Below, piece by piece: positions 1 through 64,000 of a stretch of 64,000 nucleotides of DNA. The notes beneath the pieces were generated by a model. It saw only the letters and a program-made list of their open reading frames with translations, did no database searches and was not told the origin of the DNA. How positions within the stretch are numbered: position 1 is the first letter of the stretch; every line of letters starts with the position of its first letter. The position numbers were made by a program, and so were the translations under genes. The DNA is from Candidatus Harrisonbacteria bacterium (GTDB lineage: Bacteria > Patescibacteriota > Minisyncoccia > UBA6257 > 1-14-0-10-40-38): positions 719 through 64,718 of the forward strand of contig JAHFLD010000001.1 in NCBI GenBank assembly GCA_023245035.1, written 5' to 3'.

Positions 1-1136
1 TTATGGAGGTAATTGAATCTTCCATCGCTGCCGCCTATAAAAAAGAATACGAAAAGAAGAGCGAAATAATCAAAGCGAAGTTTGATCAAAAAACCGGCAG
101 CTTGAATTTTTGGCAGATAAAAACCGTAGTCACCGAAGACATGGTACGAATGGTTAGCGAAGACGAGGAAGAGCCATCCGCGCCAGTAAACGATGTCGGC
201 ATTGCCGAAGAAGAAAAACTGCCTCGATACAACCCCGACCGACACATCTTGCTTAATGAAGCAAAGAAAATAAAACCAGACGCGGCTCCCGGCGAGGAAA
301 TGCTATTCGCGCTGGAAACCCACGAGGATTTCGGCCGCATCGCGGCTCAAACCGCCAAACAAGTCATTCTGCAAAAACTACGAGAAGCGGAACGCGACTC
401 GGTACTCAAGGAATTTCAAAATCGCGAGGGTGAAATAGTAAGTGGCGTTGTCCAGCGATTTGACCAGGGCAACGTCTTTATCGATCTAGGACGCGCGAGC
501 GGAATTATGTTCTACAACGAGACCATTCCCGGAGAGCACTACCGCCCCGGCGAGCGACTCCGCTTCCTTATAGTCAGTATTCAAAATGAAACTAGAATCC
601 CGGGGATTATCTTGTCGCGATCCCATCCGCGCTTTATCGAAAAACTTTTCGCGCTAGAAGTGCCGGAAGTTTCCGATGGCATGATAGAGGTTAAATCCAT
701 CGCTCGCGAGCCGGGAAGCCGAACCAAAATCGCCGTCGTCTCCAAAAACAATATGGTAGACCCGGTAGGCTCCTGCGTTGGGCCGCGTGGCACTCGGGTT
801 ATGGCCGTCTCCAATGAAATCGGCCAAGAGAAAATTGACATCATTCCTTGGTCTGAAGAACCGACTGAATTTATCTCCAACGCCTTATCTCCGGCTAAAG
901 TAAAAGAAGTCAAAATTCTACCACACCGCGAAGCTCAAGTTTTCGTACCCGAAGATCAATTAAGTTTGGCTATCGGGCGCGGCGGCCAAAACGTGCGCCT
1001 CGCCGCCAAATTAACCGGTTGGAAGATTGACGTTCGCTCGGAAGCCCGACCCAACGAGATTAATATGGAAGGAATCGCTCAAACCGATCACCAACCGGAA
1101 TCACCCAAAGAAAAAGTCGTCAAAGATAACAAATAA
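1..1136 (+). CDS. nusA: Transcription termination/antitermination factor NusA, 5'-truncated by the window edge.
   Basis: S1 and KH-domain-like sequence ([10 protein letters not shown]...[15 protein letters not shown]) with a C-terminal acidic tail. The N-terminus aligns to an internal part of NusA, so the gene starts upstream of the window. Confidence 0.85.
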
Positions 1137-1143
1137 TAAGATT

Positions 1144-3126
1144 ATGACTTCATTATATACACTAATATTCGCGCCCATTGCCATCGCTGTTGCTTATAGT
1201 ATCGGTGTCATGTTTTGGTTAAAGAAAAAACCGCAGGGTAATGAAAAAATGCAAGAAATCTCGGCCGCCATCCTTCAAGGATCAAACGCCTACTTAGCTC
1301 GCCAAACCAAAGCCGTGAGCGTAGTGGCGATTGTCCTCGCAATCATACTCTGGTACGCACTCGGTCACATCGTCGCGCTTGGATTCATTATTGGCGCCAT
1401 CGCCTCGGGTATCGCCGGCTATATTGGGATGCAAGTCGCGGTTCGATCCAACGCCCGCACCGCCGCCAGCGCCGAACACGGCATGGGAACCGCTCTTAAC
1501 CTTGCTTTTAAAGCCGGATCGGTAACCGGATTCTTGGTTGTCGCCCTGGGATTGTTAGCTGTGGCCGGATTTTATCTGTGGACTGGAAGCATTGAGGCCT
1601 TAATTGGCTTGAGTTTTGGCGCCAGCTTAATTTCAATCTTCGCTCGTCTGGGCGGTGGTATCTTCACCAAGGCCGCCGATGTCGGCACCGACCTCGTTGG
1701 CAAGGTAGAAGCCGGAATTCCTGAAGATGATCCACGAAATCCAGGTGTTATCGCCGACAACGTCGGTGACAACGTTGGCGATTGCGCCGGTATGGCTGCC
1801 GATCTTTTTGAGACTTATGCCGTAACCTTGACTGCTGCCATCATCTTGGGAGCCGGTACCGTCACCGGTAGCCAAACCGTCTTCCCGCTCGTTTTGGGGA
1901 GTCTCGCTATCATCGCCTCACTCGTCGGCAGTCTGTTCGTAAAACTCGGCAAAAACAAGAAATCCATCATGGGCGCCCTCTATAAAGGGCTTATCGGCTC
2001 CATGGTCATCGCCACGGGACTCTTCTATTGGGCTGCAAAATTTTTCTTTGCCGATAAGTTCCAGCCGGTCTTCTGGAGCTCTGTCGTCGGACTCGTAGTT
2101 ACCGCACTCATGGTACTGATTACCGACTACTATACCGCCAAAAAATATCGTCCGGTAAAATCAATCGCCAAAGCCTCAAACTCCGGACATGGAACCAACA
2201 TTATTATGGGTCTCGCGGTCAGTTTGGAATCAACCGTTCTCCCAATATTGGTGATTGGCGGTGGAATTTTGGCGAGTTACTGGTTTATGGGTCTCTACGG
2301 CATCGCCATCGCCGCCACCTCCATGCTCTCGGTAGCCGGTATTATTGTTGCCATTGACTCCTTTGGCCCAATCACCGACAACGCCGGCGGTATCGCCGAG
2401 ATGTCCCAAGCCCCGCATTCGGTTCGAGTCATCACCGACGCTCTTGATGCCGTCGGCAACACCACCAAGGCGATTACCAAGGGTTATGCCATCGCCTCCG
2501 CCGGACTCGCGGCCCTAGTGCTTTTTGCGGGATATACGGAAAAATTAGCCAGCGGGCTTGGTGGTATCGCGCTTCGCTTTGATCTGGAAAATCCCTATGT
2601 CTTAGTGGGACTTTTCCTCGGTGGCGCCATCCCATACCTCTTCGGTTCCATTGCCATGCGTGCCGTTGGTGTAACCGCCGGAGCGGTAGTGGAAGAAGTT
2701 CGCCGGCAATTTCGGGAAATCAAAGGAATTTTGGAGGGAACCGCTAAACCGGATTACAGTCGAGCGGTTGATATCGTCACCAAGGCCGCTTTGCGAAAAA
2801 TGATCGTACCGGCAGTCTTTCCCATAGTCTGCGTCATCGCCGTGGGACTGCTCCTGGGTGCCGAAGCCCTGGGCGGACTCTTAATTGGCTCCATTATTTC
2901 CGGTCTCTTTATCGGCATCTCAATGACCACCGGTGGCGCCGCTTGGGACAACGCTAAAAAGTATATTGAAGAGGGAAACTATGGCGGCAAGGGATCCGAG
3001 GCTCACAAGGCCGCGGTTACCGGAGATACCGTTGGCGACCCCTACAAGGACACCGCCGGACCGGCCATCAATCCACTCATCAAAGTCATCAACATCGTCG
3101 CCTTGCTTTTGGTTCCGTTTTTGTAG
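1144..3126 (+). CDS. hppA: Membrane-bound proton- (or sodium-)translocating pyrophosphatase (H+-PPase).
   Basis: Polytopic membrane protein with the GGG(I/V)[16 protein letters not shown] and DNVGDNVGD(C/I)AGMAADLFE motifs diagnostic of V-type PPases. ATG at 1144 follows the nusA stop. Confidence 0.9.
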
Positions 3127-3195
3127 ACCAAGATAGATTCAATTGTTTCGCCTTCTGTTCGAATATTCATTATTCGCCGATTATCCTCGCTTATC

Positions 3196-4434
3196 ATGAA
3201 ATCATCCTTCAAAAAAAACTCGGGATCAGAAATCGAAGTCAGTGTAACGCTTGATGCCAAAGAATTCGAAGTTTACTGGAATCGAGCTCTTGAAGAAGCC
3301 CGCGGCAAGCTGGACATTAAAGGTTTTCGCCAGGGAACCGCTCCCACCACCCTGGCCGACCGCTACCTCAATAAAGACGCGGTCTTTGAACGCGCCGCGA
3401 ACACCGCGGTTCGAGCCACGCTCAACAGCATCGCCCTGGAAAACGAATGGACTCTTATCGACACGCCAAAAGTTGAGCTATTGGAAAATCAAAAAGATAA
3501 TGAATTGGGACTTACCTACAAAACCCAAATCACCATCTTGCCCCAAGTAAATCTCGGAGAATATAAAAAAACAGCCAAAAAAATCCTGGCCGAGAAAAAA
3601 CCAGTCGTGGTAGCTGAAGCGGAAATCGATAAATCGCTCAAATGGATACTCGAGTCGCGAGCCACGCAAGTCGCCGTCAGCAGAGACTCAAAAAAGGGAG
3701 ATGTGATTGAGATCGATGTTATTACCGAATGCGAAGGCAAATTAGTTCCCAACGCCCAGCTCAAAAAAGAAAAATTCACGATAGGGGAGAGTCAATTTAT
3801 ACCCGGCTTTGATGAACAACTCGAAAACCGCAAATCAGGCCAAGAAATCAGCTTTGAACTCAAAACACCCCAAGATTATTGGAATAAGGATCTCCAAAAC
3901 AAAACCCTGTCTTTCAAAATCCAGATTCATGGAGTCTACGAAAAGACTTTACCGGCTTTAGATGAAGCCTTTGCCCAAAGCTTGGGACCGGAATTCAAAA
4001 CCGTAGCCGATCTGCGCCAGAGTATAAAGACCGGCATTCTGGAAGAAAAGGAAGAAAAGGAAAGACAGCGTCTCCACTTAAAAATTCTGGAGGAAATTGC
4101 CCGCGACGCCAAGATAGACATCCCGGAAATCATGATTGAAAAAACCGTGAGCAACATGAGCTCCGACTACGGCGCCATGCTCGCCAAAACCGGAAAATCC
4201 GCCGAAGAAATAAAAACCACTCTCCGCCCCCAAGCCGTAAAAAGCATTGAGCACAACCTCATTATCCACGCCATCGCCCAACTCGAAAATCTAGCGCCGA
4301 CGCCGGAAGAAGTCGCCGCCGCGACTGCCAGCTACAAACATCAGGGGAAAATTGACCCCCGGGAGGCCTACGATTATAGTTATGGTGTTCTGCAAAACAA
4401 AAAAGTCTTTCAATTTTTTGATCAACTTAAATAA
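3196..4434 (+). CDS. tig: Trigger factor (ribosome-associated chaperone / PPIase).
   Basis: N-terminal ribosome-binding region with a GFR(Q/K)GxxP motif, a central FKBP-like segment, and the conserved tig-clpP gene order. Confidence 0.8.
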
Positions 4435-4436
4435 TC

Positions 4437-5048
4437 ATGAACAAAAAAGAAGTTGTCACCAATGAATATCTGATTCCAACCGTCATCGAAAAATCCCAAT
4501 TTGGCGAACGAGCCTACGACATCTACTCCCGCCTGCTCAAAGAACGGATTATTTTTCTTGGCGGACCGATTAACGACGGCATCGCCAATATCGTCATCGC
4601 CCAGTTACTATTCTTGGAACACGAAGATCCCAAAAAAGAAATCAAGCTCTACATCAACAGCCCCGGCGGATCGGTGACTGCCGGCCTGGCAATTTACGAC
4701 GCCATCCAATACGTCAAACCGGAAGTCTCCACCATCTGCGTCGGCCTCGCTGCCTCCATGGGCGCGGTGCTTCTGGGCGCCGGCGCCAAGGGTAAACGAC
4801 TCGCTCTGCCAAATTGTGAAATTCTACTCCACCAAATCATGGGCGGAGCCGAAGGACAAGCGATAGAGATTGATATTACCGCTCGTCAAATCATCAAGCT
4901 CAAAACCAGGTTGAACCAAATTATCGCGCGCCACACCGGTCAATCGCTAAACAAAATAGAAAAGGATACCGATCGCGACTTCTATCTCACAGCCGACGAA
5001 GCCAAAGAATACGGCCTCATCGACGAGATTATCAAGACCAAAAAATAA
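4437..5048 (+). CDS. clpP: ATP-dependent Clp protease proteolytic subunit.
   Basis: [25 protein letters not shown] and catalytic Ser/His-context motifs; lies directly after tig. Confidence 0.92.
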
Positions 5049-5085
5049 AACCCCACGCTTAGAATTCCATAAAAAAGCCATCAAG

Positions 5086-6300
5086 ATGATCACTCCCATT
5101 CTCGACGAAAAATTAGTCAAAGAAACTCTGGAGCGGGGGATTGAACGCATCTATCCTTCAACATCCGGCCTGGAAAACGCCCTCCAAAGCGGGAAGCCAC
5201 TGCGCTTTTATTACGGCATTGACCCTACTAGTCCAAACCTCCACCTTGGCCACACGATACCTCTTTTCATTTTGCGTCGTCTCCAAAAACTCGGTCACGA
5301 GATCACCATTTTGATTGGGGATTTTACCGCGATGATCGGCGACCCAACGGAAAAGTCACAAACTCGCGTCCAATTAAGCGAGGGCGAGGTCAAGGAAAAT
5401 CTCAAGACCTACAAGAAACAGCTGGCCAAGGTAATTGATTTTTCCGGCCCCAATCCGGCCAGAATTAAATTTAATTCTAAATGGCTTAAAAAACTTTCTC
5501 TCTCGGATGTTATCCGTCTCGCCGCCAACACCACCGTTCAGCAAATGATCCAGCGAGACATGTTTCAAGACCGCATAAAGCACGAATTGCCGATCGGTCT
5601 TCATGAGTTTCTCTACCCGCTCCTGCAGGGCTATGACTCCGTGGCTTTGGATACCGACGGCGAGATTGGCGGCAACGACCAAACTTTTAACATGCTGGTT
5701 GGTCGCGACTTGCTAAAAACCTACCGCCAAAAAGAAAAATTTGTCATCGCCGCCAAACTGCTCGTCAATCCCAAAACCGGCAAAAAAATGAGCAAGACCG
5801 AGGGTGAGGTCATTAACCTCGCCGACGAACCGGAAATAATTTTTGGCAAAATCATGGCCCAAGAAGATGGCCTTATTTTGCCGCTTGCCGAATTGGCCAC
5901 CGAACTACCGATGGAGCGAATACGCGCGATTGAAGCCGAAATCAAATCCGGCAAGAATCCGCGCGACGCCAAAATGGAAATCGCGGGAGCAATCGTGGAA
6001 TTGCTTTATAGCAAAGAAGCGGCCAAACGCGCCAAACGAGAATTCGTCAAAGTTTTCAGAGAAAAAAAAGCGCCCTCGGCGATGAAAGAAATCAAACCGA
6101 CCAGCAATCCGATAGCCCTACTGGATCTCGTAATGCAAAGTGGCTTCGCGGATAGCAAGAGCGCCGCCCGTCGCTTGATAGAACAAGGAGCGGTGCGTCT
6201 TGATGACGCAAAAAAAACCGACTCCGAGGAACTCATCTCAATTGCCAAAAAAACGGTCCTGCAAGTCGGCCCGCGAAATTTTATTCGAATTTCTCCATAA
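5086..6300 (+). CDS. tyrS: Tyrosyl-tRNA synthetase.
   Basis: Class I HLGH motif (PNLHLGHTIP), KMSKT(S) motif, and a C-terminal S4 domain (AARRLIEQGAVRLD). Confidence 0.9.
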   Translation: MITPILDEKLVKETLERGIERIYPSTSGLENALQSGKPLRFYYGIDPTSPNLHLGHTIPLFILRRLQKLGHEITILIGDFTAMIGDPTEKSQTRVQLSEGEVKENLKTYKKQLAKVIDFSGPNPARIKFNSKWLKKLSLSDVIRLAANTTVQQMIQRDMFQDRIKHELPIGLHEFLYPLLQGYDSVALDTDGEIGGNDQTFNMLVGRDLLKTYRQKEKFVIAAKLLVNPKTGKKMSKTEGEVINLADEPEIIFGKIMAQEDGLILPLAELATELPMERIRAIEAEIKSGKNPRDAKMEIAGAIVELLYSKEAAKRAKREFVKVFREKKAPSAMKEIKPTSNPIALLDLVMQSGFADSKSAARRLIEQGAVRLDDAKKTDSEELISIAKKTVLQVGPRNFIRISP

Positions 6301-6360
6301 GCAGCATCCAATACTCGCTGAAAAACATTTTGCCCTTCCAAAGCTAGCAACTATATTTTT

Positions 6361-6378
6361 GAGCGGGTAAGGGGAATC
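6361..6378 (-). repeat. 18-nt direct repeat of the tRNA-Trp 3' end (gagcgggtaaggggaatc), 196 bp downstream of the tRNA in its own orientation.
   Basis: Identical 18-mer at 6361-6378 and 6557-6574. The intervening 183 bp holds a perfect 22-nt palindrome (6392-6413) and two further hairpins. Confidence 0.6.
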
Positions 6379-6512
6379 TCACACGTCGCTTCCCTGCCTG
6401 CCGGCAGGCAGGGCTCCTTTTCAAACCCCTCGGTTTGAATAATTCCGCCACGGGAAAACTGTAGTTTTCCCGACCCCTTTCCTCTTCGATTCCCCTCATT
6501 TACTAGCACAAG

Positions 6513-6542
6513 TCTAAAAACAAAACCCGCACTAAGGGCGGG
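6513..6542 (-). terminator. Rho-independent terminator of tRNA-Trp.
   Basis: On the minus strand, CCCGC-loop-GCGGG is followed by TTTTGTTTTT, immediately 3' of the tRNA. Confidence 0.6.
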
Positions 6543-6557
6543 AATTGTTTTTAGATG

Positions 6558-6628
6558 AGCGGGTAAGGGGAATCGAACCCCTGTCAACAGGTTGGAAACC
6601 TGTGGTATTGCCACTATACTATACCCGC
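6558..6628 (-). tRNA. trnW: tRNA-Trp (anticodon CCA).
   Basis: Hand-folded cloverleaf: acceptor GCGGGTA/TACCCGC, D-stem GTAT/ATAC, anticodon stem ACAGG/CCTGT with loop TTTCCAA, T-arm AGGGG-TTCGATT-CCCCT. CCA is not encoded. Confidence 0.9.
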
Positions 6629-6680
6629 AAAAAGATCAGATATTTGCTTAATATCTTACTTTTTTCCTATAATAATTTCA

Positions 6681-7280
6681 ATGTCTAAACGGCAAAAGCT
6701 CACTCTGGCGATCGTTGCCGGATTCATTGGTATTGGCGGCGGGGTCTATCTTGCCGCTCGTCTTTTGATACCCACCGCCTACATCCCGCCGGTATTTTCC
6801 GAAGCGCGGATTAACGGCGCAGGCTTTGCCAAAAATATCGTCTCCCTTTTGGAAGAGTCAGTGCGTCATCTTCAAGAGATTGCCGCTTTTGACAGGGAAG
6901 GCAACGCGCCAGAGGCCCTAACCTTGATCTCGCAGGAGGTCATCAAAAACCGAAACATCCAACAAGAAGCCATCAAACTATCCTCGGAGTTGGAAAAAAT
7001 GGCGCGAGCCATCCCCGAAGTCCGCCCCGATTCAGCTCGTTTCGCGGCCACCGAAGCTTTGAGTTCCGAAATCGCCCTCGTTAGCCACCTACTAAACTAC
7101 ACCGCCGCCCTGCGCGAGCTATTTGATGTCTTGCGTTCAAAACTCAACCGAACAACGGCCACCGAAGAACAAGTGCGCAGTCTTATCGCCGGCATCAACC
7201 GTGAAGCCGAAGCCATCAACGATCTCAATCAGAAGTTTAACAACGCCTTGCAGGAATTAGACAACGCCATCTTAAAATAA
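6681..7280 (+). CDS. Hypothetical protein with an N-terminal transmembrane anchor.
   Basis: 199-aa ORF with a TATAAT-like box at 6668; hydrophobic N-terminus (LTLAIVAGFIGIGGGVYLAA). No recognisable domain. Confidence 0.45.
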   Translation: MSKRQKLTLAIVAGFIGIGGGVYLAARLLIPTAYIPPVFSEARINGAGFAKNIVSLLEESVRHLQEIAAFDREGNAPEALTLISQEVIKNRNIQQEAIKLSSELEKMARAIPEVRPDSARFAATEALSSEIALVSHLLNYTAALRELFDVLRSKLNRTTATEEQVRSLIAGINREAEAINDLNQKFNNALQELDNAILK

Positions 7281-7322
7281 GCTCGCTGGTAGTTCGCCTT
7301 AGAATCTGATATAAAAAGATAA

Positions 7323-7393
7323 CGGAGAGTAGTGTAATGGTAGCACGAGTCCTTTGGGAGGATTTAGTTCGGGTTCGAATCCCGGCTCTCCGA
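7323..7393 (+). tRNA. trnP: tRNA-Pro (anticodon TGG).
   Basis: Acceptor CGGAGAG/CTCTCCG, anticodon stem AGTCC/GGATT with loop TTTGGGA (G37), T-arm TCGGG-TTCGAAT-CCCGG. No encoded CCA. Confidence 0.88.
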
Positions 7394-7394
7394 C

Positions 7395-7469
7395 GCCCTT
7401 GTAGCTTAATGGATAAAGCAGGACTCTTCTAAGGTCTTGATGGGGGTTCGATTCCCTCCGAGGGCACCA
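7395..7469 (+). tRNA. trnR: tRNA-Arg (anticodon TCT), CCA encoded.
   Basis: Acceptor GCCCTTG/CGAGGGC, D-stem GCTT/AAGC, anticodon loop CTTCTAA, T-arm GGGGG-TTCGATT-CCCTC, then A-CCA. It starts 1 nt after tRNA-Pro. Confidence 0.88.
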
Positions 7470-7486
7470 AGATCTGACTTTCCACG

Positions 7487-7942
7487 ATGAACACCTGTAT
7501 TTTTTGCAAAATAGTTAAGGGCGAAATGCCAGCCCACAAAATTTGGGAGGATGAAAAACATCTGGCCTTTCTTTCTATCTTCCCAAACACTAAGGGATTT
7601 TCGGTAGTCATCGCCAAAGAACACTACCCATCGTACGCTTTTGATTTACCGGAAAAGGTTTTAAGCGACTTGATAATCGCCACTAAAAAGGTGGCAAAAT
7701 TGCTTGATGCGAAATTAAAAGATGTTGGGCGCACCGGTATGATTTTTGAAGGCTTCGGCGTTGATCACATCCACGCCAAACTTTTCCCGATGCACGGCAC
7801 CAACATTCCGGAATGGCGCCCGCTAAAATCAAACATTGCAAAGTATTTTGAAAAATATGAAGGATACATCTCATCTCACGACTACAAACGAGCTGATGAT
7901 GCGCAGCTCGCAGAGCTCGCCAAAAAAATAAGAGAAGGCTAA
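7487..7942 (+). CDS. HIT-family (histidine triad) nucleotide hydrolase.
   Basis: N-terminal C-I-F-C-K-I motif and a histidine triad (GVDHIHAKLFP). Confidence 0.8.
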   Translation: MNTCIFCKIVKGEMPAHKIWEDEKHLAFLSIFPNTKGFSVVIAKEHYPSYAFDLPEKVLSDLIIATKKVAKLLDAKLKDVGRTGMIFEGFGVDHIHAKLFPMHGTNIPEWRPLKSNIAKYFEKYEGYISSHDYKRADDAQLAELAKKIREG

Positions 7943-7954
7943 TAAAAACACTCA

Positions 7955-8190
7955 AAACCACTTGCTCTAGATTTTTTGATAGAGCAAGGCGTGAACTAGG
8001 AAGCGAGTTGTCTATGCAAGGTCAGCTCTCTGGTTTCGATGGTTTTTGCCGCGCTACGAGGCGCGGATGAGTATCCGACGGAGCCGTATAAATCTTATAC
8101 GGCGACAAGGAAGGGAAGCCGCAACAAAGTAGCGCGGCAAGAATACAAGAAACCACTTGCGCCAGATTTTTTGATAGAGCAAGGCGCGAG
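7955..8190. repeat. Pair of about 40-nt direct repeats (7955-7993 and 8150-8190), each containing a hairpin, flanking GC-rich palindromes in the convergent HIT/nrdJ intergenic region.
   Basis: Consensus aaaccacttgc...agattttttgatagagcaaggcg(t/c)ga; copy 1 folds as CTTGCTCTA-loop-TAGAGCAAG. Between the copies: GCCGTATAA-atc-TTATACGGC, and the distant complementary pair GCCGCGCTAC / GTAGCGCGGC. Confidence 0.5.
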
Positions 8191-8278
8191 TGAGCACCAA
8201 ACCGAGCTGTGCTAAGTCAAGCACAGCGAGGGCGGAGCGGAACGAGCAACGTGGCTATATCAAAAAAGATAAGCAAGA

Positions 8279-10762
8279 TTAGCCACAACGGGAGAAGCCG
8301 CATTGGCGGCAACTCATACACCCCTCCCCCAAAGTTAATTGCGCTCCGCAATCCGGACACCCGGGCATGGCTCCAAAATCAGCAATCTGTTTGCGCTCCG
8401 CGCCGGCATAATGCGCTATAAGCTCCTCCTTAAGCGAAGAACCCACGGTCACCAACTCTCCGGCACCCTCGGCAAAATCAGCCGAAACCGGCACCTTGCT
8501 TCGCGCATGATCCTCCAAAATCTGCCCGATCGCGTCCGAGAGCGAAAGCACCGTGCCCTTGTTGGTCAAAACCGGCATCGGCCCGCGAATACCTTTCAAA
8601 TCTTTAATAATCTCGCCCGCCTTAATTCCGGATCGCAACGCCAAAGAAATCAATCGGCAAATACCCTCGCTCACCTCCTGATAAAATCCGCCGCTCTTGC
8701 CGATGGTGGCAAAGACCTCAAATGGCGCTCCGGCATCATCGTCATTGACGGTTACATATAAGTTGCCATAGCCGGTTTTAATTCGATACGTCTTGCCGCT
8801 CATCACCTCCGGCCGCAAGCGGGGATTGAGCTTGCCCTCGTCGGTCACAATCGTAGCTACCGGCTTTTCCACCACAGTCACCGGTTTGACCTCGCCCTTT
8901 TGCGCCGGCCCTTGGTTTGGCGCCAAAATATTTTCTCCAGTGCCAAGATTTAAGATCTGTACTTCTCGACTGCCGTCGCGATAAAAAGTCATTCCTTTGC
9001 ACTTCAATCTCCACGCCAGAACATAGCCAGCCGCAACCTCTTCGCGAGTCGCCGAATTGGGAAAGTTGATTGTTTTGGAGATTGAATTGTCTACGTGTTT
9101 CTGAAAAGCCGCCTGCATCTTTATGTGATCCTCGGCTGAAATGTCCATTGAAACTACAAAAGTACTTCGCAAATCTTGGGGAAGATCGGTCAATCTTTGA
9201 ATGGAGCCTGTTTTGACCAACTCATCCATAATGCCGCTTTTCTTCAGATCAATGCCTCGCTTTTTTAACGCCTCGGCAAAGATCGGATTCAGATACTGAT
9301 ATTGCTGGCCATCCTTGTCTTGCTTGGTAAAAAACAAAGCAAAATTTGGCTCAATTCCGGAACTGCAATCGGTAAACATCGAAATTGATCCGGTTGGCGC
9401 CACCGTAGTCAAAGCCGCATTTCGCATTTTGATTTTTTTCTTACCCCAAACACTATCCTTCCACAAAGAAAAAACCCCTTTTTCTTTGGCTAATTTAACA
9501 CTCATGGCATGCGCCTCCTTATTAACAAAGGCCATCACCTTCTCTCCCCAGGCGCGCCCCGCGTCAGAATTATATTGAACGCCCAACCTGAACAACATAT
9601 CGGCAAAGCCCATAATTCCCAAACCAATCCGCCGCGTGCCTCGAGCCCGCTCCGTGACTTTTTCCACCGGGTGGGCATATAAATCAATCACATTATCGTG
9701 CAATCTCGTTGCTATGTGGACCACCTGCCTCAAACGATTCCAGTTCATCTTCCCCTCATTCACAAAAGCCGAAAGGTTGATTGATCCTAAATTGCAAACA
9801 TCGTAGTGGTGCAAAAACTGCTCTCCGCAAGGATTGGTGGAATCAATTTCGCCAAGTTGGGGCAGGGGATTGGTGCGATTAGCTTCGTCCAAATTAACCA
9901 CCCCCGGCTCACCGTTAGCCCACGCTCCCTCAACTAATCGATCAAACAATTCCTTGGCGGTAATATCCAACTCTTCAAAACCAACCACCGCCCCGTTGCC
10001 AGTGCGCAAAGTCCGGTGCGGTTTTATTTTCTTTCCATTCCAAGTCGCCAGCCACGGTTCGTTTGGTTTTTCGGTAACCGCCTTCATGAATTCATCCGTA
10101 ATCCCAACCGAAACATTGAAGTTCTTGATATCGCCCTCGCGCTTCTTACATTCAATGAAATCAATAATATCCGGATGATGCACCGGCATAATCGCCATAT
10201 TGGCGCCATGCCTACCCTGCTGTTTGATAATGCCAAACGCGTTGTTGTAAATTTTCAAAAATTCAATCGGCCCCGAAGACATGCCATTGGTTCGCTTAGT
10301 CGGACTTCCCGCCGGCCGCAAATGGCCAAAAGAAAAACCCAAACCGGATCCCGCCTGCTGAAGCAAAGCCGCTTCTTTTAAAGTCTGAAAAATCTCATCC
10401 ATCGAGTCCATCACCGGTAATACAATACAGCTCGCGACAATCGGAGTTCCGTTGCCAACATTGGTCAAGGTTCGTCCCGCCGGGGTGTGCTCCTTATTGG
10501 TCATTATGGAAAAGAAATCGGCCTCAATTTTTTTCGCCTCTTGATCGCTCTTGCCATATTTTTCTTTTTCGATTTCCGCCAACCCGCGCGCCACGCGGCG
10601 AAACATCTCTGCCGGAGTCTCTTGCGTTCCATCGGAGCGTTTGGCCAGATAACGCTTCTTCATCATGCGCAAAGCATTTTCGGAAAACGAATCATTGATT
10701 TTTTTATCAATCGCCTTAACGGAAAGAGCGGTCGCCTGTTTGGCGGTAGTTTTTTTGGACAT
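8279..10762 (-). CDS. nrdJ: Class II (adenosylcobalamin-dependent) ribonucleoside reductase.
   Basis: 827 aa. N-terminal (K)RYL...ETPxEMFxRVA motif, internal NPCGEQ-type active-site region, and a C-terminal CxxC...CxxC zinc ribbon, all typical of monomeric NrdJ. No glycyl-radical motif. Confidence 0.8.
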   Translation of the reverse strand: MSKKTTAKQATALSVKAIDKKINDSFSENALRMMKKRYLAKRSDGTQETPAEMFRRVARGLAEIEKEKYGKSDQEAKKIEADFFSIMTNKEHTPAGRTLTNVGNGTPIVASCIVLPVMDSMDEIFQTLKEAALLQQAGSGLGFSFGHLRPAGSPTKRTNGMSSGPIEFLKIYNNAFGIIKQQGRHGANMAIMPVHHPDIIDFIECKKREGDIKNFNVSVGITDEFMKAVTEKPNEPWLATWNGKKIKPHRTLRTGNGAVVGFEELDITAKELFDRLVEGAWANGEPGVVNLDEANRTNPLPQLGEIDSTNPCGEQFLHHYDVCNLGSINLSAFVNEGKMNWNRLRQVVHIATRLHDNVIDLYAHPVEKVTERARGTRRIGLGIMGFADMLFRLGVQYNSDAGRAWGEKVMAFVNKEAHAMSVKLAKEKGVFSLWKDSVWGKKKIKMRNAALTTVAPTGSISMFTDCSSGIEPNFALFFTKQDKDGQQYQYLNPIFAEALKKRGIDLKKSGIMDELVKTGSIQRLTDLPQDLRSTFVVSMDISAEDHIKMQAAFQKHVDNSISKTINFPNSATREEVAAGYVLAWRLKCKGMTFYRDGSREVQILNLGTGENILAPNQGPAQKGEVKPVTVVEKPVATIVTDEGKLNPRLRPEVMSGKTYRIKTGYGNLYVTVNDDDAGAPFEVFATIGKSGGFYQEVSEGICRLISLALRSGIKAGEIIKDLKGIRGPMPVLTNKGTVLSLSDAIGQILEDHARSKVPVSADFAEGAGELVTVGSSLKEELIAHYAGAERKQIADFGAMPGCPDCGAQLTLGEGCMSCRQCGFSRCG

Positions 10763-11010
10763 AAAACTCGGAAATTTGATGAATAATTTATTGGTTAATT
10801 CTTTGGCTATTATACCCCCACCGCCGACTCTAGAGAAATGTGCATAAGAGGTGGATAACGTAAAAATGAAATATGCAAAAATGAGAATCCACCCAAGTCA
10901 AAGCCAGATCTCAAAAAACCCCATAAAAGTCTAAAAACTCTTGAGAAAAACCAAAAAATATTGCTTTTTGTGGCCTTTCGCCATAAAGTAAATGCAGTTT
11001 TTGCAAAAAA

Positions 11011-11085
11011 GCCGCGGTAGCTCAGTGGTAGAGCGCAGCCCTGAAGAGGCTGGCGTCGGGGGTTCGATTCCCTCCCGCGGCACCA
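11011..11085 (+). tRNA. trnF: tRNA-Phe (anticodon GAA), CCA encoded.
   Basis: Acceptor GCCGCGG/CCGCGGC, D-arm GCTC-AGTGGTA-GAGC, anticodon stem CAGCC/GGCTG with loop CTGAAGA, T-arm GGGGG-TTCGATT-CCCTC, then A-CCA. Confidence 0.92.
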
Positions 11086-11094
11086 CGAAAAAAA

Positions 11095-11122
11095 AGAGCC
11101 CTCTTTGCGGGTGGCTCTTTTT
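11095..11122 (+). terminator. Rho-independent terminator after tRNA-Phe.
   Basis: AGAGCC-loop-GGCTCT followed by TTTTT, with an A-tract upstream so it could act bidirectionally. Confidence 0.6.
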
Positions 11123-11292
11123 CTATGCAAAAGGGAATCGAACAAGGGGTGGGTCGGGGGGAATCGATTGCACCCCCTCCAGCCCGAGCTCTTGACGGCA
11201 AACATTTATTGTTCTAGAGTAAAGGCGGTAACTTAGTAGTTTTAGCTTTGTAGGATTAGCTCGTTTACAACCAAAGAAAGCGAAGGTAGCAA

Positions 11293-11778
11293 ATGCAAAT
11301 CGTGCTCGCCGTTCTCTACATACTGGCTGGTATCCTGCTGGCGATTCCGTACTGTCTCCTAGCCGGATGGAACACGGAGAACCTTCCAACGGTGGCCTTC
11401 GTGGCTCCCGCGTTCCTGTTCATCTGGTTCATGACGGCGATCTTCGCAGGCGTTGTCGAGGCCGGTCATCGCCGGCGGAGGATTCACTTCAACTGGCATG
11501 CCGCCTTCGGCAAGAGTGACCGTCGAATGCTACCGGAGTCTCTGCCCTTCTTCTGGGCATGGACTCTATACAGTCTCCTGCCGATCATTCTCCACTGGAG
11601 CGCAGTGCTCCTGGGAAAGACCGGTTACGAAACGGTCGCCTCGCTCATCGACACATATCGGTATGTAAGTCCGTTCTACGTCTTCATGGCAACTCTCATG
11701 CTAATCACCCTCATCGGGATGATGGCCAGCGCATTGGACACAGCGAAGAAATGGTGGACGCGCATCGTGCATCGCTAG
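11293..11778 (+). CDS. Hypothetical integral membrane protein (about 4 transmembrane helices).
   Basis: 161-aa ORF with four hydrophobic segments. Sits in a somewhat GC-richer segment downstream of tRNA-Phe. Confidence 0.4.
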   Translation: MQIVLAVLYILAGILLAIPYCLLAGWNTENLPTVAFVAPAFLFIWFMTAIFAGVVEAGHRRRRIHFNWHAAFGKSDRRMLPESLPFFWAWTLYSLLPIILHWSAVLLGKTGYETVASLIDTYRYVSPFYVFMATLMLITLIGMMASALDTAKKWWTRIVHR

Positions 11779-11999
11779 AAGCAAATGAAATTCTACCGCC
11801 ATCTTGGCTCCCCACGAGCAATCGTGAGCGGAGCCATTTTTTTGCTTTTTTCTAAAAAAATTAAGAAACTAGAAACCATAACGTTGCTGATTTTTTGTTT
11901 AACTTGACGAACATCTATTTATATCCTAGGGTATAAATAGAATAATTGAGCTAAAGTGGCTCAAAAACAGTACATTCCCAACAAAAAGGAGATGAGATA

Positions 12000-12524
12000 G
12001 TGGAAGAGAAAGCGAAACCTGGGGTCATACCTACTACCGACAAACTAGTCAGCCCCTCGGGGGGTACACCGCGCGTGATTGATCCGAGTCACCCCGTGGA
12101 CTATTCGAAGCAAGAGGTTCCGCCCAACTACAAGTGCAGCAAGTGTGGCGCGACTGGTTGCAAGCTCTGGCGTGACTACCAGACACTCCTCAACAATCAG
12201 TCGCTAGTGTGTCTGACTTGCGCTTTCCGCGAGCAGAAAAAGGTTCTAACACCCACGGAAGATGGTCGCTCGCTCTACACGGACAAGGTTCATTACTTGT
12301 ATCGGACTGCGACCACACCGCCCGACCACTGGCATGGCTACGACCCAAAAAAGGGTCCGCCATCGGACGCAATCGAGACGCGGACCGAGCGCGAGAGAAC
12401 AGAAGATATCGGCTGGCGCGTGCCTGCTGTCCCAACCGAGGAGAACGACAACTATTGGGGATGCACCTCGGTCCCGCAAGCGGGTTGGGACTGGTGGGTT
12501 AGGCTGCCTACGATCCCTTCCTAG
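12000..12524 (+). CDS. Hypothetical Cys-rich protein with a GTG start.
   Basis: AAGGAG RBS 9 nt upstream of GTG. Contains CSKCGATGC and CLTC motifs suggesting a zinc ribbon. Followed by a strong terminator. Confidence 0.45.
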   Translation: MEEKAKPGVIPTTDKLVSPSGGTPRVIDPSHPVDYSKQEVPPNYKCSKCGATGCKLWRDYQTLLNNQSLVCLTCAFREQKKVLTPTEDGRSLYTDKVHYLYRTATTPPDHWHGYDPKKGPPSDAIETRTERERTEDIGWRVPAVPTEENDNYWGCTSVPQAGWDWWVRLPTIPS

Positions 12525-12557
12525 TCGTCATCGCGACCTTCTCCCCAAGCTTACCAC

Positions 12558-12599
12558 GAGCCCCTTGCGAAACACGTTTTCGCCCGGGGCTCTTTTTTT
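12558..12599 (+). terminator. Rho-independent terminator.
   Basis: GAGCCCC-loop-GGGGCTC followed by TTTTTTT. Confidence 0.7.
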
Positions 12600-12713
12600 A
12601 TAAAATCAAAACCTCTGGTCTATCCCTCCTTAATAATTCAGCAAAACCTCGTTTGACTTCAAATAATACGAGGAACACAATAAAAGATAATCAAAAGCAA
12701 AACTATCAAAACC

Positions 12714-13934
12714 ATGAAAAACAAACTTTTTATAAACCTACTCATCGGCATTTTAAGCTTCGCCGCCCTCTCGACGAGCCAAAACACCAACGCTCTTTCA
12801 TCAACCCTAGGAACAATTCTGTTTCCACCTGGCCAACCGAACACAACCGCCTTTCGAGTGGATCTCGATAGCGACGCCGACGCGGTTATCACCGTTGAAC
12901 AAACCACCGGAGACACCGCCGTCTGGCTCTACGACGCAAACGGGAGGGGACTAAGAAAAATTGGCGTAACCCTGGTGGCTTTGGATGTTAATGAGCAAAT
13001 GCCCTTGGTAACTTTCACGCAATATCTTCATACCGGATCAATTTTTTCACCGAATCAAGTCGCCACCTCAACCACACCCGGTGTCATGGAGGGTACGGTA
13101 ACTATCGACGGCATTCCAACTGTGGTCTCAATAGACGGAAACACTACTCCGTCGCAAGTCACCGTTAACTTTCCGCCTTCTTCCGGCATCAATCCGCTCT
13201 CGTCTCCGGTTTATCCCCAAACCAACTACGCGCCATTTGTAATCGGCAACACTCTTTACGCGGTAGAACCAACGGCCGGCTCGTTTATGGTTCACAAGTG
13301 GTTTAGATACACGGACGGCTTCACGACCGGAATCTATTCCGTACCCTCGGCCATAAGCAACGTCGCAAATCCAGTCATCAGCGAAGTTCAGATAACCGGA
13401 GGAACAGGCAACACCAACAACGACTTTATTGAACTCTACAATCCCATGAGCGCACCCTTTGATCTGGCCGGCTATCGCCTAATCAAAAGAACCGCCTCTA
13501 CCACCAACGACACCACGATCAAATCTTGGAATACCACCACTACACCACACACAATTCCGCCCCACGGCTTTTACCTCTGGGCCAATAGCGCTTACAGCTC
13601 AATTCCCACTCCGGCCGACACGAGTACCAGCATCTCCATAGCCGATAACAACAGCATCGCGCTTCGCCTCGGGGACGAAAACACCGGAACCATTATCGAC
13701 GCCGTTTCCTGGGGCACGGTAAATAACGGCCTCGGCGAAGGATCATCGCTTCCGGGCAATCTTGGCGCCAATCAAAGCTACGAACGCAAAGTCTGGCAGG
13801 GAATTGCTTGTTTCTCCGCCAACGGCATCGCCGAATATTTAGGGAATGGCTGTGACACTGGCAACAACGCGAGCGACTTTAACCTGCGGGGCACCGCCAA
13901 TCCACAAAACAGCTCAAGCCCGCTAGAACCCTAA
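12714..13934 (+). CDS. Secreted protein with a C-terminal lamin-tail-like (LTD) domain.
   Basis: Signal peptide (MKNKLFINLLIGILSFAALS). C-terminal half has an LTD-like pattern (ISEVQITGG...NDFIELYNP...DLAGYRL...FYLW...IALR...DAVSWG). Confidence 0.55.
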   Translation: MKNKLFINLLIGILSFAALSTSQNTNALSSTLGTILFPPGQPNTTAFRVDLDSDADAVITVEQTTGDTAVWLYDANGRGLRKIGVTLVALDVNEQMPLVTFTQYLHTGSIFSPNQVATSTTPGVMEGTVTIDGIPTVVSIDGNTTPSQVTVNFPPSSGINPLSSPVYPQTNYAPFVIGNTLYAVEPTAGSFMVHKWFRYTDGFTTGIYSVPSAISNVANPVISEVQITGGTGNTNNDFIELYNPMSAPFDLAGYRLIKRTASTTNDTTIKSWNTTTTPHTIPPHGFYLWANSAYSSIPTPADTSTSISIADNNSIALRLGDENTGTIIDAVSWGTVNNGLGEGSSLPGNLGANQSYERKVWQGIACFSANGIAEYLGNGCDTGNNASDFNLRGTANPQNSSSPLEP

Positions 13935-14041
13935 AAAGAACCATCCATTGACACAAACTAACTAAAGCTTTAGTATTTAAACTCCTTTTTCGGAGTGTTC
14001 TGTAAAAGGAAAACAGCACCTTTACCGGGGAGAAAGTAACC

Positions 14042-14257
14042 GTGCTCAACCAAAAGCGAGTCCTCTTCATGCTCTTGGGCGGGTTTTTGTTGTTCTTGGT
14101 AGCTTTTGTCATCAAGGCCATGGAAGCCTACACACCGGGCAGTCAGAGCAACGCCTCCGTCTGGATGCGCGTCTTCGGCACCTGCGCCGCCGTTCTCGCT
14201 GGTTCGGTTATCTACGCCACGCTCCGCGAAGACCAGCGGCAGCAAAACGGCGCCTAG
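14042..14257 (+). CDS. Small hypothetical membrane protein (GTG start).
   Basis: 71-aa ORF with two hydrophobic segments; no other support. Confidence 0.25.
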   Translation: MLNQKRVLFMLLGGFLLFLVAFVIKAMEAYTPGSQSNASVWMRVFGTCAAVLAGSVIYATLREDQRQQNGA

Positions 14258-14598
14258 AACAAAACCGTCGAATCCTGGATTAAAACCAGGAAGCTCTCTC
14301 AACCCCGTCTTAATAGACGGGGTATTTTTTACCAAAAAAATCTAATATGATATAATCACCAACATGAACAAATCCATGACGCCACGCCTCGAAGCTCTCT
14401 TCGGCCTCCTGATTGCCGTGCTCGTTGTTCTCATCTTCCGACTCAACATTATTACCGGAAAGTTGCACGCCAACATTCAACAGCTAAGCGCCGCGGCAGT
14501 AAATCTTAGGTAGAAGCAAAAAACTAGCAACCCTGCTCTAGCCCGTGATTGGTTGTGTTTTTGAGGACGCCTGTTATTATGGAGACGCGAAGAATTAT

Positions 14599-14671
14599 GG
14601 TGCCTATGGTGTAGTGGTTAGCACAACGGTCTGTGGCACCGTTAGCACCGGTTCAAATCCGGTTAGGCACC
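14599..14671 (+). tRNA. trnH: tRNA-His (anticodon GTG) with an encoded G-1.
   Basis: G-1 followed by acceptor GTGCCTA/TAGGCAC, anticodon stem ACGGT/ACCGT with loop CTGTGGC, T-arm ACCGG-TTCAAAT-CCGGT, discriminator C. Confidence 0.9.
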
Positions 14672-14745
14672 CAAGTTATTGTCTGCAGATAAAAAGGATT
14701 TAAAAAAAGTAGCACTCCAATCCAAGACACAGGAATTTCCCTTAA

Positions 14746-14776
14746 TACAAAAACCGCCCTTGTCGGGCGGTTTTTG
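14746..14776. terminator. Bidirectional rho-independent terminator shared by tRNA-His (+) and the convergent minus-strand gene.
   Basis: AAAAA-CCGCCC-ttgtc-GGGCGG-TTTTT. Confidence 0.7.
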
Positions 14777-14787
14777 TATGCAACTCT

Positions 14788-16092
14788 CTACTGCGGAATA
14801 TCCTCTCGAACATTGGGACAACCGGGATTGGTCGGGCAAACAGGATTCGTTGAGCAAGCCGGCGGTAGTGGGCAACCCGGCGGTATGGGAACGGGTAGGG
14901 TATTGGTAACTGTAGATGAAACCGGCCCGCAAGTATCGGTTCCAAAAGAATTGGTGCAAGTCAGACTAAAGGTATGCGTGCCGGAAGTAAAAGGGCCATA
15001 AGCCTCCGATCCGGTAATTGGCTTGGTTCCGGCAATAGACCAACCATTTCCAGAAGCGACGCAAGCTGGAGTTGGATTGCCCTGCGCCGACCAAGTAACA
15101 GCACCCGAAAGTGGCGCTGGACCGCTCTGCGAAGAAATATTGATTGAGCAAGTTGGCGGAGTATCCGCTGGCGGTGGCGGAGTCACCGTAACCGTAGTCG
15201 CGCAAGGCAAACCAACCACATTTCCGGAGATGGTTCTTGTGCACAAAAGCGAATAATTTCTAGTGGAACCAACCGGACCCAAAACTTCGCTTCCGCCACT
15301 AACCGCCTTACTACCCGTCCAATCTCCAGCAGCAACGCACGACTCCGGATTGTTGGTCGTCGTCCAGTTAAGCGTTACCGGAAATGCCGGTGGTGCCTGA
15401 CCAACGTTAGGCGCCGCTGTAAGAGAACAAGTCGGCGTCAAGCTCACCGCCGCCACATTTCCAGCAAAATGAATCCAACCGAAATCTCCAGAATATACAA
15501 ATCCGTTCACCAAACCGGGATTCGCCAAATCAGCGGCCACTCCATAAGTCTGACCGCCAGTAGTCACGCCGGAAAACTTAACCCAGCCATCATACCCGCC
15601 GTAATTATTCGGGGCATTCGCCGGACCAATCGAAACCGGCGCGTTATTAAAAGCATTATCCGGAATATTCTCAAAAGCCATAAAACGAGCCCAACCAGTC
15701 AAGGCCAAACCCTCGCGGGCAACTGCGTGGTTTGGAGCGGCCGGATAAGGACCGGCCGGTTGAAAATCAAGCCAGCCCAAGTTGCTTGACCATGCATGGC
15801 CAATAACCGGACCGTCTCCGGCTAGCGGAATCGTAATTCCATATGAAGGACCGTTTAAACTAATCCAACCCACCCCGGTAGAAAAAGCGGGGTTGTCCAA
15901 CGGAGTAGAGTTGGGCGGACTTTCAGGCCAAGGAATAGGTGGGCTAGCAGCAAATAAAGACTCATCGGTTGTCGCACCCCACATCCAACCAGCAACATTG
16001 CCGTTAGCGCTTAATTGAGCGGACGCCACCAATGCTCCGCCAAAAAAACAAACTCCGACCAAAAACATTAAAAACCAAGAGGGAAGGCGCAT
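14788..16092 (-). CDS. Secreted or cell-surface protein with five GW(I/L/A/V)xF repeats and a Cys/Pro-rich C-terminus.
   Basis: Signal peptide (MRLPSWFLMFLVGVCFFGGALVASA). Repeats GWISL, GWLDF, GWARF, GWVKF, GWIHF. Tail PVPIPPGCPLPPACSTNPVCPTNPGCP. Confidence 0.5.
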   Translation of the reverse strand: MRLPSWFLMFLVGVCFFGGALVASAQLSANGNVAGWMWGATTDESLFAASPPIPWPESPPNSTPLDNPAFSTGVGWISLNGPSYGITIPLAGDGPVIGHAWSSNLGWLDFQPAGPYPAAPNHAVAREGLALTGWARFMAFENIPDNAFNNAPVSIGPANAPNNYGGYDGWVKFSGVTTGGQTYGVAADLANPGLVNGFVYSGDFGWIHFAGNVAAVSLTPTCSLTAAPNVGQAPPAFPVTLNWTTTNNPESCVAAGDWTGSKAVSGGSEVLGPVGSTRNYSLLCTRTISGNVVGLPCATTVTVTPPPPADTPPTCSINISSQSGPAPLSGAVTWSAQGNPTPACVASGNGWSIAGTKPITGSEAYGPFTSGTHTFSLTCTNSFGTDTCGPVSSTVTNTLPVPIPPGCPLPPACSTNPVCPTNPGCPNVREDIPQ

Positions 16093-16226
16093 ATCAAGAT
16101 GACCTCATTCTACCCCGAGAGGCGCGATAAGAGAACTAGCCAATGTGCATAAGTCAAAAAAACCAAACCCACCGCCGTAACAAAACCCAGCACAAACAAG
16201 AAGACAGCAAAGGCGTAAAGTCCAAA

Positions 16227-18350
16227 TTATTCAAAATGCACTCTAGCCTCAAACAACGCCAAACGATCGCGAAGTTCTGGATGTTGGGCCAGCTCCGGAT
16301 CTTTTTCCAAAACCAAGAAAGCCTCTTTTTTACTCTCGCCGACCAGCTCCAAATTCGCTAGTGCCCGCATCGCATAATCAGGAAATCCCGTTTGCTGATC
16401 GCCCAAAAACTCTCCGGGGCCCCGAAGTTCCAAGTCCATCTCCGCCAACTCAAAGCCATTCTTGGCCCGCACCAAGGCCTGCAAACGACCTCGCGCGGAA
16501 GCCGATTTTGATTCGGTGAACAACAAACAATACGATTGGTGTTCGCCTCGACCGATTCGTCCGCGAAACTGATACAATTGCGCCAGACCAAAAAAATCGG
16601 CGCCCTCAATAATCATCACGCTGGCGTTTGGCACGTTGACTCCGACCTCCACCACCGAAGTAGCCACCAAAACCGAAATCGCCCCGATTGAAAAATCCGC
16701 CATAATCCGCTTTTTTTCCTTGGCCGGAAGCTGTCCGTGAAGCATCGCCACCGAAAAATCGGGAAAGATCTCGCGCGATAACCGCTCATATTCGGCAGTT
16801 ACGGTTTTAACCTCAATCTTTGAAGCCAGCAGAGAAGAATCAGTAACTTCGGCCTCCTTAATTCGCGGACAGATCACAAAAACTTGCCGCCCGCGGCGCA
16901 ACTCCTCCCGAATAAATTCATAGGCCTTGCCTCGGCGATTCGGATCCACAACCTTGGTAATTATCGCCTTACGCCCCTGGGGCAGCTCCCGCAGAGTTGA
17001 AATGTCCAGATCGCCAAAAACAGTCAGCGACAAAGTACGTGGAATCGGCGTAGCGGTCATGGAGAGAAAGTGCGGCACAAAATTCTGGCCTCGCAAAAGC
17101 GACGCTCGCTGACGCACACCAAAGCGGTGTTGCTCGTCCACCACCACCAACGCCAATCGCTTAAAAACCAAATCATCTTGGAGCAAGGCATGAGTGCCCA
17201 CCACGATATCCAGCTCTCCCTTGGCTCCGTCCCGCTTAACACTGTGCTTTTCGGCCAAAGCATGCGAACCGACAAGCAAGCCGATCCTCGGACGGACGGA
17301 AAAACCTGGACCGCTAAAAATCCTGGTCAAAGTTTCATGGTGCTGGCGCGCCAAAATTTCCGTCGGCGCCAAAAAAACCGTTTGAGCTCCGCTGCGAAAT
17401 GCCGTCCAGGCAGCCAAAGCCGCGATAACCGTCTTACCCGAACCAACATCGCCCTGCAACAAGCGATGCATTGGAAAAGACCGGCCAATATCTCTTAAAA
17501 TTTCATCCAAACAATCTTTTTGGCCCGCGGTCAGGCTAAACGGCAAGGCCGAAATAAATTCAGCCCGCCACTCTGGCTTAATCGGAAGCGCCAAAGCCTT
17601 CTCGCGCACCACTATGAGTCGCTGTTTAAAATTCATTATCTGAATCAGAAAAAGATCTTCAAACGCGAACCGTTTTTCGGCACGGCGCGCCTCTTCGAGC
17701 GTCTTCGGAAAATGAATGGTCCGCAACGCTTCAATCAGCCGCGGCAAATTCTGTCGCGCCAAAACCTCAGCCGGAAGCGGATCCGAAATTTTATCCAAAA
17801 CAGCGAGTAACGGCTGGATTAAATAACGCAAACCGCGAGATGTCAGCCCCTTAGTCTCGGAATAAATAGGAATCAGACCGCTCGTATGCCGAGCGACATC
17901 CCCTGGTCGCACCACCTCGTAAGCCGGACTGGAAAAATAAACCCCCTCCTTGCCGTCGCTCACCTTGCCCGCCAATCTCACCGTCAAGCCAGCCCGCAAC
18001 TGATTAACTATATATGGCTGGTTAAACCAAACCACCCTTACTCCACCGGAATCATCGGCCACAATCGCTTCTATAATAGTCATGTTCCGGCGCCAGGCGC
18101 GCCGACTCGTAATTTTCTTTACCTCGCCGCAAACCGTCGCCTGTGTTTTTGGCACCAATTCGGCTATCGGCAAAATCGAGGAGAAATCATCGTACCTAAC
18201 CGGAAAATGAAAGAGCAAATCGCGTACCGTCAAAATTTGAAGTGTTCGTAAGCGCTCTAAAAAATAACTCTTCAATCCTCGGATCTTTGTGAGCTCGGTC
18301 GCTAAAGTAATCATGAGTGCCGGTCTAACCCAAACCAAACTCAATTTCAA
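16227..18350 (-). CDS. recG: ATP-dependent DNA helicase RecG.
   Basis: Wedge/OB N-terminal region, Walker A GDVGSGKT, DEQHRFGV, and superfamily-2 helicase C-terminal motifs. Confidence 0.9.
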   Translation of the reverse strand: MKLSLVWVRPALMITLATELTKIRGLKSYFLERLRTLQILTVRDLLFHFPVRYDDFSSILPIAELVPKTQATVCGEVKKITSRRAWRRNMTIIEAIVADDSGGVRVVWFNQPYIVNQLRAGLTVRLAGKVSDGKEGVYFSSPAYEVVRPGDVARHTSGLIPIYSETKGLTSRGLRYLIQPLLAVLDKISDPLPAEVLARQNLPRLIEALRTIHFPKTLEEARRAEKRFAFEDLFLIQIMNFKQRLIVVREKALALPIKPEWRAEFISALPFSLTAGQKDCLDEILRDIGRSFPMHRLLQGDVGSGKTVIAALAAWTAFRSGAQTVFLAPTEILARQHHETLTRIFSGPGFSVRPRIGLLVGSHALAEKHSVKRDGAKGELDIVVGTHALLQDDLVFKRLALVVVDEQHRFGVRQRASLLRGQNFVPHFLSMTATPIPRTLSLTVFGDLDISTLRELPQGRKAIITKVVDPNRRGKAYEFIREELRRGRQVFVICPRIKEAEVTDSSLLASKIEVKTVTAEYERLSREIFPDFSVAMLHGQLPAKEKKRIMADFSIGAISVLVATSVVEVGVNVPNASVMIIEGADFFGLAQLYQFRGRIGRGEHQSYCLLFTESKSASARGRLQALVRAKNGFELAEMDLELRGPGEFLGDQQTGFPDYAMRALANLELVGESKKEAFLVLEKDPELAQHPELRDRLALFEARVHFE

Positions 18351-18370
18351 ATCACCTCATCTTGCCAAAG

Positions 18371-18535
18371 TGCGTCCACCAGGGGTCGAACCTGGGACCG
18401 TCTCCTTGCAATCGGCAGCGAGATGGAAAATAAATGGCTGAAATTCCTACTTGGTGCGTCCACCAGGGATCGAACCTGGGACCGTCTCCTTGCAATCGGC
18501 AGCGAGATGAAAAATAAATGGCTAAAATTCCTACT
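18371..18535 (-). repeat. Two extra copies of the tRNA-Lys 3' half (positions 37-76, including T-arm, acceptor and CCA), each followed by a 49-nt spacer. Period is 84 nt.
   Basis: tggtgcgtccaccaggg(a/g)tcgaacctgggaccgtctcctt at 18371-18407 (variant, no CCA) and 18452-18491, identical to 18536-18575 inside the complete tRNA. Spacer is ttgcaatcggcagcgagatg(g/a)aaaataaatggct(g/a)aaattcctact. Confidence 0.8.
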
Positions 18536-18611
18536 TGGTGCGTCCACCAGGGATCGAACCTGGGACCGTCTCCTTAAGAGGGAGCTGCTCTACCAGCTGA
18601 GCTATGGACGC
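18536..18611 (-). tRNA. trnK: tRNA-Lys (anticodon CTT), CCA encoded. It is the only complete copy in the array.
   Basis: Minus-strand fold: acceptor GCGTCCA/TGGACGC, D-arm GCTC-AGCTGGTA-GAGC, anticodon stem GCTCC/GGAGA (27-43 is G-A), loop CTCTTAA, T-arm CCAGG-TTCGATC-CCTGG, then A-CCA. Confidence 0.85.
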
Positions 18612-18794
18612 ACTAAATAGAAATTTCTATGGCTATTTATTTTCGACGAGCGAACCGATTGGTATTTAGAGGGAGCTGCTCTACCAGCTGAGCTATGGAC
18701 GCACTAAATAGAAATTTCTATGGCTATTTATTTTCGACGAGCGAACCGATTGGTATTTAGAGGGAGCTGCTCTACCAGCTGAGCTATGGACGCA
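18612..18794 (-). repeat. Two extra copies of the tRNA-Lys 5' half (positions -2 to 35), each preceded on the plus strand by a 56-nt spacer. Period is 91 nt.
   Basis: agagggagctgctctaccagctgagctatggacgcac at 18668-18704 and 18759-18794, identical to 18577-18613. Spacer is taaatagaaatttctatggctatttattttcgacgagcgaaccgattggtatttag; its reverse complement is about 70% identical to the 49-nt spacer. Confidence 0.8.
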
Positions 18795-18873
18795 AAGCGC
18801 ACCTATTGTACAACAATATAGGCGGGCTTTCAACACACCGAAAGACCCTTGCCCTGTGGTATGATAATATCCA

Positions 18874-20412
18874 ATGTTCAGCGAAAACTTCGGCGTTAAA
18901 GAAAAATCTAAATTCAAAGTGCTGTTCGTCGCCTCCGAAGCGGCTCCCTTTGCCAAAGCCGGTGGTTTGGGCGAGGTCATGCTCTCTCTGCCGCGCGAAC
19001 TGCGGGAACTCGATTCCGATGCTCGAGTAATGATCCCACGCTACGCCTCGATTGATCGGGAAAAAAACGAACTATCCATGGAATATGAAGGCTTGGAAGT
19101 TCCAACCGGAGCGGAAAATGAAAGCGAGCCAGCGACCATGCGCTGCAATGTTCTCCGCTACAATCCCAAAAACAGCGACCACCGCCGCGCCCCGATTACC
19201 TACTTCCTGGAAAACGAGGAATATTTCGAAAAACGCTCCAACATTTACGGCTACAACGACGACGCCATTCGTTGGGCGCTCTTGTCGCGGGGAGTTTTGG
19301 AATTTATCAAACACAGCGCCTGGCGACCCGATGTCATCATCGCCTCGGATTGGCAGGCTGGTTTCATTCCCAACTACTTGCGAACAACCTACAAAAACGA
19401 TCTTGATCTAAATCGCATCGCCACCATTTTTGTTATTCACAACCTGGCCTACCAGGGAATGTTTGACCAACGCTTCGTGGCCGAAACCGACTACGACGAC
19501 GGCCAATCCGATCTGCCATCTTTTTTCAACCCGCGCCTTCTTAAAATGAACATGATGCGCCGCGGCATTCTTCACGCCGACCTTGTCGCCACCGTCTCCA
19601 AAACTTACGCCAAAGAAATCATGACGCCGGAATTCGGCCAAATGCTGGACCCGCTTCTCAAAGAACGCCGCTCGCGAGTCTATGGCGTTTTAAACGGCAT
19701 TGACTACGAAGAGTTCAATCCAAAAAACGACCAATACCTCACAAAAAATTACGACGCCACAACTCTGGAACGGCGCGAAGCCAATAAACTCGAATTACAA
19801 TCGCGCTTCGGCCTCACGCCCGACAAAAAAATCTTCCTGCTCGGCATCGCTTCGCGATTTACCGATCAAAAAGGATTTGATCTCCTCTTTCCGATTATGC
19901 ACGCCTTATTAAGAGAGTTAAAAATTGGCCTCGTGGTTTTGGGAAGTGGCGAGGGAAAATACATGGATTTTTTTAAAAATCTGGAAGAACAATTTCCGGG
20001 CAGAGTCGGCGCCCATCTCAACTTCGACACCGTTCTCCCTCGATTAATCCTGGGCGGCGCCGACGCCATGCTTATTCCATCACGCTTTGAACCGTCGGGA
20101 TTAATTCAACTTGAATCCATGAGATATGGAGTTATTCCAATCGTTCGCCAAACCGGAGGGCTGGCCGACACCGTAGAAGACTTTGATGTTCAAACCGAAT
20201 CCGGAACCGGCTTCATTTTCAAAGATTTCAATTCGGAGAGCTTGCTCATCGCCATAATTCGCGCCTACGAAAACTACGGCAATAAACCACTCTGGAAACG
20301 CCTCCAAAAAAACGCCCTCTCCGAAGACTTCTCCTGGACTCACTCCGCCAAAGAATACGTTCACTTGATGAACATCGCTCTCGGCTTTCGCCGCCGGGCA
20401 AACCAAACCTAA
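18874..20412 (+). CDS. glgA: Glycogen (starch) synthase, copy 1.
   Basis: N-terminal KVLFVASEAAPFAKAGGLGEV motif and a GT-B fold C-terminal half. Confidence 0.85.
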   Translation: MFSENFGVKEKSKFKVLFVASEAAPFAKAGGLGEVMLSLPRELRELDSDARVMIPRYASIDREKNELSMEYEGLEVPTGAENESEPATMRCNVLRYNPKNSDHRRAPITYFLENEEYFEKRSNIYGYNDDAIRWALLSRGVLEFIKHSAWRPDVIIASDWQAGFIPNYLRTTYKNDLDLNRIATIFVIHNLAYQGMFDQRFVAETDYDDGQSDLPSFFNPRLLKMNMMRRGILHADLVATVSKTYAKEIMTPEFGQMLDPLLKERRSRVYGVLNGIDYEEFNPKNDQYLTKNYDATTLERREANKLELQSRFGLTPDKKIFLLGIASRFTDQKGFDLLFPIMHALLRELKIGLVVLGSGEGKYMDFFKNLEEQFPGRVGAHLNFDTVLPRLILGGADAMLIPSRFEPSGLIQLESMRYGVIPIVRQTGGLADTVEDFDVQTESGTGFIFKDFNSESLLIAIIRAYENYGNKPLWKRLQKNALSEDFSWTHSAKEYVHLMNIALGFRRRANQT

Positions 20413-20415
20413 TCC

Positions 20416-21909
20416 ATGCATTGGGCTAATTTTCTTCACATCTATCAGCCGGCCGAACAACAAGCGGACATTTTGGAAGCCATTGTTGCTCAAAGCTATC
20501 GGCCAATCATAGACCACCTCGCAAGCAACAAAAACGCTCGCTTAACATTCAACGTCAACGGAGCGCTCACCGAACTTCTCGATAAGTGCGGCTACCGAGA
20601 TGTTTTAGACAAACTTCGCGCCTTGGGCGCGGATGGCCGAGTTGAATTCACCGGCGCGGCCAAATATCACGCCTTTCTTCCTTTTTTGGAAGAAGATGAA
20701 ATCATCCGCCAGATTGAAGAAAACGAAAAAACAAATCGCTTTTTTTTGGGAAAAGGATACCAACCCCAAGGCTTCTTCCCCACGGAAATGGCCTACAAGG
20801 AATCTTTGGCGCCGCTTATTGAATCATTGGGATTTAAGTGGATCATGCTGGATGAAATCGCTCTTGGCGGCAAACCGGGAAATGTAGACTACAATTTTCT
20901 TTATAAAATTAGCGGCACCAACATCTTGGCCTTTTTCCGGGAACGCCGCCTCAGCAATCTCATTATGAGCGCGGTTGTTCGTTCCAAGGAAACACTCAAA
21001 GAAGCCATGAAATCTGACCTAAAAAGCTCGCGCTACATCGTCACCGCCATGGACGGCGAAACCTTTGGTCATCACCGCCCGGGATTGGAGAAGATGTTGT
21101 TTGATATTTTTAGCACCAAAGACTTTAAACTAGTCACCGTATCTGACCTCGTTCAAAGTGGCCGACAAGTAAAAGAAATCAACCCGGTCCAATCAACTTG
21201 GGCCAGCAGTGAAGCCGACATCGCCCAAGGCATCCAGTTTCTTTCTTGGTCCGATCCGGAAAACAGCATTCACTCTTGGCAATGGATGTTGACCGCGCTC
21301 GCCCTTCACGAAGTCCGGCGCCTGGCCAAAAATCACCCAAGGTTTAGCGCTGTTCGCAAAAAAATGGATTTGGCGCTGGCGAGCGATCACTTTTGGTGGG
21401 CCTCCGCTAAACCCTGGTGGAGTGTAGAAATGATTGAAGACGGCGCCTATCGTCTGCTTGATGTTATTCGCAACGTACCGGAAGTAAAACCCGCAATTTT
21501 AGATCGAGCTCGCGATCTCTACGAACACATCGTCTCCACCGCTTTTCATTGGCAACGCACCGGAAAAATTCGCACCATGATGCGAGAACAGCGTGGCATC
21601 ACTCGTATCCCTTTTAAGGATCGGACAATCGGCAAGGGCGGCGCCGAACGCGGCGTTTATCACGCCTTCATCGACCTGATGCGCCGGCTTGAAAACGAAG
21701 CCAAAGAAAGGGGTGAATACGAAAAAGCCATTCTTTGGCGAGATTCTCTTTTTAAACTAGAAAACAAGCTGGACATCTACGACACCGTTAATGCCATCGA
21801 CCTCTTGCGCGTCGAGCTTCCTCATAACGAAGTAGAAGCCGTTATCGAAAAATACAAGGACAAATACCGCCATATCCGTGGCGGACAACCGGAACAGCGC
21901 GGCAACTAA
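20416..21909 (+). CDS. Glycoside hydrolase family 57-like protein (putative alpha-amylase or branching enzyme).
   Basis: N-terminal HIYQP motif similar to the GH57 HQP signature. Sits between two glgA genes. Confidence 0.55.
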   Translation: MHWANFLHIYQPAEQQADILEAIVAQSYRPIIDHLASNKNARLTFNVNGALTELLDKCGYRDVLDKLRALGADGRVEFTGAAKYHAFLPFLEEDEIIRQIEENEKTNRFFLGKGYQPQGFFPTEMAYKESLAPLIESLGFKWIMLDEIALGGKPGNVDYNFLYKISGTNILAFFRERRLSNLIMSAVVRSKETLKEAMKSDLKSSRYIVTAMDGETFGHHRPGLEKMLFDIFSTKDFKLVTVSDLVQSGRQVKEINPVQSTWASSEADIAQGIQFLSWSDPENSIHSWQWMLTALALHEVRRLAKNHPRFSAVRKKMDLALASDHFWWASAKPWWSVEMIEDGAYRLLDVIRNVPEVKPAILDRARDLYEHIVSTAFHWQRTGKIRTMMREQRGITRIPFKDRTIGKGGAERGVYHAFIDLMRRLENEAKERGEYEKAILWRDSLFKLENKLDIYDTVNAIDLLRVELPHNEVEAVIEKYKDKYRHIRGGQPEQRGN

Positions 21910-21935
21910 GCAAATAAAATAAATAGCCAAGAAAA

Positions 21936-23363
21936 ATGAAAGTTCTTATTGTTACCTCGGAATCCGCTCCCTTCGCCCACGTTGGCGGCTTGGGCGATAT
22001 CATCCAAGGGTTAGCTCGCGCTCTGCCGGAACAAGGTATTTCAACCTCTCTCGTTCTTCCTAAATACGAACAGATAAAAAGAGGGGAGCTGGTTACCGGC
22101 AAAATACCGGTTGACTTGGGTAGCTCGGTTGAATATATCCGCCTCTACCGCGACGTCTTGCCCGGCACCCAAACCACCGTCTGGCTGGTGGAAAACAAAG
22201 AATATCTCTCATCGGGACCGATTTATTTTTCCCGCACCGCCCTCTCCGGATCCCTGGGCGAGATTCAAAGATTCGTCTTCTTTGCCAAAGCTGTTTCCGA
22301 GCTCCTGCGCGATGGTTTTTTGGGCGATCCGGATCTCATCCACTGCAACGACTGGCACACCGGCGCGCTCATCGGCGAAATCAGTCGTCAAAAAAATCGC
22401 AAAGTAAAAACGCTTTTTACTATTCATAATTTAGAAAATCAGGGCCGTTGGAAAACTAGCGACCTTGCCCGTTGGCTGCCCGACATCGCCAAAATGGCGC
22501 CCTCATCCGCAAGCGGCGAAATCAATCCGATGCGCGACGGCATCGAACTCGCCGATTATGTAAACACTGTCAGCCCCTCCTATGCCGAAGAAATCAAAAC
22601 CCCGGAATACGGCGCCGGCTTGGAAGAAACGCTTCGCGCGCGAAGCGCCAAACTTACCGGAATTTTAAACGGCATTGACTATCGGGTTTACGATCCCAAA
22701 AACGACAGCGCTCTGATCGCCCGCTACGACGAGACAACCATTGAAGAAAAAGAAAAAAATAAACTCTCCCTCCAAAAAAAACTTGGACTCAAAACCGGCA
22801 GAAAATATCCGCTCTTCGGCCTCGTCTCCCGCCTCACCCGCCAAAAGGGGATTGATCTCATTCTGCCGAATATCAAAAACATGGTTCAAGGGCGCGATGC
22901 CCAAATAGTAATCCTGGGAACCGGCGCTCCCGAAATAGAAACAGCGATAAAAAGAACCGAACAGGGCTTCCCGGAAAACATCGCCGCGCGAATGGAATTT
23001 GACGACGAACTCGCTCATCTCATCTACGGCTCCTGCGACTTCTTCCTCATGCCTTCGCGTTTTGAACCCTGTGGTCTGGGGCAAATGATTGCGATGCGCT
23101 ACGGAACAGTGCCAATTGTCCGAAGTACCGGCGGCCTCAAAGACACCGTTCAAGACGGCGTGAATGGCTTCACCTTCAGCGAGCCCACTCACGAGGCCTG
23201 CGCTGAAGCTATCGAACGGGCAACTCAAACTCATTTTTCCGAAAACGACATCTATGGCGCTCTCCAACGCCGCTGTTTTGAAGAAAACTTTTCCGTGACC
23301 CGCGCGGCCCGAAGCTACGCCGCCCTATACCGTTCGCTTGTAAAAAAACCAGCGCCTCGGTAG
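21936..23363 (+). CDS. glgA: Glycogen (starch) synthase, copy 2.
   Basis: KVLIVTSESAPFAHVGGLGD motif and a GT-B fold. Confidence 0.85.
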   Translation: MKVLIVTSESAPFAHVGGLGDIIQGLARALPEQGISTSLVLPKYEQIKRGELVTGKIPVDLGSSVEYIRLYRDVLPGTQTTVWLVENKEYLSSGPIYFSRTALSGSLGEIQRFVFFAKAVSELLRDGFLGDPDLIHCNDWHTGALIGEISRQKNRKVKTLFTIHNLENQGRWKTSDLARWLPDIAKMAPSSASGEINPMRDGIELADYVNTVSPSYAEEIKTPEYGAGLEETLRARSAKLTGILNGIDYRVYDPKNDSALIARYDETTIEEKEKNKLSLQKKLGLKTGRKYPLFGLVSRLTRQKGIDLILPNIKNMVQGRDAQIVILGTGAPEIETAIKRTEQGFPENIAARMEFDDELAHLIYGSCDFFLMPSRFEPCGLGQMIAMRYGTVPIVRSTGGLKDTVQDGVNGFTFSEPTHEACAEAIERATQTHFSENDIYGALQRRCFEENFSVTRAARSYAALYRSLVKKPAPR

Positions 23364-23375
23364 TCTTGGCTTGCC

Positions 23376-24596
23376 ATGCAAGCCACCCAAATTAAAAAAA
23401 TCGTAACCGCTGAAAAACAGCGGCAAAACGAAACATTGTCATTAATCGCCTCGGAAAACATCCCCTCGGATGAAACCCTGGCCTTGTTATCTTCGGCCTT
23501 TGAAACCAAATATGCCGAAGGTTATCCCGGCAAAAGATACTATCCGGGAAATAAGTGGAGCGATGAAATTGAACTGCTCGCCCAGCGCTATGCTCGGCAA
23601 GTCTTCAACTTGGACGCCAGCTGGGCAGTCAACGTCCAACCGCATTCCGGCTCACCGGCCAACCTCGCCTCCTATCTCGCCCTCGCCAAGCCCGGCGAAA
23701 CCATTATTGGAATGGAATTGTCTGCCGGCGGTCACTTAACTCACGGCCAAGCGGTTAGTTTTACCGGAAAAATATTTAAGTCCGTTCTCTACGGACTAGA
23801 CCAGAGCGGGCGTCTAGACTACGAAGCGCTCGAAAAACTCGCCAAAAAACACCGGCCGAAAATAATCATCTCGGGAACAACCTCCTATCCGCGGGTTATA
23901 GATTTTGCGAGGATAGGAAAAATCGCCCGCGCCGTCCAAAGCTATCACGTCGCCGACATCTCCCACCTTGCCGGCCTGGTTGCCGCGGGCATCCACCCGA
24001 CTCCCTTTCCTCACGCCGACGTCGTAACCACCACCACCCACAAAACGCTTGGCGGCCCCCGTGGCGCGATTATCTTCGCCCGCGAACCGCTGGGTTTAGC
24101 CGTCAACAAAGCGGTCTTCCCCGGACTTCAAGGCGGACCTCATCTAAATACCATCGCGGGAATTGCCCAGACGCTTTTTGAAGCAACTCGCCCAAAATTC
24201 AAAATTTACGCCAAACAAGTTATAAAAAACGCCTCAACCTTGGCTGCCTCGCTCCGCGCCAAAGGATTCAAACTCATAACCGACGGAACCGACAACCACC
24301 TTATGCTTATCAATCTCAATCCTAGAGAACTGACCGGCGAGGCGGCCGAAAAAATCCTGGAAAAAAATAATATTATCGCCAATCGCAATAGCATTCCGGG
24401 GGATACAAGCCCGCTTCATCCCAGTGGCCTCCGTCTCGGCACCCCCTCGGCCACGCGCCGCGGAATGCGTGAAAAAGAAATGATTCTCCTCGCCGAGCTA
24501 ATCGAACAATGCCTGATTAAAAATAAAAACGTCGCCGCTAAAGTCAAAATTCTATGCCAAAAATTCCCAGCCTGGCCATCGCCGAAAAAATTCTAA
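23376..24596 (+). CDS. glyA: Serine hydroxymethyltransferase.
   Basis: LIASENIPS, YPGKRYY(P)G and TTTTHKTLGGPRG (PLP-lysine) motifs. Confidence 0.92.
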   Translation: MQATQIKKIVTAEKQRQNETLSLIASENIPSDETLALLSSAFETKYAEGYPGKRYYPGNKWSDEIELLAQRYARQVFNLDASWAVNVQPHSGSPANLASYLALAKPGETIIGMELSAGGHLTHGQAVSFTGKIFKSVLYGLDQSGRLDYEALEKLAKKHRPKIIISGTTSYPRVIDFARIGKIARAVQSYHVADISHLAGLVAAGIHPTPFPHADVVTTTTHKTLGGPRGAIIFAREPLGLAVNKAVFPGLQGGPHLNTIAGIAQTLFEATRPKFKIYAKQVIKNASTLAASLRAKGFKLITDGTDNHLMLINLNPRELTGEAAEKILEKNNIIANRNSIPGDTSPLHPSGLRLGTPSATRRGMREKEMILLAELIEQCLIKNKNVAAKVKILCQKFPAWPSPKKF

Positions 24597-25405
24597 GAGG
24601 CATAGTCACCCAAGGCATCCCGGATACTTCGCTCACGGCGGTTCGCGTCGGCGACAATCCCGCTTCCATTAGTTTTCTTCGTCAAAAAAAGCAAGCAGCC
24701 GAAAAAATCGGCATCCGCTATGAAGAGCGCGTCTTATCGGAATCGGCAACAGAAATAGAAGTTGCCTCGCTCCTCGCTTCTCTGGCAAAAGATCCAAAAG
24801 TCGGCGGCATAATTCTACAGCTGCCGCTGCCATCTCAGCTTAATCAAAAACAACTGCTCCAGCTTATCCCGTCTTCAAAAGACGTAGATGTTCTAAGCGG
24901 AGAGAGCAAACAAAAAAACTATGTCCCCGCGCCACCCCTGGGCGTGGTCAACGCCATTTTGGAAGCGGAAAAAATCTCGCTCACCGATAAAAAAGTTGCC
25001 CTCATCGGTTGGGGAGAACTCATCGGCCATCCCATCGCAACTTATCTCGCCGGACAAAACATCGTTCACCGAATATTCCGTCGTAGCGATCACAGCCTAC
25101 AAGAAGAACTTAATCTTTTTGATGTCGTAATCAGCGGCACCGGAGTCGGCTCGCTCTTTGGCCCCGAACATCTCAAACCCGGCGCCTTGGTTGTTGACTT
25201 TGGCTGGCAAAAAGACGAATCCACCGGCAAAATCAGCGGGGATTATAACTCTAAAAACAACGAAGAAGAGGAAAGAAAAGGCATACGCGCCACCACGACC
25301 CCTGGTGGCACTGGACCAATTTTAGTGGCTAAAATACTGGAGAATTTCTCTATATTAGCCGATAAAACAGCCCCTATTGACAAGTCTAACTCGGCTATGC
25401 TATAA
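24554..25405 (+). CDS. folD: Bifunctional methylenetetrahydrofolate dehydrogenase/cyclohydrolase.
   Basis: VGDNPAS, ILQLPLP and TPGG(T)GP motifs. The annotated start overlaps the glyA end by 43 nt, so the true start may lie downstream. Confidence 0.8.
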   Translation: MPKIPSLAIAEKILRGIVTQGIPDTSLTAVRVGDNPASISFLRQKKQAAEKIGIRYEERVLSESATEIEVASLLASLAKDPKVGGIILQLPLPSQLNQKQLLQLIPSSKDVDVLSGESKQKNYVPAPPLGVVNAILEAEKISLTDKKVALIGWGELIGHPIATYLAGQNIVHRIFRRSDHSLQEELNLFDVVISGTGVGSLFGPEHLKPGALVVDFGWQKDESTGKISGDYNSKNNEEEERKGIRATTTPGGTGPILVAKILENFSILADKTAPIDKSNSAML

Positions 25406-25507
25406 TGCCCGCATCGCCTGTGTTAGGCGAGACCGAAGAAGTATCAGCTCTTTGTCATTTTTAGCTCGTCAATCCAACCGCGCCCAAGGCGGTAAGGAGA
25501 TTTTTAC

Positions 25508-26608
25508 ATGTCTGGGAATGGGCATTTAGAAGACAAACCGGCAAGGACTCAAGAAAAGAGTGGGGGAAGAAATCCACTCACGCAGGAAGCTCACGAGTTC
25601 CTCAAGAGCGAACGCTACCGCAACCCGGGAGCAGCCTCTCTGAAGTGGGAAGACCTCGTCCGAACCGCCAACGATCTCGATCGTCAGATCGAACTCAAGG
25701 ATCTGAAGCTTCTGCTGAACCCGCTCACGCAGGAAGCGAACGAGTTCTTTCGGAGTCGAGGAAAGGCGCAAGCCGACGGAAGCTCCGAAAAGGCGGAGAA
25801 GCTCCGCTACCCCTTCCGTTCGTACGTGGACCAAGATCATCTCACGATGATCGCCGTCCGCCTCGGCCGTCAGATGAATCTCGACGAGGTCAAAAGCCTC
25901 GTCAGTGACGACGGTGAACCGATCTGCTGCGAAGCGGAAGATTGCTCCGGGGAAGAAGGGCGCGAAAGCAAGCTCTTCCAACCGGTCCGATCCATCAAGC
26001 TCAACACCTCGCCGATCGACCCGCCCAGTGGCAGTGGTGAACTGGAACAGTTCACCGAGAACCTGCGCCTCGGCGACGAAGTCGTTCGGATGGAACGCGG
26101 GTCGTTCTTCGCTCTCCCGGTTCGAAACGGCGATCAGATCGTCGGCTGGAAAACGGCCGGGTTCTGCGGGGCCATCTTTTGGTGGACTCCCACGCGAGGC
26201 GTGGTTCCCGCGGATCCGCTCAAGTCCTGTCTGCAGTGTCATCGCGAGGCCTTCGACGATGAGGTTCTTCCGGCGTTGCTCAAGGAGCTTCCGAGGGATC
26301 TCGGCTCCTTCGTCGGCAAGCCGCTTTCACGACAGCTCTGCGAGAAGGTGGTTGAAGCCATGAACCACTCCATCGTCGAGCGGGAAAGCCGGCGGCGCGA
26401 AGACGGCCAACTGCGCGTCACGCGCCGAGCTTCGGCCAAGCGTCTCTTGCTCGGCGGCTCCGCGAACGATGAATCGGCGGAAGTCGTCAACTCCCGCTGG
26501 ACCAGCAGCAACTCGGCGGCGCAAGCCAACGGCGGCCCCGAGATCGCCAAAGCGGCGCTCGCCAAGCTCAACGGCAAGCACGTCGTTGCCAAGCTCCCCG
26601 AGGCCTAA
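25508..26608 (+). CDS. Hypothetical protein from a high-GC (about 60-70%) gene with an internal duplication.
   Basis: AAGGAG RBS 8 nt upstream. Internal repeat NPLTQEAHEFLKSERY / NPLTQEANEFFRSRGK. Several Cys pairs. A strong terminator follows. Confidence 0.5.
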   Translation: MSGNGHLEDKPARTQEKSGGRNPLTQEAHEFLKSERYRNPGAASLKWEDLVRTANDLDRQIELKDLKLLLNPLTQEANEFFRSRGKAQADGSSEKAEKLRYPFRSYVDQDHLTMIAVRLGRQMNLDEVKSLVSDDGEPICCEAEDCSGEEGRESKLFQPVRSIKLNTSPIDPPSGSGELEQFTENLRLGDEVVRMERGSFFALPVRNGDQIVGWKTAGFCGAIFWWTPTRGVVPADPLKSCLQCHREAFDDEVLPALLKELPRDLGSFVGKPLSRQLCEKVVEAMNHSIVERESRRREDGQLRVTRRASAKRLLLGGSANDESAEVVNSRWTSSNSAAQANGGPEIAKAALAKLNGKHVVAKLPEA

Positions 26609-26618
26609 AAACCTCAAC

Positions 26619-26656
26619 AGCCCCTTTCGACTTCATATCGAAAGGGGCTTTTTTTA
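26619..26656 (+). terminator. Rho-independent terminator.
   Basis: 12-bp stem AGCCCCTTTCGA / TCGAAAGGGGCT with loop CTTCATA, followed by TTTTTTT. Confidence 0.8.
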
Positions 26657-26761
26657 TGCTCTAAATTAATTCTTAAAACACCCAAACAAAGTTGGCGATT
26701 ATCCTCCTTCTCTGGCTTTTATAAGCCCTCACTCCTTTAACCTAATCCCGAGCTCTTTTAT

Positions 26762-27826
26762 TTATTGCTTCGCGAGCGGATTGTGCGCCCCAATCACCTC
26801 CACGTGCACATGACATCCCGTCGTTCCTCGCACATTGCCGGTGTTTCCCATTTCGCCAATCAAAGTTCCTTTTTTGATATAATCGCCAACCTGAACTTTA
26901 GTTTTCTGCAGGTGAGCGTAACGGGTTGAAGTTTTGTTTGGATGCTCAATGCCCACCAACCCGCCATAGCCATAATTCCACTGTTGAGGACCCAGCACCT
27001 CGGAGACCAAACCCTCCGCCATCGCGTAAACCGGCGTGCCGCAGGCATTAGCCACATCAACCGCGTTATTAAAATGCACCTTGCCCCAATTGAATCCGGC
27101 CGCCGGCAAACCAAAATAGCCATCAAGGTTCGGCAATGGCCCGGAGGTGCCAACAACCGCTGTTCGCGGTGATCCGCCGGGAATAATCAACATATCGCCG
27201 GACGCTATCGGACCCCGCGCCAAACGAGCAACGTTCGTCGCCCTAACTTTGGCCTCATCAATTCCATAAGTCCGCGCGATCCCGGAAACTGTTTCACCTT
27301 CAGAAACCCGATGCAAAACACCCGCGACCGGAAGCACCAAAATCTCCTGACCGGGAATGAGTGAGCGCGAGCGAAGCGAGGAATTGGCCCACAAAAGAGT
27401 GTTGACCGAAATTTGAAACTGGGAAGCAATACCGGAAAGAGTGTCTCCCTTTTTAATAATATAATTTATAATGCCGTCTCTTAGCGGACTAAAACCGCCA
27501 GCCGGCCCGGTTGTAGTTAAAAGAGAATCGCCGTCGACCAACGTCATCTCGTCCAGTGGATCATGAAGATCGGCGGCATCGGGGTTAGCGAGTGTGCTAT
27601 CGTAAAAACCCGCCGGCGCCAAATTGTCGTGTTCAGCGGCCAATATCTCCGCCAACTCCGGACCACCGGCAACCTGACTGCTTCCCACCAAGGTTTCCGT
27701 CGAACCAAAAACCACATTAGCCGCGATCCCGGCTAAGAAAAAAACGACCGCTAGAACGGCTGATATGCTAAAATTATGGGGTTTTTTGAGTAGCGTACCA
27801 ATGTGGATCAAGATAGCACGAATCAT
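26762..27826 (-). CDS. Peptidase M23 family protein with two LysM domains and an N-terminal membrane anchor.
   Basis: LysM repeats (YIIKKGDTLSGIASQF..., HRVSEGETVSGIARTYGI...). M23 metallopeptidase motifs (HxxxD context, GEMGNTGNVRGTTGCHVHVEV). Start chosen at MIRAILIH (27826); the ORF track extends to 28018. Confidence 0.7.
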   Translation of the reverse strand: MIRAILIHIGTLLKKPHNFSISAVLAVVFFLAGIAANVVFGSTETLVGSSQVAGGPELAEILAAEHDNLAPAGFYDSTLANPDAADLHDPLDEMTLVDGDSLLTTTGPAGGFSPLRDGIINYIIKKGDTLSGIASQFQISVNTLLWANSSLRSRSLIPGQEILVLPVAGVLHRVSEGETVSGIARTYGIDEAKVRATNVARLARGPIASGDMLIIPGGSPRTAVVGTSGPLPNLDGYFGLPAAGFNWGKVHFNNAVDVANACGTPVYAMAEGLVSEVLGPQQWNYGYGGLVGIEHPNKTSTRYAHLQKTKVQVGDYIKKGTLIGEMGNTGNVRGTTGCHVHVEVIGAHNPLAKQ

Positions 27827-29639
27827 GTCCGACCTCAACCCCAAACAATCCCAAGCGGTCAACCACCCAAACGGCCCGCTCCTCATAATTGCCGGCGCCG
27901 GATCCGGCAAAACCAAGACCCTTACCGGCCGAGTGGCCCACCTGATTGAACGCGGCGTTCCTCCGGAAAGAATTATAGCCATAACTTTTACCAATAAGGC
28001 CGCCAAAGAAATGGCCAACCGCGTCCGAACGCTTCTCGCTTCGCGTTTAAATCAAAAAAAACAGCTCGCCATGCCATTTCTGGGAACCTTTCACGCCTTT
28101 GGCGCCCGACTTTTGCGTCAAGAAGCCCATCTTCTGGGACGCACGCCGGCCTATACCATTTTTGATGACGGCGACACCCTTAGTCTTATAAAAAACGTCC
28201 TGGCCAACCTCGGTCTAAGTCGCGAAAAGATGCCCCCGGCCAAAGCGTGTTACTTAATAGGTAAGATTAAAAACGAAATCAAGGATGACCTCGGCGAAGA
28301 TTCCATAATTCAAGCGGTATATGAAGCCTACGAAGAAGCTTTGCAAAAAAACAACGCCTTTGATTTTGAAGATTTAATAGAAAAACCCGTCCGCCTTTTT
28401 GAGCGCCACCCCGCGGTCAAAACTCGCCACCAAAACCTCTTTGACCACATCTTGGTAGACGAGTTCCAAGACACCAATCCGGCACAATATCGGCTTCTGC
28501 GCCACCTCGCTGAAAAACACCAGAACATCAGCGCGGTCGGGGACGACGCCCAAAGTATTTACCGTTTCCGCGGATCGGACTTCCGAAATTTTTTAAATTT
28601 CGAAAATGATTGGCGCGATGTTGCTGTGGTAACTTTGGACCAAAACTATCGCTCAACCGGCACTATTCTTAAAGCCGCCGGCGGTGTCATTGGTCACAAT
28701 ACTCTGCAAAAACCCAAAACTCTGTGGACCGAAAACGAAGCCGGGGAACCGATTACGGTCATTAAGACCATCAACTCGGAAGACGAGGCGGAAACCATCG
28801 GCGACGCCATTTGGAACACCATCCGCGCCGAAAGACATCTTCCTAAAAAAAGCGACGTTGCCATTCTCTACCGCACCAACGCCCAATCGCGGGCCATTGA
28901 ACAAGCGCTTATTGTCCGCAATATCAACTACGACGTCTTCGGCGGGCTCAAATTCTACGAGCGCAAAGAAATCAAAGACATTGTTGCCGGTCTCCGCTTG
29001 GCTCATAATCCCCAAGACTCGGTAAGTCGCGATCGCCTGCAGAAAACCTTCGGCAAACGAGCCGGTGAGCCGATTATCCAAGCCATGATTCAAAGCCCCA
29101 AGGGCGAACAGCCGGCAACCGCGATTGGACGCTTTGTTGATTCCTCAAGTTACGCCCGATACCTTCGGATCAAGTTTACCAATGCCGAAGATCGCTTGGA
29201 AAACGTCCGCGAATTAATCTCCTTTGCCGCCGGCTTTACTGAACTGGGAGACTTCTTGGCAAGAGTGTCTCTCCTTGAGGGCGGGGATGGCAAGGGAACG
29301 GGAGGCGAATCACAACAAGCTCAATTGGTGGGATCTCCCACCGTTCATTTGATGACCATTCACCTGGCCAAGGGCCTGGAATTTGATCGGGTGTTTGTGA
29401 TTGGCGCAAGCGAAGGCATCCTGCCGCACAATCGCTCGCTTACAAGCAACGACGAGCTGGAAGAGGAGCGGCGGCTCATGTATGTTGCCATCACCCGAGG
29501 CCGAAAAAAAGTGACGCTCTCTTTTTTTGGCTACCCTTCGCGCTTCCTCTACGAAATTCCCGGCGACGCGGTGGAATTTATTGATCACAGTGGACGTGGA
29601 ACAACACTCAACGAAGAAGCGATATATCTTGAAGAATAA
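27825..29639 (+). CDS. uvrD: UvrD/PcrA/Rep-family ATP-dependent DNA helicase.
   Basis: LNPKQSQAV...GPLLIIAGAGSGKT Walker A, DEFQDTN, and YRS/TG motifs. An alternative in-frame start lies at 27801. Confidence 0.85.
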   Translation: MSDLNPKQSQAVNHPNGPLLIIAGAGSGKTKTLTGRVAHLIERGVPPERIIAITFTNKAAKEMANRVRTLLASRLNQKKQLAMPFLGTFHAFGARLLRQEAHLLGRTPAYTIFDDGDTLSLIKNVLANLGLSREKMPPAKACYLIGKIKNEIKDDLGEDSIIQAVYEAYEEALQKNNAFDFEDLIEKPVRLFERHPAVKTRHQNLFDHILVDEFQDTNPAQYRLLRHLAEKHQNISAVGDDAQSIYRFRGSDFRNFLNFENDWRDVAVVTLDQNYRSTGTILKAAGGVIGHNTLQKPKTLWTENEAGEPITVIKTINSEDEAETIGDAIWNTIRAERHLPKKSDVAILYRTNAQSRAIEQALIVRNINYDVFGGLKFYERKEIKDIVAGLRLAHNPQDSVSRDRLQKTFGKRAGEPIIQAMIQSPKGEQPATAIGRFVDSSSYARYLRIKFTNAEDRLENVRELISFAAGFTELGDFLARVSLLEGGDGKGTGGESQQAQLVGSPTVHLMTIHLAKGLEFDRVFVIGASEGILPHNRSLTSNDELEEERRLMYVAITRGRKKVTLSFFGYPSRFLYEIPGDAVEFIDHSGRGTTLNEEAIYLEE

Positions 29640-29656
29640 TCAGACCACTGCCCAAC

Positions 29657-30478
29657 ATGCCGCGCCTCGGACAACATTTTCTAAAAAAAACTTCGGCGAC
29701 TAATACCATCGTCAACGCCCTCAACTTAAAAACCGGTGAAACGGTTATTGAAATCGGCCCCGGAACCGGCGTTCTTACCTGGCCGCTTCTCAAGCGCTGT
29801 AACGAGGTCCAAAGCCGGCTTATCGTAATTGAGCGCGACCCCAAACTCGCCGACGAATTGGCTGAAAAAAATTCAAACCTGAACCTAATCCGTGGCGACG
29901 CGCTTAAGGTAATTCCGCAAATACTAAAAAATCACAACAAAGAAGTGGGCCAAATGCCCGGGTCCCGCGCCAACTTTAAAGTTGTTGGCAACATTCCTTA
30001 CTACATCACCGGCGCCCTACTACGAATGCTGGGCGAATTGAACGAACCACCAATCCAAATAGTGATTATGATTCAAAAAGAAGTAGCCGAAAGATTGGTC
30101 GCCAAACCGCCACGAATGAACCTACTCGCCGCCGCAACCGGGTATTGGGCCGAATCCCAAATTTTAGAAACCCTCGCCCCGGAAGATTTTTCACCGCCAC
30201 CCAAAGTTTCCTCGGCAATAGTCTCTCTGCGAAGCAAGCCCCAAAAAACAACAGCCGAAAGAGAGGCTTATTACCGTTTTATTAAGGCCATCTTCCGTCA
30301 ACCACGAAAAACCATCCTCAATAACCTAAAATCCGCCTATGGCCAAAAAAAAGAGGAAGCAATCAAGGAAGTATTGCTTTCCCAGGGCCTAAGTGGTCTG
30401 GAACGACCACAAAACATCAGTCTGGAAATATTAACAGCTCTCTCAACTTGTGTTGCGCATATGCGCATAATAGAATAG
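29657..30478 (+). CDS. rsmA: 16S rRNA (adenine1518/1519-N6)-dimethyltransferase.
   Basis: LGQHFL N-terminus, (V)IEIGPGTGVLT SAM motif, and NIPY motif. Confidence 0.88.
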   Translation: MPRLGQHFLKKTSATNTIVNALNLKTGETVIEIGPGTGVLTWPLLKRCNEVQSRLIVIERDPKLADELAEKNSNLNLIRGDALKVIPQILKNHNKEVGQMPGSRANFKVVGNIPYYITGALLRMLGELNEPPIQIVIMIQKEVAERLVAKPPRMNLLAAATGYWAESQILETLAPEDFSPPPKVSSAIVSLRSKPQKTTAEREAYYRFIKAIFRQPRKTILNNLKSAYGQKKEEAIKEVLLSQGLSGLERPQNISLEILTALSTCVAHMRIIE

Positions 30479-30482
30479 AAGG

Positions 30483-30773
30483 GTGATCAAGCTTGCGGCG
30501 CTTTTACTGCTCGTGCTTGCTTCCTTTTTTGTGGTGCATCCAGCCCATGCGCTCTATTTTTTCGGCGGTAAAATCGTAGCCATCGCCCCGCCAGCTCCCT
30601 ACGGCCCTTGCTCGTCGGCTTCAATCTTTGTCGTTGGCCCCCGTCCCGGAGTTTTTATGCTTCCGCCCGGCATTCTTTATGCCTACCGCGCCATCCATGT
30701 CGGAGCGTTAGTTTTGGGTAGCGCCACCCAGGCCCAATGCGGCACTATTTTTTACATGGGAACCAGTTATTAA
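30483..30773 (+). CDS. Small secreted hypothetical protein (GTG start).
   Basis: Signal peptide MIKLAALLLLVLASFFVVHPAHA. 96 aa with two Cys. First gene of the T4SS-like block. Confidence 0.35.
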   Translation: MIKLAALLLLVLASFFVVHPAHALYFFGGKIVAIAPPAPYGPCSSASIFVVGPRPGVFMLPPGILYAYRAIHVGALVLGSATQAQCGTIFYMGTSY

Positions 30774-30788
30774 GCCTGTTTTACAACA

Positions 30789-31559
30789 ATGAAAAAACTG
30801 ATTGGAATTGCCATACTTCTCTCCTCGCTCGCGCTCGCCATTTTCATCCTGCGAGAAAATAAGCCCGTCGCCATAAACACCGAAGCGCAAACGCCATTCG
30901 AAACTCTGGCCTCAATTCCGGAAACTCTGCCCATAACTACAAAAATCGAAGCACCGGCCAAAGACGCGCTACCGGAAAAAAACATCACCCTTCAAGTCAG
31001 TCAGCAAATTGCCGAAGAGTTTTTGAAAAAAAATCCCAACGGCCCGGATCTGCTTTCCGGTGAAAATTTCGTGAACGCGATTGAACCGGAAAAATTGGTG
31101 GAAAATCTAGTTTCCGGCAAGCTTGGCGACGAAGCCCTGGCCGACTTCAATCCCGTTATTACCGCCACCGAATTAAACCTTATTCCCGCCAAAGATAAGG
31201 AGGCTTTGCGGGCCTATCTTGAAAAATTCAACGCCGTCATTCAAGACAACGCCGGCGGACTGAATGTTGATTTTTCCAATCCGACAGCCGAAGACTTTGA
31301 CCGCATCGTTCGTGTCGGTGAAAAAACCATCGCCGCCTTTTACGCCCTGCCAGTTCCACCACCCGTTATCAATATCCACAAAGAAGAACTGCGCTTGCTG
31401 ACCATCCAACGCAACATCTTCCGCAACATCAGCAACTACGCAAACGACCCGCTCCGCGCCTGGGTTTCTATTGAAATGTACCAACAAAATGAAAAGGAAT
31501 TCGCCGAATTAAAACAAAAAATCGCTGATTTCGTAAAAACCAACAACCTCGGCGTATGA
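30789..31559 (+). CDS. Hypothetical membrane-anchored protein.
   Basis: N-terminal transmembrane anchor; no recognised domain. Confidence 0.4.
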   Translation: MKKLIGIAILLSSLALAIFILRENKPVAINTEAQTPFETLASIPETLPITTKIEAPAKDALPEKNITLQVSQQIAEEFLKKNPNGPDLLSGENFVNAIEPEKLVENLVSGKLGDEALADFNPVITATELNLIPAKDKEALRAYLEKFNAVIQDNAGGLNVDFSNPTAEDFDRIVRVGEKTIAAFYALPVPPPVINIHKEELRLLTIQRNIFRNISNYANDPLRAWVSIEMYQQNEKEFAELKQKIADFVKTNNLGV

Positions 31560-33016
31560 AAACCAAATTCCTCAAAATCTCCGCCGGCTTCCTGACGCTT
31601 ATAATTTTGGCCAGCCAAGTATTGATTTCGCCCCCCAAAGCCCGCGCCATCGCCGCCGCCCCGCTTTCGGTGCCAACTTTTGAAACTAATCCGGTGGTGG
31701 TAACCGCGGTCTCTAGCGAAACTTCCCAAACCTTCTTTGAGTGGGCGCAAACCTTTGTTTTGGAAACTCTCAAAAAAAGAATTTTAGATATGATGGTTGA
31801 CCAAATCGTCGTCTGGATTCAAGGCGGCGGCAAACCAAAATTCATTACCAACTGGGGAGATTTTCTCGCCGAAGCCGGTAATGCCGCGGTGGGGGATCTG
31901 GCCAAAGAACTGGGGCTTGGCTTTCTCTGCTCGCCATTTAGTTTGCAAATTCAAATCGGTCTCCTGCCGGTTCAACGCTTTTCCAAAAGGGCGTCCTGCA
32001 CGCTGGATAAGATTGTCAGCAACATCAATGGTTTTTACGCCAACTTTAGGAACGGCGGCTGGATTGCCTACAGCTCCGCCTGGGAACCGCAAAACAATTT
32101 TGCCGGCGCCAGTCTGATTGTAGACGCCGAAGTCGCCCGGCGTCGAGAAAAAGCCGAATCAAGCGCCTACGCCGAAGCCCAAGCCGGACACGGCTTCCTC
32201 TCCACCAAAAAATGCGACAAAGATAAAAATGGTAAGGACATTGCAAGCACCTGCGTCATCACCACCCCGGGAGACACCATCGGCAACCTCGTATCGAAAG
32301 CTGTTGGTAGCGACATTGATTACATCTTGAGCGCCAAACAACTCTCTCAATATGTCGCCGCGATTTCCAACGCCCTCATCAATCGCTTAATCATTGAAGG
32401 CGTTAACGGCCTTCGCGGTCTCACCACCGCCGCCGCTCCGCAGGGCGGCGTGATTCCCCGAAGCGCCACCGGCAATTGCGCCGGCCTTCGTGGCGGATCG
32501 CTAAATGCCTGCCTCTCCTATGGTTCCAGCAACAACCTAAACGCCACCTCAACCTTAATCACTCAGATCAACCTCTCCCTTAATCCGCGCCTGGAAGCTC
32601 AAAACTCTTTTACTAATAGCATCAGCCAGCTTCAATCCTACGCGCAATCCTTGCAAGGATTCCTTAATACGCTAAACACCAGCAGCTGCCCCTTGCAAAG
32701 TCTCCGTGTTCAAAATGTCCAGACCGAAATCAGCTGGACAAGTAGCACCATCACCGACCTGCAAAACCAAAAAAATACCAATCAAACAACCATCGACAAC
32801 CTCAACCGGCTTCTCGCTCAAGTTCGCGCCCTGCCACCTAACAGCTGGCAACAAATTAGCGACCTCTCGGTTCAACTAAACTCACAACTCAATGCCGCCG
32901 ACGCCCAGACTGTTCTGCAGGGCGCCCAAAGTCAGTCAAACGACATCAGCTCTCGTATCAGCCAAAACACCCAAACCCTCGGTCAAAGCGCTACCCTTTG
33001 TAGTCTGGGCCAATAA
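31556..33016 (+). CDS. Hypothetical secreted protein with an Asn/Gln/Ser-rich C-terminus.
   Basis: Signal anchor and a low-complexity C-terminal half. Overlaps the previous gene by 4 nt. Confidence 0.4.
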   Translation: MKTKFLKISAGFLTLIILASQVLISPPKARAIAAAPLSVPTFETNPVVVTAVSSETSQTFFEWAQTFVLETLKKRILDMMVDQIVVWIQGGGKPKFITNWGDFLAEAGNAAVGDLAKELGLGFLCSPFSLQIQIGLLPVQRFSKRASCTLDKIVSNINGFYANFRNGGWIAYSSAWEPQNNFAGASLIVDAEVARRREKAESSAYAEAQAGHGFLSTKKCDKDKNGKDIASTCVITTPGDTIGNLVSKAVGSDIDYILSAKQLSQYVAAISNALINRLIIEGVNGLRGLTTAAAPQGGVIPRSATGNCAGLRGGSLNACLSYGSSNNLNATSTLITQINLSLNPRLEAQNSFTNSISQLQSYAQSLQGFLNTLNTSSCPLQSLRVQNVQTEISWTSSTITDLQNQKNTNQTTIDNLNRLLAQVRALPPNSWQQISDLSVQLNSQLNAADAQTVLQGAQSQSNDISSRISQNTQTLGQSATLCSLGQ

Positions 33017-33021
33017 ATAGT

Positions 33022-35148
33022 ATGAAAATCTTTTTTAAAAAAGTCGTTCTGCTCATCCCCTTGATCGCCATAGCCGGATCTTTAAGTCTTGGCCTCGCAA
33101 CGGCGCGAGCCCAATCTCAACAGCCAGCAATCCCGCCTCTCAACACTGGTCTTCCAAGCCCAACACAAGAAGCAAAAAGCTCTAGTGCCAACCTCGATTG
33201 TGGCTGGGGCAACATTGGAGACTGCTTCCTCGGTGGAATTAAAAATGTTTTCCTCGGAATTGCCTATGTTATCGGGCTTTTGGGTAGCAAGGTTTTGCAG
33301 CTTATGGCCGGTCTTTACAATTTCGCTATTCAGCAAAACTTTAAAATTCTGGAAAATGGCAACTTCATAATTAATGCCGGCTTCCGAACCTCACTCTCGG
33401 TTGTCAACCTCGGCTTTGTATTGGCCATAATTCTGATGGCCTTCAGTTGGATCTTGGGCATTGAAAGCTATAGCGGTAAAAAAATGCTCTTTAAATTAGT
33501 AACCGCGGCCTTACTGGTAAACTTTAGCCTGCTTATCGTCGGGGTTTTTCTGGATTTTAGCCACGTCATCGCCACCAGTTTTATCGGCGGAGATCCGGCA
33601 ACAACCATTGTTAAGACCTTTAATCCCCAAAAAATATTGGCCCTTAAAGATGGCGACTTCCGAAGTGGGAGTGATTTTTGGGTTGATTTAATGAGTCGCC
33701 TACAAACAAGCGTCTTTCAAGGAATTCTCACTTGGGTTATCGCCATTACCCTTGGAGGGCTCGCTATCATGGTCGTGGGGCGCTATATCATCTTAAGTAT
33801 TCTAATCGTCACCATGCCATTTGCTTGGTTGTTCACTGTTTTGCCCAAGTACGAAAAAATTCATAGTGAGTGGTGGTCAAAATTTTTAGGACAAGTCTTT
33901 TTCCTGCCCGCCGTAAGTTTTTTCGTCTATCTTGCGATTGGAACATATAGCAACATAGATCCATCTAAAGGCGGAATTGATCAGATCGCCTCTGCCTTTG
34001 AGCAAGGCAACTTCGTCAATAATTCATTCCAATATGCCCTTCAAACCATCGCCTTCGTCGCCCTGCTTTGGGGCGGCATGATCGCGGCCGCGAAAATTGG
34101 CGACAAGGCCGGCAGCGCCGGCATTGGTTTCGCCGGCTATCTTAAAAATACCGCGCTTGGTAAAAATAAAACCCTTAATAAAGGGCTCGCTGCTGGCGCC
34201 GCTGGAGCTGGAGTCGTTGCGGGAAAGGGAACCAGGGTCGGTCTCTCCAGACTATCTCGCAAAATTGGCCTAAGTGGAATCGCCGACCGCTTAAGCGGTG
34301 TTAGCAACAAAGACAAAGTTGAAACTTATCGAAAAGGCGCTTTTGGCAAGATGAACGACGAACAATTGCGTATTGCTGCCAAGAAGAGTTACCTGGACCC
34401 AGTGCATAAAGCCGCCCTGCTTGCCGAACTCACCGCCAAAAAGAAGCTGGATTATCTGCCAAAAGATAACTGGGAAGATTATGGTCGCGTCGCCATGGCT
34501 CAAAACCCCGGTACCTCGAGCAAGGACATTGAAGCTATCAAATTAATGGGAGAGAAGAACCCCGAGCTTGCCGGCAAACTTCTTACCGACACCGACATCA
34601 AGCGCGCCCTAGAGGAAGACGAAACAAAAACCCGTGACGCCGCCAAGAAGAGCGGTACCGCTTACACGCCCAAAACCAAAACCGAACAAGATGCGGTCAT
34701 TGAATCAGCTCGCCAAAAAGCCATTGTAAACGCCGCCAAAAAACTAGACGCCGAAAAAGCCAAAGACCTTTCCGAAGAGGCGCTTCGTAAAACCGCTATC
34801 GCCGGCAGCCTATCCGACGTTGCCGCCAAAGGTGTTATCCAAAGCGGCAACCTCAAAAAACTAAAAGCTCTTAAAGAAGGCTTGGAAGCGGTGAAAGATG
34901 GCGCTTCAGCCTCAGTTAAAGATGCTAAACACTATGACGACGAGCTCCGCGATCTCAAAAAACAGCTACAAGACGCCAAAGATCGCAACAATAATAACAA
35001 AATTGATGATATAAAAAACAAGCAAAAAGCTGCTGAAGAGAGAAAGAAATTACACATAGAAGCCATGGACGAAAAAGACCGTAATGATTTCCGGGCAATC
35101 AAGAACCTCCACACCATTGAACAAACCATTGCCGGTATTGACGACTAA
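33022..35148 (+). CDS. Polytopic membrane protein, VirB6/TrbL-like by topology (putative secretion-channel subunit) with a Lys/Ala/Asp-rich coiled-coil tail.
   Basis: Signal peptide, then at least 6 transmembrane segments, then a charged repetitive tail of about 300 aa. Position upstream of the PrgI/VirB3-like and VirB4 genes matches monoderm T4SS order. Assignment is by architecture only. Confidence 0.4.
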   Translation: MKIFFKKVVLLIPLIAIAGSLSLGLATARAQSQQPAIPPLNTGLPSPTQEAKSSSANLDCGWGNIGDCFLGGIKNVFLGIAYVIGLLGSKVLQLMAGLYNFAIQQNFKILENGNFIINAGFRTSLSVVNLGFVLAIILMAFSWILGIESYSGKKMLFKLVTAALLVNFSLLIVGVFLDFSHVIATSFIGGDPATTIVKTFNPQKILALKDGDFRSGSDFWVDLMSRLQTSVFQGILTWVIAITLGGLAIMVVGRYIILSILIVTMPFAWLFTVLPKYEKIHSEWWSKFLGQVFFLPAVSFFVYLAIGTYSNIDPSKGGIDQIASAFEQGNFVNNSFQYALQTIAFVALLWGGMIAAAKIGDKAGSAGIGFAGYLKNTALGKNKTLNKGLAAGAAGAGVVAGKGTRVGLSRLSRKIGLSGIADRLSGVSNKDKVETYRKGAFGKMNDEQLRIAAKKSYLDPVHKAALLAELTAKKKLDYLPKDNWEDYGRVAMAQNPGTSSKDIEAIKLMGEKNPELAGKLLTDTDIKRALEEDETKTRDAAKKSGTAYTPKTKTEQDAVIESARQKAIVNAAKKLDAEKAKDLSEEALRKTAIAGSLSDVAAKGVIQSGNLKKLKALKEGLEAVKDGASASVKDAKHYDDELRDLKKQLQDAKDRNNNNKIDDIKNKQKAAEERKKLHIEAMDEKDRNDFRAIKNLHTIEQTIAGIDD

Positions 35149-35154
35149 AAATCT

Positions 35155-35880
35155 ATGCCCGAAAACAGCCAACCACAAAACTCGTTTGAACGCCTGCCTT
35201 TTGGCATCCAACAGTTATTAACTTCGCCCCAAACCGTAGACGCCATAACCGAAATTAACGACTCGCGCGTCTCTCCGGAAAACGACGGCGTTATTCCGCG
35301 CCTTCTCCTGCGCTTGATGCTCAAAAAAATCTATCCGCAAAATTTCATCGCCGAGCTCCGCTCAAATCTCAATGTGGACGGCGAAACCGCGAGACTTATC
35401 GCGCGAGACCTGGTGAAATCCATTCTTGGCCCCGCCAAAGAAACCATCAAACGAGAGCTGGAAATTGACATTGGACTTATCGAACTCGGCGGCGAAGAAG
35501 CGATCCCCGACGCCGCTCTTTCTCCGGCTATCATCGCTCCCGAAGTCGCTAATCTGCCAAAATTCGCCCCAGAAACAAAAATACCAACAACCCCAATCGC
35601 CGAAATAACACCCACCCCAACAATCTACGACGGTGAGTCGCCACTCATCATCCACGAAGAAAAATCTCCGATTGTCGCCGGCGCCGAACCCGTCGTGCCA
35701 TCCTTTAACTACAAGCCCAAAGAAGAATCCTATTGGCGCTCCGCCGAACCAAAGCCCATCGCGGTTCGCGTCGAAACTCCCAAAAACGCCCTAGCCAATC
35801 CCGAACCAAAAAACCCTCGTCGGATCGTCCACTACAGCAATTTTAGAACACCCCTCAACGATGCGAACGATAAAAAATAA
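35155..35880 (+). CDS. Hypothetical Pro-rich protein.
   Basis: 241-aa ORF in operon context; no recognised domain. Confidence 0.35.
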   Translation: MPENSQPQNSFERLPFGIQQLLTSPQTVDAITEINDSRVSPENDGVIPRLLLRLMLKKIYPQNFIAELRSNLNVDGETARLIARDLVKSILGPAKETIKRELEIDIGLIELGGEEAIPDAALSPAIIAPEVANLPKFAPETKIPTTPIAEITPTPTIYDGESPLIIHEEKSPIVAGAEPVVPSFNYKPKEESYWRSAEPKPIAVRVETPKNALANPEPKNPRRIVHYSNFRTPLNDANDKK

Positions 35881-35883
35881 TTA

Positions 35884-36420
35884 GTGTCTCGCATCACCAC
35901 TATGCAATTCCAAGTCCCACAATTTATTGAGACCGAACCGAAAATCGTCGGCCCTTTGACGCTCAAGCAATTTGGCTTCATAGCTGTGGCTAGCATCGTG
36001 AGCTTCTTGTTGTTTTTTATCTTTGAAATCTGGCTTTGGCTGCTATTCACGGTCATCCTTGGTAGTATTGCCGCCGGTATGGCTTTTTTGAAATACGAAG
36101 GCCAACCCATGCCGCGCATTGTCGTGGCCGCCATCAGATACAAACTCTCGCCAAAACTTTACCTTTGGAAAAGCGACACTACCGCTCCCGGGTTGGCCAT
36201 GCCGCACATACCGGAAAATTTAATCCACAAGGGCAGGCGAACACCGCTTAAAGAACTTGCCGAAAAAATCGTCACCACTACCCACGCCATTGAAAAACGC
36301 GAGAAACCTCTGCACCCTTTTGATTTTTTGCACCTGCCAAACAAAATCCAAGAACGTTTTGAAGCGCTAAAAAAGACCACTGGTGAAAGAGAAATGGCTC
36401 GCCGCGTTGATTACCGCTAA
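35884..36420 (+). CDS. PrgI-family / VirB3-like small membrane protein.
   Basis: N-terminal (M)QFQVPQFIETEPKIVGPLTLKQF followed by two transmembrane helices, as in PrgI-family proteins that precede VirB4 in Gram-positive conjugation systems. Confidence 0.5.
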   Translation: MSRITTMQFQVPQFIETEPKIVGPLTLKQFGFIAVASIVSFLLFFIFEIWLWLLFTVILGSIAAGMAFLKYEGQPMPRIVVAAIRYKLSPKLYLWKSDTTAPGLAMPHIPENLIHKGRRTPLKELAEKIVTTTHAIEKREKPLHPFDFLHLPNKIQERFEALKKTTGEREMARRVDYR

Positions 36421-36470
36421 ACACCTCGTGGCACGGCCCGCCCGAACAAGATACAATTAAAGACAAACTC

Positions 36471-37157
36471 ATGGATGCTACCAATAAAACCCCAAACCCG
36501 GCTACCCAAGACTTCGTGGAAATCAAAGACGTCCGCCAGGGAGTGGTTATGTTAAAAAACGGGGGACTGCGCAAAATCGTCCTCGTTTCCGGCACCAACT
36601 TCGATCTAAAATCGGAGGAAGAACAGGGATTGATTTTAAGCGCCTTCCAAAATTTTTTAAACGGTTTGGATTTTAGTCTCCAGATTTTTATTCACTCCCG
36701 AAAACTCAACATTGAGCAATACTTGCAAAACCTTGGCCGGCGCTTGGAGCAAGAAACCAACGGTCTCCTCAAAAATCAAATTACCGAATATCGGGAATTT
36801 ATTCGAACCCTCGTGGCCGAAAACGCCATTATGAATAAAACCTATTTCGCGGTCATTCCTTACGACCCAATCCAAATCGCGGAAACCGGAAAAAAACTAG
36901 CCGGCAGCGTTTTGGGTCTTTTCAACAAAAAACCGGCGATCCCGGCAGACGATAGTCTAACCGAAGAAAAATTCTCCGAATATCTGGAACAGCTCAACCA
37001 GCGGGTGGAACAAGTGGTCAGCGGTCTTAACCAAGTTGGTTTGCGCGTAGTGCCTTTGGAGGGGGATGAGTTGACCGAACTTTTTTACAACCTCTACAAT
37101 CCCGGCGCCATCGAAAAAACCGACATCGAAACTTCCGCCATTAAAAAAACACCATGA
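36471..37157 (+). CDS. VirB4-family ATPase, N-terminal domain, encoded as a separate ORF.
   Basis: DFVEIKDVRQG...FDLKSEEEQ..ILSAFQNFLN...QI resembles the N-terminal domain of ConE/PrgJ-type VirB4. Stop overlaps the next ORF start (ATGA). Confidence 0.6.
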   Translation: MDATNKTPNPATQDFVEIKDVRQGVVMLKNGGLRKIVLVSGTNFDLKSEEEQGLILSAFQNFLNGLDFSLQIFIHSRKLNIEQYLQNLGRRLEQETNGLLKNQITEYREFIRTLVAENAIMNKTYFAVIPYDPIQIAETGKKLAGSVLGLFNKKPAIPADDSLTEEKFSEYLEQLNQRVEQVVSGLNQVGLRVVPLEGDELTELFYNLYNPGAIEKTDIETSAIKKTP

Positions 37158-38866
37158 ATGAAGCTGTCAAAAACTTAATCGCTCCACCGGCCATTGAAGC
37201 CGAATTTAATCACCTAAAACTCGGCGATGGTTTCGCTAAAACGATTTTTGTCTTTACCTATCCGCGATATTTGACCACCGGCTGGTTCTCACCACTCTTA
37301 AACTTGCCAAACTTGATTGATATCTCGCTCCACATCAACCCCATCGAAACTCCAATCGCGCTAAAAAATCTCCGCAAAAAAGCGGCTGAAGTTGAAGCTC
37401 AAATCAACGAAAACGAATCCAAGGGCTTGGTTCGCAATCCGATGCTGGAAACCGCTCTGCGCGATATCGAAAATCTGCGGGACACTCTCCAACAGGCCGA
37501 AGAAAACCTCTTTAGTCTCGGTGTCTACATCACACTCTATGCCCCTGATCTCAAGACGCTAAACAATCTGGAAGAGCAAATCCAGGGCTTGCTCGAATCG
37601 CGCCTGGTCTACGCCAAACCCGCCGTCTTCCGCCAACTTGAAGGATTCACCTCGGTCTTGCCGCTGGGCATCGACCGGCTTCAAATCAAGACCCCAATGA
37701 ACTCCAGTCCAATCTCCTCCTTCTTCCCCTTTGTCTCCATCAACTTAACCTCGGAAGAAGGCATCCTCTACGGCGTCAATCGGCACAACAATACCCTTAT
37801 CATCTTTGATCGTTTCTCTTTGGAGAACGCCAACATGGTGATTTTCGCCAAATCCGGCGCCGGCAAATCTTACACCACCAAGTTGGAAACTCTACGCAAC
37901 TTAATGCTTGGCGTGGACGTGATTATTGTTGATCCGGAAAATGAATACGAACGCCTCGCCGAAGCGGTAGGCGGAAGTTTCTTTCGTATCTCGCTGGCCT
38001 CTGATCACCACATCAACCCCTTTGAGATACCGGCGGTGCCCGAAGACGAAAGCCGCGGTGACGCCTTGAAATCACACATTGTCGTTCTTACCGGCCTGCT
38101 TAAAATCATGCTTGGAAAGATTACCGCCGAAGAGGATGCCTTGCTCGACCGCGCGATTACCGAGACTTACGCCTCGCGGGAAATTACTCCGGAAAAAGAT
38201 TTTTCTAAAATCCCGCCGCCGCTTTTGGAGGACTTGGAAGCAGTACTCGCCAACATGAACGGAGGACGGGGGATTGCCGAACGCCTTTACCGCTTCACCA
38301 AGGGCAGTTTTGGCGGCTTTTTGAACCAACCAACCAACGTGGAAAGTCGCAATCGCCTCGTCGTCTTCTCTATTCGCGACCTGGAAGAAGAACTTCGCCC
38401 GATTGCCATGTATATTATTCTGAATTACATCTGGAATATCGTTCGCTCCGAACTCAAAAAGCGAATTATGATTATTGATGAGGCCTGGTGGATGATGAAA
38501 CACGAAGACGGCGCCCTCTTCCTCTTTGGTCTCGTAAAACGCGCCCGCAAATACTTCTTGGGAGTAACTACGGTCACCCAAGACGTGGAAGATTTTCTGC
38601 AATCGCCTTACGGTCGCCCGATTATAACCAACTCGTCGCTCCAGCTTCTGCTCAAGCAATCGCCAGCCATGATTGATGTTGTCAGCAAGACCTTTAACCT
38701 AACCGAGGGCGAAAAAAGCCTTTTATTGGAATCCGATGTCGGCAATGGATTATTTTTTGCCGGACTCAACCGCGTGGCCATTCAAATCATCGCCTCTTAT
38801 TTGGAAGACGAGATAATCACCACCAATCCGGAACAAATCCTGGAACAGCGCGCCGCCGCCAAATAA
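37154..38866 (+). CDS. VirB4-family ATPase, C-terminal ATPase part.
   Basis: Walker A (FAKSGAGKSYTTK), IIVDPENEY, and Walker B (IMIIDEAWWMM). Confidence 0.8.
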   Translation: MNEAVKNLIAPPAIEAEFNHLKLGDGFAKTIFVFTYPRYLTTGWFSPLLNLPNLIDISLHINPIETPIALKNLRKKAAEVEAQINENESKGLVRNPMLETALRDIENLRDTLQQAEENLFSLGVYITLYAPDLKTLNNLEEQIQGLLESRLVYAKPAVFRQLEGFTSVLPLGIDRLQIKTPMNSSPISSFFPFVSINLTSEEGILYGVNRHNNTLIIFDRFSLENANMVIFAKSGAGKSYTTKLETLRNLMLGVDVIIVDPENEYERLAEAVGGSFFRISLASDHHINPFEIPAVPEDESRGDALKSHIVVLTGLLKIMLGKITAEEDALLDRAITETYASREITPEKDFSKIPPPLLEDLEAVLANMNGGRGIAERLYRFTKGSFGGFLNQPTNVESRNRLVVFSIRDLEEELRPIAMYIILNYIWNIVRSELKKRIMIIDEAWWMMKHEDGALFLFGLVKRARKYFLGVTTVTQDVEDFLQSPYGRPIITNSSLQLLLKQSPAMIDVVSKTFNLTEGEKSLLLESDVGNGLFFAGLNRVAIQIIASYLEDEIITTNPEQILEQRAAAK

Positions 38867-38869
38867 AAC

Positions 38870-39199
38870 ATGGAACCAAAAATCAGCGGAGTTGAGGCCA
38901 CACTGCTTATCATCGTCGCCGTTGTTGCCGATCTGATTGGCCTCATTCCCATCGTTAACATCATTGGTACCTTGATTAGTCTTGCCATAACCCAGGCCTA
39001 TTTTAGAATCAAAGGGGTCAAAGCCACCGCGAGCCTCGTCGCCCAGTTGATTGATTTAATCCCGGTCTTAAGCATCTTACCGGCAACCACAACCGGTGTC
39101 GCCATCGTCCTCTGGATCGACCGCCACCCAAAGGGTATTGCCGCCAAAACCACCAACCTTGCAAGCGCCATCAAAAAACCAACACCCACGCCTAAATAA
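38870..39199 (+). CDS. Small hypothetical membrane protein.
   Basis: 109 aa with two or three hydrophobic helices; directly follows VirB4. Confidence 0.35.
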   Translation: MEPKISGVEATLLIIVAVVADLIGLIPIVNIIGTLISLAITQAYFRIKGVKATASLVAQLIDLIPVLSILPATTTGVAIVLWIDRHPKGIAAKTTNLASAIKKPTPTPK

Positions 39200-39200
39200 T

Positions 39201-40058
39201 ATGAAATCTTTTGCAAAATATTCCATCATTTTTACCGCCTTAATAATAAGCATCACCCTGCGCCCTGCGCTCTCCTTGGCTCAAAACGCCAGCGATGCCA
39301 AACTCAACGTTCCAATTCCCGGCCTGGAAGACGTCAAAGTTGGCGTGAGTAACAGCACCGATAATTCCGGCAACAAGGCGCCCGATCTTGAGGGAATAAA
39401 AAAATATTTGAACGCGATCTACCGCTACGGCCTGGGCTTGGGAGCGCTAATGGCAATTCTGCGCATCGCCTATGCCGCCATTAAGTACTCAACCTCGGGA
39501 GGAAACAGCGGCTCTCAAGGCGAGGCGATGGAAATTATTAAAGACTCGCTGTGGGGGCTGGGATTGCTCTTACTCGCCACGCTTATTTTAAACGTCATCA
39601 ACCCCAAGGTTTTTACCCTGGACTCGGGTAGCGGAGGTAATGCGGGCTCTAGAAATAACTCGGGCAACACCAGCAACCAACCGCCGTCACCACCGCCAGC
39701 ACCACCCCTGCAAGCCGTTAGTGGCAGTCAAAGCGGACCAGTACCCACAGATTTCTCTGGTGCCCCAGGAAATCTAGTCAATGCGCCAGGCGTCGATCCA
39801 AATAAGTTTTATTTCTCTTGGAAAGACAACGCCAGTAATGAAACTAAATATGAAGTATATGAAATAACAGAAAATCCAACCGCCCCTTTGGGAATCTACG
39901 AAACAAAAATCGGAGAAGCTGGGCCTCAAAATGGGGGTAATGTTTTAGTTGGAACATCACTAACTAGCACCCCGGGAACAGCAAGAAGATTTGTCGTATA
40001 TGCTTACGGCCCAGATGGTCAAAGAGTAAATTCTCAACCACTCGAGATTAGCTACTAA
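39201..40058 (+). CDS. Putative pilin-like protein (VirB2/TrbC-like topology) with a C-terminal Pro-rich linker and a beta-rich extension.
   Basis: Signal peptide, then two hydrophobic helices separated by a short polar loop (AILRIAYAAIKYSTSGGNSG...GLGLLLLATLILNV), then PPSPPPAPP and an FN3-like tail. Low confidence. Confidence 0.3.
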   Translation: MKSFAKYSIIFTALIISITLRPALSLAQNASDAKLNVPIPGLEDVKVGVSNSTDNSGNKAPDLEGIKKYLNAIYRYGLGLGALMAILRIAYAAIKYSTSGGNSGSQGEAMEIIKDSLWGLGLLLLATLILNVINPKVFTLDSGSGGNAGSRNNSGNTSNQPPSPPPAPPLQAVSGSQSGPVPTDFSGAPGNLVNAPGVDPNKFYFSWKDNASNETKYEVYEITENPTAPLGIYETKIGEAGPQNGGNVLVGTSLTSTPGTARRFVVYAYGPDGQRVNSQPLEISY

Positions 40059-40486
40059 GCGATCGGTTTTATAATCACGCACCGTTCTCGGCCCTCGCCC
40101 AAACTCTCCGTTTTCACCTCCGGATGAATGGAAAGTTCAACATGAACCAACCGGCGTTCGTAGGCATTCATTGCCGGCAAATGCACCGGCGCCTTGCCGG
40201 CCAACGCCTTGCGCGCCGCCGCCTTGGCCAAGTCAACAATAATTCGCTCGCGCTCCTTGCGATAGTTGTTAACGTCTACAAAAAAAGTTCCGACGTCTAA
40301 TTTTTTAGCGATAAGACGCACCAAGTGATCAAGATCGTGCACAACCTCCGGCAAGTGCTTCTTAAACCAATCGCTTTCATTGGCAAAAACGCTCACCTTG
40401 CGGGCTTCCAGATCAAAATCAACCGCCGGCTCAACGAGCCCGAGTAATTCAACGAATTTCTTGACCTGCTCCTGAAAGGTTTCCAT
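40055..40486 (-). CDS. jag: Jag/KhpB-like R3H-domain RNA-binding protein.
   Basis: C-terminal R3H motif (MNAYERRLVHVELS) and position downstream of yidC. Confidence 0.75.
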   Translation of the reverse strand: METFQEQVKKFVELLGLVEPAVDFDLEARKVSVFANESDWFKKHLPEVVHDLDHLVRLIAKKLDVGTFFVDVNNYRKERERIIVDLAKAAARKALAGKAPVHLPAMNAYERRLVHVELSIHPEVKTESLGEGRERCVIIKPIA

Positions 40487-41183
40487 GGGGTTTTAAATCA
40501 AGTGATCGAGTAACAATGAATTGCTGGAAGATCGAAAACAGCGAAGTAACAACCCAATAAAATCCGATAGCCGCTGGAAGCTTCAATAAAATAAAAAAGG
40601 TAATCAATGGGCCGATAAAAAGCATCTGCTTACCCATGGCCGTGGCTGGAGTAGAAGCACTCTGCTTGGGCAAGGCCGCCTTGGCCTGAAAATATTGAGC
40701 AACCACCGCTAGAACCAGAACTATCATACTGGGCTTTGTAAGATCAATCAAGCCAAAAAAACTCGCCTGAATCGGCGATACGGGGGCAATAAAGGAATAA
40801 AGGCTCTTTAGCGAAGCGGTGGCGGTAAAATCATTCAAGAAAACCCGATAAAGAGCGATCAACACCGGCAACTGCAAAATCAACAAGAAAATTCCGGAAA
40901 ACGGATTAAACTTGTGCTCTTTGTACAACTCCATCAATTTCGCCGCTTGCTGGTGTTTATCGTCCTTGTGGGTCTCCTGAATTTTCTTAATATGCGGTTG
41001 CAATCTCTGCATCACCAATTGATTTTTGAAACTCTTATAAAAGAGCGGATACAAGACAAAACGAATCAAAAGCGTCAGCAATATAATAGCCAAACCAAGA
41101 TCGCGAAAAGCCACCGTGTTGTACAAAAACACCAAGGCGTTGAAAAGGGGGCGGTATAAAACCTCGGTAAAGAAAGTTTTCAT
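40449..41183 (-). CDS. yidC: Membrane protein insertase YidC (short form).
   Basis: Five transmembrane helices with the conserved LLIRFVLYPL...QLPVLIALY region. Confidence 0.85.
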   Translation of the reverse strand: MKTFFTEVLYRPLFNALVFLYNTVAFRDLGLAIILLTLLIRFVLYPLFYKSFKNQLVMQRLQPHIKKIQETHKDDKHQQAAKLMELYKEHKFNPFSGIFLLILQLPVLIALYRVFLNDFTATASLKSLYSFIAPVSPIQASFFGLIDLTKPSMIVLVLAVVAQYFQAKAALPKQSASTPATAMGKQMLFIGPLITFFILLKLPAAIGFYWVVTSLFSIFQQFIVTRSLDLKPHGNLSGAGQEIR

Positions 41184-41509
41184 ATATGGGGTAGGTAATG
41201 GGTTAAATCCCGCGCCAATCGCTCTCGCAGTTCGGCAGAACTGGGCCCGCTCGCGGGTGGCAAAAGTGTTAGCACTATATCACAAGGAGCGATCTTTGAA
41301 TAAATCAGTCGGGCCGCTCCAAAGAAAACTCTCTTTAGGCGATTTCGCTCTACGGCGGTAGCAAAAGATTTTTTTGGGGTCACCACTCCAAAACGGGGAT
41401 AACCAACGGTGGTGGAAAAAACCTTAAAAATCGCGTATTCCAACCTAATCACTTGCCCTCGCCGGCTCAAAAACTCCCCAACCCGAAGTCGTTGGGCTTT
41501 AGCCAACAT
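41180..41509 (-). CDS. rnpA: Ribonuclease P protein component.
   Basis: KAQRLR N-terminus, RNR(L)KR motif, and position between rpmH and yidC. Confidence 0.8.
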   Translation of the reverse strand: MLAKAQRLRVGEFLSRRGQVIRLEYAIFKVFSTTVGYPRFGVVTPKKSFATAVERNRLKRVFFGAARLIYSKIAPCDIVLTLLPPASGPSSAELRERLARDLTHYLPHI

Positions 41510-41514
41510 TAAAC

Positions 41515-41649
41515 TTATACGGTTAGCCGCTTCCGACCCTTGGCGCGGCGGCGACTCAAGACCTTTCGCCCGTTAGCGGTGCGATTTCTCCTCAAAAAAC
41601 CATGAGTTCTGGCTCGCTTTCTCTTCTTCGGCTGATAGGTTTGCGACAT
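41515..41649 (-). CDS. rpmH: 50S ribosomal protein L34.
   Basis: Hand translation gives [44 protein letters not shown] (44 aa). Missing from the ORF track because it is under 60 aa. Confidence 0.85.
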
Positions 41650-41823
41650 GGGGATTATGGTAGCAGACACCAGCCTCTCACGCAAGTCAAAAGTTCCTTA
41701 ACTAAATTAAAAAATGAGTTCTCCACAGGTAATGCACAGCTTTCACCCAAAAGCTTCTTTGACTCGCTTGTGGGTAAGCATACAATGGATAAAGATTAGC
41801 CGATTTAATTTGTATTCATCATT
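41650..41823. promoter_or_regulatory. rpmH-dnaA intergenic region with DnaA-box-like 9-mers (candidate oriC part or dnaA promoter).
   Basis: TTCTCCACA (41719), TGTGGGTAA (41768) and AATGGATAA (41786), each at most 2 mismatches from TTATCCACA / TGTGGATAA. Confidence 0.5.
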
Positions 41824-43197
41824 ATGGAGTTCGACCAACTATGGCAGTCGGCTCTTGGAGAAATAGAACTCCAAGTTTCGCGCCCAAATTTTGTGACCTG
41901 GTTTAAAAATAGCAAGCTCATCGACAAAAAAGAGGGGACGGCGCTTATTGGTCTGCCCAACAACTTTGCCAAAGAGTGGGTGGAGAACAAATACAACAAG
42001 GTAATCCTTGGGACCTTGCGTGGCATGGATGACAGCACTAAAAAAGTGGAATTTGTCGTCTACAACGAGCGTACCGCTCAAAAACCGACCATCAAATCCG
42101 GAACTAAAGTTGCTATCAATAAAAACGATGATTTTGGCCAGCTATCTTTTAGTGAGTTTAAAGTTGATCAAGTCACCAATCTAAATTCTAAATACACCCT
42201 AAGCTCCTATGTTGTCGGCAAAAGCAACGAGATGGCCTACGCGGCGGCCATGGCGGTAATTGATTCGGTGGGAAACAAATACAACCCCTTATTTATCTAC
42301 GGCGGAGTCGGCTTGGGCAAAACCCATCTTATGCAAGGCATGGGTAATGAGGTAGCTCTAAAATACGGGGGCAAAATCAGAGTGAAATACGTCTCTTCGG
42401 AAAAATTCACCAACGACGTCGTTTGGGCTATTAGAAACAAGCGCATGGAAACAGTTAAAGAAAAATATCGCCTCATTGATATGTTGATTATCGACGACAT
42501 TCAATTCATTGCCGGCAAACCCAGCACCGAAGAAGAATTTTTTCACACCTTTAACGCCCTCCATGAAAACAACAAGCAAATTATCATCTCCTCCGATCGC
42601 CCGCCAAAGTTCATTCCAACCCTCGAGGAGCGCCTCCGCTCGCGTTTTGAGGGTGGAATGGTGGTTGACATCGGGGTACCCGATTACGAACTGCGCTTGG
42701 CTATTATTCGATCCAAGCTCCAAGACAAAAAGGCTGTTTTAAGCGATGAGATCATTGACTTAGTAGCCAACAAGATTCAAAAAAACTTCCGTGAAGTTGA
42801 GGGTATCATCAATAAAATACTCTTCTACCAAAGCCGAAAAAATGGCGAGATAACCGCTAAAAACGTTGAGGAAATTATTAGCGAATCCAGTCAGGAACCC
42901 ACCAAAAACATCAACCCTAACCTGATTATTAAAGCCGTAGCTGAATTCTCCGAAATAGCGCCATTGGACCTGCTCAACAAATCTCGCAAAAAAGAAGTGG
43001 CCGAAGCCCGACAAATCCTGATGTATCTTCTGCGGGAGATGCTTCAGCTATCCTATCCTCACATAGGCCGAAGAATCGGCAAACGCGATCATACCACCGC
43101 CATTTATGCTTATGAAAAAATTGCCAGGGAAATCCAAAAAAATCCGGCCCTTAACCAAAAAATTCTTATTATCAAAGAATTAATCAGCAAGGGTTAG
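41824..43197 (+). CDS. dnaA: Chromosomal replication initiator DnaA.
   Basis: AAA+ Walker A (GGVGLGKTHL), sensor motifs, and a C-terminal DNA-binding helix-turn-helix. Confidence 0.92.
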   Translation: MEFDQLWQSALGEIELQVSRPNFVTWFKNSKLIDKKEGTALIGLPNNFAKEWVENKYNKVILGTLRGMDDSTKKVEFVVYNERTAQKPTIKSGTKVAINKNDDFGQLSFSEFKVDQVTNLNSKYTLSSYVVGKSNEMAYAAAMAVIDSVGNKYNPLFIYGGVGLGKTHLMQGMGNEVALKYGGKIRVKYVSSEKFTNDVVWAIRNKRMETVKEKYRLIDMLIIDDIQFIAGKPSTEEEFFHTFNALHENNKQIIISSDRPPKFIPTLEERLRSRFEGGMVVDIGVPDYELRLAIIRSKLQDKKAVLSDEIIDLVANKIQKNFREVEGIINKILFYQSRKNGEITAKNVEEIISESSQEPTKNINPNLIIKAVAEFSEIAPLDLLNKSRKKEVAEARQILMYLLREMLQLSYPHIGRRIGKRDHTTAIYAYEKIAREIQKNPALNQKILIIKELISKG

Positions 43198-43411
43198 TGG
43201 TGTGAATAACCGGTTAAGAAAGACTTGATATTTTGTGGAAATAAAAATTAAATTTAAAAAATAGAAACTTCTAAACACCCTAATCAACAATTCAACCGAA
43301 GTTTTGCACAATCAAAAAAAATTAAAATAAAAAAATAACCCTTATAGATTAAGTCTTAAATAAAGATTAAACTAACTTATCCACTTTTCCCCAGTTACTA
43401 CTACTACTGCT
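43198..43411. promoter_or_regulatory. dnaA-dnaN intergenic region: AT-rich with DnaA boxes (candidate oriC / DNA-unwinding element).
   Basis: TGTGAATAA (43201), TGTGGAAAT (43234), TTATCCACT (43377), and long A/T tracts. Confidence 0.55.
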
Positions 43412-44527
43412 ATGAATCTAATCATATTAAAAGATAATCTAAGAGAAGGGCTTAACACTCTTGAAAGAGCCGTGGCGGAAAGTAATACTCTGCCGATTCT
43501 CAAAAATATTTTAATTCAAACCGAAGCCGGAAAAGTTAAACTCTCGGCTACTAATTTGGAAATCGGAGTAACTAACCTTTTATTCGGAAAAATATCCGAA
43601 GAGGGAAGTGTTACGGTTCCCTTTCAGGCCTTGTATAGCATTATTGTGAATAGCGACACCGAAAGAATTAACTTAATTTCTTCAGGAACAACCCTAATAG
43701 TTAAAGGTGAAAATTACGAAGCCAAAATTCAAGGATTAAATCCGGAAGAGTTCCCAATAATTCCCAAAATAAACAATGAAACCAATAGTATTGAAATCGA
43801 TCCTGGTTCGTTTAAATCGGGCTTAAGTGATGTTTCTATCGCCGCTCACATCTCCGAGATCCGCCCGGAGATAAGCGGCATTCTCTTTGATTTTCAGATT
43901 GGTATTATAAAATTAGTAGCTACTGATAGTTTTCGTCTCGCCGAAAAAACCATTGATCACACTAAATTCAAAACCAATTTTAACCAAGGTTTTAAAACAA
44001 TTATTCCTCTTAAAACCATTCAAGAGATAATGCGGATTTTCAGCGACACCAAGCCGATTAAAATATATTTTGATAATCACCAAATACTCATAAAAAACGA
44101 AACCACCGAGCTGATTTCGCGAATTATTGAGGGGAATTATCCGGATTACGAACAAATTATTCCAAAAAACATCGAAACCGAAATTACCGTTAAAAGAGAG
44201 AATCTGGTTAACGCCTTAAAACTAGTCAGCACTTTCTCTAGTAAAACCAATGATGTTCGCCTTAAAATCACCGAAAATAGTAAGGCGATGGAATTGTATT
44301 CCATAAATCAAAGCCTTGGTGAAAATAATTATCTAATACCAATTAAAAGCAAGGGAGCGGATAATAAAAGCCTTAGCTTTAACTGGCGTTACTTATTAGA
44401 CGGCTTGAAAGCTATTAAAACCGAAGATATCTTTTTCGGCATTAACAGTAACAACCGCCCGGCGCTTCTAAAGTCACCCGAGAGCCGCGATTATTTCTAT
44501 ATTTTAATGCCAATCAAGGGAGATTAA
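43412..44527 (+). CDS. dnaN: DNA polymerase III beta sliding clamp.
   Basis: Three-domain clamp about 370 aa long with the conserved N-terminal region; directly downstream of dnaA. Confidence 0.9.
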   Translation: MNLIILKDNLREGLNTLERAVAESNTLPILKNILIQTEAGKVKLSATNLEIGVTNLLFGKISEEGSVTVPFQALYSIIVNSDTERINLISSGTTLIVKGENYEAKIQGLNPEEFPIIPKINNETNSIEIDPGSFKSGLSDVSIAAHISEIRPEISGILFDFQIGIIKLVATDSFRLAEKTIDHTKFKTNFNQGFKTIIPLKTIQEIMRIFSDTKPIKIYFDNHQILIKNETTELISRIIEGNYPDYEQIIPKNIETEITVKRENLVNALKLVSTFSSKTNDVRLKITENSKAMELYSINQSLGENNYLIPIKSKGADNKSLSFNWRYLLDGLKAIKTEDIFFGINSNNRPALLKSPESRDYFYILMPIKGD

Positions 44528-44530
44528 TCT

Positions 44531-44642
44531 TATATGCGCAACATAAGAAAACCCCGGCCGTTTTAGGCCGGTGATGAAGCGCATATAACCCCGAACGTAG
44601 TCGAGGGGTATTCCAAGGAGGCCACGGCCGTAAGGCCGTGGA
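44531..44642. terminator. Cluster of GC-rich hairpins between convergent dnaN and the PBP gene (probable terminators).
   Basis: CCGGCC-gtttta-GGCCGG nested in ATATGCGC...GCGCATAT, and CCACGGCC-gtaa-GGCCGTGG. U-tracts are weak. Confidence 0.4.
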
Positions 44643-44648
44643 GGTTCA

Positions 44649-47075
44649 CTATTTGTAGATAATCACTTCTCGAGTAAAACGTCCGCCACTCTTATCATAA
44701 GCGTTGATTGTGAGCGTGTTTTGTGTGAGAGGCGAAGGAGGAGTAAAGAATAATTGGTAACGGGTATCGTCTGCCGCAAAAATGTTTCGAGTCGCGATAA
44801 GTACGCCGTTAAAGGCCACGTCAATTCGACTAAGCGCCAAAGGATCGGCCAACTCAATGGCAATCTCAAAAGGAGCTGAACCAATAAAAGCGCCCTGTGT
44901 TGGTTTGGTTAAAGTTATAAAATCCTTTTTCCGAGTCGTGACGAGTTGACTCTGGATTAGCGAAGCCGCGGGCGGAATTGGTTGGTTGTAAATCGACGCG
45001 GTTGAAGTTGAAAACCCCGGAATATTTCTACCGGCCCACAAAAGCACGCCCTCTTCCCAATGGCTAAATTGCGAATCCTCGGCCGGATCAACTGGAGAGA
45101 TATCAAGCGGATTCTTGGCGTGAATGTAGTAAAGAATAGAGTGAATCTGTGGATATTGTTTGACTCCATCGGAATAAACCGCGATCGAAGATCCGTTAAG
45201 CATCGGCTTTGGAATCGAAACCGGATCTGGCTTCTGGAAGGCCGCTGATTCGGTGCGGGGCAGGGCCGCCGCTAAAAACTGATGCCAGATTGGAACCGCC
45301 GCCAAAATACTCCCGCCTTTTTTCTGCATTGGTTGATTGTCGTTGTTTCCCGCCCAAACGCCGACCGCTAGTCGGGGAGTATAACCCAGCGCCCAAGCGT
45401 CACGGTAATCATTGGTCGTTCCAGTTTTGAGCGCGACCTCGTATCCGGAAAAAACGGTTTGAGCAAAGCTGTTTTGAAACAACGGCCTTCGCGCTTCCGG
45501 ATCGGATAAAATATCGTTAATCATTCTGGCATATTGAGGTTCAATTACCGTCGTGGAATTATCGCGGTATTTTTCCAAAACAGTTTCTCCATCCCGCACC
45601 TCAAGAATCATTGTTTGTTTATGAAAATTTCCATCCTGGGAGAAGACGGCATAGGCGTTGACCAACTCCGCCAACTTCACCTCGCCGCCGCCAAGAACCA
45701 AAGACAACCCGTATCGATTGCGATCATTGAGTGTTGTGATGCCGAATTTTTTAAGCGTGGCGAGCGTCTGATCGATCCCTGCTAAATATAAGGTTTTTAC
45801 CGACGAAACGTTGATTGACTGAGCCAAACTATCCCTCATTGTGATTGGTCCGCGAAAGGTATCGTCATAATTATGCGGGCGATAACTCCGCTCGGGATCG
45901 CCCGTGGTATCAAATTCCGTTTCCGCGTCAAAAAGAACGGTGTCCGATGGATAACCGCGCTCAAAAGCAGTCACATAAGCAAATGGTTTAATGGACGATC
46001 CCGGCTGGCGCAAACCTTGAGTCGCCACGTTAAAATTACCCTCATTCTCGGTGTCAAAATAATCCCGCGAGCCAACCATGGCCAGAACCTGCCCCGTAGT
46101 CGGGTCTTCGGCAACCAAGGCGGCGTTCTTTCCCTTGTAGAGTTCCTCATTTCGCGTGGCCCCCTCGGTTACCGCCTTCTCGGCAATTTGTTGCAGCTCC
46201 CAATCAAGCGTTGTCGTAACCCGAAGCCCAGCCGTTCTTACAAAATCTTCTCCATAAATACTGGCCAAGTAATCTTGAACCGCGATAACAAAATGAGGAG
46301 CCTTAATCCCCGTAAGTTGCGGCACAAAGTTCAGCGACTGTTTTTGCGCGACGTCTCGAGCCGAAGCTGTAATAAAACCCTCCCGGTACATCCGCTCTAG
46401 TGCCAAATTTTTGCGTGCCAAAAGTTCGTCTAGATGTCCGCCCCATGGCGAATAACGAGTTGGGGCCTTAGCGACCGCGGCCAACGTTGCCGCCTCTGGC
46501 AAAGAAAGGTCTTTGGCTGATTTTCCAAAAAAAGCCTGGCTTGCCGCCTCGGCGCCATATGCGTTCGCGCCATAGGGAATGTAATTCAGATATAAATTTA
46601 AAATTTCATCCTTGGTAAAACGCCTCTCCAATTGAAAGGCCAGCAAGAGCTCCTTAATCTTACGGGTTAAGGTTCTCTCCGGGCTAAGAAAGGCGTTTTT
46701 GGCCAACTGCTGGGTTATGGTGGAGCCACCCTGTACTGCGCCGCGGTTCCGAATATCAACCCAAAAAGCGCGCAACAAGGATTTTGGCTCAAACGCGGCG
46801 TGCGTATAAAAATTCGCGTCCTCTAGCGCAATCGTTGCTTGTTTCAAAAAAAGCGGAATCGAATCAAACGGAATAGTCGTCCTCTTTTCTTCGCCGTGAA
46901 TTTCATAAAGCAGCACATTTCCGGTCCGGTCATAAATCTTAGTTGACTGGGGAATGCGCTGGGCGGCAATAAGTTGGGGAGAGGGCAACGACCGGGCGAT
47001 ATAAAAAACCAATAAAATCCCGGCCAAACCAACGGCCAGCGCCAAAAAAAAGAACCAGGCAAAAAACCTTTTCAT
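44649..47075 (-). CDS. Class A penicillin-binding protein (bifunctional transglycosylase/transpeptidase).
   Basis: N-terminal transmembrane anchor, GT51 motifs (EDANFYTH, GGSTITQQLAKN), and transpeptidase SxxK/SxN/KTG-type motifs. Confidence 0.85.
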   Translation of the reverse strand: MKRFFAWFFFLALAVGLAGILLVFYIARSLPSPQLIAAQRIPQSTKIYDRTGNVLLYEIHGEEKRTTIPFDSIPLFLKQATIALEDANFYTHAAFEPKSLLRAFWVDIRNRGAVQGGSTITQQLAKNAFLSPERTLTRKIKELLLAFQLERRFTKDEILNLYLNYIPYGANAYGAEAASQAFFGKSAKDLSLPEAATLAAVAKAPTRYSPWGGHLDELLARKNLALERMYREGFITASARDVAQKQSLNFVPQLTGIKAPHFVIAVQDYLASIYGEDFVRTAGLRVTTTLDWELQQIAEKAVTEGATRNEELYKGKNAALVAEDPTTGQVLAMVGSRDYFDTENEGNFNVATQGLRQPGSSIKPFAYVTAFERGYPSDTVLFDAETEFDTTGDPERSYRPHNYDDTFRGPITMRDSLAQSINVSSVKTLYLAGIDQTLATLKKFGITTLNDRNRYGLSLVLGGGEVKLAELVNAYAVFSQDGNFHKQTMILEVRDGETVLEKYRDNSTTVIEPQYARMINDILSDPEARRPLFQNSFAQTVFSGYEVALKTGTTNDYRDAWALGYTPRLAVGVWAGNNDNQPMQKKGGSILAAVPIWHQFLAAALPRTESAAFQKPDPVSIPKPMLNGSSIAVYSDGVKQYPQIHSILYYIHAKNPLDISPVDPAEDSQFSHWEEGVLLWAGRNIPGFSTSTASIYNQPIPPAASLIQSQLVTTRKKDFITLTKPTQGAFIGSAPFEIAIELADPLALSRIDVAFNGVLIATRNIFAADDTRYQLFFTPPSPLTQNTLTINAYDKSGGRFTREVIIYK

Positions 47076-47176
47076 GTCTTGCCATTATAAAGGAAGCGGG
47101 GTCTAAAATCAAAAATCCGCCACTCTTCTCTGTGAAGGCGGCGGATTTTCACTCACAACTAAAATCAAAACCAAGT

Positions 47177-47386
47177 TTAGTAATCTACCTCGCCGCCCAT
47201 CTCGTCGGCGTCGGTCTCAATCGCTTCTTCGTCTAAATCCTTTTCTATCAAATCGGAATCCTCATCCCCGTCTTTGTTTTCGTCCAGCAAAGCATCGTCA
47301 TCGTTAAACTCATCGGACTTTTCTTTGTCGTTACCATGACGGGCTTTTTTCTTTTGCAAAAGACGAAGCAAATCAGTGCGTTTCAT
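47177..47386 (-). CDS. Small hypothetical acidic protein.
   Basis: 69 aa, very Asp/Glu-rich; ORF only. Confidence 0.25.
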   Translation of the reverse strand: MKRTDLLRLLQKKKARHGNDKEKSDEFNDDDALLDENKDGDEDSDLIEKDLDEEAIETDADEMGGEVDY

Positions 47387-47554
47387 CGTGCAAATGTGCT
47401 AAAAAAAGTTTGGCGACCTTTTTGATAGCCGCCATTATAGCACGGTGCCTTTGGCTGTCAAAAGATAAAGCCCACAGCGAATTTACCAGCCGATCAAAAC
47501 CGCCGAGTTCCATCTTTTGCCGCTGGTTAAACCGGTAATTTATAATTAAAAGAA

Positions 47555-48037
47555 TTACTCGGCAGCACCCCTGCGGTGCAGATAATAGGTGGCGATCGCG
47601 ATTGCCAGAGCATCCGAGGCGTCATCGTGCCCCTTAAGCGCCGGAACGCCCAATAACAAGGCGACCATTTTGGCGACGCCTCGCTTATCAGTTCGGCCAA
47701 AATTAGCCACCGCCTGCTTAATTTCAATCGGACGATATTCAAATACCGGAATTTCGGCCCGCATCATTTCAAGCAACAACACTCCGCGCGCCTCGGCAAC
47801 CGAGAGCGCCGTCTTTTGATTTTTAGCAAAAAAAAGCTGTTCAATACCGGCGATATCCGGAGTCATCTTAATCAAAAGATTATGGAAGCTGTTGCCGAGC
47901 GTGAGAAGTCTGGCCTGTTGAGTCTTGTCCTTGATCTCCAAAGTCCCATAATCAAGAAGGCGCAGAGCGCCTTCTTGATGCTCAATAAGCCCCCAACCGA
48001 TTCGGGTTGTTCCCGGATCAACGCCAAGAATTTTCAT
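47555..48037 (-). CDS. ruvC: Crossover junction endodeoxyribonuclease RuvC.
   Basis: MKILGVDPGTTRIGWGL N-terminus and conserved acidic catalytic residues. Confidence 0.88.
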   Translation of the reverse strand: MKILGVDPGTTRIGWGLIEHQEGALRLLDYGTLEIKDKTQQARLLTLGNSFHNLLIKMTPDIAGIEQLFFAKNQKTALSVAEARGVLLLEMMRAEIPVFEYRPIEIKQAVANFGRTDKRGVAKMVALLLGVPALKGHDDASDALAIAIATYYLHRRGAAE

Positions 48038-48038
48038 T

Positions 48039-48587
48039 TTATCTGGTTGGCCACGAGGCGACGTTCGTGGTTACGCGCTCTACATCCGGGTTATCCTCCA
48101 AAAATTCCACTAAGCGGATTAAGTTTGCCATCGTCTCCGAACTTACATCCTGGGCAAATCGAGGAGTCCACCTCGGCTGTTCGGCGCTTGGCGAATTAAA
48201 GGCCCACGCGGCGCTCCCTTGATCGGCTATTCTGGCGCCAGCGTCTTTGAGTATTTGCTTGACCTCGCCGATGGTTCGGTTGCGGTTGTCGGTAATGCAT
48301 TCAATAATCAATGCCGACTTCTCCGGTCCGTAGGCCTCCAGTGTAATCTCCTCCAAAGAATCGGTCGCCGCCGACTTGGTAAGCGCCCGTTCAATGTTGT
48401 CTTGGGGCACGTTGGCCGCCCGAGCTGTTTCTATAGCCGTGCGCAAGCGGGGATTAAACGCCGGGTTTGCTTGTTCCCGAGCCGCGACTGCAATCGCCTT
48501 TAATAGTTTAGAAAAAAGCGTCCCACGCTTTTTATCCGTCGCCTCTTTTTTGTGCTTAATCTGGTGCCACTTGGAATGTCCCGACAT
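48039..48587 (-). CDS. yebC: YebC/PmpR-family protein, shortened to about 182 aa.
   Basis: MSGHSKWHQIKHKK N-terminus and (L)EAYGPEKSALIIECITDNRNRT. The upstream in-frame extension to 48833 is rejected because a terminator and a separate gene occupy it. Confidence 0.65.
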   Translation of the reverse strand: MSGHSKWHQIKHKKEATDKKRGTLFSKLLKAIAVAAREQANPAFNPRLRTAIETARAANVPQDNIERALTKSAATDSLEEITLEAYGPEKSALIIECITDNRNRTIGEVKQILKDAGARIADQGSAAWAFNSPSAEQPRWTPRFAQDVSSETMANLIRLVEFLEDNPDVERVTTNVASWPTR

Positions 48588-48620
48588 GGCCCCACTATAC
48601 AAAAACACCCAACTTCGGGC

Positions 48621-48654
48621 AAGAAAAAGCCCCGCTTGCTTATAGCAAGCGGGG
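48621..48654 (-). terminator. Rho-independent terminator of the lipoprotein gene.
   Basis: Minus strand: GCCCCGCTTGC-tataa-GCAAGCGGGGC followed by TTTTTCTT. Confidence 0.7.
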
Positions 48655-48666
48655 CTAATGTTTCGG

Positions 48667-49014
48667 TCACCGCAAGTCCTCGGAGCCGACTTGCCAAACT
48701 TCGCTTCGCCGATCGTAGCCCGACACGTAGAATCGGCGAGCGGCACTGCCGAACGAACCGGGGTTTCCCCCGCCGCGCGCCAGAACCGTGATTGAAGCCT
48801 CGGCGTAGTCGCCCGACCAGTTGTGAAAACCAACTCGAGCGTATTCTCCGGGCGGAATCACGCCCTTGGAAGTTCCGTCGACCAACAGCTCCAATTCAAA
48901 CTGGGTTCCGTTGACTACGGTAACGCGTGTCTTGTTCCATGGAATGTTGGTCTCCACGCTCACGCATCCCGTAAACGCGAAGCACGAAAGCGCCGCCAAA
49001 AACAGCCATCTCAT
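48667..49014 (-). CDS. Putative lipoprotein of unknown function.
   Basis: Signal peptide with a lipobox-like AFTGC motif; 115 aa. Its own terminator lies downstream. Confidence 0.5.
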   Translation of the reverse strand: MRWLFLAALSCFAFTGCVSVETNIPWNKTRVTVVNGTQFELELLVDGTSKGVIPPGEYARVGFHNWSGDYAEASITVLARGGGNPGSFGSAARRFYVSGYDRRSEVWQVGSEDLR

Positions 49015-49185
49015 TGGAGCTCCTTGGGTTGTATTTTAAAAGAGCATCAAAATCATAGCAAATCAAATAGAATTTGTCAAGAGAACACCCGGAAACCCTT
49101 TATAACCCAAAGCCAAACTCGGCCAGATCCCTTGCGCTCCCTTGTTGATCCAAAATAACTCGGTTACCATTAAGGCACAATCTAA

Positions 49186-50859
49186 ATGCACCCCAACGCT
49201 CCATTAAAATTGAGCGACACTCTGATTAAGGCGCGGCAGGCGGGCGAAGAGCGCGAAGCCGAACGCCGCGCGAAAGAACTGGGCCTGCCCTATGTGAACC
49301 TAAACATCTCTCCATTAGAGGTGGAGGCGCTAGCGCTTATTCCCGAGGCGCGGTCTCGCGATCTGCAAGTGGCGATATTTGAAGCCAACGAAAGCCGTGC
49401 CGCGCTGGCCGCCGCCAAACCCGGCGACTCCCGCGTCTTGGAATTAATCCGGGAGTTGGAAAAACAAAACCGAAAAGTAGTTGTTTGCGTCGCCTCCCTT
49501 CGTGGCTTGAATCACGCTTGGGAGTCCTATCGTTTCGCCACCAAGCCAACCAAAGAAATCACCGGCCGGGTGGCCATCGAAAAAGAGCGCGTTCAAGAAC
49601 TGCGGACAAAACTGGTTGGTCTCCCGCAAATCGAAGCGGCGCTTCAAAAATTTGATTATCAAGAAGGATCAGTCACTGAATTTTTAGAAGTCACCCTCGC
49701 CGGAGCGCTGGCCAATCGCGCCTCGGATATTCACTTTGAACCCGAAGAAAAGGGCGTCAAACTCCGCTATCGCATTGATGGCATCCTGCACGACGTCGCC
49801 AAATCAATGCCGGTATTTTTCTATCGCAAAACAACTTCGCGCCTCAAACTCCTCTCCGGAATCAAACTCAACATTCAAAACCACCCGCAAGACGGCAGGT
49901 TTACCATCGAACTGCCGGAGAAGGCGATTGAGATTCGTGTCGCCATGGCACCGGCCGAATATGGCGAAATTATCGTCCTTCGCATTCTTGATCCCGACTC
50001 AATTTTGAGTCTGACCGATCTTGGCATTCGTGAAGATGATTTGGCTCTGATTCAAATCGAACTGGATCGTCCCCACGGCATGATTCTCAACACCGGCCCG
50101 ACCGGCTCCGGCAAAACCACCACTCTCTATGCTTTTCTTAGTGCCAAAAAAACACCCGAGATCAAAATCGTCACCATTGAAGATCCGATTGAATATCACC
50201 TTGAAGGTATTGAACAAACACAGGTAGACGAAGAAGGTGGCTACAGTTTTGCCAACGGCTTGCGTTCCATTTTGCGTCAGGATCCCGACTCAATTCTCGT
50301 TGGCGAAATTCGCGATCAGGAGACGGCGGAGATCGCCCTGCAAGCGGCGCTCACCGGACATCTTGTTTTTTCTACGATTCACGCCAACGAAGCCGCCGGC
50401 GCCATTCCGCGCTTGCTTGATTTGGGAGTTAAACCAACCAGTATCGGTCCCGGAATGAATCTGATTATTAGCCAACGCCTGGTTCGCCGGCTTTGCGAGC
50501 AATGCAAAAAACCGATGTCGCTTGACGCTCGGCAGTTAAAAAGGTTCGCGGATTTTGTCGGGCAGTTGCCCGAGAGGGTCGCCAAAGCCAACTATGCCGA
50601 AATCAAACTTTGGCGTCCGGAGGGTTGCGAAGCCTGCGGCAATCTCGGATTCAAAGGTCGCGTCGGAATTTATGAAATTTTGGTAACCGACGAAGCGCTG
50701 GAACCATTAATTTTAAGCAAAGCCGGAGAAACCGAACTTGCGCGCTATGCCGAGAAGCGTGGTATGGTAACCATGCAGGCCGACGGAGTGCTCAAGGCCT
50801 TGCGCGGCATAACAACCGTTGATGAGGTTATTCGGGAAACCGGACAACTATTGTGGTAG
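49186..50859 (+). CDS. pilB: Type II/IV secretion ATPase (PilB/GspE family; type IV pilus assembly ATPase).
   Basis: N-terminal MshEN-like region, Walker A ILNTGPTGSGKTTTL, Asp and His boxes, and a C-terminal CxxC pair. Confidence 0.85.
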   Translation: MHPNAPLKLSDTLIKARQAGEEREAERRAKELGLPYVNLNISPLEVEALALIPEARSRDLQVAIFEANESRAALAAAKPGDSRVLELIRELEKQNRKVVVCVASLRGLNHAWESYRFATKPTKEITGRVAIEKERVQELRTKLVGLPQIEAALQKFDYQEGSVTEFLEVTLAGALANRASDIHFEPEEKGVKLRYRIDGILHDVAKSMPVFFYRKTTSRLKLLSGIKLNIQNHPQDGRFTIELPEKAIEIRVAMAPAEYGEIIVLRILDPDSILSLTDLGIREDDLALIQIELDRPHGMILNTGPTGSGKTTTLYAFLSAKKTPEIKIVTIEDPIEYHLEGIEQTQVDEEGGYSFANGLRSILRQDPDSILVGEIRDQETAEIALQAALTGHLVFSTIHANEAAGAIPRLLDLGVKPTSIGPGMNLIISQRLVRRLCEQCKKPMSLDARQLKRFADFVGQLPERVAKANYAEIKLWRPEGCEACGNLGFKGRVGIYEILVTDEALEPLILSKAGETELARYAEKRGMVTMQADGVLKALRGITTVDEVIRETGQLLW

Positions 50860-50870
50860 AAGTTAAAAAC

Positions 50871-50993
50871 CTTGATCTGTGGGCATTGAGTTCTTTCATG
50901 TGATATAAAAGAGATTAGAATTTTTCCGAGGCGTGACCCAGCCGGAGCCAAGCCAGCCGAACTGGGAAAAATTCCGAGTGCCCACAGGTCAAG
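50871..50993. repeat. 123-bp segment bounded by 15-bp inverted repeats with a nested inner 10-bp inverted repeat (structured intergenic element).
   Basis: CTTGATCTGTGGGCA (50871-50885) versus TGCCCACAGGTCAAG (50979-50993), 1 mismatch. Inner pair GAATTTTTCC / GGAAAAATTC. Confidence 0.45.
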
Positions 50994-51072
50994 ACTTTTA
51001 ACGGCTTTACATTTAAATGCAATCGCCATTGTATTGTCAATCGCCAGCAGAGTCTAGCATATAGAAACCTAT

Positions 51073-52104
51073 TTGTCAATAGACCTAAAGCTTATGGAAA
51101 AATCCACGGCCAAGACCCCTCTCACCGCCAAAAACGAGCCGATTGATTTAATCCTACGCCCTAAAGCTTGGAGGGAGTACGTTGGCCAAGAAAAGATTAA
51201 ACGGCATCTGCTGATTATGCTGGAGGCCGCCAAAAAACGAGGCGAAACCTGCGATCATCTCTTGTTTTATGGTCAAGCCGGTTTGGGCAAGACCACCTTG
51301 GCTCACTTGGTGGCCGAACAATTAGGCGCCAAACTCAAGGTAACCGCCGGTCCGGCGCTCGAAAAAATGGCCGACTTGGCTGGAGTGCTCACCAACCTTG
51401 AAAAGGGTGACATCCTCTTCATTGACGAGATTCATCGCCTGAATCGGATGATTGAAGAAGTTCTTTATCCAGCCATGGAGAGTCGCAAACTAAACATCGT
51501 AGTTGGCAAAGGCCCCGGCGCTCGAACCCTCTCTCTGGATCTTCCGGCTTTTACCATTGTCGGCGCGACTACCAGGGCCAATCTGATCTCCGCCCCGCTT
51601 CGCTCTCGGTTTGGTGCCTCGTTTCGCTTGGATTATTATGAGACTCCGGATATTGAAGCTATTATTAATCGCTCGGCCGGCCTGCTCGGCCTCAAGATTG
51701 TTCCCGAAGGTGCCGCCATGCTTGCGCGGGCATCGCGCGCCACCCCCCGCGTGGCCAACCGGCTTTTAAAGCGGCTGCGAGATTACATGGAGGTTCACTC
51801 CATTGATTGCGCCGATCCGGCTACCGTCAAAAAAACCCTGGATCTGTTGGAGATTGATGAGCGCGGCCTGGAGCTCCACGATCGCTTGTTGCTAGAAACC
51901 ATTATCAATAAATTCAAAGGCGGTCCGGTGGGTGTCGCCACGCTCGCCGCCGCGCTCAACGACGATCGCGGAATCGTTGAGGATGTCTATGAACCCTATC
52001 TCTTGAGTATCGGATTTTTAAAGCGAACCCAATCCGGACGAGTCGCCACCGAAGCCGCCTATGAACACCTCGGCCACGATCTCTACGAAAAGCGCTCCGT
52101 TTAA
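51073..52104 (+). CDS. ruvB: Holliday junction branch-migration ATPase RuvB.
   Basis: Walker A GQAGLGKTTLA, Walker B ILFIDEIHRL, sensor and arginine-finger regions, and a winged-helix C-terminus. Confidence 0.9.
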   Translation: MSIDLKLMEKSTAKTPLTAKNEPIDLILRPKAWREYVGQEKIKRHLLIMLEAAKKRGETCDHLLFYGQAGLGKTTLAHLVAEQLGAKLKVTAGPALEKMADLAGVLTNLEKGDILFIDEIHRLNRMIEEVLYPAMESRKLNIVVGKGPGARTLSLDLPAFTIVGATTRANLISAPLRSRFGASFRLDYYETPDIEAIINRSAGLLGLKIVPEGAAMLARASRATPRVANRLLKRLRDYMEVHSIDCADPATVKKTLDLLEIDERGLELHDRLLLETIINKFKGGPVGVATLAAALNDDRGIVEDVYEPYLLSIGFLKRTQSGRVATEAAYEHLGHDLYEKRSV

Positions 52105-52316
52105 TACACAAAAACCTTGGCTGACTAAAGTTGCGCGTGGGGCGACCAAAAAGGAAATTTTATTCGAAAACCCCGCCGACTTCGCCTCGCTTCCCAACGC
52201 TTCGGATGGCAACCCTATTCCGACTTTGGTGGCTATGGTACTCAGTGTTGGTGTTATAACTTGGATCGTTACCTGGTCTCTGAAAAATCTTTTCGCCTCC
52301 AAAAAAAATTCGCCAC

Positions 52317-52748
52317 ATGAACCAGAAGATCATCCATTCTGAAAGCATTGCCGAAACCAAGGCCTTTGGCGCCTCCTGCGCCCGTAGCGCTCAAAGAATT
52401 TGGGCGCTCACCGGCAACTTGGGTGCCGGCAAAACAACCTTTGCCCAAGGTTTTATCGCCGAGCATGGAATTGCCTCTCCGGTTTTGAGCCCAACCTTCA
52501 CCATCTTTCGAGTGTATCCTTTACCCCAGGGACGGAGGTTGTATCATGTAGACCTCTATCGGCTCGAATCTGAATCCGAGCTAATCAACCTCGGACTCAA
52601 GGATATTTTGAGCGACCAGCGCAACATCGTTTTGATTGAGTGGGCCGAAAAGGCGCTCCACCTAATTCCCAGGGAAGCTATTTGGCTTACTTTCGAGCAC
52701 GAACTGCCACACGGCCAAGTTCGCATCACCCAAAGCGGGGTGCTATAA
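52317..52748 (+). CDS. tsaE: tRNA threonylcarbamoyladenosine biosynthesis protein TsaE.
   Basis: P-loop LTGNLGAGKTTF(A/V)(Q/R)G in a protein of about 143 aa. Confidence 0.8.
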   Translation: MNQKIIHSESIAETKAFGASCARSAQRIWALTGNLGAGKTTFAQGFIAEHGIASPVLSPTFTIFRVYPLPQGRRLYHVDLYRLESESELINLGLKDILSDQRNIVLIEWAEKALHLIPREAIWLTFEHELPHGQVRITQSGVL

Positions 52749-52845
52749 TCGCCCCAAGTGCCGGCATTAGATGTGGCGGATTAAGAAAAACTTGATTGTC
52801 GACCGGTAAAAAAATCGGTCAGAAGAAATTTTACTCCCTTAGTGC

Positions 52846-53439
52846 ATGGAACCAGTCTCAAGCGAAACAAGTCAAAACCCAATCAAAAAACCGCTGGCTC
52901 GGATTATTTCTGCCGGAATTATTATTTTTCGCCACACCCCCGAAGGCCCGAAGTTTCTCTTGCTCTATCATGGCCGCAACTACTGGAATTTCCCCAAGGG
53001 TAAGTTGGAGCTTGATGAGCGCAGTTTTGACGCCGCGCTTCGGGAGGTTGAAGAAGAGACCGGTATCAAAAAAAGCCAATTGCGCATCGTTGGTGATTTT
53101 AAAACCCAAGAAAGATTCATCTTTCAGCGCGGCGCGGAAAAGATGCTCAAGATCGTCATTTTGTATCTCGCCGAAACCAACACAACCACGGTGGTTGTCT
53201 CCCACGAGCACGAAGGTTATGCTTGGTTCACTTACGCCGGGGCGAGGCGAGTCCTTGTTAAATACAAAGACAGCACTCGAATTTTAAAAAACGCCTATGA
53301 ATTTATTCACAAGGGCCGTGTACCGGGTGGTCGCCCACATCCCCAAAGGCAGCGTTCTAACCTACCGCGAAGTGGCGCGGAAAGCCGGACGCCCCCAAGC
53401 CTATCGAGCGGTGGGCAACATCCTGAACCAAAATCCTAG
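52846..53439 (+). CDS. Nudix hydrolase.
   Basis: Nudix box GKLELDERSFDAALREVEEETGI. The C-terminal about 45 codons overlap the next gene in another frame. Confidence 0.7.
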   Translation: MEPVSSETSQNPIKKPLARIISAGIIIFRHTPEGPKFLLLYHGRNYWNFPKGKLELDERSFDAALREVEEETGIKKSQLRIVGDFKTQERFIFQRGAEKMLKIVILYLAETNTTTVVVSHEHEGYAWFTYAGARRVLVKYKDSTRILKNAYEFIHKGRVPGGRPHPQRQRSNLPRSGAESRTPPSLSSGGQHPEPKS

Positions 53440-53566
53440 TCCGGAGAAAGTTCCCTGCCATCGCGTCATTCGCTCCGACGGCAAAATCGGCGGCTACGCC
53501 TGGGGATCGGCCAAAAAGAAAAAACTTTTAGCCGCCGAACGACGCTCCATAATTAATGCCCAATAA
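53297..53566 (+). CDS. ogt: Methylated-DNA-protein-cysteine methyltransferase domain protein (minimal 89-aa Ogt/MGMT C-terminal domain).
   Basis: TYREVA...PCHRVI active-site motif. Overlaps the Nudix ORF by 143 nt in the +1 frame. Confidence 0.6.
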   Translation: MNLFTRAVYRVVAHIPKGSVLTYREVARKAGRPQAYRAVGNILNQNPSPEKVPCHRVIRSDGKIGGYAWGSAKKKKLLAAERRSIINAQ

Positions 53567-53590
53567 AAATCCCTCTCTAGAGAGGGATTT
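53567..53590. terminator. Perfect 24-nt palindrome AAATCCCTCTCTAGAGAGGGATTT (hairpin terminator).
   Basis: Perfect inverted repeat immediately after the ogt stop. On the minus strand it is followed by TTTTTATT. Confidence 0.55.
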
Positions 53591-54002
53591 GCTCAAAATC
53601 CAAAAGGCGGCGAATGGCCGGAATCCAAAGCAAGAACTGAATCGTGGCCAAAGGGATTCCGTCTTTAACATTGTCAAGCGCAAACCCGACAACGTGGCGC
53701 TGAACCGGGTGGCGCAGAAGACGAACGGGTTGGCAAGTCGTATCATTGCCCCGCAAAGTCTCTTCTATTGGGTCGCAATCTTCCAGAATCATTTGCAGGC
53801 GATCCTTTTTTTGGAGATAGCAAAGCCTGGGCTTAAAAGAATTCTCTCGCGTTGGCACCGAAATTTCCCGGTCCTTTTTTTCGTCTGGCGGTAGATCCAC
53901 TGGTAACTCCCAAGCGAATATGAACTTCAAGGTACAACCGAAAACAGACCTAAAGCTAACACAAAAAAATCCCCGCGGGAAGGGGGATTTTTTTGCAAAC
54001 AC
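53577..54002 (-). CDS. Questionable hypothetical ORF (141 aa, GTG start) lying between two terminator hairpins.
   Basis: ORF only. Its first codons coincide with the rplT terminator hairpin and its last with the 53567-53590 palindrome. A competing plus-strand ORF (53556-53894) is equally unsupported. Confidence 0.2.
   Translation of the reverse strand: MFAKKSPFPRGFFCVSFRSVFGCTLKFIFAWELPVDLPPDEKKDREISVPTRENSFKPRLCYLQKKDRLQMILEDCDPIEETLRGNDTTCQPVRLLRHPVQRHVVGFALDNVKDGIPLATIQFLLWIPAIRRLLDFEQIPL
53963..53996 (-). terminator. Rho-independent terminator of the infC-rpmI-rplT operon.
   Basis: AAAAAAATCCCC-gcgggaag-GGGGATTTTTTT. On the minus strand the hairpin is followed by a U7 tract about 15 nt after the rplT stop. 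Confidence 0.75.
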
Positions 54003-54011
54003 CCAATAAGT

Positions 54012-54356
54012 TTATTTAACCGCCTCCAAAACCTGCTTAAAAACCGCGGGTTCATGCTCCGCCAAATCAGCCAGGACTTTTCGGTCCAATTCAACATTTG
54101 ACTTCTTGAGCCTGTCTATAAGCTCGTGATAAGTGGTTCCGTGCAATCTGGCGCCCGCGCCGATTTTTACATTCCACAAGGCGCGCATATCGCGCTTCTT
54201 CTCCTTTCGCCCCTTGAACATTCGGGGCAAGGCATGCAAGAGCGCCTCTTTGGCCGCTCGCTCCTTTTTCTTGCGATCCCACTTGTAGCCCTTGGTCAGC
54301 TTCAGGATCTTATTTCTCTTTCTGGTGGCGTTAACGCCTCGTTTGACTCTGGTCAT
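54012..54356 (-). CDS. rplT: 50S ribosomal protein L20.
   Basis: MTRVKRGVNARKRH-like N-terminus, about 114 aa, basic. Confidence 0.92.
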   Translation of the reverse strand: MTRVKRGVNATRKRNKILKLTKGYKWDRKKKERAAKEALLHALPRMFKGRKEKKRDMRALWNVKIGAGARLHGTTYHELIDRLKKSNVELDRKVLADLAEHEPAVFKQVLEAVK

Positions 54357-54473
54357 AGGTAATAGGGTTTAGAGTAGGGGGTTAAGTTTAAGGTGTCAAA
54401 TTTAGAAACCAAGAGGATTTCACGTCAGTTTATTTCGCAGCATTCGCGTGAACTCCTCCGGTATTCGCATCGC

Positions 54474-54650
54474 CTATAAATATTTCTGAATTATCAACCT
54501 ATCCGCCCGGTCCACGGTAACGTCTTTGCGTTTTAGGCGAATACCGCTTCCATTGCGCTTGGTCTTAAAATGTCCCTGGCCCATTGTTCGGCGAATCAAC
54601 TTACCACTGCCGGTTACTTTGAATCGAGTTGAAATGCTTTTCTTGGTCAT
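54474..54650 (-). CDS. rpmI: 50S ribosomal protein L35.
   Basis: Hand translation gives MTKKSISTRFKVTGSGKLIRRTMGQGHFKTKRNGSGIRLKRKDVTVDRADRLIIQKYL (58 aa). Absent from the ORF track because it is under 60 aa. Confidence 0.85.
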   Translation of the reverse strand: MTKKSISTRFKVTGSGKLIRRTMGQGHFKTKRNGSGIRLKRKDVTVDRADRLIIQKYL

Positions 54651-54695
54651 AATCCTTGTTTCTTGATTCGTAAATTCGTTGATAATCGCCGCTTT

Positions 54696-55208
54696 TTATT
54701 TTTTTATAATCTGCAAAGCTACTCCGCGGCCGCCCCAGCGCATATCGCTAATCTGCCGGAACGGAACAGTTATCATCTTCAAAAACTCCTCCATTTTAAG
54801 ACGAGCCCAGTCCTTGTTGTACTTTTCTCGTCCGCGCAGAACCATGGCGATCGTCACCGCGTGGCCCTCGCCCAAAAACTCATCCGCCTTTTTGGCTCTA
54901 ATCCCTAGGTCGTTTTTGGCCGACCGGGCGGTTATCTGAACCTGCTTCACCCCCTGCTCTTTGCGATTTGCCCGCTGTTCTTTAGTTTTTTTGTCTTGCT
55001 GATAGCGAAACTTGTCAAAACTCATTATCTTCGCCACCGGCGGAACCACCTGCGAAGAAATCTCAATCAGATCGAGACCCTTCTCGTGAGCCAGTCGCAT
55101 CGCGGCCTCGCGCGACATAACGCCGAGCGCCTCACCGGCTTCGTCTAAGACCCGAAGCTCGGGAGCGGTTATCTGCAGGTTAAACTTTGGTTGATTGGTC
55201 AACGGTAT
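54696..55208 (-). CDS. infC: Translation initiation factor IF-3, probable non-AUG (AUA or UUG) start.
   Basis: FNLQITAPELRVLDEAGEALGVMS...GLDLIEIS...PPVAKIMSFDKFRYQQ. The track ORF extends to an ATG at 55262, but that adds a hydrophobic leader and the sigma70-like promoter lies inside it. Confidence 0.7.
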   Translation of the reverse strand: MPLTNQPKFNLQITAPELRVLDEAGEALGVMSREAAMRLAHEKGLDLIEISSQVVPPVAKIMSFDKFRYQQDKKTKEQRANRKEQGVKQVQITARSAKNDLGIRAKKADEFLGEGHAVTIAMVLRGREKYNKDWARLKMEEFLKMITVPFRQISDMRWGGRGVALQIIKK

Positions 55209-55212
55209 GGGG

Positions 55213-55241
55213 AGTATAGAAGATACCGCAAAAATTGTAAA
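55213..55241 (-). promoter_or_regulatory. Sigma70-like promoter for infC (TTTACA, 17-nt spacer, TATACT).
   Basis: Minus strand reads gagcTTTACA-atttttgcggtatcttc-TATACT-ccccATA. An in-frame AUA codon (55208) lies at the predicted +1. Confidence 0.4.
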
Positions 55242-55322
55242 GCTCAATCGCCCCAAAGCCATCCCCGCGCTTTTGTATAAAAAAAGACGCCACCATTATG
55301 TAGCGTCTTCGACTAACCAAAA

Positions 55323-55568
55323 CTACTTAATCCCAAGCCTTCTTCTAACCGCCGCCGCTTCTTCGGGAGAGAGTTCCTGACCGTGCATCTTGCCGCGTTT
55401 TGCGTTGTGCTCCATGACGATTTCCGCTCGGCACTCATCGCAAGGCGGGCCAAAATCTCTACTCGCCGGCCCGACGCAAATTAATGAATCATAGTAATCA
55501 TGGTGCTTTGTTTTGCACCGCGTGTCTGCCAGTTTGCGAAGGTGTTGTCGTAACTCTTCGTGTGTCAC
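55323..55568 (-). CDS. Hypothetical small Cys-containing protein.
   Basis: 81 aa with CxxxHH and CVG...CDEC motifs. Start overlaps the upstream PRTase stop by 4 nt. Confidence 0.35.
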   Translation of the reverse strand: MTHEELRQHLRKLADTRCKTKHHDYYDSLICVGPASRDFGPPCDECRAEIVMEHNAKRGKMHGQELSPEEAAAVRRRLGIK

Positions 55569-56257
55569 GGTAATTTCCCTTCAGCGCTACCGCTAATAAC
55601 TTGTCCGCCATTTCGGCGAGCCATAAACTCGCGCCCCTTGCCAACATTCGCGTTGATCGGAATGCCTCGGTGGCACAAAGCGCAATCTTCTTCGCGCCAA
55701 GCTTCGAGCGGAATGTCCAATAGCGAAGAGAATAAATAAGGACTACCCATTTGCTGCATTGTCACCGCGCCCCGATTAAACAATACCGACAGACCAACCA
55801 CGACTCCTTGGTGCGCCCGAACCGTCTCAATCACTTTCCGCGCCGACTCGCCGGTGGTCAGTACGTCTTCCACGACCAGAACGTTTTTTCGCGGCAGGAG
55901 TTTTTCGTATCCTCGCTGAATCACAAAACCCTTGCCGTCAAAAGTTTTTTCGGCGTACGCGCTCAAGACTTCTCGTTGCGTTAACTGGCTCAAACAATAG
56001 GCGACCCATTGCGAAAGGATAACTCCGCCGATTGCCGGAGCGATTACCACCTCGGGGCGAAAGTTTTGTTCCACCGCCGAAATAAATCGATGCGCGAGCT
56101 TCATGCAAAAGGCCAAAGTATCGGTCGTGTGCGGATAAAGCGCGTCTTTGTTGAGATAGGTTTTTCCGTGCAAGCCGGAGGTGTAAACAAAATGCCCATC
56201 GCTCATCATCACCCCGTGTTTTCCGAGCTTCGTGAGTAGTTCGCTGTCACTCATCAT
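55565..56257 (-). CDS. Type I phosphoribosyltransferase (orotate phosphoribosyltransferase-like).
   Basis: PRPP-binding motif VLVVEDVLTTGES. Start reset to MMSDSELL (56257), which has an AAGGGG RBS; the track ORF runs to 56404. Confidence 0.65.
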   Translation of the reverse strand: MMSDSELLTKLGKHGVMMSDGHFVYTSGLHGKTYLNKDALYPHTTDTLAFCMKLAHRFISAVEQNFRPEVVIAPAIGGVILSQWVAYCLSQLTQREVLSAYAEKTFDGKGFVIQRGYEKLLPRKNVLVVEDVLTTGESARKVIETVRAHQGVVVGLSVLFNRGAVTMQQMGSPYLFSSLLDIPLEAWREEDCALCHRGIPINANVGKGREFMARRNGGQVISGSAEGKLP

Positions 56258-56345
56258 TTTCAAACCCCTTATGTAAAAGTGCGACCCCAAACCACAGTTA
56301 CCATAATGAAAAAACTCTAATAAAGCAAACAAAAATAACCAAGAA

Positions 56346-57101
56346 TCATTTTTCTCCTCTAATAAAGCGATAAGATGCAATAAGATTTGGCAAAATAATA
56401 ACAATTATCAGTAAATAGAAAAAGAAACGAATTATTTCTTTAGCAAAAAACACTTTGATATTTATCGGCTTGGCGGAGATGTATGAATCAGTGGTATCAA
56501 TCTCGCCCTTCAAATTAACGAAAACATCGACAAACGTTCCATTGCTCTTTATTTGAATTGCTTTAATGGGTATAAAAGAAGAAAGTTCTTTGATTACTTC
56601 GGTTTTTTGAGAGTCTGGACCCCTTAAAAATATTGAAGTTGTGGTAGAGAATACATTATCAAATTGACTCCTAGTAACCGGCTCACAGGTCTCAGCTTTG
56701 GCGCCGGCATATATTTTCAAATCGCCAGCATTAATTTGCATGGCGCCTATTTCTCGGTCAGAAACAAGAGGAAGGTCGACCTCTCTTCCATAAAGCGATA
56801 ATTTGTTTTCATTTTTGAGACACAGTAAAGTATTTTTCCCACTCGGCGCATCTAGAAGATCATCGATTTTTTGAAAATTAAACCCCAAGGATTCTGAAAA
56901 TTTTAAAGCGATCTCACCCGGGTTGATGGCGGCTTGAATTCTGTCCATTGAAAGGGTTGCCGTTGTTGGGCTATTGAACGTAGCCTTACCCCACAAAACT
57001 TGGGGGTGCGTGAAATAATCAAGCAGAAGCGCAAGAAAAAAAACTAGAAATAATCTAGTAATTAAATCCACTTCGAATTTATTTTTTTTCACACCATCCA
57101 T
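56346..57101 (-). CDS. Hypothetical membrane protein in an AT-rich gene.
   Basis: 251 aa with N- and C-terminal hydrophobic segments; no recognised domain. Confidence 0.35.
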   Translation of the reverse strand: MDGVKKNKFEVDLITRLFLVFFLALLLDYFTHPQVLWGKATFNSPTTATLSMDRIQAAINPGEIALKFSESLGFNFQKIDDLLDAPSGKNTLLCLKNENKLSLYGREVDLPLVSDREIGAMQINAGDLKIYAGAKAETCEPVTRSQFDNVFSTTTSIFLRGPDSQKTEVIKELSSFIPIKAIQIKSNGTFVDVFVNLKGEIDTTDSYISAKPINIKVFFAKEIIRFFFYLLIIVIILPNLIASYRFIRGEK

Positions 57102-57168
57102 AGTGGAACATCCTAATCACTTGGTTTACCACGAGCGAGCCTCTCGTTGTTACGAGGGGCGAGTCGAG

Positions 57169-57496
57169 TGGAGATGGAGGGAGTTGAACCCTCGTACAAG
57201 AAGAGCTTCGTACTGCGTCTACATGCTTAGTTCTGAAAAGTCAGAGCGCGTGAACTCCATGTGTTTTAGTGCCCCCGCCTGGAATTCAAAGGCAAGAGCC
57301 TTAGCTCAAAGTATTACACCGGTATCTTCCTATTGAGCATCAAAAGGCCGATGGATCTGGCGTTACGCGAAAGCGAAAGCCGGAACTCTGCTAACGTTTT
57401 GGTTGGCAGTTAAAGGTTTGGATTCGGATTAACGAGGCAATCCTCCTCGGCATGCGGCTGTACCAAGACTGCTCCTTGGCAAATCCTGTCATCCCC
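57169..57496 (-). ncRNA. ssrA: tmRNA (SsrA).
   Basis: Minus strand: 5' GGGGATG pairs with 3' CATCTCC next to T-arm GAGGG-TTCAACT-CCCTC, discriminator A. Internal tag reading frame GCC AAC CAA AAC GTT AGC AGA GTT CCG GCT TTC GCT TTC GCG TAA (ANQNVSRVPAFAFA). smpB is adjacent. Confidence 0.75.
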
Positions 57497-57510
57497 TAAA
57501 TCACTTCTTC

Positions 57511-57954
57511 TTAACTTCTCAACGTGCGATCAATCTCGCGTTTTGACTCCTTCTTATGAATCGCCTCGCGTTTGTCGCTTTTTTTCTTTGGTCGGGCGAG
57601 CGCCAATTCCAACTTCAAAACGCCATGGCTATCATAAACCTTAAGTGGCACCAAAGTCAAGTGAGAAGATTTTAATTCGCGGGCAATTTCCAGCAACTCC
57701 TTTTTATTAACGAGCAATTCCCGAGTTTGTTTCTGGTCGTAGCCCTTGGGGGTGTTCGCCGCTTGAAACGGGGGAATGTCGGCGTTAACTAACCACAACT
57801 TCCCGCCGCGAATCTGCGCAAAACTCCCCGCCAGATTCATTCTGCGGGCTCGAATCGCCTTGACCTCAAACCCCTTGAGTATCATTCCCGTGGCAAATGT
57901 CGCCATAATCTGATAATCAAAGCGCGCTCGGTTATGTTCGGCTAAAGCAGTCAT
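57511..57954 (-). CDS. smpB: SsrA-binding protein SmpB.
   Basis: Conserved GFEVKAIR...NL..(S/A)F motifs in a protein of about 147 aa. Confidence 0.9.
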   Translation of the reverse strand: MTALAEHNRARFDYQIMATFATGMILKGFEVKAIRARRMNLAGSFAQIRGGKLWLVNADIPPFQAANTPKGYDQKQTRELLVNKKELLEIARELKSSHLTLVPLKVYDSHGVLKLELALARPKKKSDKREAIHKKESKREIDRTLRS

Positions 57955-58030
57955 CTGTTTACTATAGCGTTATTTTAAAATAACCTACAGATAGTTCTTT
58001 ACCATCCATCCCTAAAAGATTGGAGGGCGC

Positions 58031-58429
58031 ATGTCCTTAATAACCAAGGCAATCAAGCAAAAAAGAAGCTGGTCAGACGGCGTGCGAATTTCGGTTATGA
58101 GTCGTCACACGCTATCTGACGGTGTTACTCCCGATCCGGATATCTCGGCAAGTTCCTTTGATGAACACTGGCCGCAACTTGCTCCACCGGCAACCCTAAT
58201 CGGCGCTTACTATAAGCGAGGTCTTTCTTGGGAAGTATTCGCCGATCAATTCAATCAATATCTAATGACTGCGGAAGTACGCCTACATCTTCTGAATCTT
58301 ATCCGCTTGGCACTAGCGGGAAATGTCACCATTCTTTGTATTGAATCCTCTCCAGAAAAATGTCATCGGCGACTTATTGCCGAGACGTGTTCCGTGCTCA
58401 ATCCATCTCTAGAAGTTCTTCTCCAATGA
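58031..58429 (+). CDS. DUF488-family protein.
   Basis: C-terminal ILCIESSPEKCHRRLIAE, matching the DUF488 LLCxE..P..CHR signature. Confidence 0.55.
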   Translation: MSLITKAIKQKRSWSDGVRISVMSRHTLSDGVTPDPDISASSFDEHWPQLAPPATLIGAYYKRGLSWEVFADQFNQYLMTAEVRLHLLNLIRLALAGNVTILCIESSPEKCHRRLIAETCSVLNPSLEVLLQ

Positions 58430-58497
58430 CGCCGGTCGGCGTCATTTTATTTTTCGTGATTTTCCTCTACCAAAAAAACCAGCTATAGTTCATATAC

Positions 58498-60189
58498 ATG
58501 CTTAGCAAAATCCAAAAACTGGTAGCCGAAGCGGTTGGTAGGGAAATCAGCCCCGTAATTCAAGTCTCGGCCGAAGAAAAATTTGGCGACTACACCACCC
58601 CCGTGGCTCTTTCGCTCGCAAAAACCATTAAGCGCCCACCGCTCGAAATCGCCGAAGAAATCGCGGCCAAACTCCGCGCCGCGCCGGGGAGTAACCAATT
58701 TAAAAAAATAGAAGTCACCGCGCCCGGTTTTATAAATTTTCACCTCTCCGATCAAGCGCTTGAATCCGCGCTTGCCGAAATCACCAAGTCCGGCGCCAAA
58801 TGGGGGAGGCCAGAAACCAAAACGCGAGCCACGGTGATCATTGATTATTCTTCGCCGAACATCGCCAAACCGATGAGCGTCGGCCACCTTCGCTCCACGA
58901 TTATCGGCGCCGCGCTATATAACATCTTTAAATTCTCCGGCTGGAAGACCATCGGTGACAACCATCTGGGAGATTGGGGTCGGCAATTCGGCATCCTCAT
59001 CGCCGCCTGGAAGGATTGGCAAAAAATAAACGGCGAAAAAAGAGAGGTCGTAATCAACGACCTCATGCGGCTCTACGTTGATTACAACGCGCTCATGAAA
59101 GAGGACGCCAAACTCGAAGAACGCGCTCGCCTCGAAACCAAAAAACTCCAGGATGGCGACTTGGAAAACACCAAACTCTGGAAGCGATTCTACAAAATTA
59201 GCTTGGCGGAGTTTCAAAAGATCTACGCGCTCCTTGGAATAAAATTCGACCACTCCTACGGCGAGAGCCACTACCAAAAAATGCTCGGAACCATTGTCTC
59301 CGACGCCGTCCAAAAGGGCGTAGCGGTGCGAAGCGAAGGCGCGGTGATTATTCCGGTGCCCGGCAAGGCGCCCTTGGTTATCCAAAAGAGCGACGAAGCC
59401 TTTCTTTACGGCACCACCGACATCGCGACCGTGAAACAACGGGTAACAAGGTGGAAGCCGAGCCTTATCTTGTACGTCATTGGCAACGAACAAGCCTTGC
59501 ATCTCGAGCAACTGTTTTACGCCGTCAAACAATTGGGTTTAATCTCTAAGCAGAAGCTGGCCCACGTAAAATTCGGTCTCATCTTGGGCGAGGATCTAAA
59601 AAAACTCTCCACCCGCGCCGGCAAACACATCGCCTTAGACGAGGTTATTTACGAGGCAATCGAACGAGCCAAAAAAGTCACGAGCGGCAAGAGGCCGGAT
59701 CTGTCGCCTGGCGAACACGACAAAATCGCCAAGGTCGTCGGCATCGCCGCCTTAAAATACAATGATCTTTCGCAAAATCGCCAAAGCGACATCGCCTTTC
59801 ATTGGGACAAAATGCTCAACCTGGAGGGCAACAGCGCGCCTTATATTATGTACACCTATGCCCGGCTCAAAAGCGTTCTCCGCAAAGCCGGCTTCCCGCG
59901 AAAAGCCAATTTTTCCCTGCTCAACCAAGACAGCGAGCGCGCGCTGATTAAAAAACTGATTCAATTCCCCGATGTCATAACCGGCGTGCTTCAAACCTAT
60001 TTCCCACACCAACTTGCCGACTACTTATACGAGCTCACCAAACTGGCCAATTATTTTTATCAAACCGAACCGATTCTCCAAGCCGAGCCGGCGGTTATGA
60101 ACGCCCGACTAAAACTAATTTCCGCCGCCGCCCAAACCATCAAAACCAGTCTCGCGCTCCTGGGCATCTCAGCGCTGGAAAAAATGTAA
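58498..60189 (+). CDS. argS: Arginyl-tRNA synthetase.
   Basis: P(N/S)IAKPMSVGHLRSTIIG (HIGH-type), the anticodon-binding C-terminal domain, and a terminal (K)M signature. Confidence 0.9.
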   Translation: MLSKIQKLVAEAVGREISPVIQVSAEEKFGDYTTPVALSLAKTIKRPPLEIAEEIAAKLRAAPGSNQFKKIEVTAPGFINFHLSDQALESALAEITKSGAKWGRPETKTRATVIIDYSSPNIAKPMSVGHLRSTIIGAALYNIFKFSGWKTIGDNHLGDWGRQFGILIAAWKDWQKINGEKREVVINDLMRLYVDYNALMKEDAKLEERARLETKKLQDGDLENTKLWKRFYKISLAEFQKIYALLGIKFDHSYGESHYQKMLGTIVSDAVQKGVAVRSEGAVIIPVPGKAPLVIQKSDEAFLYGTTDIATVKQRVTRWKPSLILYVIGNEQALHLEQLFYAVKQLGLISKQKLAHVKFGLILGEDLKKLSTRAGKHIALDEVIYEAIERAKKVTSGKRPDLSPGEHDKIAKVVGIAALKYNDLSQNRQSDIAFHWDKMLNLEGNSAPYIMYTYARLKSVLRKAGFPRKANFSLLNQDSERALIKKLIQFPDVITGVLQTYFPHQLADYLYELTKLANYFYQTEPILQAEPAVMNARLKLISAAAQTIKTSLALLGISALEKM

Positions 60190-60273
60190 GCCGTTGACAA
60201 ATTATAGATATATTGATAAGTTAAAAACCGGCATTGTTTAGCTCATCGTCAACCAAAAAAGGAGAGACAAGTC

Positions 60274-60579
60274 GTGCCCAATGCTCCATCTGATGTTGTG
60301 AAGCGCTTCCTAGAAATCGTCTTTCATGATGTTGCGCCCTGCCCGAGTTGCCAGTCCGATCTCGGCATAATCGAACGCTACTGCCCAAAGTGTGGCCAAC
60401 TCAATGCAAGATTTGACCCAAAGAAATTCAAAAAGGATTGGGGAATGACTATTAAACAATCCTTACGTTGTTGCCCCTTTGAACATGCAGGAACCCGCCG
60501 AGAAGCTGAAAGAGACAAGAGGCCGTTAAGAGACGCCTTCTGTATAATCTGCGGCGAGAAAGCCTACGCCCCAAGATGA
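60274..60579 (+). CDS. Hypothetical double zinc-ribbon protein, paralog 1 (GTG start).
   Basis: AAAGGAGAG RBS 7 nt from GTG. Pattern CPSC...CPKCG..N.RFD..KF.K.(W/F)G....CPFEH....CIICG. Confidence 0.5.
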   Translation: MPNAPSDVVKRFLEIVFHDVAPCPSCQSDLGIIERYCPKCGQLNARFDPKKFKKDWGMTIKQSLRCCPFEHAGTRREAERDKRPLRDAFCIICGEKAYAPR

Positions 60580-60586
60580 ATCGCTC

Positions 60587-60620
60587 ATCACCGGAACCAA
60601 AAGTTTCGGTGATTTTTTTT
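60587..60620 (+). terminator. Rho-independent terminator.
   Basis: ATCACCG-loop-CGGTGAT followed by TTTTTTTT. Confidence 0.8.
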
Positions 60621-60736
60621 GGGAATTAATGCGCGCGGAGATCGCCCGCCCGCGCTCTCTTGACAAGGCAGGGTTAAATAGATTATCCTCAAACCGCTGT
60701 TTGAAAATCAAAAACCATCCAACCAAGGAGCATTTT

Positions 60737-61021
60737 GTGCCCAGAAAAAATATCGAGGATCTTCTAGGGGTGCCTCATCTGGCCGAGGTCGCGACCTGTT
60801 CCTGTGGCGTCAAGCTTAGAAAGCCAGAGGCCCATTGCCAGAATTGCGGCGATGCGAATCCGCGGTTTGACCGGGTCTCTTTCGAAAAGACCTTCGGTGA
60901 ATCCCTGGAGGCGGCGAAGGCAAGCTGTCCGACCGAGCACGTTGCTCGCAAAACTGATCTCATCCGGGAAAACAAATCCGGACGAGTCTACTGCCCGATT
61001 TGCGGGACGAGGATTATTTAG
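60737..61021 (+). CDS. Hypothetical double zinc-ribbon protein, paralog 2 (GTG start).
   Basis: AAGGAG RBS 6 nt from a GTG-CCC start, as in paralog 1. Shares the CxC...CxNCG..NPRFD..F.K.FG....CPTEH....CPICG pattern. The track ORF from 60629 is an upstream extension. Confidence 0.5.
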   Translation: MPRKNIEDLLGVPHLAEVATCSCGVKLRKPEAHCQNCGDANPRFDRVSFEKTFGESLEAAKASCPTEHVARKTDLIRENKSGRVYCPICGTRII

Positions 61022-61030
61022 CACGACCCC

Positions 61031-61060
61031 ACCGGCCTTTAAAAGGCCGGTATTTTTTTT
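61031..61060 (+). terminator. Rho-independent terminator.
   Basis: CCGGCC-tttaaaa-GGCCGG followed by TATTTTTTTT. Confidence 0.8.
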
Positions 61061-61094
61061 ACAAAAACATCCAAATTCCTGTACTATATAAGAC

Positions 61095-64000
61095 ATGCGT
61101 TTTGATTTGAACGATAAGACCCCCGCTCAACTGGAAGAGGAGGTTTTGGAGCTTTGGCGCTCCAAGAAAATCTTTGAGCGAATCCAAAAAAAACGCGAAG
61201 GCCAAACCCCTTTTCGTTTTTTTGAAGGTCCGCCGACCGCCAATGGTCGTCCGGGAATTCACCATGTTCTGGCCCGCGCCTTCAAAGACGCGGTACTTCG
61301 CTATCAAACCATGCGGGGCAAATATGTCCTGCGCCGCGCCGGCTGGGACACTCACGGCTTACCCGTGGAAATTGAGGTGGAAAAAGAACTGGGCATCAAA
61401 AGCAAACCCGAAATTGAAAAATACGGCATCGCCAAGTTCAACGCCAAAGCCAAAGAATCGGTTTGGCAGTACAAAACCGAATGGGAAAAACTAACCGAAC
61501 GCGTCGGTTTTTGGCTGGATTTCAAGCATCCCTACGTAACCTACGAAACCGACTACATAGAATCGGTCTGGTGGGTGATTAGCGAGGTGGAGAAGCGAGG
61601 CCTCCTGGAAAAGGGTCATCGAGTGGTGCCCTGGTGTCCGCGTTGCGAAACTTCGCTCTCCAGTCACGAGTTGGCTCAACCTGGCGCCTACAGAACCACT
61701 AAAGACCCCTCGCTTTACCTCAAGCTTCCGCTTGTCGGCGAAAAAAATACCAGCCTTCTTGTTTGGACAACCACCCCTTGGACCCTGCCGGGAAATATGG
61801 CCGTCGCGGTCAATCCCGATCTCCTCTATACAAAATTTAAATCAGGGGATGAATTTTTTTGGGCCTACAAAATGCCAGAGATTCTTGCCTCGGTGAGCGA
61901 GGGACAAGCTCCTCGCGAAGTTTTGGCCACCAAAGAAACCAAAAAAGGGCACGAGCTCTTGGGTAAAAAATACGAGCCGCTTTTTGCGGACAAAAAAGTA
62001 AAAACACCGCAACTCTACTCGGTTCTCGCGGGAGATTTTGTTTCAACCGAGGACGGCACGGGACTGGTTCACATCGCCCCCGCCTTCGGTGAGGAAGATT
62101 TAAAACTTTGGCGTGCCGCGCATAATGGCGAACGAACCGAAATCATAGTCAACGTGGACGGCGAAGGCCGTATGGGCGAGGGCTTTCCCGGCGCCGGTCA
62201 ATTTATCAAAAAAGCCGACGAGGCGATTCTCCAAAATCTCGCCGAGCGAGGCTTGGTCTACGAGCGTACGACCCTCGAACACGAATATCCTTTTTGCTGG
62301 AGATGCTCCTCGCCGCTCATCTATTTCGCCCGTGATTCGTGGTTCATAAAAATGAGCTCGCTTCGCAATGAGCTAGTAAAAGAAAATCAGAGCATCAACT
62401 GGGTGCCAAGCCACGTTAAAGAAGGCCGCTTCGGCGAGTGGCTTAAAGACGTCAAAGATTGGTCGCTGTCCCGCGAACGCTACTGGGGAACTCCGCTGCC
62501 GGTTTGGGAATGCGCCTCATGCGCCGCGCGCCGCGTGGTCGGAGCCGTGGATGAATTAAGCAAATTTGGTTCGGCTAAAAATACCTTCTATGCCATCCGT
62601 CACGGCGAGGCCGACCACATCATCCAAGGAGTTACCGCCAGCTGGCCGGAGGCAAAAAAGATCTCTCATCTTACCGTAAAAGGCCGTGAGCAAGTCGCGG
62701 ACTCCGCCAAAAAACTCTTGTCCAAAAAAATAGATCTCATCGTTTGCTCGCCAATGGCCCGCGCCAAAGAAACCGCGGAAATTATTCACCAAGCAACCCG
62801 CGTCCCCGTCGTCTACGATGAGCGTCTGGCGGACATTAACTGCGGAATTTTTGACGGCCAATCCATAGATAGCTATCGCGCCTTTTTCCAAGATGCGGAG
62901 AATCGCCTTAACACCGCCCCGCCCGGCGGAGAATCTCCCGCCCAGGTTCGAGTGCGTATGGCGCAAGTTCTGCAATCTCTGCAGAAAGAACACGCGGGCA
63001 AACGCATCCTAATCGTTAGCCACGACGATCCGCTTCGTATGCTCCGCGCGAGCATCAAGCGTCTGCCCGAAGAAAAAATCTTAAAACAAAAGAGTCTAAA
63101 GCTCGGCGAGGTCATCTCCCTTGGTCGCGCCTACCTTCCGTTCAACGCCAAAGGCGAAGTTGACCTTCACAAGCCCTTCATCGACGAAATAATTTTGCGC
63201 TGTACTGTCTGTAAAAAAGGTGAGATGCGCCGAGTCAAAGAAGTTATGGATGTCTGGCTGGATTCGGGATGCGTGCCCTTCGCCGAGTGGCACTATCCTT
63301 TTGAAAACAAGGAGCAAATTGAAGAGGGTCGGCATTTTCCGGCGGACTATATTGTGGAAGGCATGGATCAAACCCGCGGCTGGTTCTACACCATGCTCGC
63401 GGTCTCGGTACTACTCGGTCGGGGCGCGCCCTACAAAAATGTCATTTCCTTAGGCTTGGTTTTGGATAAAAACGGCCAGAAAATGTCTAAGTCCAAAGGC
63501 AACGCGGTTGACCCTTGGGAGATAATTAAAAAATACGGCGCCGATACCATCCGCTGGTTCTTTTTTTCGGTCGGCGATCCCGGCGAACCGAAAAAATTCA
63601 ACGAGACCGAACTGGCTACGGTTTACCGCAAAGTTTTTTTGATCGTCTGGAACTCCTTCTTGTTTTTAAAAACCTATCAGGCGAACGAAAAGACCGGCTC
63701 TCCTAACAAGATTCTGGATGCCTGGATTCAGGCCAGAATGGCCGAGACCGAACAAAAAACACGCCAAGCCATGGACGCGTTCGATTTGCGAACGGCGGTT
63801 TTAGCCATTGAAATCTTCATTGACGATCTTTCCCGCTGGTATATCCGCCGCTCGCGGCGAAATCTCTCGGTGCCGGTTTTAACCGAGGCCTTGCTTACGC
63901 TGTCGCGCCTTCTGGCGCCATTCGCCCCCTTCTTTGCCGAGGCTCTGTTTCAAGGCCTCAAAAAAATCGCCTCCGACAAAAATGCGGAAATTTTGAAAGC
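61095..64000 (+). CDS. ileS: Isoleucyl-tRNA synthetase (3'-truncated by the window edge) carrying an inserted histidine-phosphatase-like domain.
   Basis: PTANGRPGIHHVLAR (HIGH-type), WCPRCETSL, the CP1 region, WECASC, KMSKSKGN. Hand translation from 61095 is a continuous open frame through 62577-63125, which encodes RHGE...SPMARAKETA...SHDDPLR. Not in the ORF track because no stop falls within the window. Confidence 0.88.
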   Translation, partial: MRFDLNDKTPAQLEEEVLELWRSKKIFERIQKKREGQTPFRFFEGPPTANGRPGIHHVLARAFKDAVLRYQTMRGKYVLRRAGWDTHGLPVEIEVEKELGIKSKPEIEKYGIAKFNAKAKESVWQYKTEWEKLTERVGFWLDFKHPYVTYETDYIESVWWVISEVEKRGLLEKGHRVVPWCPRCETSLSSHELAQPGAYRTTKDPSLYLKLPLVGEKNTSLLVWTTTPWTLPGNMAVAVNPDLLYTKFKSGDEFFWAYKMPEILASVSEGQAPREVLATKETKKGHELLGKKYEPLFADKKVKTPQLYSVLAGDFVSTEDGTGLVHIAPAFGEEDLKLWRAAHNGERTEIIVNVDGEGRMGEGFPGAGQFIKKADEAILQNLAERGLVYERTTLEHEYPFCWRCSSPLIYFARDSWFIKMSSLRNELVKENQSINWVPSHVKEGRFGEWLKDVKDWSLSRERYWGTPLPVWECASCAARRVVGAVDELSKFGSAKNTFYAIRHGEADHIIQGVTASWPEAKKISHLTVKGREQVADSAKKLLSKKIDLIVCSPMARAKETAEIIHQATRVPVVYDERLADINCGIFDGQSIDSYRAFFQDAENRLNTAPPGGESPAQVRVRMAQVLQSLQKEHAGKRILIVSHDDPLRMLRASIKRLPEEKILKQKSLKLGEVISLGRAYLPFNAKGEVDLHKPFIDEIILRCTVCKKGEMRRVKEVMDVWLDSGCVPFAEWHYPFENKEQIEEGRHFPADYIVEGMDQTRGWFYTMLAVSVLLGRGAPYKNVISLGLVLDKNGQKMSKSKGNAVDPWEIIKKYGADTIRWFFFSVGDPGEPKKFNETELATVYRKVFLIVWNSFLFLKTYQANEKTGSPNKILDAWIQARMAETEQKTRQAMDAFDLRTAVLAIEIFIDDLSRWYIRRSRRNLSVPVLTEALLTLSRLLAPFAPFFAEALFQGLKKIASDKNAEILK

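Follow-up and report, generated by a model that had tools for sequence, protein, structure and literature searches.

How does a tRNA gene come to lie between copies of its own two halves? The question is raised by a locus on the minus strand of a 64-kb window (the whole stretch of 64,000 nucleotides that was analysed), whose host is bacterial, as judged from the tmRNA and RecG that it encodes, and is a groundwater bacterium of the Paceibacteria (CPR). Here a complete tRNA-Lys(CTT) gene is preceded by copies of its own 5' half and followed by copies of its own 3' half, with a spacer between each element and the next. Literature searches turned up no earlier account of bacterial tRNA genes that are nested or flanked by their own halves; a tRNA-Lys gene nested within itself is an arrangement for which we found no prior description.

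Anatomy and assembly of the array

The array (18793-18371, minus strand) reads 5' half (nt 1-35), 56-nt spacer (spA), 5' half, spA, tRNA-Lys(CTT) with CCA, 44-nt spacer (spB), 3' half (nt 37-76), spB and 3' half (nt 37-73). Its elements and immediate neighbours are as follows.

18805-18833, minus strand: sigma-70-like promoter TTGAAA-17-TACAAT, which ends 11 nt before the outermost 5' half begins
18759-18793, minus strand: outermost 5' half, an exact copy of tRNA nt 1-35, read as the remnant of the resident gene's 5' exon
18703-18758, minus strand: spA copy 1, 56 nt, left inverted-repeat arm of the outer cassette
18668-18702, minus strand: middle 5' half, an exact copy of nt 1-35, putative 5' portion of the tRNA of the first cassette, which a second insertion would have split
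18612-18667, minus strand: spA copy 2, 56 nt, same sequence as copy 1, left arm of the inner cassette
18536-18611, minus strand: tRNA-Lys(CTT) with encoded CCA (65.8 bits), the sole intact copy, presumably functional
18492-18535, minus strand: spB copy 1, 44 nt, complementary to spA, with conserved loop CATCTCGCTG, right arm of the inner cassette
18452-18491, minus strand: middle 3' half, nt 37-76, CCA present, T-loop T as in the inner copy
18408-18451, minus strand: spB copy 2, 44 nt, two T>C differences from copy 1, right arm of the outer cassette
18371-18407, minus strand: outermost 3' half, nt 37-73, without CCA, read as the remnant of the resident gene's 3' exon
16227-18314, minus strand: recG, 695 aa, 56 nt downstream of the array

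ARAGORN and Rfam agree on a single complete tRNA-Lys(CTT), at 18611-18536(-). Tandem repeats identified by TRF have a period of 91 on the 5' side (2.4 copies, 100 % identity) and of 84 on the 3' side (2.5 copies, 97 %), and the two meet at 18576, which is T36, a nucleotide present in the complete copy only. The first-pass annotation had placed the elements where we find them and had given both periods (91 and 84 nt), the end of the 5' repeats at position 35, the start of the 3' repeats at 37 and the restriction of position 36 to the complete copy, all of which hold; the 3' spacer likewise exists, but its length is 44 nt instead of the 49 nt given there when the encoded CCA is assigned to the tRNA copy. 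The 5' copies seem to extend to nt 38 (CTCTAAA) in the window, an extension that is absent in other lineages. The first copy of spA contains stem 1 (CAATCGG), a conserved loop (TTCGCTCGTCG), stem 2 (AAAATAAATAGC) and a ATAGAAATTTCTAT hairpin. In its T loop the outermost 3' half has a single T>C change, and the same C is found in the sister genome L088. Second-layer junctions (CTCT/AAATACC and GATTGC/AAGG) are identical to those of the first layer, with T36 missing in both. The unit that is repeated, 56 + 76 + 44 nt or ~176 bp, contains no plausible ORF.

According to a promoter scan, the site at 18805-18833 is the only promoter-like sequence on the minus strand here and spA has no internal promoter; the homologous promoter-proximal flank adjoins the outer 5' half in both L088 and a further lineage, L031. 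That recG lies directly downstream on the same strand, as first annotated, is correct, although its start is ATG at 18314 and not TTG at 18350. Since there is no terminator between the array and recG, the two are probably co-transcribed. A tRNA-Lys(CTT) beside recG is conserved synteny in the Paceibacteria. In the window, L088 and L029, recG is co-oriented with the nest and no terminator intervenes; between lineages, the orientation of nest relative to recG varies.

The source data are a short-read metagenome assembly, and both Logan contigs (k=31) that were built from run SRR14366769 break at the array, so that mis-assembly of an ordinary single tRNA-Lys into a repeat has to be considered. 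We regard this as highly improbable. De Bruijn assemblers collapse repeats and do not invent them, the Logan contigs end at 18765 and 18415, exactly where 31-mers cease to be unique, and at least five further MAGs, which come from separate studies and were built with different assemblers, contain analogous nests of other sequence. The array is, moreover, byte-identical in ENA contig ERZ27280176 k141_2769979. Because it contains no repeated 141-mer and its 3' units are told apart by SNPs, two layers is a resolvable count.

Spacer pairing and nests in related genomes

The spacers had been proposed to be mutually complementary, and this is borne out: spA aligns with the reverse complement of spB at a score of 30, compared with 9.6 ± 3.5 for shuffled sequences (0/2000 reach 30) and 14 in direct orientation, and the spA/spB RNA cofold has z = -6.2. 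The minimum-free-energy fold of the whole array is fully nested (-163 kcal/mol, z = -6.3), with spA paired to spB, the outer halves paired in a tRNA-like manner, and acceptor, D, T and partial anticodon stems in every layer, in agreement with the earlier prediction that a 5'-half unit would pair with a 3'-half unit through both stems and spacers. Arm pairing is significant in every nest (z = -4.9 to -12). In the covariation analysis of the stems, 96 % of cells are paired and 11 of 19 pairs are changed on both sides, none on one side only; the changes are exclusively double Watson-Crick changes, and the internal loop between the covarying stems is conserved in sequence. A strand-asymmetry test of the arm helices gave no sense-strand advantage (148 Watson-Crick pairs vs 10 G·U), and on this result we dropped the idea of a helix shaped mainly by RNA-level selection. 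Stem covariation without strand bias points to an inverted repeat acting as DNA.

A search for the spacers elsewhere had been suggested as a check. The spacer motif occurs four times in the 64-kb window, all within the array (0 expected), and among 80 recG loci assembled for comparison (L004-L083) arm motifs are confined to tRNA-Lys nests; no cassette was found outside such nests in the window, the 80 loci or viral contigs. A spA-like 17-mer with three mismatches lies beside the tmRNA (57141-57125), probably by chance. Viral contigs gave no match to the junction pattern and four to a degenerate spacer motif, none with extra tRNA-half copies nearby and probably due to chance; the tRNA-Lys body identified one viral contig (L089), in which an integrase adjoins a partial tRNA-Lys(CTT). 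Phage GenBank records matched the tRNA body only, never the spacers.

Comparison with related loci upstream of recG, another check that had been suggested, revealed not random decaying duplicates but a split point and a spacer complementarity that recur across lineages. L088 contains the same cassette in one layer and was the only locus recovered in a metagenome scan for the 5'-half/spacer junction; the lineage that it forms with the window (lineage A) is otherwise unsampled, the next RecG being at most 56 % identical. One-layer tRNA-Lys(CTT) nests occur in four further Paceibacteria lineages (L031, L070, L072 and L029). In every Lys nest but that of L029, where the 5' copy stops at C31, T35 is the last nucleotide of this copy, and the 3' copy starts at A37 except in L031 and L072, where it starts at T36. 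The latter nucleotide is thus missing at the 3' junction in three of five lineages, and nt 36 is absent from both families of halves in the window, L088, L070 and L029. All six Lys nests are symmetrical, with equal numbers of 5' and 3' layers, and the window, which has synteny and cassette in common with L088, exceeds it by a single layer on the 5' and the 3' side alike. In a tRNA-Glu nest (L028) the outer 5' half also ends at T35, with six differences from the inner tRNA. A filled and an empty site can be compared directly in L031 and L077: the intact tRNA of L077 aligns to the outer halves of L031, in which 169 nt are inserted at 35/36; both flanks are homologous, and those of L077 abut the intact tRNA without any trace of arms. 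Of the 38 tRNA-Lys(CTT) loci in the recG comparison set, 31 have neither a nest nor a cassette remnant. The outer halves match the inner tRNA exactly in four lineages; they are interrupted in L072 and absent from L044 and L028, which indicates that they are probably dispensable. A separate family of duplications, of T-loop type, is common at tRNAs in these genomes.

Divergence of the cassette does not follow that of its surroundings. Between the window and L088, identity in the flanks is 75.8-80.5 % and the remaining intergenic DNA cannot be aligned, whereas the array is 98 % identical and the spacers 99 % (spA 56/56, spB 43/44). The reverse is seen between L070 and L072, where flank identity is 84 % and the tRNA does not differ, yet the spacers are ~55-60 % identical, with indels, each genome retaining its own complementarity. 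Cassette history thus appears to be decoupled from host history in both directions, and these two lineage pairs suggest that the cassette behaves as a horizontally exchanged unit, although strong purifying selection for function may alternatively account for the window/L088 spacers. Within each genome the copies evolve in concert: a D-loop C/T difference is common to all copies of a genome, and a compensatory pair specific to L031 (A28·T42) is found in outer halves and inner tRNA alike. Because inner and outer copies in the Lys nests have the same sequence, these nests do not directly show the inner tRNA to be of foreign origin; only the Glu case does.

A proposed cassette within its own target, and the alternatives

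Our preferred explanation, to which we would assign a probability of about 0.55, is that a protein-less, site-specific inverted-repeat cassette splits the resident tRNA-Lys gene, brings a replacement and gains layers by homing-like repair. The data show the resident tRNA-Lys(CUU) gene to be interrupted in the anticodon loop, after U35, by a ~176-bp cassette in which two imperfect inverted-repeat arms, spA and spB, surround a complete tRNA-Lys(CUU). On our explanation, insertion would inactivate the resident copy, whose two 'exons' would persist as the outer halves, and the cassette tRNA would serve as a replacement transcribed from the resident promoter, so that only the innermost tRNA would be functional. 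Because the cassette re-creates an intact target, a second event could take place within its own tRNA, giving two concentric layers. The primary transcript is predicted to fold into nested dolls, in which the long spA·spB duplex, including the internal loop of conserved sequence, probably serves as a processing stem of RNase III type; cleavage there would release the inner pre-tRNA, to be matured by RNase P and trimmed at its 3' end. Layer gain, and entry into empty alleles, would occur by homologous, out-of-register repair: a break in an intact anticodon loop would be repaired from a filled copy, the broken ends pairing with the outer halves, so that spA-tRNA-spB would be copied in one symmetrical step, with exact reproduction of the old junctions and co-conversion of the flanking half-tRNAs. 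Identical second-layer junctions are predicted by templated copying of this kind and not by a fresh cut-and-paste event. Gene conversion would then maintain the identity of outer and inner copies, leaving the edge nucleotide T36 free to drift. Against the explanation, T36 is absent at the 3' junction in three of five lineages, and a precise insertion at 35/36 then requires later drift at that one position. The break at 35/36 and the first insertion we only infer, because no endonuclease, integrase or transposase was identified.

Several established routes to such an insertion were considered and rejected. Conservative tyrosine or serine recombination, TA-targeting elements (IS630/mariner) and IS200/IS605-type insertion do not fit, there being no shared overlap and no target-site duplication, with T36 lost. 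The CTTAAG palindrome at nt 34-39 was considered as a restriction-type target, but no cut in it yields the 35/37 boundaries. Splicing of the outer tRNA, of BHB or group I type, was discarded since the junctions give the anticodons CUA, CUG or CUC, not CUU, and vary between lineages.

Of the options raised at the outset, a hairpin-flanked tRNA expanded in place came closest, yet simple slippage is at odds with a recurrent, site-specific insertion at 35/36 that behaves as an exchanged cassette. In its fuller form this explanation, which we consider unlikely, proposes an ancestral tRNA-Lys with a leader/trailer processing stem, expanded by slippage or unequal crossing-over between half-tRNA repeats and followed by vertical inheritance, concerted evolution and frequent loss. 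It accommodates well the perfect tandem repeats, the evident gene conversion between copies, the copying of first-layer junctions in the second layer and the restriction of the cassette to this locus, but it leaves unexplained why the first-layer break falls at the same 35/36 in lineages with different spacers, and in tRNA-Glu, and why 5' and 3' copy numbers are constantly equal; the empty site in L077, where homologous flanks meet an intact tRNA, and the decoupling of spacer and flank divergence both ways also argue against it. Serial integration and excision by tyrosine integrases at the anticodon loop, with islands deleted to tens of bases and their remnants amplified, had likewise been raised and has only a small chance of being correct. 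The anticodon loop is a classic sublocation for integrase crossover, the right half of the nest (tRNA-spB-3' half) resembles attL...attR, and both the viral contig L089 and the frequency of T-loop-type duplications can be cited in favour of integrase scars. Against this, duplication is no less frequent for 5' halves than for 3' halves, the two arms complement each other and covary, neither integrase nor island remnant was found, the same deletion would be needed anew in each layer and lineage, and no overlap sequence is conserved at the junctions.

It is also conceivable, but in our judgement quite improbable, that the nested RNA itself is functional, the leader (5' half-spA) and trailer (spB-3' half) that remain after excision of the inner tRNA forming a stable two-piece tRNA-like particle. 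Such a particle might be an analogue of a split tRNA, might work as a decoy against nucleases of the anticodon loop (an idea that was and remains speculation), might protect recG mRNA as a cap at its 5' end or might provide a scaffold for processing. The tRNA-like stems of every layer of the predicted fold, the near-identity of the spacers in the window and L088, whose flanking genes are 76-80 % identical, the conserved internal loop, the outer halves identical to inner tRNA in four lineages and the co-oriented recG would all be expected of a functional RNA. Nevertheless, the Lys anticodon cannot be rebuilt without nt 36, the outer halves tolerate interruption or loss, most tRNA-Lys(CTT) loci in the comparison set are free of nests, spacers of L070 and L072 diverge faster than their flanks, folding has no sense-strand advantage and almost no G·U pairs, and the nest does not keep a constant orientation to recG.

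Relation to known systems and significance

The principle of disrupting a tRNA gene while bringing a replacement is documented in the tRNA-dependent lysogeny of mycobacteriophage Fionnbharth and its relatives, temperate phages with a tyrosine integrase and a ~10-bp common core (PMC10865867). Both systems involve tRNA-Lys, and here too the outer halves are discontinuous and the inner tRNA-Lys complete; in that case, however, a phage or island carries its own integrase, whereas the present cassette is a non-coding, inverted-repeat-bounded unit of ~176 bp in the anticodon loop, dependent on the host promoter and recursively nested, with a junction pattern that has no viral-contig match. Islands and prophages in tRNA genes (Islander-type attL/attR) share with the array the anticodon-loop site, a displaced fragment marking the end of the insert and regeneration of an intact tRNA. 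The junctions at 35/36-37 indeed lie inside the anticodon loop, where, as in the T loop or at the 3' end, integrase crossovers fall, but instead of a one-sided duplication bordering an island with integrase remnants and non-complementary arms, both halves are displaced and duplicated equally and a whole tRNA is carried between inverted-repeat arms.

Group I introns in Patescibacteria tRNA genes are strongly enriched at 35/36, some with homing endonuclease genes (PMC13011429). They share with the cassette the phylum, the phosphodiester after U35, a preserved tRNA supply and an inferred homing-like spread, yet the insert studied here is too small and lacks a ribozyme core, supplies a second gene copy instead of splicing, and leaves exons that in most lineages cannot be rejoined into tRNA-Lys. 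Rfam searches, run at the gathering threshold and also more permissively (to E <= 5) on the window and on ten loci, returned only tRNAs and tmRNA; although insertion after U35 would fit a group I intron, that candidate was rejected in the absence of an RF00028 match.

The likeness to the split tRNAs of Nanoarchaeum equitans, to which the first-pass annotation had drawn attention, turns out to be superficial. There too the halves are divided in the anticodon loop, with complementary sequences after the 5' half and before the 3' half, but those genes are archaeal, dispersed and equipped with their own promoters, have no intact counterpart, and are joined by splicing endonuclease and ligase. The host here is bacterial, an intact gene is present, the adjacent halves appear to be dead remnants, interrupted or lost in relatives, and there is no RNA-strand bias; since they lack nt 36, the halves cannot be joined into tRNA-Lys. 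With MITEs and REPINs the cassette has in common its small size, lack of coding capacity, imperfect terminal inverted repeats and non-autonomy, and differs in having no target-site duplication, no dispersed copies, a single specific target and a functional gene identical to that target. A classic MITE was rejected, as the L031/L077 junctions have no target-site duplication and arm motifs occur only in the array (64-kb window) and in tRNA-Lys nests (80 recG loci).

Two ways are known in which an insert can occupy an essential tRNA gene and leave the host alive: introns splice themselves out, and integrative elements restore the end of the gene. If our preferred reading is true, the cassette would be a third solution, far smaller than both and able to recurse. 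With less than even confidence, we tentatively propose that it represents a new class of selfish DNA in minimal form, a homing cassette that encodes no protein and is a gene within its own gene. Lodged in the anticodon loop of a single-copy tRNA gene on which the host depends, it would carry a fresh copy of that gene instead of a ribozyme, nest recursively by regenerating its target and pass from one CPR lineage to another through homologous repair of breaks, possibly with the endonucleases of 35/36 tRNA introns. From the nests, successive events of break and repair at a single nucleotide position could be counted as nature has recorded them in unculturable organisms, and the nests would provide a link to the unexplained enrichment of 35/36 intron insertions in Patescibacteria. 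For annotation of CPR tRNAs, half-tRNAs and nested copies will be mis-called or will break contigs, as in the Logan assembly. Finally, the conserved internal loop between covarying stems may indicate an as yet undescribed processing or recombination factor in these reduced genomes.

Architecture and assembly of the tRNA-Lys array

The array is read on the minus strand, with glgA on its promoter side and recG downstream. The order of half-molecules, spacers and complete gene described in the first-pass annotation was borne out by minus-strand reading, ARAGORN, Rfam and TRF. The spacers to the left (spA) and right (spB) of the tRNA copy are the arms of an inverted repeat.

Features of the array
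18833-18805, minus strand: sigma-70-like promoter, TTGAAA-17-TACAAT, ending 11 nt upstream of the outermost 5' half
18793-18371, minus strand: tRNA-Lys array, in the order 5' half, spA, 5' half, spA, complete tRNA-Lys, spB, 3' half, spB, 3' half
Within the array, minus strand: two 5' halves, tRNA nt 1-35, each followed by a 56-nt spA
18611-18536, minus strand: complete tRNA-Lys(CTT) with encoded CCA (ARAGORN; Rfam 65.8 bits)
Within the array, minus strand: spB, 44 nt, after the complete tRNA and after the middle 3' half
Within the array, minus strand: middle 3' half, nt 37-76
Within the array, minus strand: outermost 3' half, nt 37-73, with one T>C in the T loop and without CCA

The length of 56 nt first given for the 5' spacer stands, whereas the 3' spacer, put at 49 nt, measures 44 nt if CCA is assigned to the tRNA copy; the array does lie upstream of recG on the same strand, with the recG start corrected to ATG 18314. 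TRF resolved tandem arrays of period 91 (2.4 copies, 100% identity) and period 84 (2.5 copies, 97%), which abut at 18576, that is, at T36, in agreement with a separate repeat search; T36 is confined to the complete copy and absent from the halves. Nucleotides 34-39 (window 18574-18579), comprising the anticodon and the next bases, form the palindrome CTTAAG, at which no simple restriction-type cut yields the 35|37 boundaries.

The proposed complementarity of the spacers was upheld, spA aligning to the reverse complement of spB with a score of 30 (shuffles 9.6 +/- 3.5, 0/2000 reaching 30) and to spB in direct orientation with a score of 14. Their common motif, CAATCGG-N10-AAAATAAATRGC, occurs four times in 64 kb (0 expected), all within the array, so that the suggested search beyond it yielded no further occurrence in the window. 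The 441-nt array transcript has a fully nested predicted fold (-163 kcal/mol, z = -6.3) in which the inner cloverleaf sits atop a long spA·spB stem enclosed by the tRNA-like fold of the next half pair, twice over, in keeping with the earlier proposal that 5'-half and 3'-half units pair through stems and spacers. A promoter scan found no promoter-like site within the spacers, and no terminator was found between the array and recG.

The alternative of an assembly artefact was also considered. Against it, ENA contig ERZ27280176 k141_2769979 carries the array with every base identical, and the Logan contigs (k=31, run SRR14366769) extending from glgA and from recG end at 18765 and 18415 respectively, the exact limits of unique 31-mers. 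Since no 141-mer within the array is repeated and SNPs distinguish the 3' units, two layers is a resolvable count. The chief reason for regarding the nest (a tRNA with its own halves on both sides) as real is that comparable nests of different sequence are present in MAGs from other studies and assemblers. The tRNA-Lys nest is confirmed as real, recurrent and site-specific.

Nests and an empty site in related genomes

The host is a Patescibacteria/Paceibacteria bacterium whose best RecG matches among species-representative genomes are 44-55% identical, all from CPR MAGs. Adjacency of tRNA-Lys(CTT) to recG is conserved synteny, found in 38 of the 80 recG loci compared. All tRNAs of these 80 loci were screened for extra half copies and the matches read individually, which identified four one-layer nests at tRNA-Lys(CTT).

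One-layer nests among the recG loci
L031: 5' copy to T35, 3' copy from T36/A37
L070: 5' copy to T35, 3' copy from A37
L072: boundaries as in L070 (T35 / A37), both outer halves broken up by small inserts
L029: 5' copy nt 1-31, 3' copy from A37

A metagenome scan for the diagnostic junction added L088, from Hainich groundwater (RecG 79% identical to that of the window), with the same glgA-array-recG synteny and cassette (spA-tRNA-spB) in one layer only. All six Lys nests are symmetric, five being 1+1 and the window 2+2. In every nest spA/spB pairing is well above shuffles (z = -4.9 to -12), and the arms have a common architecture of an optional hairpin, a 7-8-bp stem1, an internal loop and a long stem2, the helix being continuous with the acceptor stem; the internal loop (~11x10 nt) is conserved in sequence (TTCGCTCRTYG on the spA side, CAYYTCGCTG on the spB side).

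The origin of the halves is indicated by L077, a relative of L031 with a plain tRNA-Lys that aligns to the outer 5' and outer 3' halves of L031. A 169-nt spA-tRNA-spB block is inserted in L031 exactly between T35 and T36, and the flanks are homologous on both promoter and terminator sides. Because this empty site aligns across the insertion, the outer halves represent the resident gene and the cassette the insert. These data show that an inverted-repeat cassette with a full tRNA-Lys was inserted site-specifically into the anticodon loop of a resident tRNA-Lys, after U35, and that such insertion has happened in several lineages, with two nested layers in the window. We consider a nested-insertion architecture quite probable.

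Comparison of orthologous recG-upstream loci, as had been proposed, showed a recurrent split point. Outer halves are interrupted in L072, absent in L044 and lost on the 3' side in L028. L072 (tRNA 387-460, minus strand) reads as a decayed nest: a 33-nt insert breaks the outer 5' half behind nt 23, a 27-nt hairpin (GTCCCCGTGAAGACGGGGAT) within its T arm splits the outer 3' half, and more GC-rich hairpins of this sort lie upstream. L044 retains a spA-like leader and the leader/trailer duplex and has no outer halves. At L028 (8048-8300, plus strand) a tRNA-Glu(TTC) with a 20-bp complementary spacer pair lies downstream of an outer 5' half; this half likewise stops at T35, and six of its positions do not match the inner tRNA. 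No outer 3' half is recognisable, and the locus may be a nest with a foreign inner tRNA. Just past the outer 3' half of L070 (3500-3516, plus strand) lies an extra, inverted spA-like core (GGTTCGCTCGCGAAAAA) adjoining antisense of the acceptor end.

Evolution and possible spread of the cassette

The window and L088 share 80.5% identity on the glgA side and 75.8% in recG, and their remaining intergenic DNA is unalignable, whereas the arrays are 98% identical (spA 56/56, spB 43/44); at most one change per 100 spacer positions, given ~22% background divergence, has a probability of the order of 1e-9. Conversely, L070 and L072 have flanks 84% identical, an almost identical promoter region and identical tRNAs, but spacers only ~55-60% identical, with indels, each near-perfectly complementary to its own partner arm. 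The history of the cassette is therefore decoupled from that of its host in both directions, a pattern that agrees better with exchange of cassette alleles than with uniform functional constraint or neutral decay.

Across four lineages and two stems, 96% of positions paired, falling to 35-55% in slid controls; 11/19 stem pairs had changed on both sides and 0/19 on one side only. A strand-asymmetry test of the arms gave no sense-strand advantage, antisense folds being equally or more stable, and Watson-Crick pairs outnumbered G·U pairs by 148 to 10, so the arms behave as DNA-level inverted repeats. Copies within a genome evolve in concert, as the window and L088 differ by C/T in the D loop uniformly across all copies of each genome, and the L031-specific compensatory pair A28·T42 occurs in outer halves and inner tRNA alike. 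At the 3' junction A37 is preceded by C, T, T, G and A in the five lineages (T36 retained in 2/5). An original insertion at 35/36, with gene conversion sparing only the nucleotide at the edge of homology, would be expected to give this pattern. In the window the inner-layer junctions are identical to the outer, including the absence of T36, as expected of templated copying and not of a fresh cut. The T-loop C of the outermost 3' half is of the L088 type and the middle and inner copies carry T, which fits mutation in the functional copy followed by layer gain.

Our working model is that the innermost tRNA-Lys would be the sole functional copy, expressed from the resident promoter. The stems of rRNA and T7 transcripts are established precedents for RNase III-type processing, and by analogy the duplex of spA and spB, interrupted by the conserved internal loop, may be such a processing stem. 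Spread and layer gain would be due to homologous repair of a homing-like kind: when an intact anticodon loop is broken, a filled copy would serve as template while the broken ends pair with the outer halves; such repair would explain the symmetry, identical junctions, half co-conversion and recursion. In Patescibacteria tRNA genes, position 35/36 is strongly enriched for group I introns, of which some carry homing endonuclease genes (PMC13011429); it is therefore plausible that a 35/36-directed endonuclease makes the break. The homing-type mechanism is offered only tentatively.

Two main rivals were weighed. One is a functional two-piece RNA, favoured by the nested predicted fold and by the loop conserved between covarying stems and opposed by the strand symmetry of the arms; the other is local expansion with vertical inheritance, opposed by the decoupled cassette history. 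Overall, a nested, self-targeting inverted-repeat cassette with a replacement tRNA is the best explanation, at a probability of roughly 55%.

Other tRNA-associated sequences and known systems

A second family of tRNA-associated elements consists of a structured block of ~120-170 nt that follows the tRNA and a terminator hairpin. The block comprises an inverted T-arm copy, a conserved core GGAAAGGGGTCGGGAAAAC...GTTTTCCCGTGGnGGA, one or two hairpins and AGCGACG..GAG, and closes with a directly repeated copy of the tRNA portion between the T loop and nt 73. Rfam gave no match; the block resembles either a miniature element that integrates at the T loop (att scar family) or an ncRNA not yet described.

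Second-family elements
6361-6556 of the window, minus strand: downstream of tRNA-Gly(TCC) 6557-6628; fold z = -3.6
Other loci: L088 (Phe), L040 (Arg), L025 (Pro and Arg), L008 (Arg), L013 (Met), L058/L077/L019/L031 (Lys), L075 (Ser), L078 (Glu)

At L075 (1964-2215, plus strand) two additional copies of the first ~29 nt of tRNA-Ser(GCT) stand upstream of the gene, each followed by a pseudo anticodon-arm hairpin (period 81), with no 3' copies; in contrast to the Lys nests, this array is asymmetric. On viral contig L089 (IMG/VR UViG_3300028887_002483; 6940-7230, minus strand) a tyrosine recombinase C-terminus (…LRHSYATKLLESG…LLGHSDLKTTQ) is followed by the first ~53 nt of tRNA-Lys(CTT); this is an ordinary phage att site, in the tRNA species that also houses the nest. 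In the window, tRNA-Pro(TGG) and tRNA-Arg(TCT) (7323-7469, plus strand) abut at 7394/7395 with zero spacer, CCA is encoded in some tRNAs (Arg, Phe, Lys) and absent from others (Gly, Pro, His), and GC content falls to 0.40 at 42001-44000 (background ~0.50), which may be foreign DNA.

Several known systems were rejected as accounts of the nest: an integrase att scar, since duplication extends to both halves, the arms complement each other and no island is present; a group I intron, there being no ribozyme match in Rfam; and a MITE, given neither target-site duplication nor dispersed copies in the window or the 80 recG loci. The analogy drawn in the first-pass annotation with Nanoarchaeum-type split tRNAs holds as a structural likeness and otherwise fails: the locus contains an intact gene, and its halves lack nt 36 and decay. 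A full-text literature search found no description of such tRNA nests. The system that works most like them is tRNA-dependent lysogeny, in which the host tRNA is disrupted and a replacement brought along (PMC10865867), whereas the nest is a 176-bp non-coding cassette and not a phage. The nest is a further form of the principle of inserting into a tRNA gene while preserving tRNA supply, and its cassette is possibly a new class of minimal selfish element.

Follow-up and report, generated by a model that had tools for sequence, protein, structure and literature searches.

A probable Patescibacteria-type, relaxase-less type IV secretion gene block between rsmA and the dnaA cluster of Candidatus Harrisonbacteria

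The window analysed, a 64 kb stretch of a metagenome-assembled Paceibacteria (Parcubacteria) genome assigned to Candidatus Harrisonbacteria, carries at 30483–40058 a block of ten intact ORFs, g1 to g10, all on the plus strand and tightly packed. Public annotation of the same contig contains the same ten genes as our ORF list, in accordance with the original prediction of ten co-directional genes. Spacing is operon-like, with 4 bp overlaps at g2/g3 and g7/g8, a 50 bp gap between g6 and g7 and gaps of 1–15 bp elsewhere. The conserved upstream flank is rsmA/ksgA (29657–30478, plus strand; PF00398 at 2.6e-48), whose stop codon lies 4 bp 5' of g1, and the conserved downstream flank, a putative origin region, comprises jag, yidC, rnpA and rpmH on the minus strand and dnaA and dnaN on the plus strand (40055–44527). 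Four DnaA-box-like 9-mers with one mismatch occur within the two spacers flanking dnaA. The proposed position next to the replication origin is borne out as far as the adjoining dnaA gene cluster goes, although the window shows no inversion of GC skew; judged by that cluster, the block presumably adjoins the origin.

The GC content of the block (0.48–0.51) resembles that of its flanks, revealing no composition anomaly. No att-like flanking repeats were found in the window, and no tRNA adjoins the block. Scanning all ORFs of at least 300 aa, from ~30 kb upstream to 24 kb downstream of the block, likewise yielded no relaxase/MOB, coupling protein (T4CP) or integrase, in line with the earlier statement that no relaxase or coupling protein was in view, and the block yielded neither a VirB8-like nor a VirB1-like protein. 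The accompanying remark that no cell-wall hydrolase was visible holds inside the block, but not for its surroundings: an M23/LysM peptidoglycan peptidase gene (26762–28018, minus strand; PF01551 at 1e-23, LysM at 1.7e-19) lies 2.5 kb upstream, on the opposite strand and divergent from pcrA. An M23 homologue is present in 16 related loci, mostly adjoining pcrA/rsmA as in Harrisonbacteria. The peptidase is a possible but unproven hydrolase partner of the secretion system.

The central genes encode the recognisable core. The product of g6 (35884–36420, plus strand; public start 35902), a PrgI/VirB3-like protein with a transmembrane (TM) hairpin, matches PF12666 PrgI at 1.8e-12 (48.1 bits, where the gathering score is 27) and TcpE at 0.0031, and is found in 71–74 of 80 related loci. 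It is followed by the VirB4 N-terminal domain as an ORF of its own, the TrsD-like g7 (36471–37157, plus strand), which matches NF045975 VirB4_plasma (positions 98–233) at 3.9e-11 and TrsD NF041427 at 6.8e-7 and is labelled TraC-like (PF26593) in the public annotation. The middle and C-terminal P-loop domains of the VirB4 ATPase form g8 (37154–38866, plus strand), in which Walker A (GAGKS) and Walker B (DEAW) are intact and the motifs invariant; it matches the VirB4 CD1110 family NF045971 at 6.5e-111 (371.9 bits, cut-off 325), P-loop_TraG at 1.9e-26, PDB 4AG5 at 1.4e-42 and residues 225–772 of pCF10 PrgJ with 26% identity (E=5e-37). Matches to the CedB/CedD P-loop (5.7e-12 and 4.1e-4) both fall far below cut-off. 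The best VirB4 homologues, at 69–100% identity, all belong to Patescibacteria metagenome-assembled genomes. The PrgI/VirB3 assignment and the separation of the VirB4 N-domain from the ATPase are thus both backed by profile matches. Because 75 of 80 species keep the N-domain as a stand-alone ORF (in the other five it is fused to the ATPase in proteins of 768–790 aa), the split is not a frameshift.

According to hydropathy, from which the signal peptides and TM segments given here were derived, g4 (33022–35148, plus strand) encodes a polytopic protein with a signal peptide, ~6 TM segments and a charged C-terminal tail of 308 aa containing 64 K/R and 53 D/E. Its NCBIfam matches, NF046089 CD3337/EF1877 at 3e-5 and MMCAP2_0566 at 0.013, are all under the curated cut-offs; hhalign against Tn916 Orf15 gave P=4.9e-4, and no solved VirB6 chain matched the g4 profile. 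Among 40 orthologues, Pfam TrbL/VirB6 was matched by four (best 4.5e-7) and CD3337/EF1877 by nine (best 1.8e-8), and the gene is found in 48 of 50 loci. The proposed VirB6-like identity is therefore upheld at family level through the orthologues, but g4 itself stays below every curated cut-off, and we call it VirB6-like only tentatively, by family-level sequence similarity.

At the 3' end of the block, g10 (39201–40058, plus strand; 285 aa) encodes a signal peptide, two hydrophobic helices forming an alpha-hairpin, a linker rich in G/S/N/P and a beta-rich tail. Its start is most likely the ATG at 39201, as in the public annotation, rather than the GTG at 39096. The pilin-like call is confirmed by T4SS_pilin PF18895 (4.4e-7; 30.3 bits against 26.6), with a further match to NF045849, Mbov_0395 pilin-like, at 3.6e-5. 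Single-sequence AF2 reproduced the two helices (63–98 and 103–133) and the beta-rich tail described before (six strands at 202–284, in a C-terminal domain of ~85 aa), albeit at low confidence. Pilin-like ORFs occur in 52 of 63 loci, and those of the class carry long C-terminal extensions, one of them (L061:3650-5122) with a fused M23 peptidase domain; no recognisable adhesin domains were found in these extensions. Since its large C-terminal extension is absent from canonical VirB2 pilins, polymerisation of g10 into a pilus, though inferred, is not assured.

The remaining genes lack an assigned family. The leading gene g1 (30483–30773, plus strand; 96 aa), also present in public gene calls, has a signal-peptide-like hydrophobic N-terminus and no match in Pfam/NCBIfam. 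None of the 80 related loci contains a homologue, so that g1 is lineage-specific and only doubtfully part of the secretion system. The g2 product (30789–31559, plus strand; 256 aa), anchored by one N-terminal TM segment, has no match in Pfam, NCBIfam or PDB; its alignment looks helical, with no indication of a VirB8-like fold, and positional orthologues exist in 27 of the 42 loci with sufficient upstream flank; we regard it as an accessory component. The secreted g3 product (31556–33016, plus strand; 486 aa) combines a signal peptide, a conserved N-terminal domain with conserved Cys, several of them invariant, and a C-terminal helical bundle. AF2 reached pLDDT >90 only at ~330–480, Foldseek against PDB returned nothing at E≤0.001, and the gene is found in 26 of 42 loci; g3 is an accessory component belonging to a large unannotated family of 5548 cluster representatives (E≤1e-3). 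The g5 protein (35155–35880, plus strand; 241 aa, 12% Pro, no TM segment) consists of an N-terminal domain of ~110 aa and a low-complexity tail; neither it nor 40 orthologues matched Pfam, NCBIfam or PDB, and 56 of 65 loci have a positional orthologue in the slot between the VirB6 and PrgI genes. Directly 3' of virB4, g9 (38870–39199, plus strand) encodes a small protein with three TM segments and a nearly invariant Asp in TM1. It too has no match in Pfam, NCBIfam or PDB; 52 of 76 loci have an orthologue, and the median distance from the end of virB4 to its start is 22 bp. Both g5 and g9 are conserved cluster components outside the searched libraries (Pfam, NCBIfam) and solved structures.

Comparison of loci from 80 related species revealed a largely conserved order, rsmA / g4-g5-g6-g7-g8-g9-pilin / jag-yidC-rnpA-dnaA-dnaN, in agreement with the core-chromosome position claimed at the outset. 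The upstream flank rsmA is kept in 33 of the 41 loci with sufficient flank and the downstream flank in 43 of 53. VirB4 belongs to the best-conserved proteins of the locus and exceeds DnaA in all 45 loci compared (mean difference 9.6 percentage points), whereas the exposed parts g2, g3 and g10 evolve faster than the core. At the protein level, this conservation points to purifying selection.

The layout corresponds to published systems. Quinonero-Coronel et al. 2025 (PMC12102498) described a Patescibacteria set of VirB4, TrsD, PrgI, VirB6 and VirB2-like proteins without a relaxase, in a cluster near dnaA, rnpA, ksgA and rpmH whose Paceibacteria layout is shown in their Fig. 6. The Harrisonbacteria block shares with that clade VirB4 with adjacent TrsD-like protein, PrgI/VirB3, a VirB6-like protein, a VirB2-like pilin (PF18895), the absence of a nearby relaxase or T4CP and the proximity of ksgA/rsmA, rnpA, rpmH, dnaA and dnaN, and shows no essential difference from it. 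For most Patescibacteria, VirD4-like genes at a distance from virB4 are reported in the literature, and a VirD4-like protein may exist elsewhere in the Harrisonbacteria genome. The sole experimentally tested member of this kind, SEML1_0006-0019 of Southlakia epibionticum (Saccharimonadia), is likewise Gram-positive-like, with pilin genes and no recognisable relaxase or coupling protein in the cluster (PMC10633639). It differs in a six-pilin array and in having peptidase and lysozyme genes immediately 3' of virB4, whereas Harrisonbacteria has one pilin-like gene, no hydrolase in the block and other accessory genes. The order VirB6–VirB3(PrgI)–VirB4, originally likened to Gram-positive modules, equals PrgH-PrgI-PrgJ of Enterococcus faecalis pCF10, the MPF_FATA prototype. 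However, pCF10 has PcfC (T4CP), the PcfG relaxase, the PrgK hydrolase, VirB8-like PrgL and the LPXTG adhesins PrgB/PrgC, none of which occurs in the block; it lacks a VirB2-like pilin and has a single-polypeptide VirB4, in contrast to the pilin and split VirB4 of Harrisonbacteria, and g2, g3, g5 and g9 showed no similarity to PrgD-M and PcfA. A separate TrsD, related to the VirB4 N-terminus, stands beside the VirB4 ATPase (TrsE) in Staphylococcus pGO1/pSK41 Trs, the likeness of g7 being solely a profile match to the TrsD/TraD model (6.8e-7); Trs is plasmid-borne conjugation machinery with relaxase and T4CP, unlike the block. Mycoplasma ICE families (Mbov_0395 pilin-like, Mbov_0397 VirB4, MMCAP2_0566) provide NCBIfam matches, some of them the best, for g10, g7/g8 and g4, all but the VirB4 ones below cut-off; these are mobile ICEs of wall-less monoderms, unlike the Harrisonbacteria block.

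Taken together, the block is very probably a Patescibacteria-type T4SS, descended from monoderm MPF_FATA conjugation machinery, fixed in a Paceibacteria core chromosome and vertically inherited. The original prediction of a domesticated, non-mobile apparatus thus agrees with the profiles, the lack of relaxase and T4CP, the uniform composition, the absence of flanking repeats and the synteny, as well as with published conclusions (PMC12102498, PMC10633639, PMC12857230); the chromosomal relaxase-less T4SS of ultra-small Patescibacteria was correctly called, is already published and is no new discovery. By analogy, the two VirB4 polypeptides (g7 N-domain and g8) would be located at the membrane through g6 PrgI/VirB3 and the g4 VirB6-like channel, and g5 and g9 may also take part. 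The machine would pull the VirB2-like pilin g10 out of the membrane, and polymerised g10 could form a surface filament or tube touching the host cell, with g2, g3 and perhaps g1 acting outside the membrane. Because its surroundings contain neither a relaxase nor a coupling protein, the system would serve the host-dependent lifestyle, through adhesion and macromolecule exchange with the host, rather than conjugation. For Harrisonbacteria, pilus formation and any particular substrate or transport direction are conjectural; essentiality of T4SS genes and pilin array for epibiotic growth was established in S. epibionticum (Wang et al. 2023, PMC10633639), a member of another class with another cluster layout. 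In Paceibacterales, T4SS-pilin-domain proteins rank with the most strongly expressed genes of unknown function (PMC10936435). Tubular structures reported at the parasite-host interface may be T4SS pili (bioRxiv 10.64898/2026.06.21.733656).

Homology of VirB4, PrgI and the VirB6-like protein to Gram-positive conjugation proteins, together with the 103 Patescibacteria genomes, out of 3,035, in which a relaxase was found (PMC12102498), would also suit the mating-pair-formation module of an ordinary ICE with relaxase, coupling protein and integrase beyond the window. This is strongly disfavoured by the constant place that the block occupies among shared housekeeping neighbours in dozens of species; synteny and a VirB4 more conserved than DnaA indicate a vertically inherited core apparatus, and with no composition shift, integrase, tRNA, att repeats or MOB/T4CP across the scanned flanks we consider an ICE highly improbable. 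The idea that an ancient conjugative element is decaying here and no longer works, which the missing relaxase, T4CP, VirB8 and VirB1 and the two-ORF VirB4 might suggest, is effectively refuted by conservation: none of the ten ORFs is disrupted, the Walker motifs do not vary, the VirB4 split is kept across species with overlaps of translational-coupling type, and VirB4 ranks among the most conserved proteins.

Within the Patescibacteria-type reading, two functions compete. An export and adhesion machine, forming a decorated pilus and/or delivering g1–g3 or M23-type enzymes onto or into the host envelope, is possible, though less likely than not. The first three genes of the operon encode signal peptides or membrane anchors, related pilin-like proteins bear the long extensions, one with an M23 peptidase, the exposed proteins change faster than the core ones, and protein export was suggested by Wang et al. 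(PMC10633639); however, the Sec-type signals of g1–g3 make a T4SS unnecessary for their export, neither an effector nor a recognition module of T4CP type was identified and the extensions lack recognisable adhesin domains. Import of host macromolecules such as DNA or RNA by a nucleotide-auxotrophic epibiont, in the manner of archaeal Ced or Helicobacter ComB, appears slightly less probable still. The weak P-loop similarity of g8 to CedB/CedD would suit it. Uptake of DNA or other macromolecules was proposed in PMC12102498, host RNA uptake was argued in bioRxiv 10.64898/2026.06.21.733656, and in S. epibionticum the T4SS is essential for growth and comEC dispensable (PMC10633639). Yet the likeness to CedB is confined to the shared ATPase fold, and Pfam and NCBIfam profiles revealed neither CedA/CedA1-like nor ComB-specific components.

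Relative to the published description, the present work makes small additions. A term search of the PMC12102498 main text returned no mention of long pilin extensions, and these extensions are one such addition; the membership of g3 in a large unannotated family and the positional conservation of g5 and g9 across Paceibacteria are others.

Ten intact open reading frames, all on the forward strand, occupy positions 30483–40058 (g1 to g10 in order) and form, as originally described, a co-directional and tightly packed block. The same genes are called in the public annotation of an identical contig (ENA ERZ27280176 k141_2769979, 183 kb). The genes are packed as in an operon: two pairs, g2/g3 and g7/g8, share 4 bp each, and the remaining gaps measure 1–15 bp, save for 50 bp ahead of g7. 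At the edges, g1 begins 4 bp after the end of rsmA, and g10 runs at its 3' end into the convergent jag. Promoter and terminator scans revealed no departure from shuffled expectation. Hydropathy and composition agreed with the protein descriptions of the original prediction, with signal-peptide-like N-termini in g1 and g3, a single N-terminal anchor in g2, a transmembrane (TM) hairpin in g6 and three TM segments in g9. Proline makes up 12% of g5, in which no TM segments were found. The g4 product pairs a signal peptide and roughly six TM segments with a 308-residue tail carrying 64 K/R and 53 D/E residues, and in that of g10 a signal peptide and two hydrophobic helices are followed by a Gly/Ser/Asn/Pro linker and a beta-rich tail.

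Profile searches established the block as a type IV secretion system (T4SS) and upheld the PrgI, VirB4 and pilin calls. Specifically, g8 is a VirB4 ATPase of the MPF_FATA/CD1110 type, scoring 371.9 bits for the VirB4-like ATPase, CD1110 family (NF045971, cut-off 325) and also matching P-loop_TraG. Its Walker A and B residues do not vary among homologues, and its nearest solved relative is the C-terminal domain of Thermoanaerobacter VirB4 (PDB 4AG5, 1.4e-42). Residues 225–772 of pCF10 PrgJ align with g8 (26% identity, E=5e-37); since the alignment begins at PrgJ residue 225, g8 lacks the first ~220 residues, which are supplied by g7. Profile searches and public annotation match g7, the TrsD-like protein whose gene overlaps g8 by 4 bp, to the VirB4 N-terminus (3.9e-11), TrsD (6.8e-7) and the TraC-like family PF26593. 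PrgI (PF12666) is matched by g6 at 48.1 bits (gathering score 27) and T4SS_pilin (PF18895) by g10 at 30.3 bits (gathering score 26.6), the latter also matching the Mycoplasma Mbov_0395 pilin-like family (3.6e-5). AF2 predicted the alpha-hairpin of g10 with pLDDT ~70–77. An FN3-like identity for the C-terminal domain of g10, suggested by eye only, was rejected: phmmer against the PDB found nothing significant, and the quality of the single-sequence AF2 model there (pLDDT ~45–55) was too low for a fold search.

The proposed VirB6-like identity of g4 is made likely by its orthologues, topology and gene position, whereas g4 alone gave only sub-threshold profile matches (CD3337/EF1877, 3e-5; MMCAP2_0566, 0.013). 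Of 40 aligned orthologues from the equivalent position, four matched Pfam TrbL/VirB6 (best 4.5e-7) and nine matched CD3337/EF1877 (best 1.8e-8), and a TM-domain profile compared by hhalign yielded P=4.9e-4 with Tn916 Orf15 and P=0.12 with PrgH. Against the PDB, the g4 profile retrieved no solved VirB6 chain, its matches being dominated by the coiled-coil-like charged tail. Both the topology and the position in the block fit VirB6, and we regard g4 as likely VirB6-like, an assignment carried by the family rather than demonstrated for g4 by itself.

The Pro-rich g5 (35155–35880) and the three-TM g9 (38870–39199) have positional orthologues in 56 of 65 and 52 of 76 related loci, respectively, and zero matches in Pfam, NCBIfam or the PDB; in g9, the first TM segment holds an Asp that hardly ever varies. 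These two look like unrecognised conserved T4SS components. Comparison of g5 with pCF10 and Tn916 proteins likewise returned no match, and hhalign detected no similarity that would make g9 a second pilin or a PrgF/PrgG analogue. The secreted g3 (31556–33016) belongs to a large family without annotation, comprising 5548 cluster representatives (50% identity) at E<=1e-3 and 2476 at <=1e-30. Its conserved, Cys-containing N-domain could not be modelled by AF2, which was confident only in a generic C-terminal helical bundle. A VirB5-like or hydrolase identity for g3 was rejected, as Foldseek against the PDB returned nothing at E<=0.001, just generic helical bundles, and hhalign found no relation to PrgK or Orf14. 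A VirB8-like identity for g2 was similarly rejected, its profile giving no relevant PDB match and hhalign none with PrgL, PrgD or Tn916 Orf13; a word-based search found only three g2 homologues, so that no useful structure prediction was possible.

Conservation was assessed by scanning one genome per species, which yielded 80 loci with VirB4 identity of 55–76%, most bearing Patescibacteria-lineage names and several labelled only ‘bacterium’ or with other automated labels. Among the best 120 VirB4 homologues, all with at least 69% identity, the named ones came from metagenome-assembled genomes of Patescibacteria or Paceibacteria (Harrisonbacteria, Wolfebacteria and others). Set against 26% identity to pCF10 PrgJ, these similarities are in line with a place inside the Patescibacteria VirB4 clade. 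Presence was counted by tblastn and iterative HMM search, only in loci with enough flank. On this basis, g7 was present in 79/80 loci, g6 in 71–74/80, g4 in 48/50, a pilin-like ORF in 52/63, g2 in 27/42, g3 in 26/42 and g1 in none of the related loci. The flanks were largely kept, with jag/yidC/dnaA downstream in 43 of 53 loci and rsmA upstream in 33 of 41. VirB4 was better conserved than DnaA in every one of the 45 loci holding both, by a mean margin of 9.6 identity points. The division of VirB4 into two ORFs (36471–38866 in the window) recurs in 75 of the 80 species, which marks it as stable and speaks against a fault of assembly. A fused VirB4 of 768–790 residues occurs in the other five (loci L004, L010, L027, L031 and L032); in L010, L027 and L031 the pilin is ~100 residues long, and g2/g3 are visibly missing from L027 and L031.

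Whether the block might be an integrative or other conjugative element was judged from its surroundings as well. All ORFs of at least 300 residues in the window were scanned for families, and those flanking the block proved to be housekeeping genes: upstream NusA, H+-PPase, trigger factor, ClpP, TyrRS, RNR, RecG and glycogen genes, followed by SHMT, FolD, PcrA and RsmA, and downstream Jag, YidC, RnpA, RpmH, DnaA, DnaN, PBP1a and RuvC, followed by YebC, a PilB-type ATPase, RuvB, TsaE and ArgRS. Neither a relaxase nor a VirD4/TcpA-type coupling ATPase occurred among these ORFs across the 64 kb, in keeping with what was first noticed, and in this the block differs from the MPF_FATA modules of conjugative ICEs and plasmids, with their MOB and coupling proteins (T4CP). 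Pfam scans of the window identified no integrase. No att-like repeats bracket the block, and a search for ICE boundaries recovered only short, chance-level repeats; the nearest tRNA lies 12 kb away, and GC content equals that of the flanks. The signatures of a conjugative element (integrase, att sites, a tRNA target, atypical composition, variable presence) are therefore not those of this block. Conserved position, VirB4 conservation and the stable split together rule out that the block is mobile or a relic in decay. The comparison shows an apparatus passed on vertically, with a degree of protein conservation that suggests strong selection, and the original reading of a domesticated rather than transferable system holds.

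Two details of that reading required qualification. No cell-wall hydrolase gene is present inside the block, but an M23/LysM peptidase is encoded on the opposite strand 2.5 kb upstream (26762–28018), divergent from pcrA, with homologues in 16 related loci, mostly adjoining pcrA/rsmA. The block does lie in the core chromosome, with dnaA, dnaN, rnpA, rpmH and ksgA nearby as in the Paceibacteria pattern and kept in related species. Proximity to the origin itself is suggested by the dnaA gene cluster and by four 9-mers resembling DnaA boxes, a pair in each of the spacers on either side of dnaA (41824–43197), which are weak origin evidence because each has one mismatch. However, cumulative GC skew declines monotonically over positions 1–64000 and its sign is constant at the dnaA–dnaN cluster, so that skew does not pinpoint an origin. 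G+C dips to 0.39–0.45 at 42–45 kb.

The block agrees with published work. A survey of 3,035 Patescibacteria genomes described a monophyletic VirB4 clade nested in MPF_FATA, with TrsD, PrgI/VirB3, VirB6 and VirB2-like (PF18895) genes near virB4, relaxases almost absent and T4CP homologues encoded far from virB4; in Paceibacteria and Microgenomatia the T4SS adjoins dnaA, dnaN, rnpA, ksgA and rpmH (Quinonero-Coronel et al. 2025, PMC12102498). The present block shares with these systems an MPF_FATA-type VirB4, the TrsD-like protein, PrgI/VirB3, the PF18895 pilin and the dnaA-region site, and likewise lacks a relaxase or T4CP at the cluster (here, within the 64 kb window). By Tn-seq, epibiotic growth was shown to require the Saccharibacteria counterpart, its pilin array included, and the relaxase and coupling protein of that system were noted as missing (Wang et al. 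2023, PMC10633639). A 2025 review counts these systems as a new branch within the T4SS superfamily (PMC12857230). In Paceibacterales cultures, the unknown genes with the highest expression include those for T4SS-pilin-domain proteins (PMC10936435), and a 2026 preprint describes tubular structures at the parasite–host interface, maybe T4SS pili (bioRxiv 10.64898/2026.06.21.733656). The original observation and its interpretation, while correct, thus restate facts known from the 2023–2025 literature. The Patescibacteria T4SS is among the few machines that experiments have linked to host dependence in a very large radiation of mostly uncultivated bacteria, and this block, with ten genes and one pilin gene, is a clean and compact Paceibacteria example that could serve as a minimal structural model.

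Functionally, the split VirB4 motor (g7 and g8) would dock via PrgI (g6) onto the VirB6-like channel (g4) and, assisted by the conserved g5 and g9, which lie outside the families searched, would assemble the pilin-like g10 into a host-engaging surface structure, with g2 and g3 working outside the membrane. The role would then be host interaction and macromolecule exchange, not conjugation; the identity and non-mobility of the system are shown, whereas pilus formation, substrate and transport direction are inferred. The system may import host nucleic acid. Resemblance to Ced-type import systems is confined to partial P-loop matches of g8, to CedB (45 bits, cut-off 700) and to CedD, and profile searches of the block matched none of the CedA/CedA1, ComB2–4 or ComB6–10 families, although an import role may stand without these particular partners. 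Equally, the same apparatus may serve export or adhesion.

Modest leads, slightly new, are provided by the conserved g5/g9, the unannotated g3 family and extended pilin-like proteins. In related loci, pilin-like ORFs have a median length of 356 residues and reach ~1,200, with the T4SS_pilin hairpin N-terminal. Long forms (440–1220 residues), arranged in arrays of up to four, lie downstream of virB4 in related species, at L061:3650–5122, L067:3148–6513, L069:12226–15894, L071:11661–14795 and L054:11917–18571; in the first of these, T4SS_pilin is fused to Peptidase_M23. Only an HMM built here recognised the three longest, and the hairpins placed by Pfam lie near the N-terminus. Taken with g5/g9 conservation and the g3 family, the long and M23-bearing ORFs suggest, as a lead, that adhesin or enzyme domains may be displayed on the pilin module. 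The ‘VirB2-like pilins’ of Paceibacteria may combine an N-terminal hairpin with a flexible Pro/Gly/Ser linker and, beyond it, 85 to >1000 residues of fast-evolving C-terminal domain, an M23 peptidoglycan peptidase in one species; the filament would then bear adhesin or enzyme domains, or the hairpin would anchor host-attacking enzymes. The full proposal, in which these pilins are modular display proteins forming a decorated filament or enzyme anchor and g5/g9 replace VirB8-/VirB1-type parts, is speculative and, in our estimation, rather improbable.

Elsewhere in the window, two ORFs of 434 residues (14788–16092, reverse strand) and 366 residues (25508–26608, forward strand) have no Pfam or NCBIfam match. 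The PilB/T2SSE-type ATPase, which carries an MshEN domain and is of the kind used to assemble type IV pili, is encoded on the forward strand 9 kb downstream of the block (49186–50859). A 406-residue protein (12714–13934, forward strand) contains a lamin-tail domain and weakly matches the extracellular nuclease ExeM; it is possibly a surface DNA-binding or nuclease protein.

Follow-up and report, generated by a model that had tools for sequence, protein, structure and literature searches.

The question raised by this locus is whether the ileS gene of Candidatus Harrisonbacteria bacterium encodes an isoleucyl-tRNA synthetase (IleRS) with a second enzyme inside it and, if so, what that second enzyme does. 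The 64,000-nucleotide stretch of DNA that was analyzed (GCA_023245035.1, JAHFLD010000001.1:719-64718; referred to as the window) had previously been inspected without database searches, and this sequence-only reading proposed that a histidine-phosphatase (PGAM-like) domain is inserted in frame into IleRS. Its impression that no such protein had been described agrees with our full-text literature search, in which we found no prior description of a synthetase-phosphatase fusion. Public protein sets do hold insert-bearing IleRS, where they stand unremarked, for example, as "class I tRNA ligase family protein."

The host gene encodes a type 2 IleRS

The gene and the landmarks that frame the insert are as follows.

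61095 to 64000, plus strand: ileS, type 2 isoleucyl-tRNA synthetase (open frame; best solved matches, 8c8v and 1ile)
62511 to 62522, plus strand: first cysteine pair (C473, C476) of the zinc knuckle interrupted by the insert, from sequence
62565 to 63161, plus strand: inserted segment, comprising the phosphatase domain and short linkers (aa 491 to 689, about 198 aa), from alignment to insert-less relatives
63201 to 63212, plus strand: second cysteine pair (C703, C706) of this zinc knuckle, invariant in 121/121 IleRS
63480 to 63494, plus strand: KMSKS loop (aa 796 to 800), the class I synthetase signature that binds ATP/PPi, from sequence

The ileS frame starts at the ATG at 61095 and runs for 968 codons with no stop up to the end of the window, which bears out the earlier claim that it stays open through the insert. 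The window end cuts the gene, so that the C-terminal ~180 aa fall outside; the full-length IleRS of a relative (P0001) has 1,149 aa. The product scored 813.3 bits against the NCBIfam isoleucine-tRNA ligase equivalog TIGR00392 (cutoff, 621.4), with one stretch of the match on either side of the insert, and Pfam tRNA-synt_1 also matched in two separate stretches (E = 2.9e-118). The KMSKS loop, the CP1 editing-domain motifs (WTTTPWT and GTG.VH.AP), and a CxxC...CxxC knuckle are shared with type 2 (mupirocin-resistant, eukaryote-like) IleRS. The best structural matches were Priestia megaterium IleRS2 (8C8V) and Thermus thermophilus IleRS (1ILE), at 35 to 37% identity, with a TM-score of 0.86 normalized to 1ILE. 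Unlike these two enzymes, the window IleRS reads GIHH at the HIGH motif position, where H57 is invariant. In the knuckle, C473 is conserved in 108/121 and C476 in 97/121 sequences of a set made up of the window IleRS and its 120 closest IleRS.

A bacterial IleRS with an extra catalytic domain already has a curated family, ileS_w_GNAT (NCBIfam NF040702), in which the addition is an N-acetyltransferase. The window protein likewise carries an added domain, but that of ileS_w_GNAT has another fold, and a score of 269.8 bits against a cutoff of 1,999 makes the window protein a nonmember.

The insert splits the zinc knuckle and is authentic

The boundaries of the insert were set by alignment with the insert-less IleRS of three relatives (L003, L004, and L005), which have about 12 residues at this point ("...SSIKELEKLSSKKITDLHKHFVD..."). 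The junctions are SKF/GSAK and GEV/DLHK. The insert lies in the zinc-knuckle loop, in the second half of the Rossmann fold, where it separates the two parts of the knuckle module, N-terminal to KMSKS. The segment of ~180 aa that had been placed between the WECASC region and DLHKPFIDE/KMSKS (62577 to 63125, aa 495 to 677) falls within these limits, and the accompanying statement that canonical IleS has only a short linker here is borne out by the insert-less relatives. In contrast to the window IleRS, the solved IleRS structures all lack an added domain at the knuckle loop. In a model of the full-length IleRS (pLDDT, 92.5; pTM, 0.90), the junctions are confident and 1ile and 8c8v both superpose on the synthetase part, so that the insert is predicted to leave the synthetase fold intact, a point the sequence-only reading had marked for structural modeling.

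A sequencing or assembly artifact or a frameshift was ruled out by the open frame, by the same uninterrupted structure in the 90%-identical gene of a relative in two independent assemblies, and by the presence of the domain in 120/120 homologues. An intein or recent mobile insertion also was ruled out: there was no Hint or homing-endonuclease Pfam match, the junction residues are not those of an intein (as had been noted from the sequence), with neither Cys/Ser/Thr at +1 nor His-Asn at the C-terminal junction, and the GC and GC3 of the insert (0.534 and 0.588) match those of the remainder of ileS.

The insert is a branch-1 histidine phosphatase domain

The domain and its active-site residues are as follows.

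62589 to 63086, plus strand: His_Phos_1 (PF00300) domain, aa 499 to 664 (Pfam, AlphaFold, and Foldseek)
62598 to 62606, plus strand: RHG motif, R502-H503-G504, with H503 as the predicted phospho-accepting nucleophile (R and H invariant in 121/121 IleRS)
62760 to 62762, plus strand: R556, second arginine of the phosphate pocket, in the SPxxR motif (invariant in 121/121)
62832 to 62834, plus strand: D580, at the general-acid Glu position (E in 118/121, D in 3)
63021 to 63023, plus strand: H643, second active-site histidine, motif VSHDD (H invariant in 121/121; family consensus SHGD)

PF00300 was matched in the whole protein with 120.6 bits (E = 8.7e-35; gathering threshold, 21.7) and in the insert alone with 124.1 bits, so that in the checks proposed earlier, against PF00300 and IleS profiles, PF00300 and TIGR00392 score above their cutoffs. 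The AlphaFold model of the insert (pLDDT, 95.2) gave a Foldseek probability of 1.00 against PhoE, Rv2419c, PspA, CobC, and dPGMs. All of the motifs quoted in the sequence-only reading are present: WECASC (471 to 476), AIRHGEADH (500 to 508), SPMARAKETAEII (552 to 564), VSHDDPLRML (641 to 650), DLHKPFIDE (690 to 698), and KMSKS. The insert is an in-frame branch-1 histidine phosphatase domain of the PhoE/CobC type within IleRS. The label "PGAM-like" needs correction, as the domain is of the phosphatase type and not a mutase; the dPGM models fall far below their cutoffs. Moonlighting of a glycolytic dPGM was ruled out on the same ground (TIGR01258, 27.9 bits against 81.7, with the other dPGM models likewise far under their cutoffs) and because the contig of the closest relative encodes a separate cofactor-independent PGM (iPGM). 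Pfam matches to the family I (PF00719) and family II (DHH/DHHA2) soluble pyrophosphatases were absent from the window IleRS, and the PADLOC defense models gave no meaningful match for the phosphatase domain.

The best sequence match among solved structures, and a top structural match, is PhoE (YhfR) of Geobacillus stearothermophilus (1EBB and 1H2E; E = 4.6e-17), a broad-specificity phosphatase of similar size with the same RHG...R...E...H layout. PhoE is free-standing, has a Trp in its RHGETxWN motif where the insert has H508, reads THG where the insert family reads SH(G/D)D, and has a C-terminal tail that the insert lacks. Among curated families, the highest scores were those of CobC alpha-ribazole-5'-phosphate phosphatase (TIGR03162), at 85 to 90 bits (85.5 to 89.9; cutoff, 162.9), and of the bifunctional RNase H/acid phosphatase Rv2228c, with its CobC-like domain (NF005567), at 82 to 85 bits (cutoff, 326); these scores are far below the cutoffs, and the insert therefore is a member of neither family. 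Rv2228c is nevertheless a precedent for the fusion of such a phosphatase to a nucleic-acid enzyme, although CobC and Rv2228c are free-standing or terminal fusions and the insert is internal.

The catalytic residues are strictly conserved in IleRS

R502, H503, R556, E613, and H643 are invariant in 121/121 IleRS, among which the domain itself is only ~50% identical; insert length ranges from 226 to 242 aa among IleRS homologues. Against the 90%-identical closest relative, dN/dS was 0.16 for the insert and 0.06 to 0.07 for the core, which indicates that the insert is under purifying selection. A degenerate structural domain was ruled out for IleRS by this value and by the invariant catalytic residues. 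The domain is thus predicted to be catalytically intact and, judging from the model, the fold of the host synthetase is undisturbed. At three second-shell positions, the residue in the window copy is not that of the family consensus (N509I, E580D, and G644D). The Asp at the general-acid position, which is found in the window protein, P0001, and one other sequence, is chemically plausible, and G644D places a D after H643 where the consensus is G. The cap region is compact and contains conserved aromatics (F586 and an FF pair at 598-599).

The phosphatase is linked to ileS across Patescibacteria

The domain is carried by 120/120 closest IleRS, which answers the question whether orthologues in related lineages share it. 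The insert is not special to the window genome; in a large block of Patescibacteria, IleRS normally carries it. In a GTDB scan built from a 7-sequence alignment, 69 of 80 species-representative loci had the domain inside IleRS, 10 had it as a free gene directly upstream of ileS, and 1 had it elsewhere; no locus (0/80) had both forms. The free form is a ~190-aa gene between argS and ileS; in L003 and L005, it shares 4 nt with the beginning of ileS. The adjacency to ileS is kept across IleRS cores sharing only 35 to 50% identity. By these sequence surveys, the phosphatase family is Patescibacteria specific and tied to ileS, and it is embedded in most lineages, including that of the window.

The features upstream of ileS, with one from elsewhere in the window given for context only, are as follows.

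58498 to 60189, plus strand: argS (ArgRS, 563 aa), an ORF that is the upstream member of the smpB-argS-(phosphatase)-ileS neighborhood
60274 to 61021, plus strand: two paralogous Cys-rich small ORFs (60274 to 60579 and 60629 to 61021) in the argS-ileS gap
1027 to 3126, plus strand: membrane H+-translocating pyrophosphatase of the same genome (PF03030, 862.8 bits)

The order smpB-argS-(phosphatase)-ileS also was found in L001, L003, L005, and most of L006 to L085. The Cys-rich ORFs stand at the position that the free phosphatase gene takes in other lineages. Neither had a Pfam match; the two are paralogs, and L001 has a further paralog, an ORF of 93 aa, at the corresponding position. A neighbor-joining tree of IleRS cores, which was poorly resolved, interleaved free and embedded states, and the free type was monophyletic in 0/50 bootstraps. 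A single ancient insertion giving clean free and embedded clades is unsupported by this tree. The domain tree, with identities of ~40 to 45% throughout, was uninformative on the number of insertions.

The domain recurs in other adenylate-forming enzymes

The domain is attached at four different points in IleRS, one of them after KMSKS, and tandem pairs also were seen; the other sites and the tandem copies were observed in rare relatives only. In ValRS of Gracilibacteria and Peregrinibacteria, 1 to 4 copies are carried in the loop homologous to the IleRS insertion loop, and the main insertion loop is in the catalytic domain of both enzymes. Nomurabacteria have IleRS with the domain (L049 and L070), and a Nomurabacterial ValRS among the matches listed (P0498) is without it. 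A subset of the ValRS copies looks degraded: 26/84 lack an aligned full catalytic set, and 8 of these have H643 replaced by N.

Further partners are ArgRS (at the C terminus, beside the anticodon-binding DALR domain), TsaC (also at the C terminus), a QueC-like PP-loop enzyme, and ATP sulfurylase. The TsaC-phosphatase gene of L090 abuts ileS and lies near genes for a CCA-adding enzyme with an HD domain and for TGT. The ATP sulfurylase fusion (P0144) comes from a separate subgroup of the phosphatase family, the free members of which adjoin a PAPS-type sulfotransferase or sulfatase.

Candidate function of the domain

The present data narrow the candidate functions raised initially (nucleotide, tRNA-related, or regulatory). 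Judging from its conserved residues, the domain is very probably an active phosphatase, and it is probably coupled functionally to class Ia synthetases or adenylating enzymes. The lack of a fixed geometry (four IleRS sites, tandems, C-terminal attachment in ArgRS and TsaC, 1 to 4 copies in ValRS, and IleRS or ValRS as host depending on lineage) suggests a diffusible substrate; that the substrate is small and diffusible we consider somewhat likelier than the contrary. All of the fusion partners (IleRS, ValRS, ArgRS, TsaC, the QueC-like PP-loop ATPase, and ATP sulfurylase) attack the alpha-phosphate of ATP and release PPi, as is described for PP-loop enzymes (PMC13376578). Because every partner releases PPi, PPi is favored, but its choice as the specific substrate is tentative, with the balance tipped slightly against it. 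Our best explanation, to which we commit provisionally and at less than even chances, is that the domain is a tethered small-molecule phosphohydrolase acting on a by-product of ATP-dependent adenylation, with PPi as that by-product.

Such an enzyme would remove the terminal phosphoryl group from the by-product. H503 would attack PPi held by R502, R556, and H643, D580 would protonate the leaving phosphate, and water would hydrolyze the phospho-histidine. Removal of PPi would drive the formation of Ile-AMP and restrict pyrophosphorolysis. A parallel comes from stramenopiles and haptophytes, where ATP sulfurylase and inorganic pyrophosphatase occur as natural fusions, explained on the same thermodynamic grounds (PMC2275785). 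There, as is proposed here, a PPi-releasing adenylyl-transferase is joined to a putative PPi remover; those fusions use a canonical family I pyrophosphatase, whereas pyrophosphatase activity of the histidine-phosphatase domain is a hypothesis by analogy. Within the superfamily, the bifunctional PPIP5K/Vip1/Asp1 proteins have histidine phosphatase domains that cleave phosphoanhydrides via a phospho-histidine intermediate (PMC13573052), but these are eukaryotic domains of branch 2 (PF00328) whose substrates are inositol pyrophosphates. In a more radical variant, the phospho-enzyme would pass the PPi phosphoryl group to an acceptor such as AMP, recycling both products of aminoacylation.

Several points count against PPi. 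Nothing in the domain sequence is diagnostic of PPi binding, and we know of no branch-1 histidine phosphatase that hydrolyzes inorganic PPi. The membrane H+-pyrophosphatase encoded in the same window means that the domain is not needed as the only pyrophosphatase, and that candidate role was ruled out; a soluble enzyme would, moreover, dissipate PPi convertible to proton-motive force. Tethering brings little kinetic gain for a fast-diffusing ion, the joining of the domain to ArgRS and TsaC could reflect no more than the fusion of neighboring genes, and a PAP 3'-phosphatase role explains the ATP sulfurylase subgroup at least as well, although that subgroup may not inform the IleRS subgroup. The second-shell departures of the window copy also weigh against PPi, and the ValRS copies without a full catalytic set hint at a role that survives loss of catalysis. 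As to other soluble pyrophosphatases, no family I Ppa was found in 1.04 Mb of Patescibacterial DNA, a sample that is biased to ileS neighborhoods and has little power, and a search of the literature on soluble pyrophosphatases of Patescibacteria found no information.

The domain might instead dephosphorylate AMP or nucleotides of the pAp/3'-AMP type, relieving product inhibition or feeding nucleoside salvage. The nearest curated families (CobC and the CobC-like domain of Rv2228c) point this way, as the CobC substrate is a nucleoside-5'-phosphate analogue; PhoE-type enzymes are broad in specificity, the cap aromatics would be suited to a nucleobase, a role as pAp phosphatase fits the sulfation-cluster subgroup, and each partner pathway eventually yields AMP. 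However, ATP sulfurylase and TsaC themselves release no AMP, AMP hydrolysis would be wasteful in organisms thought generally to depend on nucleotide salvage, and we know of no link between pAp and IleRS or ValRS, so that we regard this reading as unlikely. Still less probable is healing of the tRNA 3' end in cis, whereby a 2'- or 3'-phosphate or a toxin-added pyrophosphate would be removed from A76 to permit aminoacylation. Most partners are tRNA centered (IleRS, ValRS, ArgRS, TsaC, and the QueC-like enzyme), the loop mainly used for insertion belongs to the catalytic domain in both IleRS and ValRS, and the resemblance of pAp to a 3'-phosphorylated A76 would bring in the sulfation subgroup. 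The HD domain of the Escherichia coli CCA-adding enzyme has phosphatase and cyclic-phosphodiesterase activities, toxSAS enzymes pyrophosphorylate the tRNA CCA end, and the L090 locus groups TsaC-phosphatase with ileS, an HD-domain CCA-adding enzyme, and TGT. The varied attachment (after KMSKS, at the ArgRS C terminus, free, or in tandem) is, however, hard to fit to one acceptor end; all tRNAs would need healing, yet one synthetase per lineage has the domain; and ATP sulfurylase does not fit.

Comparably improbable is that a housekeeping phosphatase of the argS-ileS operon was repeatedly fused or inserted in streamlined genomes for coexpression only. The free gene immediately adjoins argS and ileS, the ArgRS and TsaC fusions are fusions of neighbors, the two states are interleaved on the core tree with no bootstrap support for a free clade, and the attachment shows no fixed geometry. 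Simple read-through fusion nonetheless does not describe in-frame insertion into internal loops, which is seen at four IleRS sites; ValRS gained the domain independently, in the homologous loop and in other lineages; ileS adjacency persists over highly diverged cores; and the nonneighbor partners also are all adenylate-forming enzymes. Finally, a protein phosphatase or regulatory module, which would act on IleRS or a partner (reversing inhibition by a kinase toxin, for example) or sense a phosphorylated ligand, is very unlikely. The superfamily does include SixA, PGAM5, and Sts, the SixA HMM matched weakly (33.5 bits against a cutoff of 74.5), the compact cap is compatible, and the retention of some ValRS copies that have lost the second His or the general acid suits binding or sensing. 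Set against this, the domain is nearest to small-molecule phosphatases in sequence and structure, the catalytic set shows strict conservation throughout the IleRS copies, and no kinase was present in the gene neighborhoods examined.

Returning to PPi hydrolysis, it is conceivable, if rather doubtful, that the family is an unrecognized kind of soluble inorganic pyrophosphatase, with a branch-1 fold and a phospho-histidine mechanism, wired into the adenylate-forming enzymes of Patescibacteria.

Implications

Few enzymes have been studied as thoroughly as aminoacyl-tRNA synthetases, and bacterial ones rarely have an extra catalytic domain within the Rossmann fold. From the sequences, a second, apparently intact enzyme resides within the IleRS of many Patescibacteria and has been passed over by automatic annotation. 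Its free, embedded, and multicopy variants constitute a natural experiment in domain insertion. If tRNA ends or nucleotides are the substrate, the domain would represent a new quality-control step. If PPi removal proves true, it would define a new class of pyrophosphatase and would show how ultra-small cells couple the handling of an energy by-product to translation.

A phosphatase domain within the reading frame of ileS

The ileS gene of the window begins with an ATG at 61095 on the forward strand and runs free of stops for 968 codons to the window end. Pfam analysis of its translation recovered tRNA-synt_1 in two halves (E = 2.9e-118) plus Anticodon_1, and between the two halves a His_Phos_1 domain (PF00300) at residues 499 to 664 (E = 8.7e-35; 120.6 bits against a cutoff of 21.7). 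The NCBIfam model TIGR00392 identified the protein as an isoleucyl-tRNA synthetase (IleRS), likewise in two stretches split around the insert (813 bits; cutoff, 621). An in-frame phosphatase domain within IleRS, as proposed from the sequence-only reading, is thus borne out, and all of the motifs quoted in that reading were found where it had placed them.

Compared with the insert-less IleRS of related genomes, the extra segment comprises residues 491 to 689 (198 aa; nucleotides 62565 to 63161). In the insert-less enzymes roughly twelve residues span this position, in agreement with the earlier statement that canonical IleS carries only a short linker there. The insert lies after the 'RERYWGTPLPVW' strand and before 'DVWLDSG', approximately 100 residues upstream of KMSKS, and is flanked by zinc-knuckle cysteine pairs (C473/C476 on one side and C703/C706 on the other). 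Its GC and GC3 contents equal those of the remainder of ileS. Intein residues were sought at both junctions and none were found, as had also been claimed. Two smaller features of the gene were noted:

61254-61265, forward strand: class I 'HIGH' signature, which is GIHH in this IleRS clade; the last His alone is invariant across 121 IleRS sequences.
62556-62993, reverse strand: 145-aa antisense ORF wholly inside the phosphatase-coding segment, almost certainly spurious because the sense frame is strongly conserved.

Predicted fold and family

Residues 477 to 712 were modeled by AlphaFold from a 121-sequence alignment with a mean pLDDT of 95.2. The best structural matches were Rv2419c, PhoE, PspA, CobC, and HFP, which are phosphatase-type members of branch 1; PhoE also ranked top by sequence among solved structures. 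The insert scored far under the cutoffs of the curated CobC, dPGM, SixA, and PspA models, which places it, on sequence grounds, as a branch-1 histidine phosphatase outside every characterized family. The junctions were confident in the full 968-residue AlphaFold model (pLDDT, 92.5; pTM, 0.90). Since its synthetase part matches the type-2 IleRS 8c8v and Thermus thermophilus IleRS 1ile (TM score, 0.86, target normalized), the host fold is predicted to be undisturbed by the insert.

Conservation of the insert in IleRS

PF00300 was present in all 120 of the best database hits to the window IleRS (49 to 90% identity), so the same insert is carried by related enzymes; the named sources were Parcubacteria, Harrisonbacteria, Liptonbacteria, Minisyncoccota, and Paceibacterota. 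In the alignment of 121 sequences, no substitution occurs at R502, H503 (the predicted nucleophile), R556, E613, or H643, nor at T527, S552, or G584; the general-acid position, 580, is Glu in 118 sequences and Asp in 3, including that of the window. The segment between the cysteine pairs is always 226 to 242 aa long. Such strict conservation of catalytic residues argues for the IleRS-embedded domain being an active phosphatase. Mean pairwise identity was 0.49 in the phosphatase domain versus 0.70 in the Rossmann halves, and dN/dS against the 90%-identical gene of a relative (L001) was 0.16 for the insert and 0.06 to 0.07 for the core. These values indicate that the insert is under purifying selection, though more variable than the core. 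Three residues of the window copy differ from the family consensus (N509I, E580D, and G644D), and these differences are shared by P0001, its closest full-length relative.

Free and embedded forms

An exhaustive search with the insert only returned 1,208 proteins at E ≤ 1e-10, of which the best 150 comprised domain-bearing IleRS, about 55 free-standing proteins of 170 to 215 aa, and some odd architectures. With a profile of non-IleRS copies, the best 120 matches were exclusively free Patescibacterial proteins of about 190 aa. The free phosphatase genes share a neighborhood type with the window ileS. At two loci of relatives (L003 and L005) the gene order is SmpB, ArgRS, phosphatase, IleRS, and the phosphatase gene overlaps an insert-less ileS (962 to 975 aa) by 4 nt; in L003 the gap to argS is 3 nt. 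At a third locus (L004) the phosphatase gene lies 1.6 kb upstream of ileS.

At least 472 matches were confirmed in a scan of GTDB with one genome per species, and 80 loci were examined. In 69 the domain sat within IleRS at the insertion point seen in the window, in 10 it was free and directly upstream of ileS, and in 1 it was elsewhere; none of the 80 loci held both forms. In a neighbor-joining tree built from the IleRS cores, free-type and embedded-type sequences were intermingled, monophyly of the free type was recovered in 0 of 50 bootstraps, and certain free/embedded pairs were 63 to 66% identical in the core. More than one change between the two states is probable, on a tree of poor resolution.

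In the window, the gap between argS and ileS, which in other lineages is the site of the free phosphatase gene, is filled by a pair of small ORFs:

60274-60579 and 60629-61021, forward strand: tandem paralogs with many CxxC pairs (pattern CPxC..C..CG..CP.EH..C.ICG) that have no Pfam match.

One Cys-rich copy occupies the same place in L001 (9642-9923). Many TPA_asm bins with the Paceibacteria-type IleRS-phosphatase gene (L008, L013, L016, L056, L080, and others) bear the title 'uncultured Candidatus Saccharibacteria' or, stranger still, 'Gammaproteobacteria'; these look like generic or wrong labels.

Other insertion points and fusion partners

IleRS variants with other insertion points or tandem pairs are rare and reach 1,468 aa. 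Close relatives of the domain are also fused to other enzymes, and several of these non-IleRS fusions recur in independent assemblies.

Variant architectures of the phosphatase domain (IleRS sites read from sequence)
P0143: IleRS, phosphatase after the second Cys pair
P0247, P0210, P0256, and second copy of P0143: IleRS, after 'HYPF' and before 'FPA[DE][YF]IAEG'
Second copies of P0182 and P0256: IleRS, about 70 residues past KMSKS
P0150, P0172, P0219: IleRS, tandem pairs at the main site
P0160: fused to the ArgRS C terminus
P0185 and P0270: fused to TsaC/Sua5, two separate clusters
P0236: fused to a QueC-like PP-loop ATPase
P0144: fused to PUA_2-ATP sulfurylase

At one further locus (L090, 3116-7179) the gene for a TsaC-histidine phosphatase fusion lies directly downstream of an insert-less ileS, the two overlapping by 1 nt; TGT and an HD-domain CCA-adding enzyme are encoded close by.

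Valyl-tRNA synthetases (ValRS) within the set P0130 and P0394 to P0511 carry the domain as well. P0130 has four copies, and among its 120 best ValRS hits, 70 have one to four; those named come from Gracilibacteria and Peregrinibacteria. The insertion site of most copies lies in the stretch from 'SRQxxWG' to 'DxWFxS', a loop that corresponds by homology to the site used in the window IleRS. The R-H-R core is retained in 82 to 83 of 84 ValRS copies and the full catalytic set in 58 of the 84 only. One subgroup looks degraded; the second histidine and general acid are lost in, e.g., P0419, P0420, P0422, P0432, and P0434.

Other features of the window

7487-7942, forward strand: HIT-family protein, adjoining tRNA-Pro and tRNA-Arg (7323-7469). 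HIT hydrolases act on AMP-linked compounds, aminoacyl-adenylates included, so this would add a further enzyme that handles adenylates to a region rich in translation genes.
18874-23363, forward strand: two starch/glycogen-synthase-like glycosyltransferases either side of a GH57 enzyme, a small alpha-glucan metabolism cluster.
30789-40058, forward strand: mostly unannotatable ORFs with PrgI-like, VirB4/TraG-like ATPase, and T4SS-pilin-like proteins; the block resembles a type IV secretion system or a conjugation-like machinery.
41824-44527, forward strand: dnaA then dnaN, an order from which the chromosomal replication origin probably lies just upstream of dnaA, at about 41.2 to 41.8 kb.

Possible function of the domain

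The varied attachment points, the free form, the tandem arrays, and the apparent use of a single carrier synthetase in each lineage (IleRS in lineages of the Paceibacteria type, ValRS in Gracilibacteria and Peregrinibacteria) favor a small diffusible substrate, for which a fixed geometry to the synthetic site or bound tRNA would not be required. In Nomurabacteria, the domain is present in IleRS and absent from a ValRS. Tandem arrays would raise the dose of phosphatase. The fusion partners all attack the alpha-phosphate of ATP and release pyrophosphate (for PP-loop chemistry, see PMC13376578). ATP sulfurylase-inorganic pyrophosphatase fusions in some eukaryotes pull an unfavorable equilibrium (PMC2275785), and branch-2 histidine phosphatases cleave phosphoanhydrides via a phospho-histidine intermediate (PMC13573052). 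On the basis of these partners and precedents we tentatively propose pyrophosphate hydrolysis, a role to which we give somewhat less than an even chance.

The genome context counts against this proposal through one gene:

1027-3126, forward strand, adjoining nusA: membrane H+-translocating inorganic pyrophosphatase (PF03030, 863 bits).

With it the organism can, as judged from its gene content, turn pyrophosphate into proton motive force, and the phosphatase domain would therefore not be the only pyrophosphatase of the cell. The fetched Patescibacterial DNA (1.04 Mb), a sample of little power, showed no family-I Ppa.

Some of the fusions also admit other readings. The TsaC and ArgRS fusions may be fusions of neighboring genes, since the TsaC fusion abuts an insert-less ileS and the ArgRS fusion joins adjacent genes. 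The ATP sulfurylase fusion falls in a distinct phosphatase subgroup, whose loci are glycan-sulfation clusters:

L089, 8001-10536: PUA_2-ATP sulfurylase fusion, then a sulfotransferase
L087, 3113-4565, and L088, 2951-5198: free members, overlapping a PAPS-type sulfotransferase gene or adjoining a sulfatase

For this subgroup, with its adjoining or overlapping sulfotransferase and sulfatase genes, a pAp phosphatase role would explain the family at least equally well; neither APS kinase nor CysQ was seen within the flanks of the three loci. An AMP- or pAp-type substrate is a live alternative for the domain as a whole, as CobC, the closest family by HMM, has a nucleoside-5'-phosphate analogue as its substrate. 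Healing of tRNA ends is suggested by the tRNA-centered gene neighborhoods and fits poorly with the variable attachment geometry.

Searches of the full-text literature with varied wordings turned up no account of a fusion between a synthetase and a histidine phosphatase, in agreement with the initial claim that none had been described, and the architecture is already in public protein sets under generic names. A known enzyme, IleRS, and a known fold, the branch-1 histidine phosphatase, are here combined in an arrangement that is undescribed, conserved, and recurrent.
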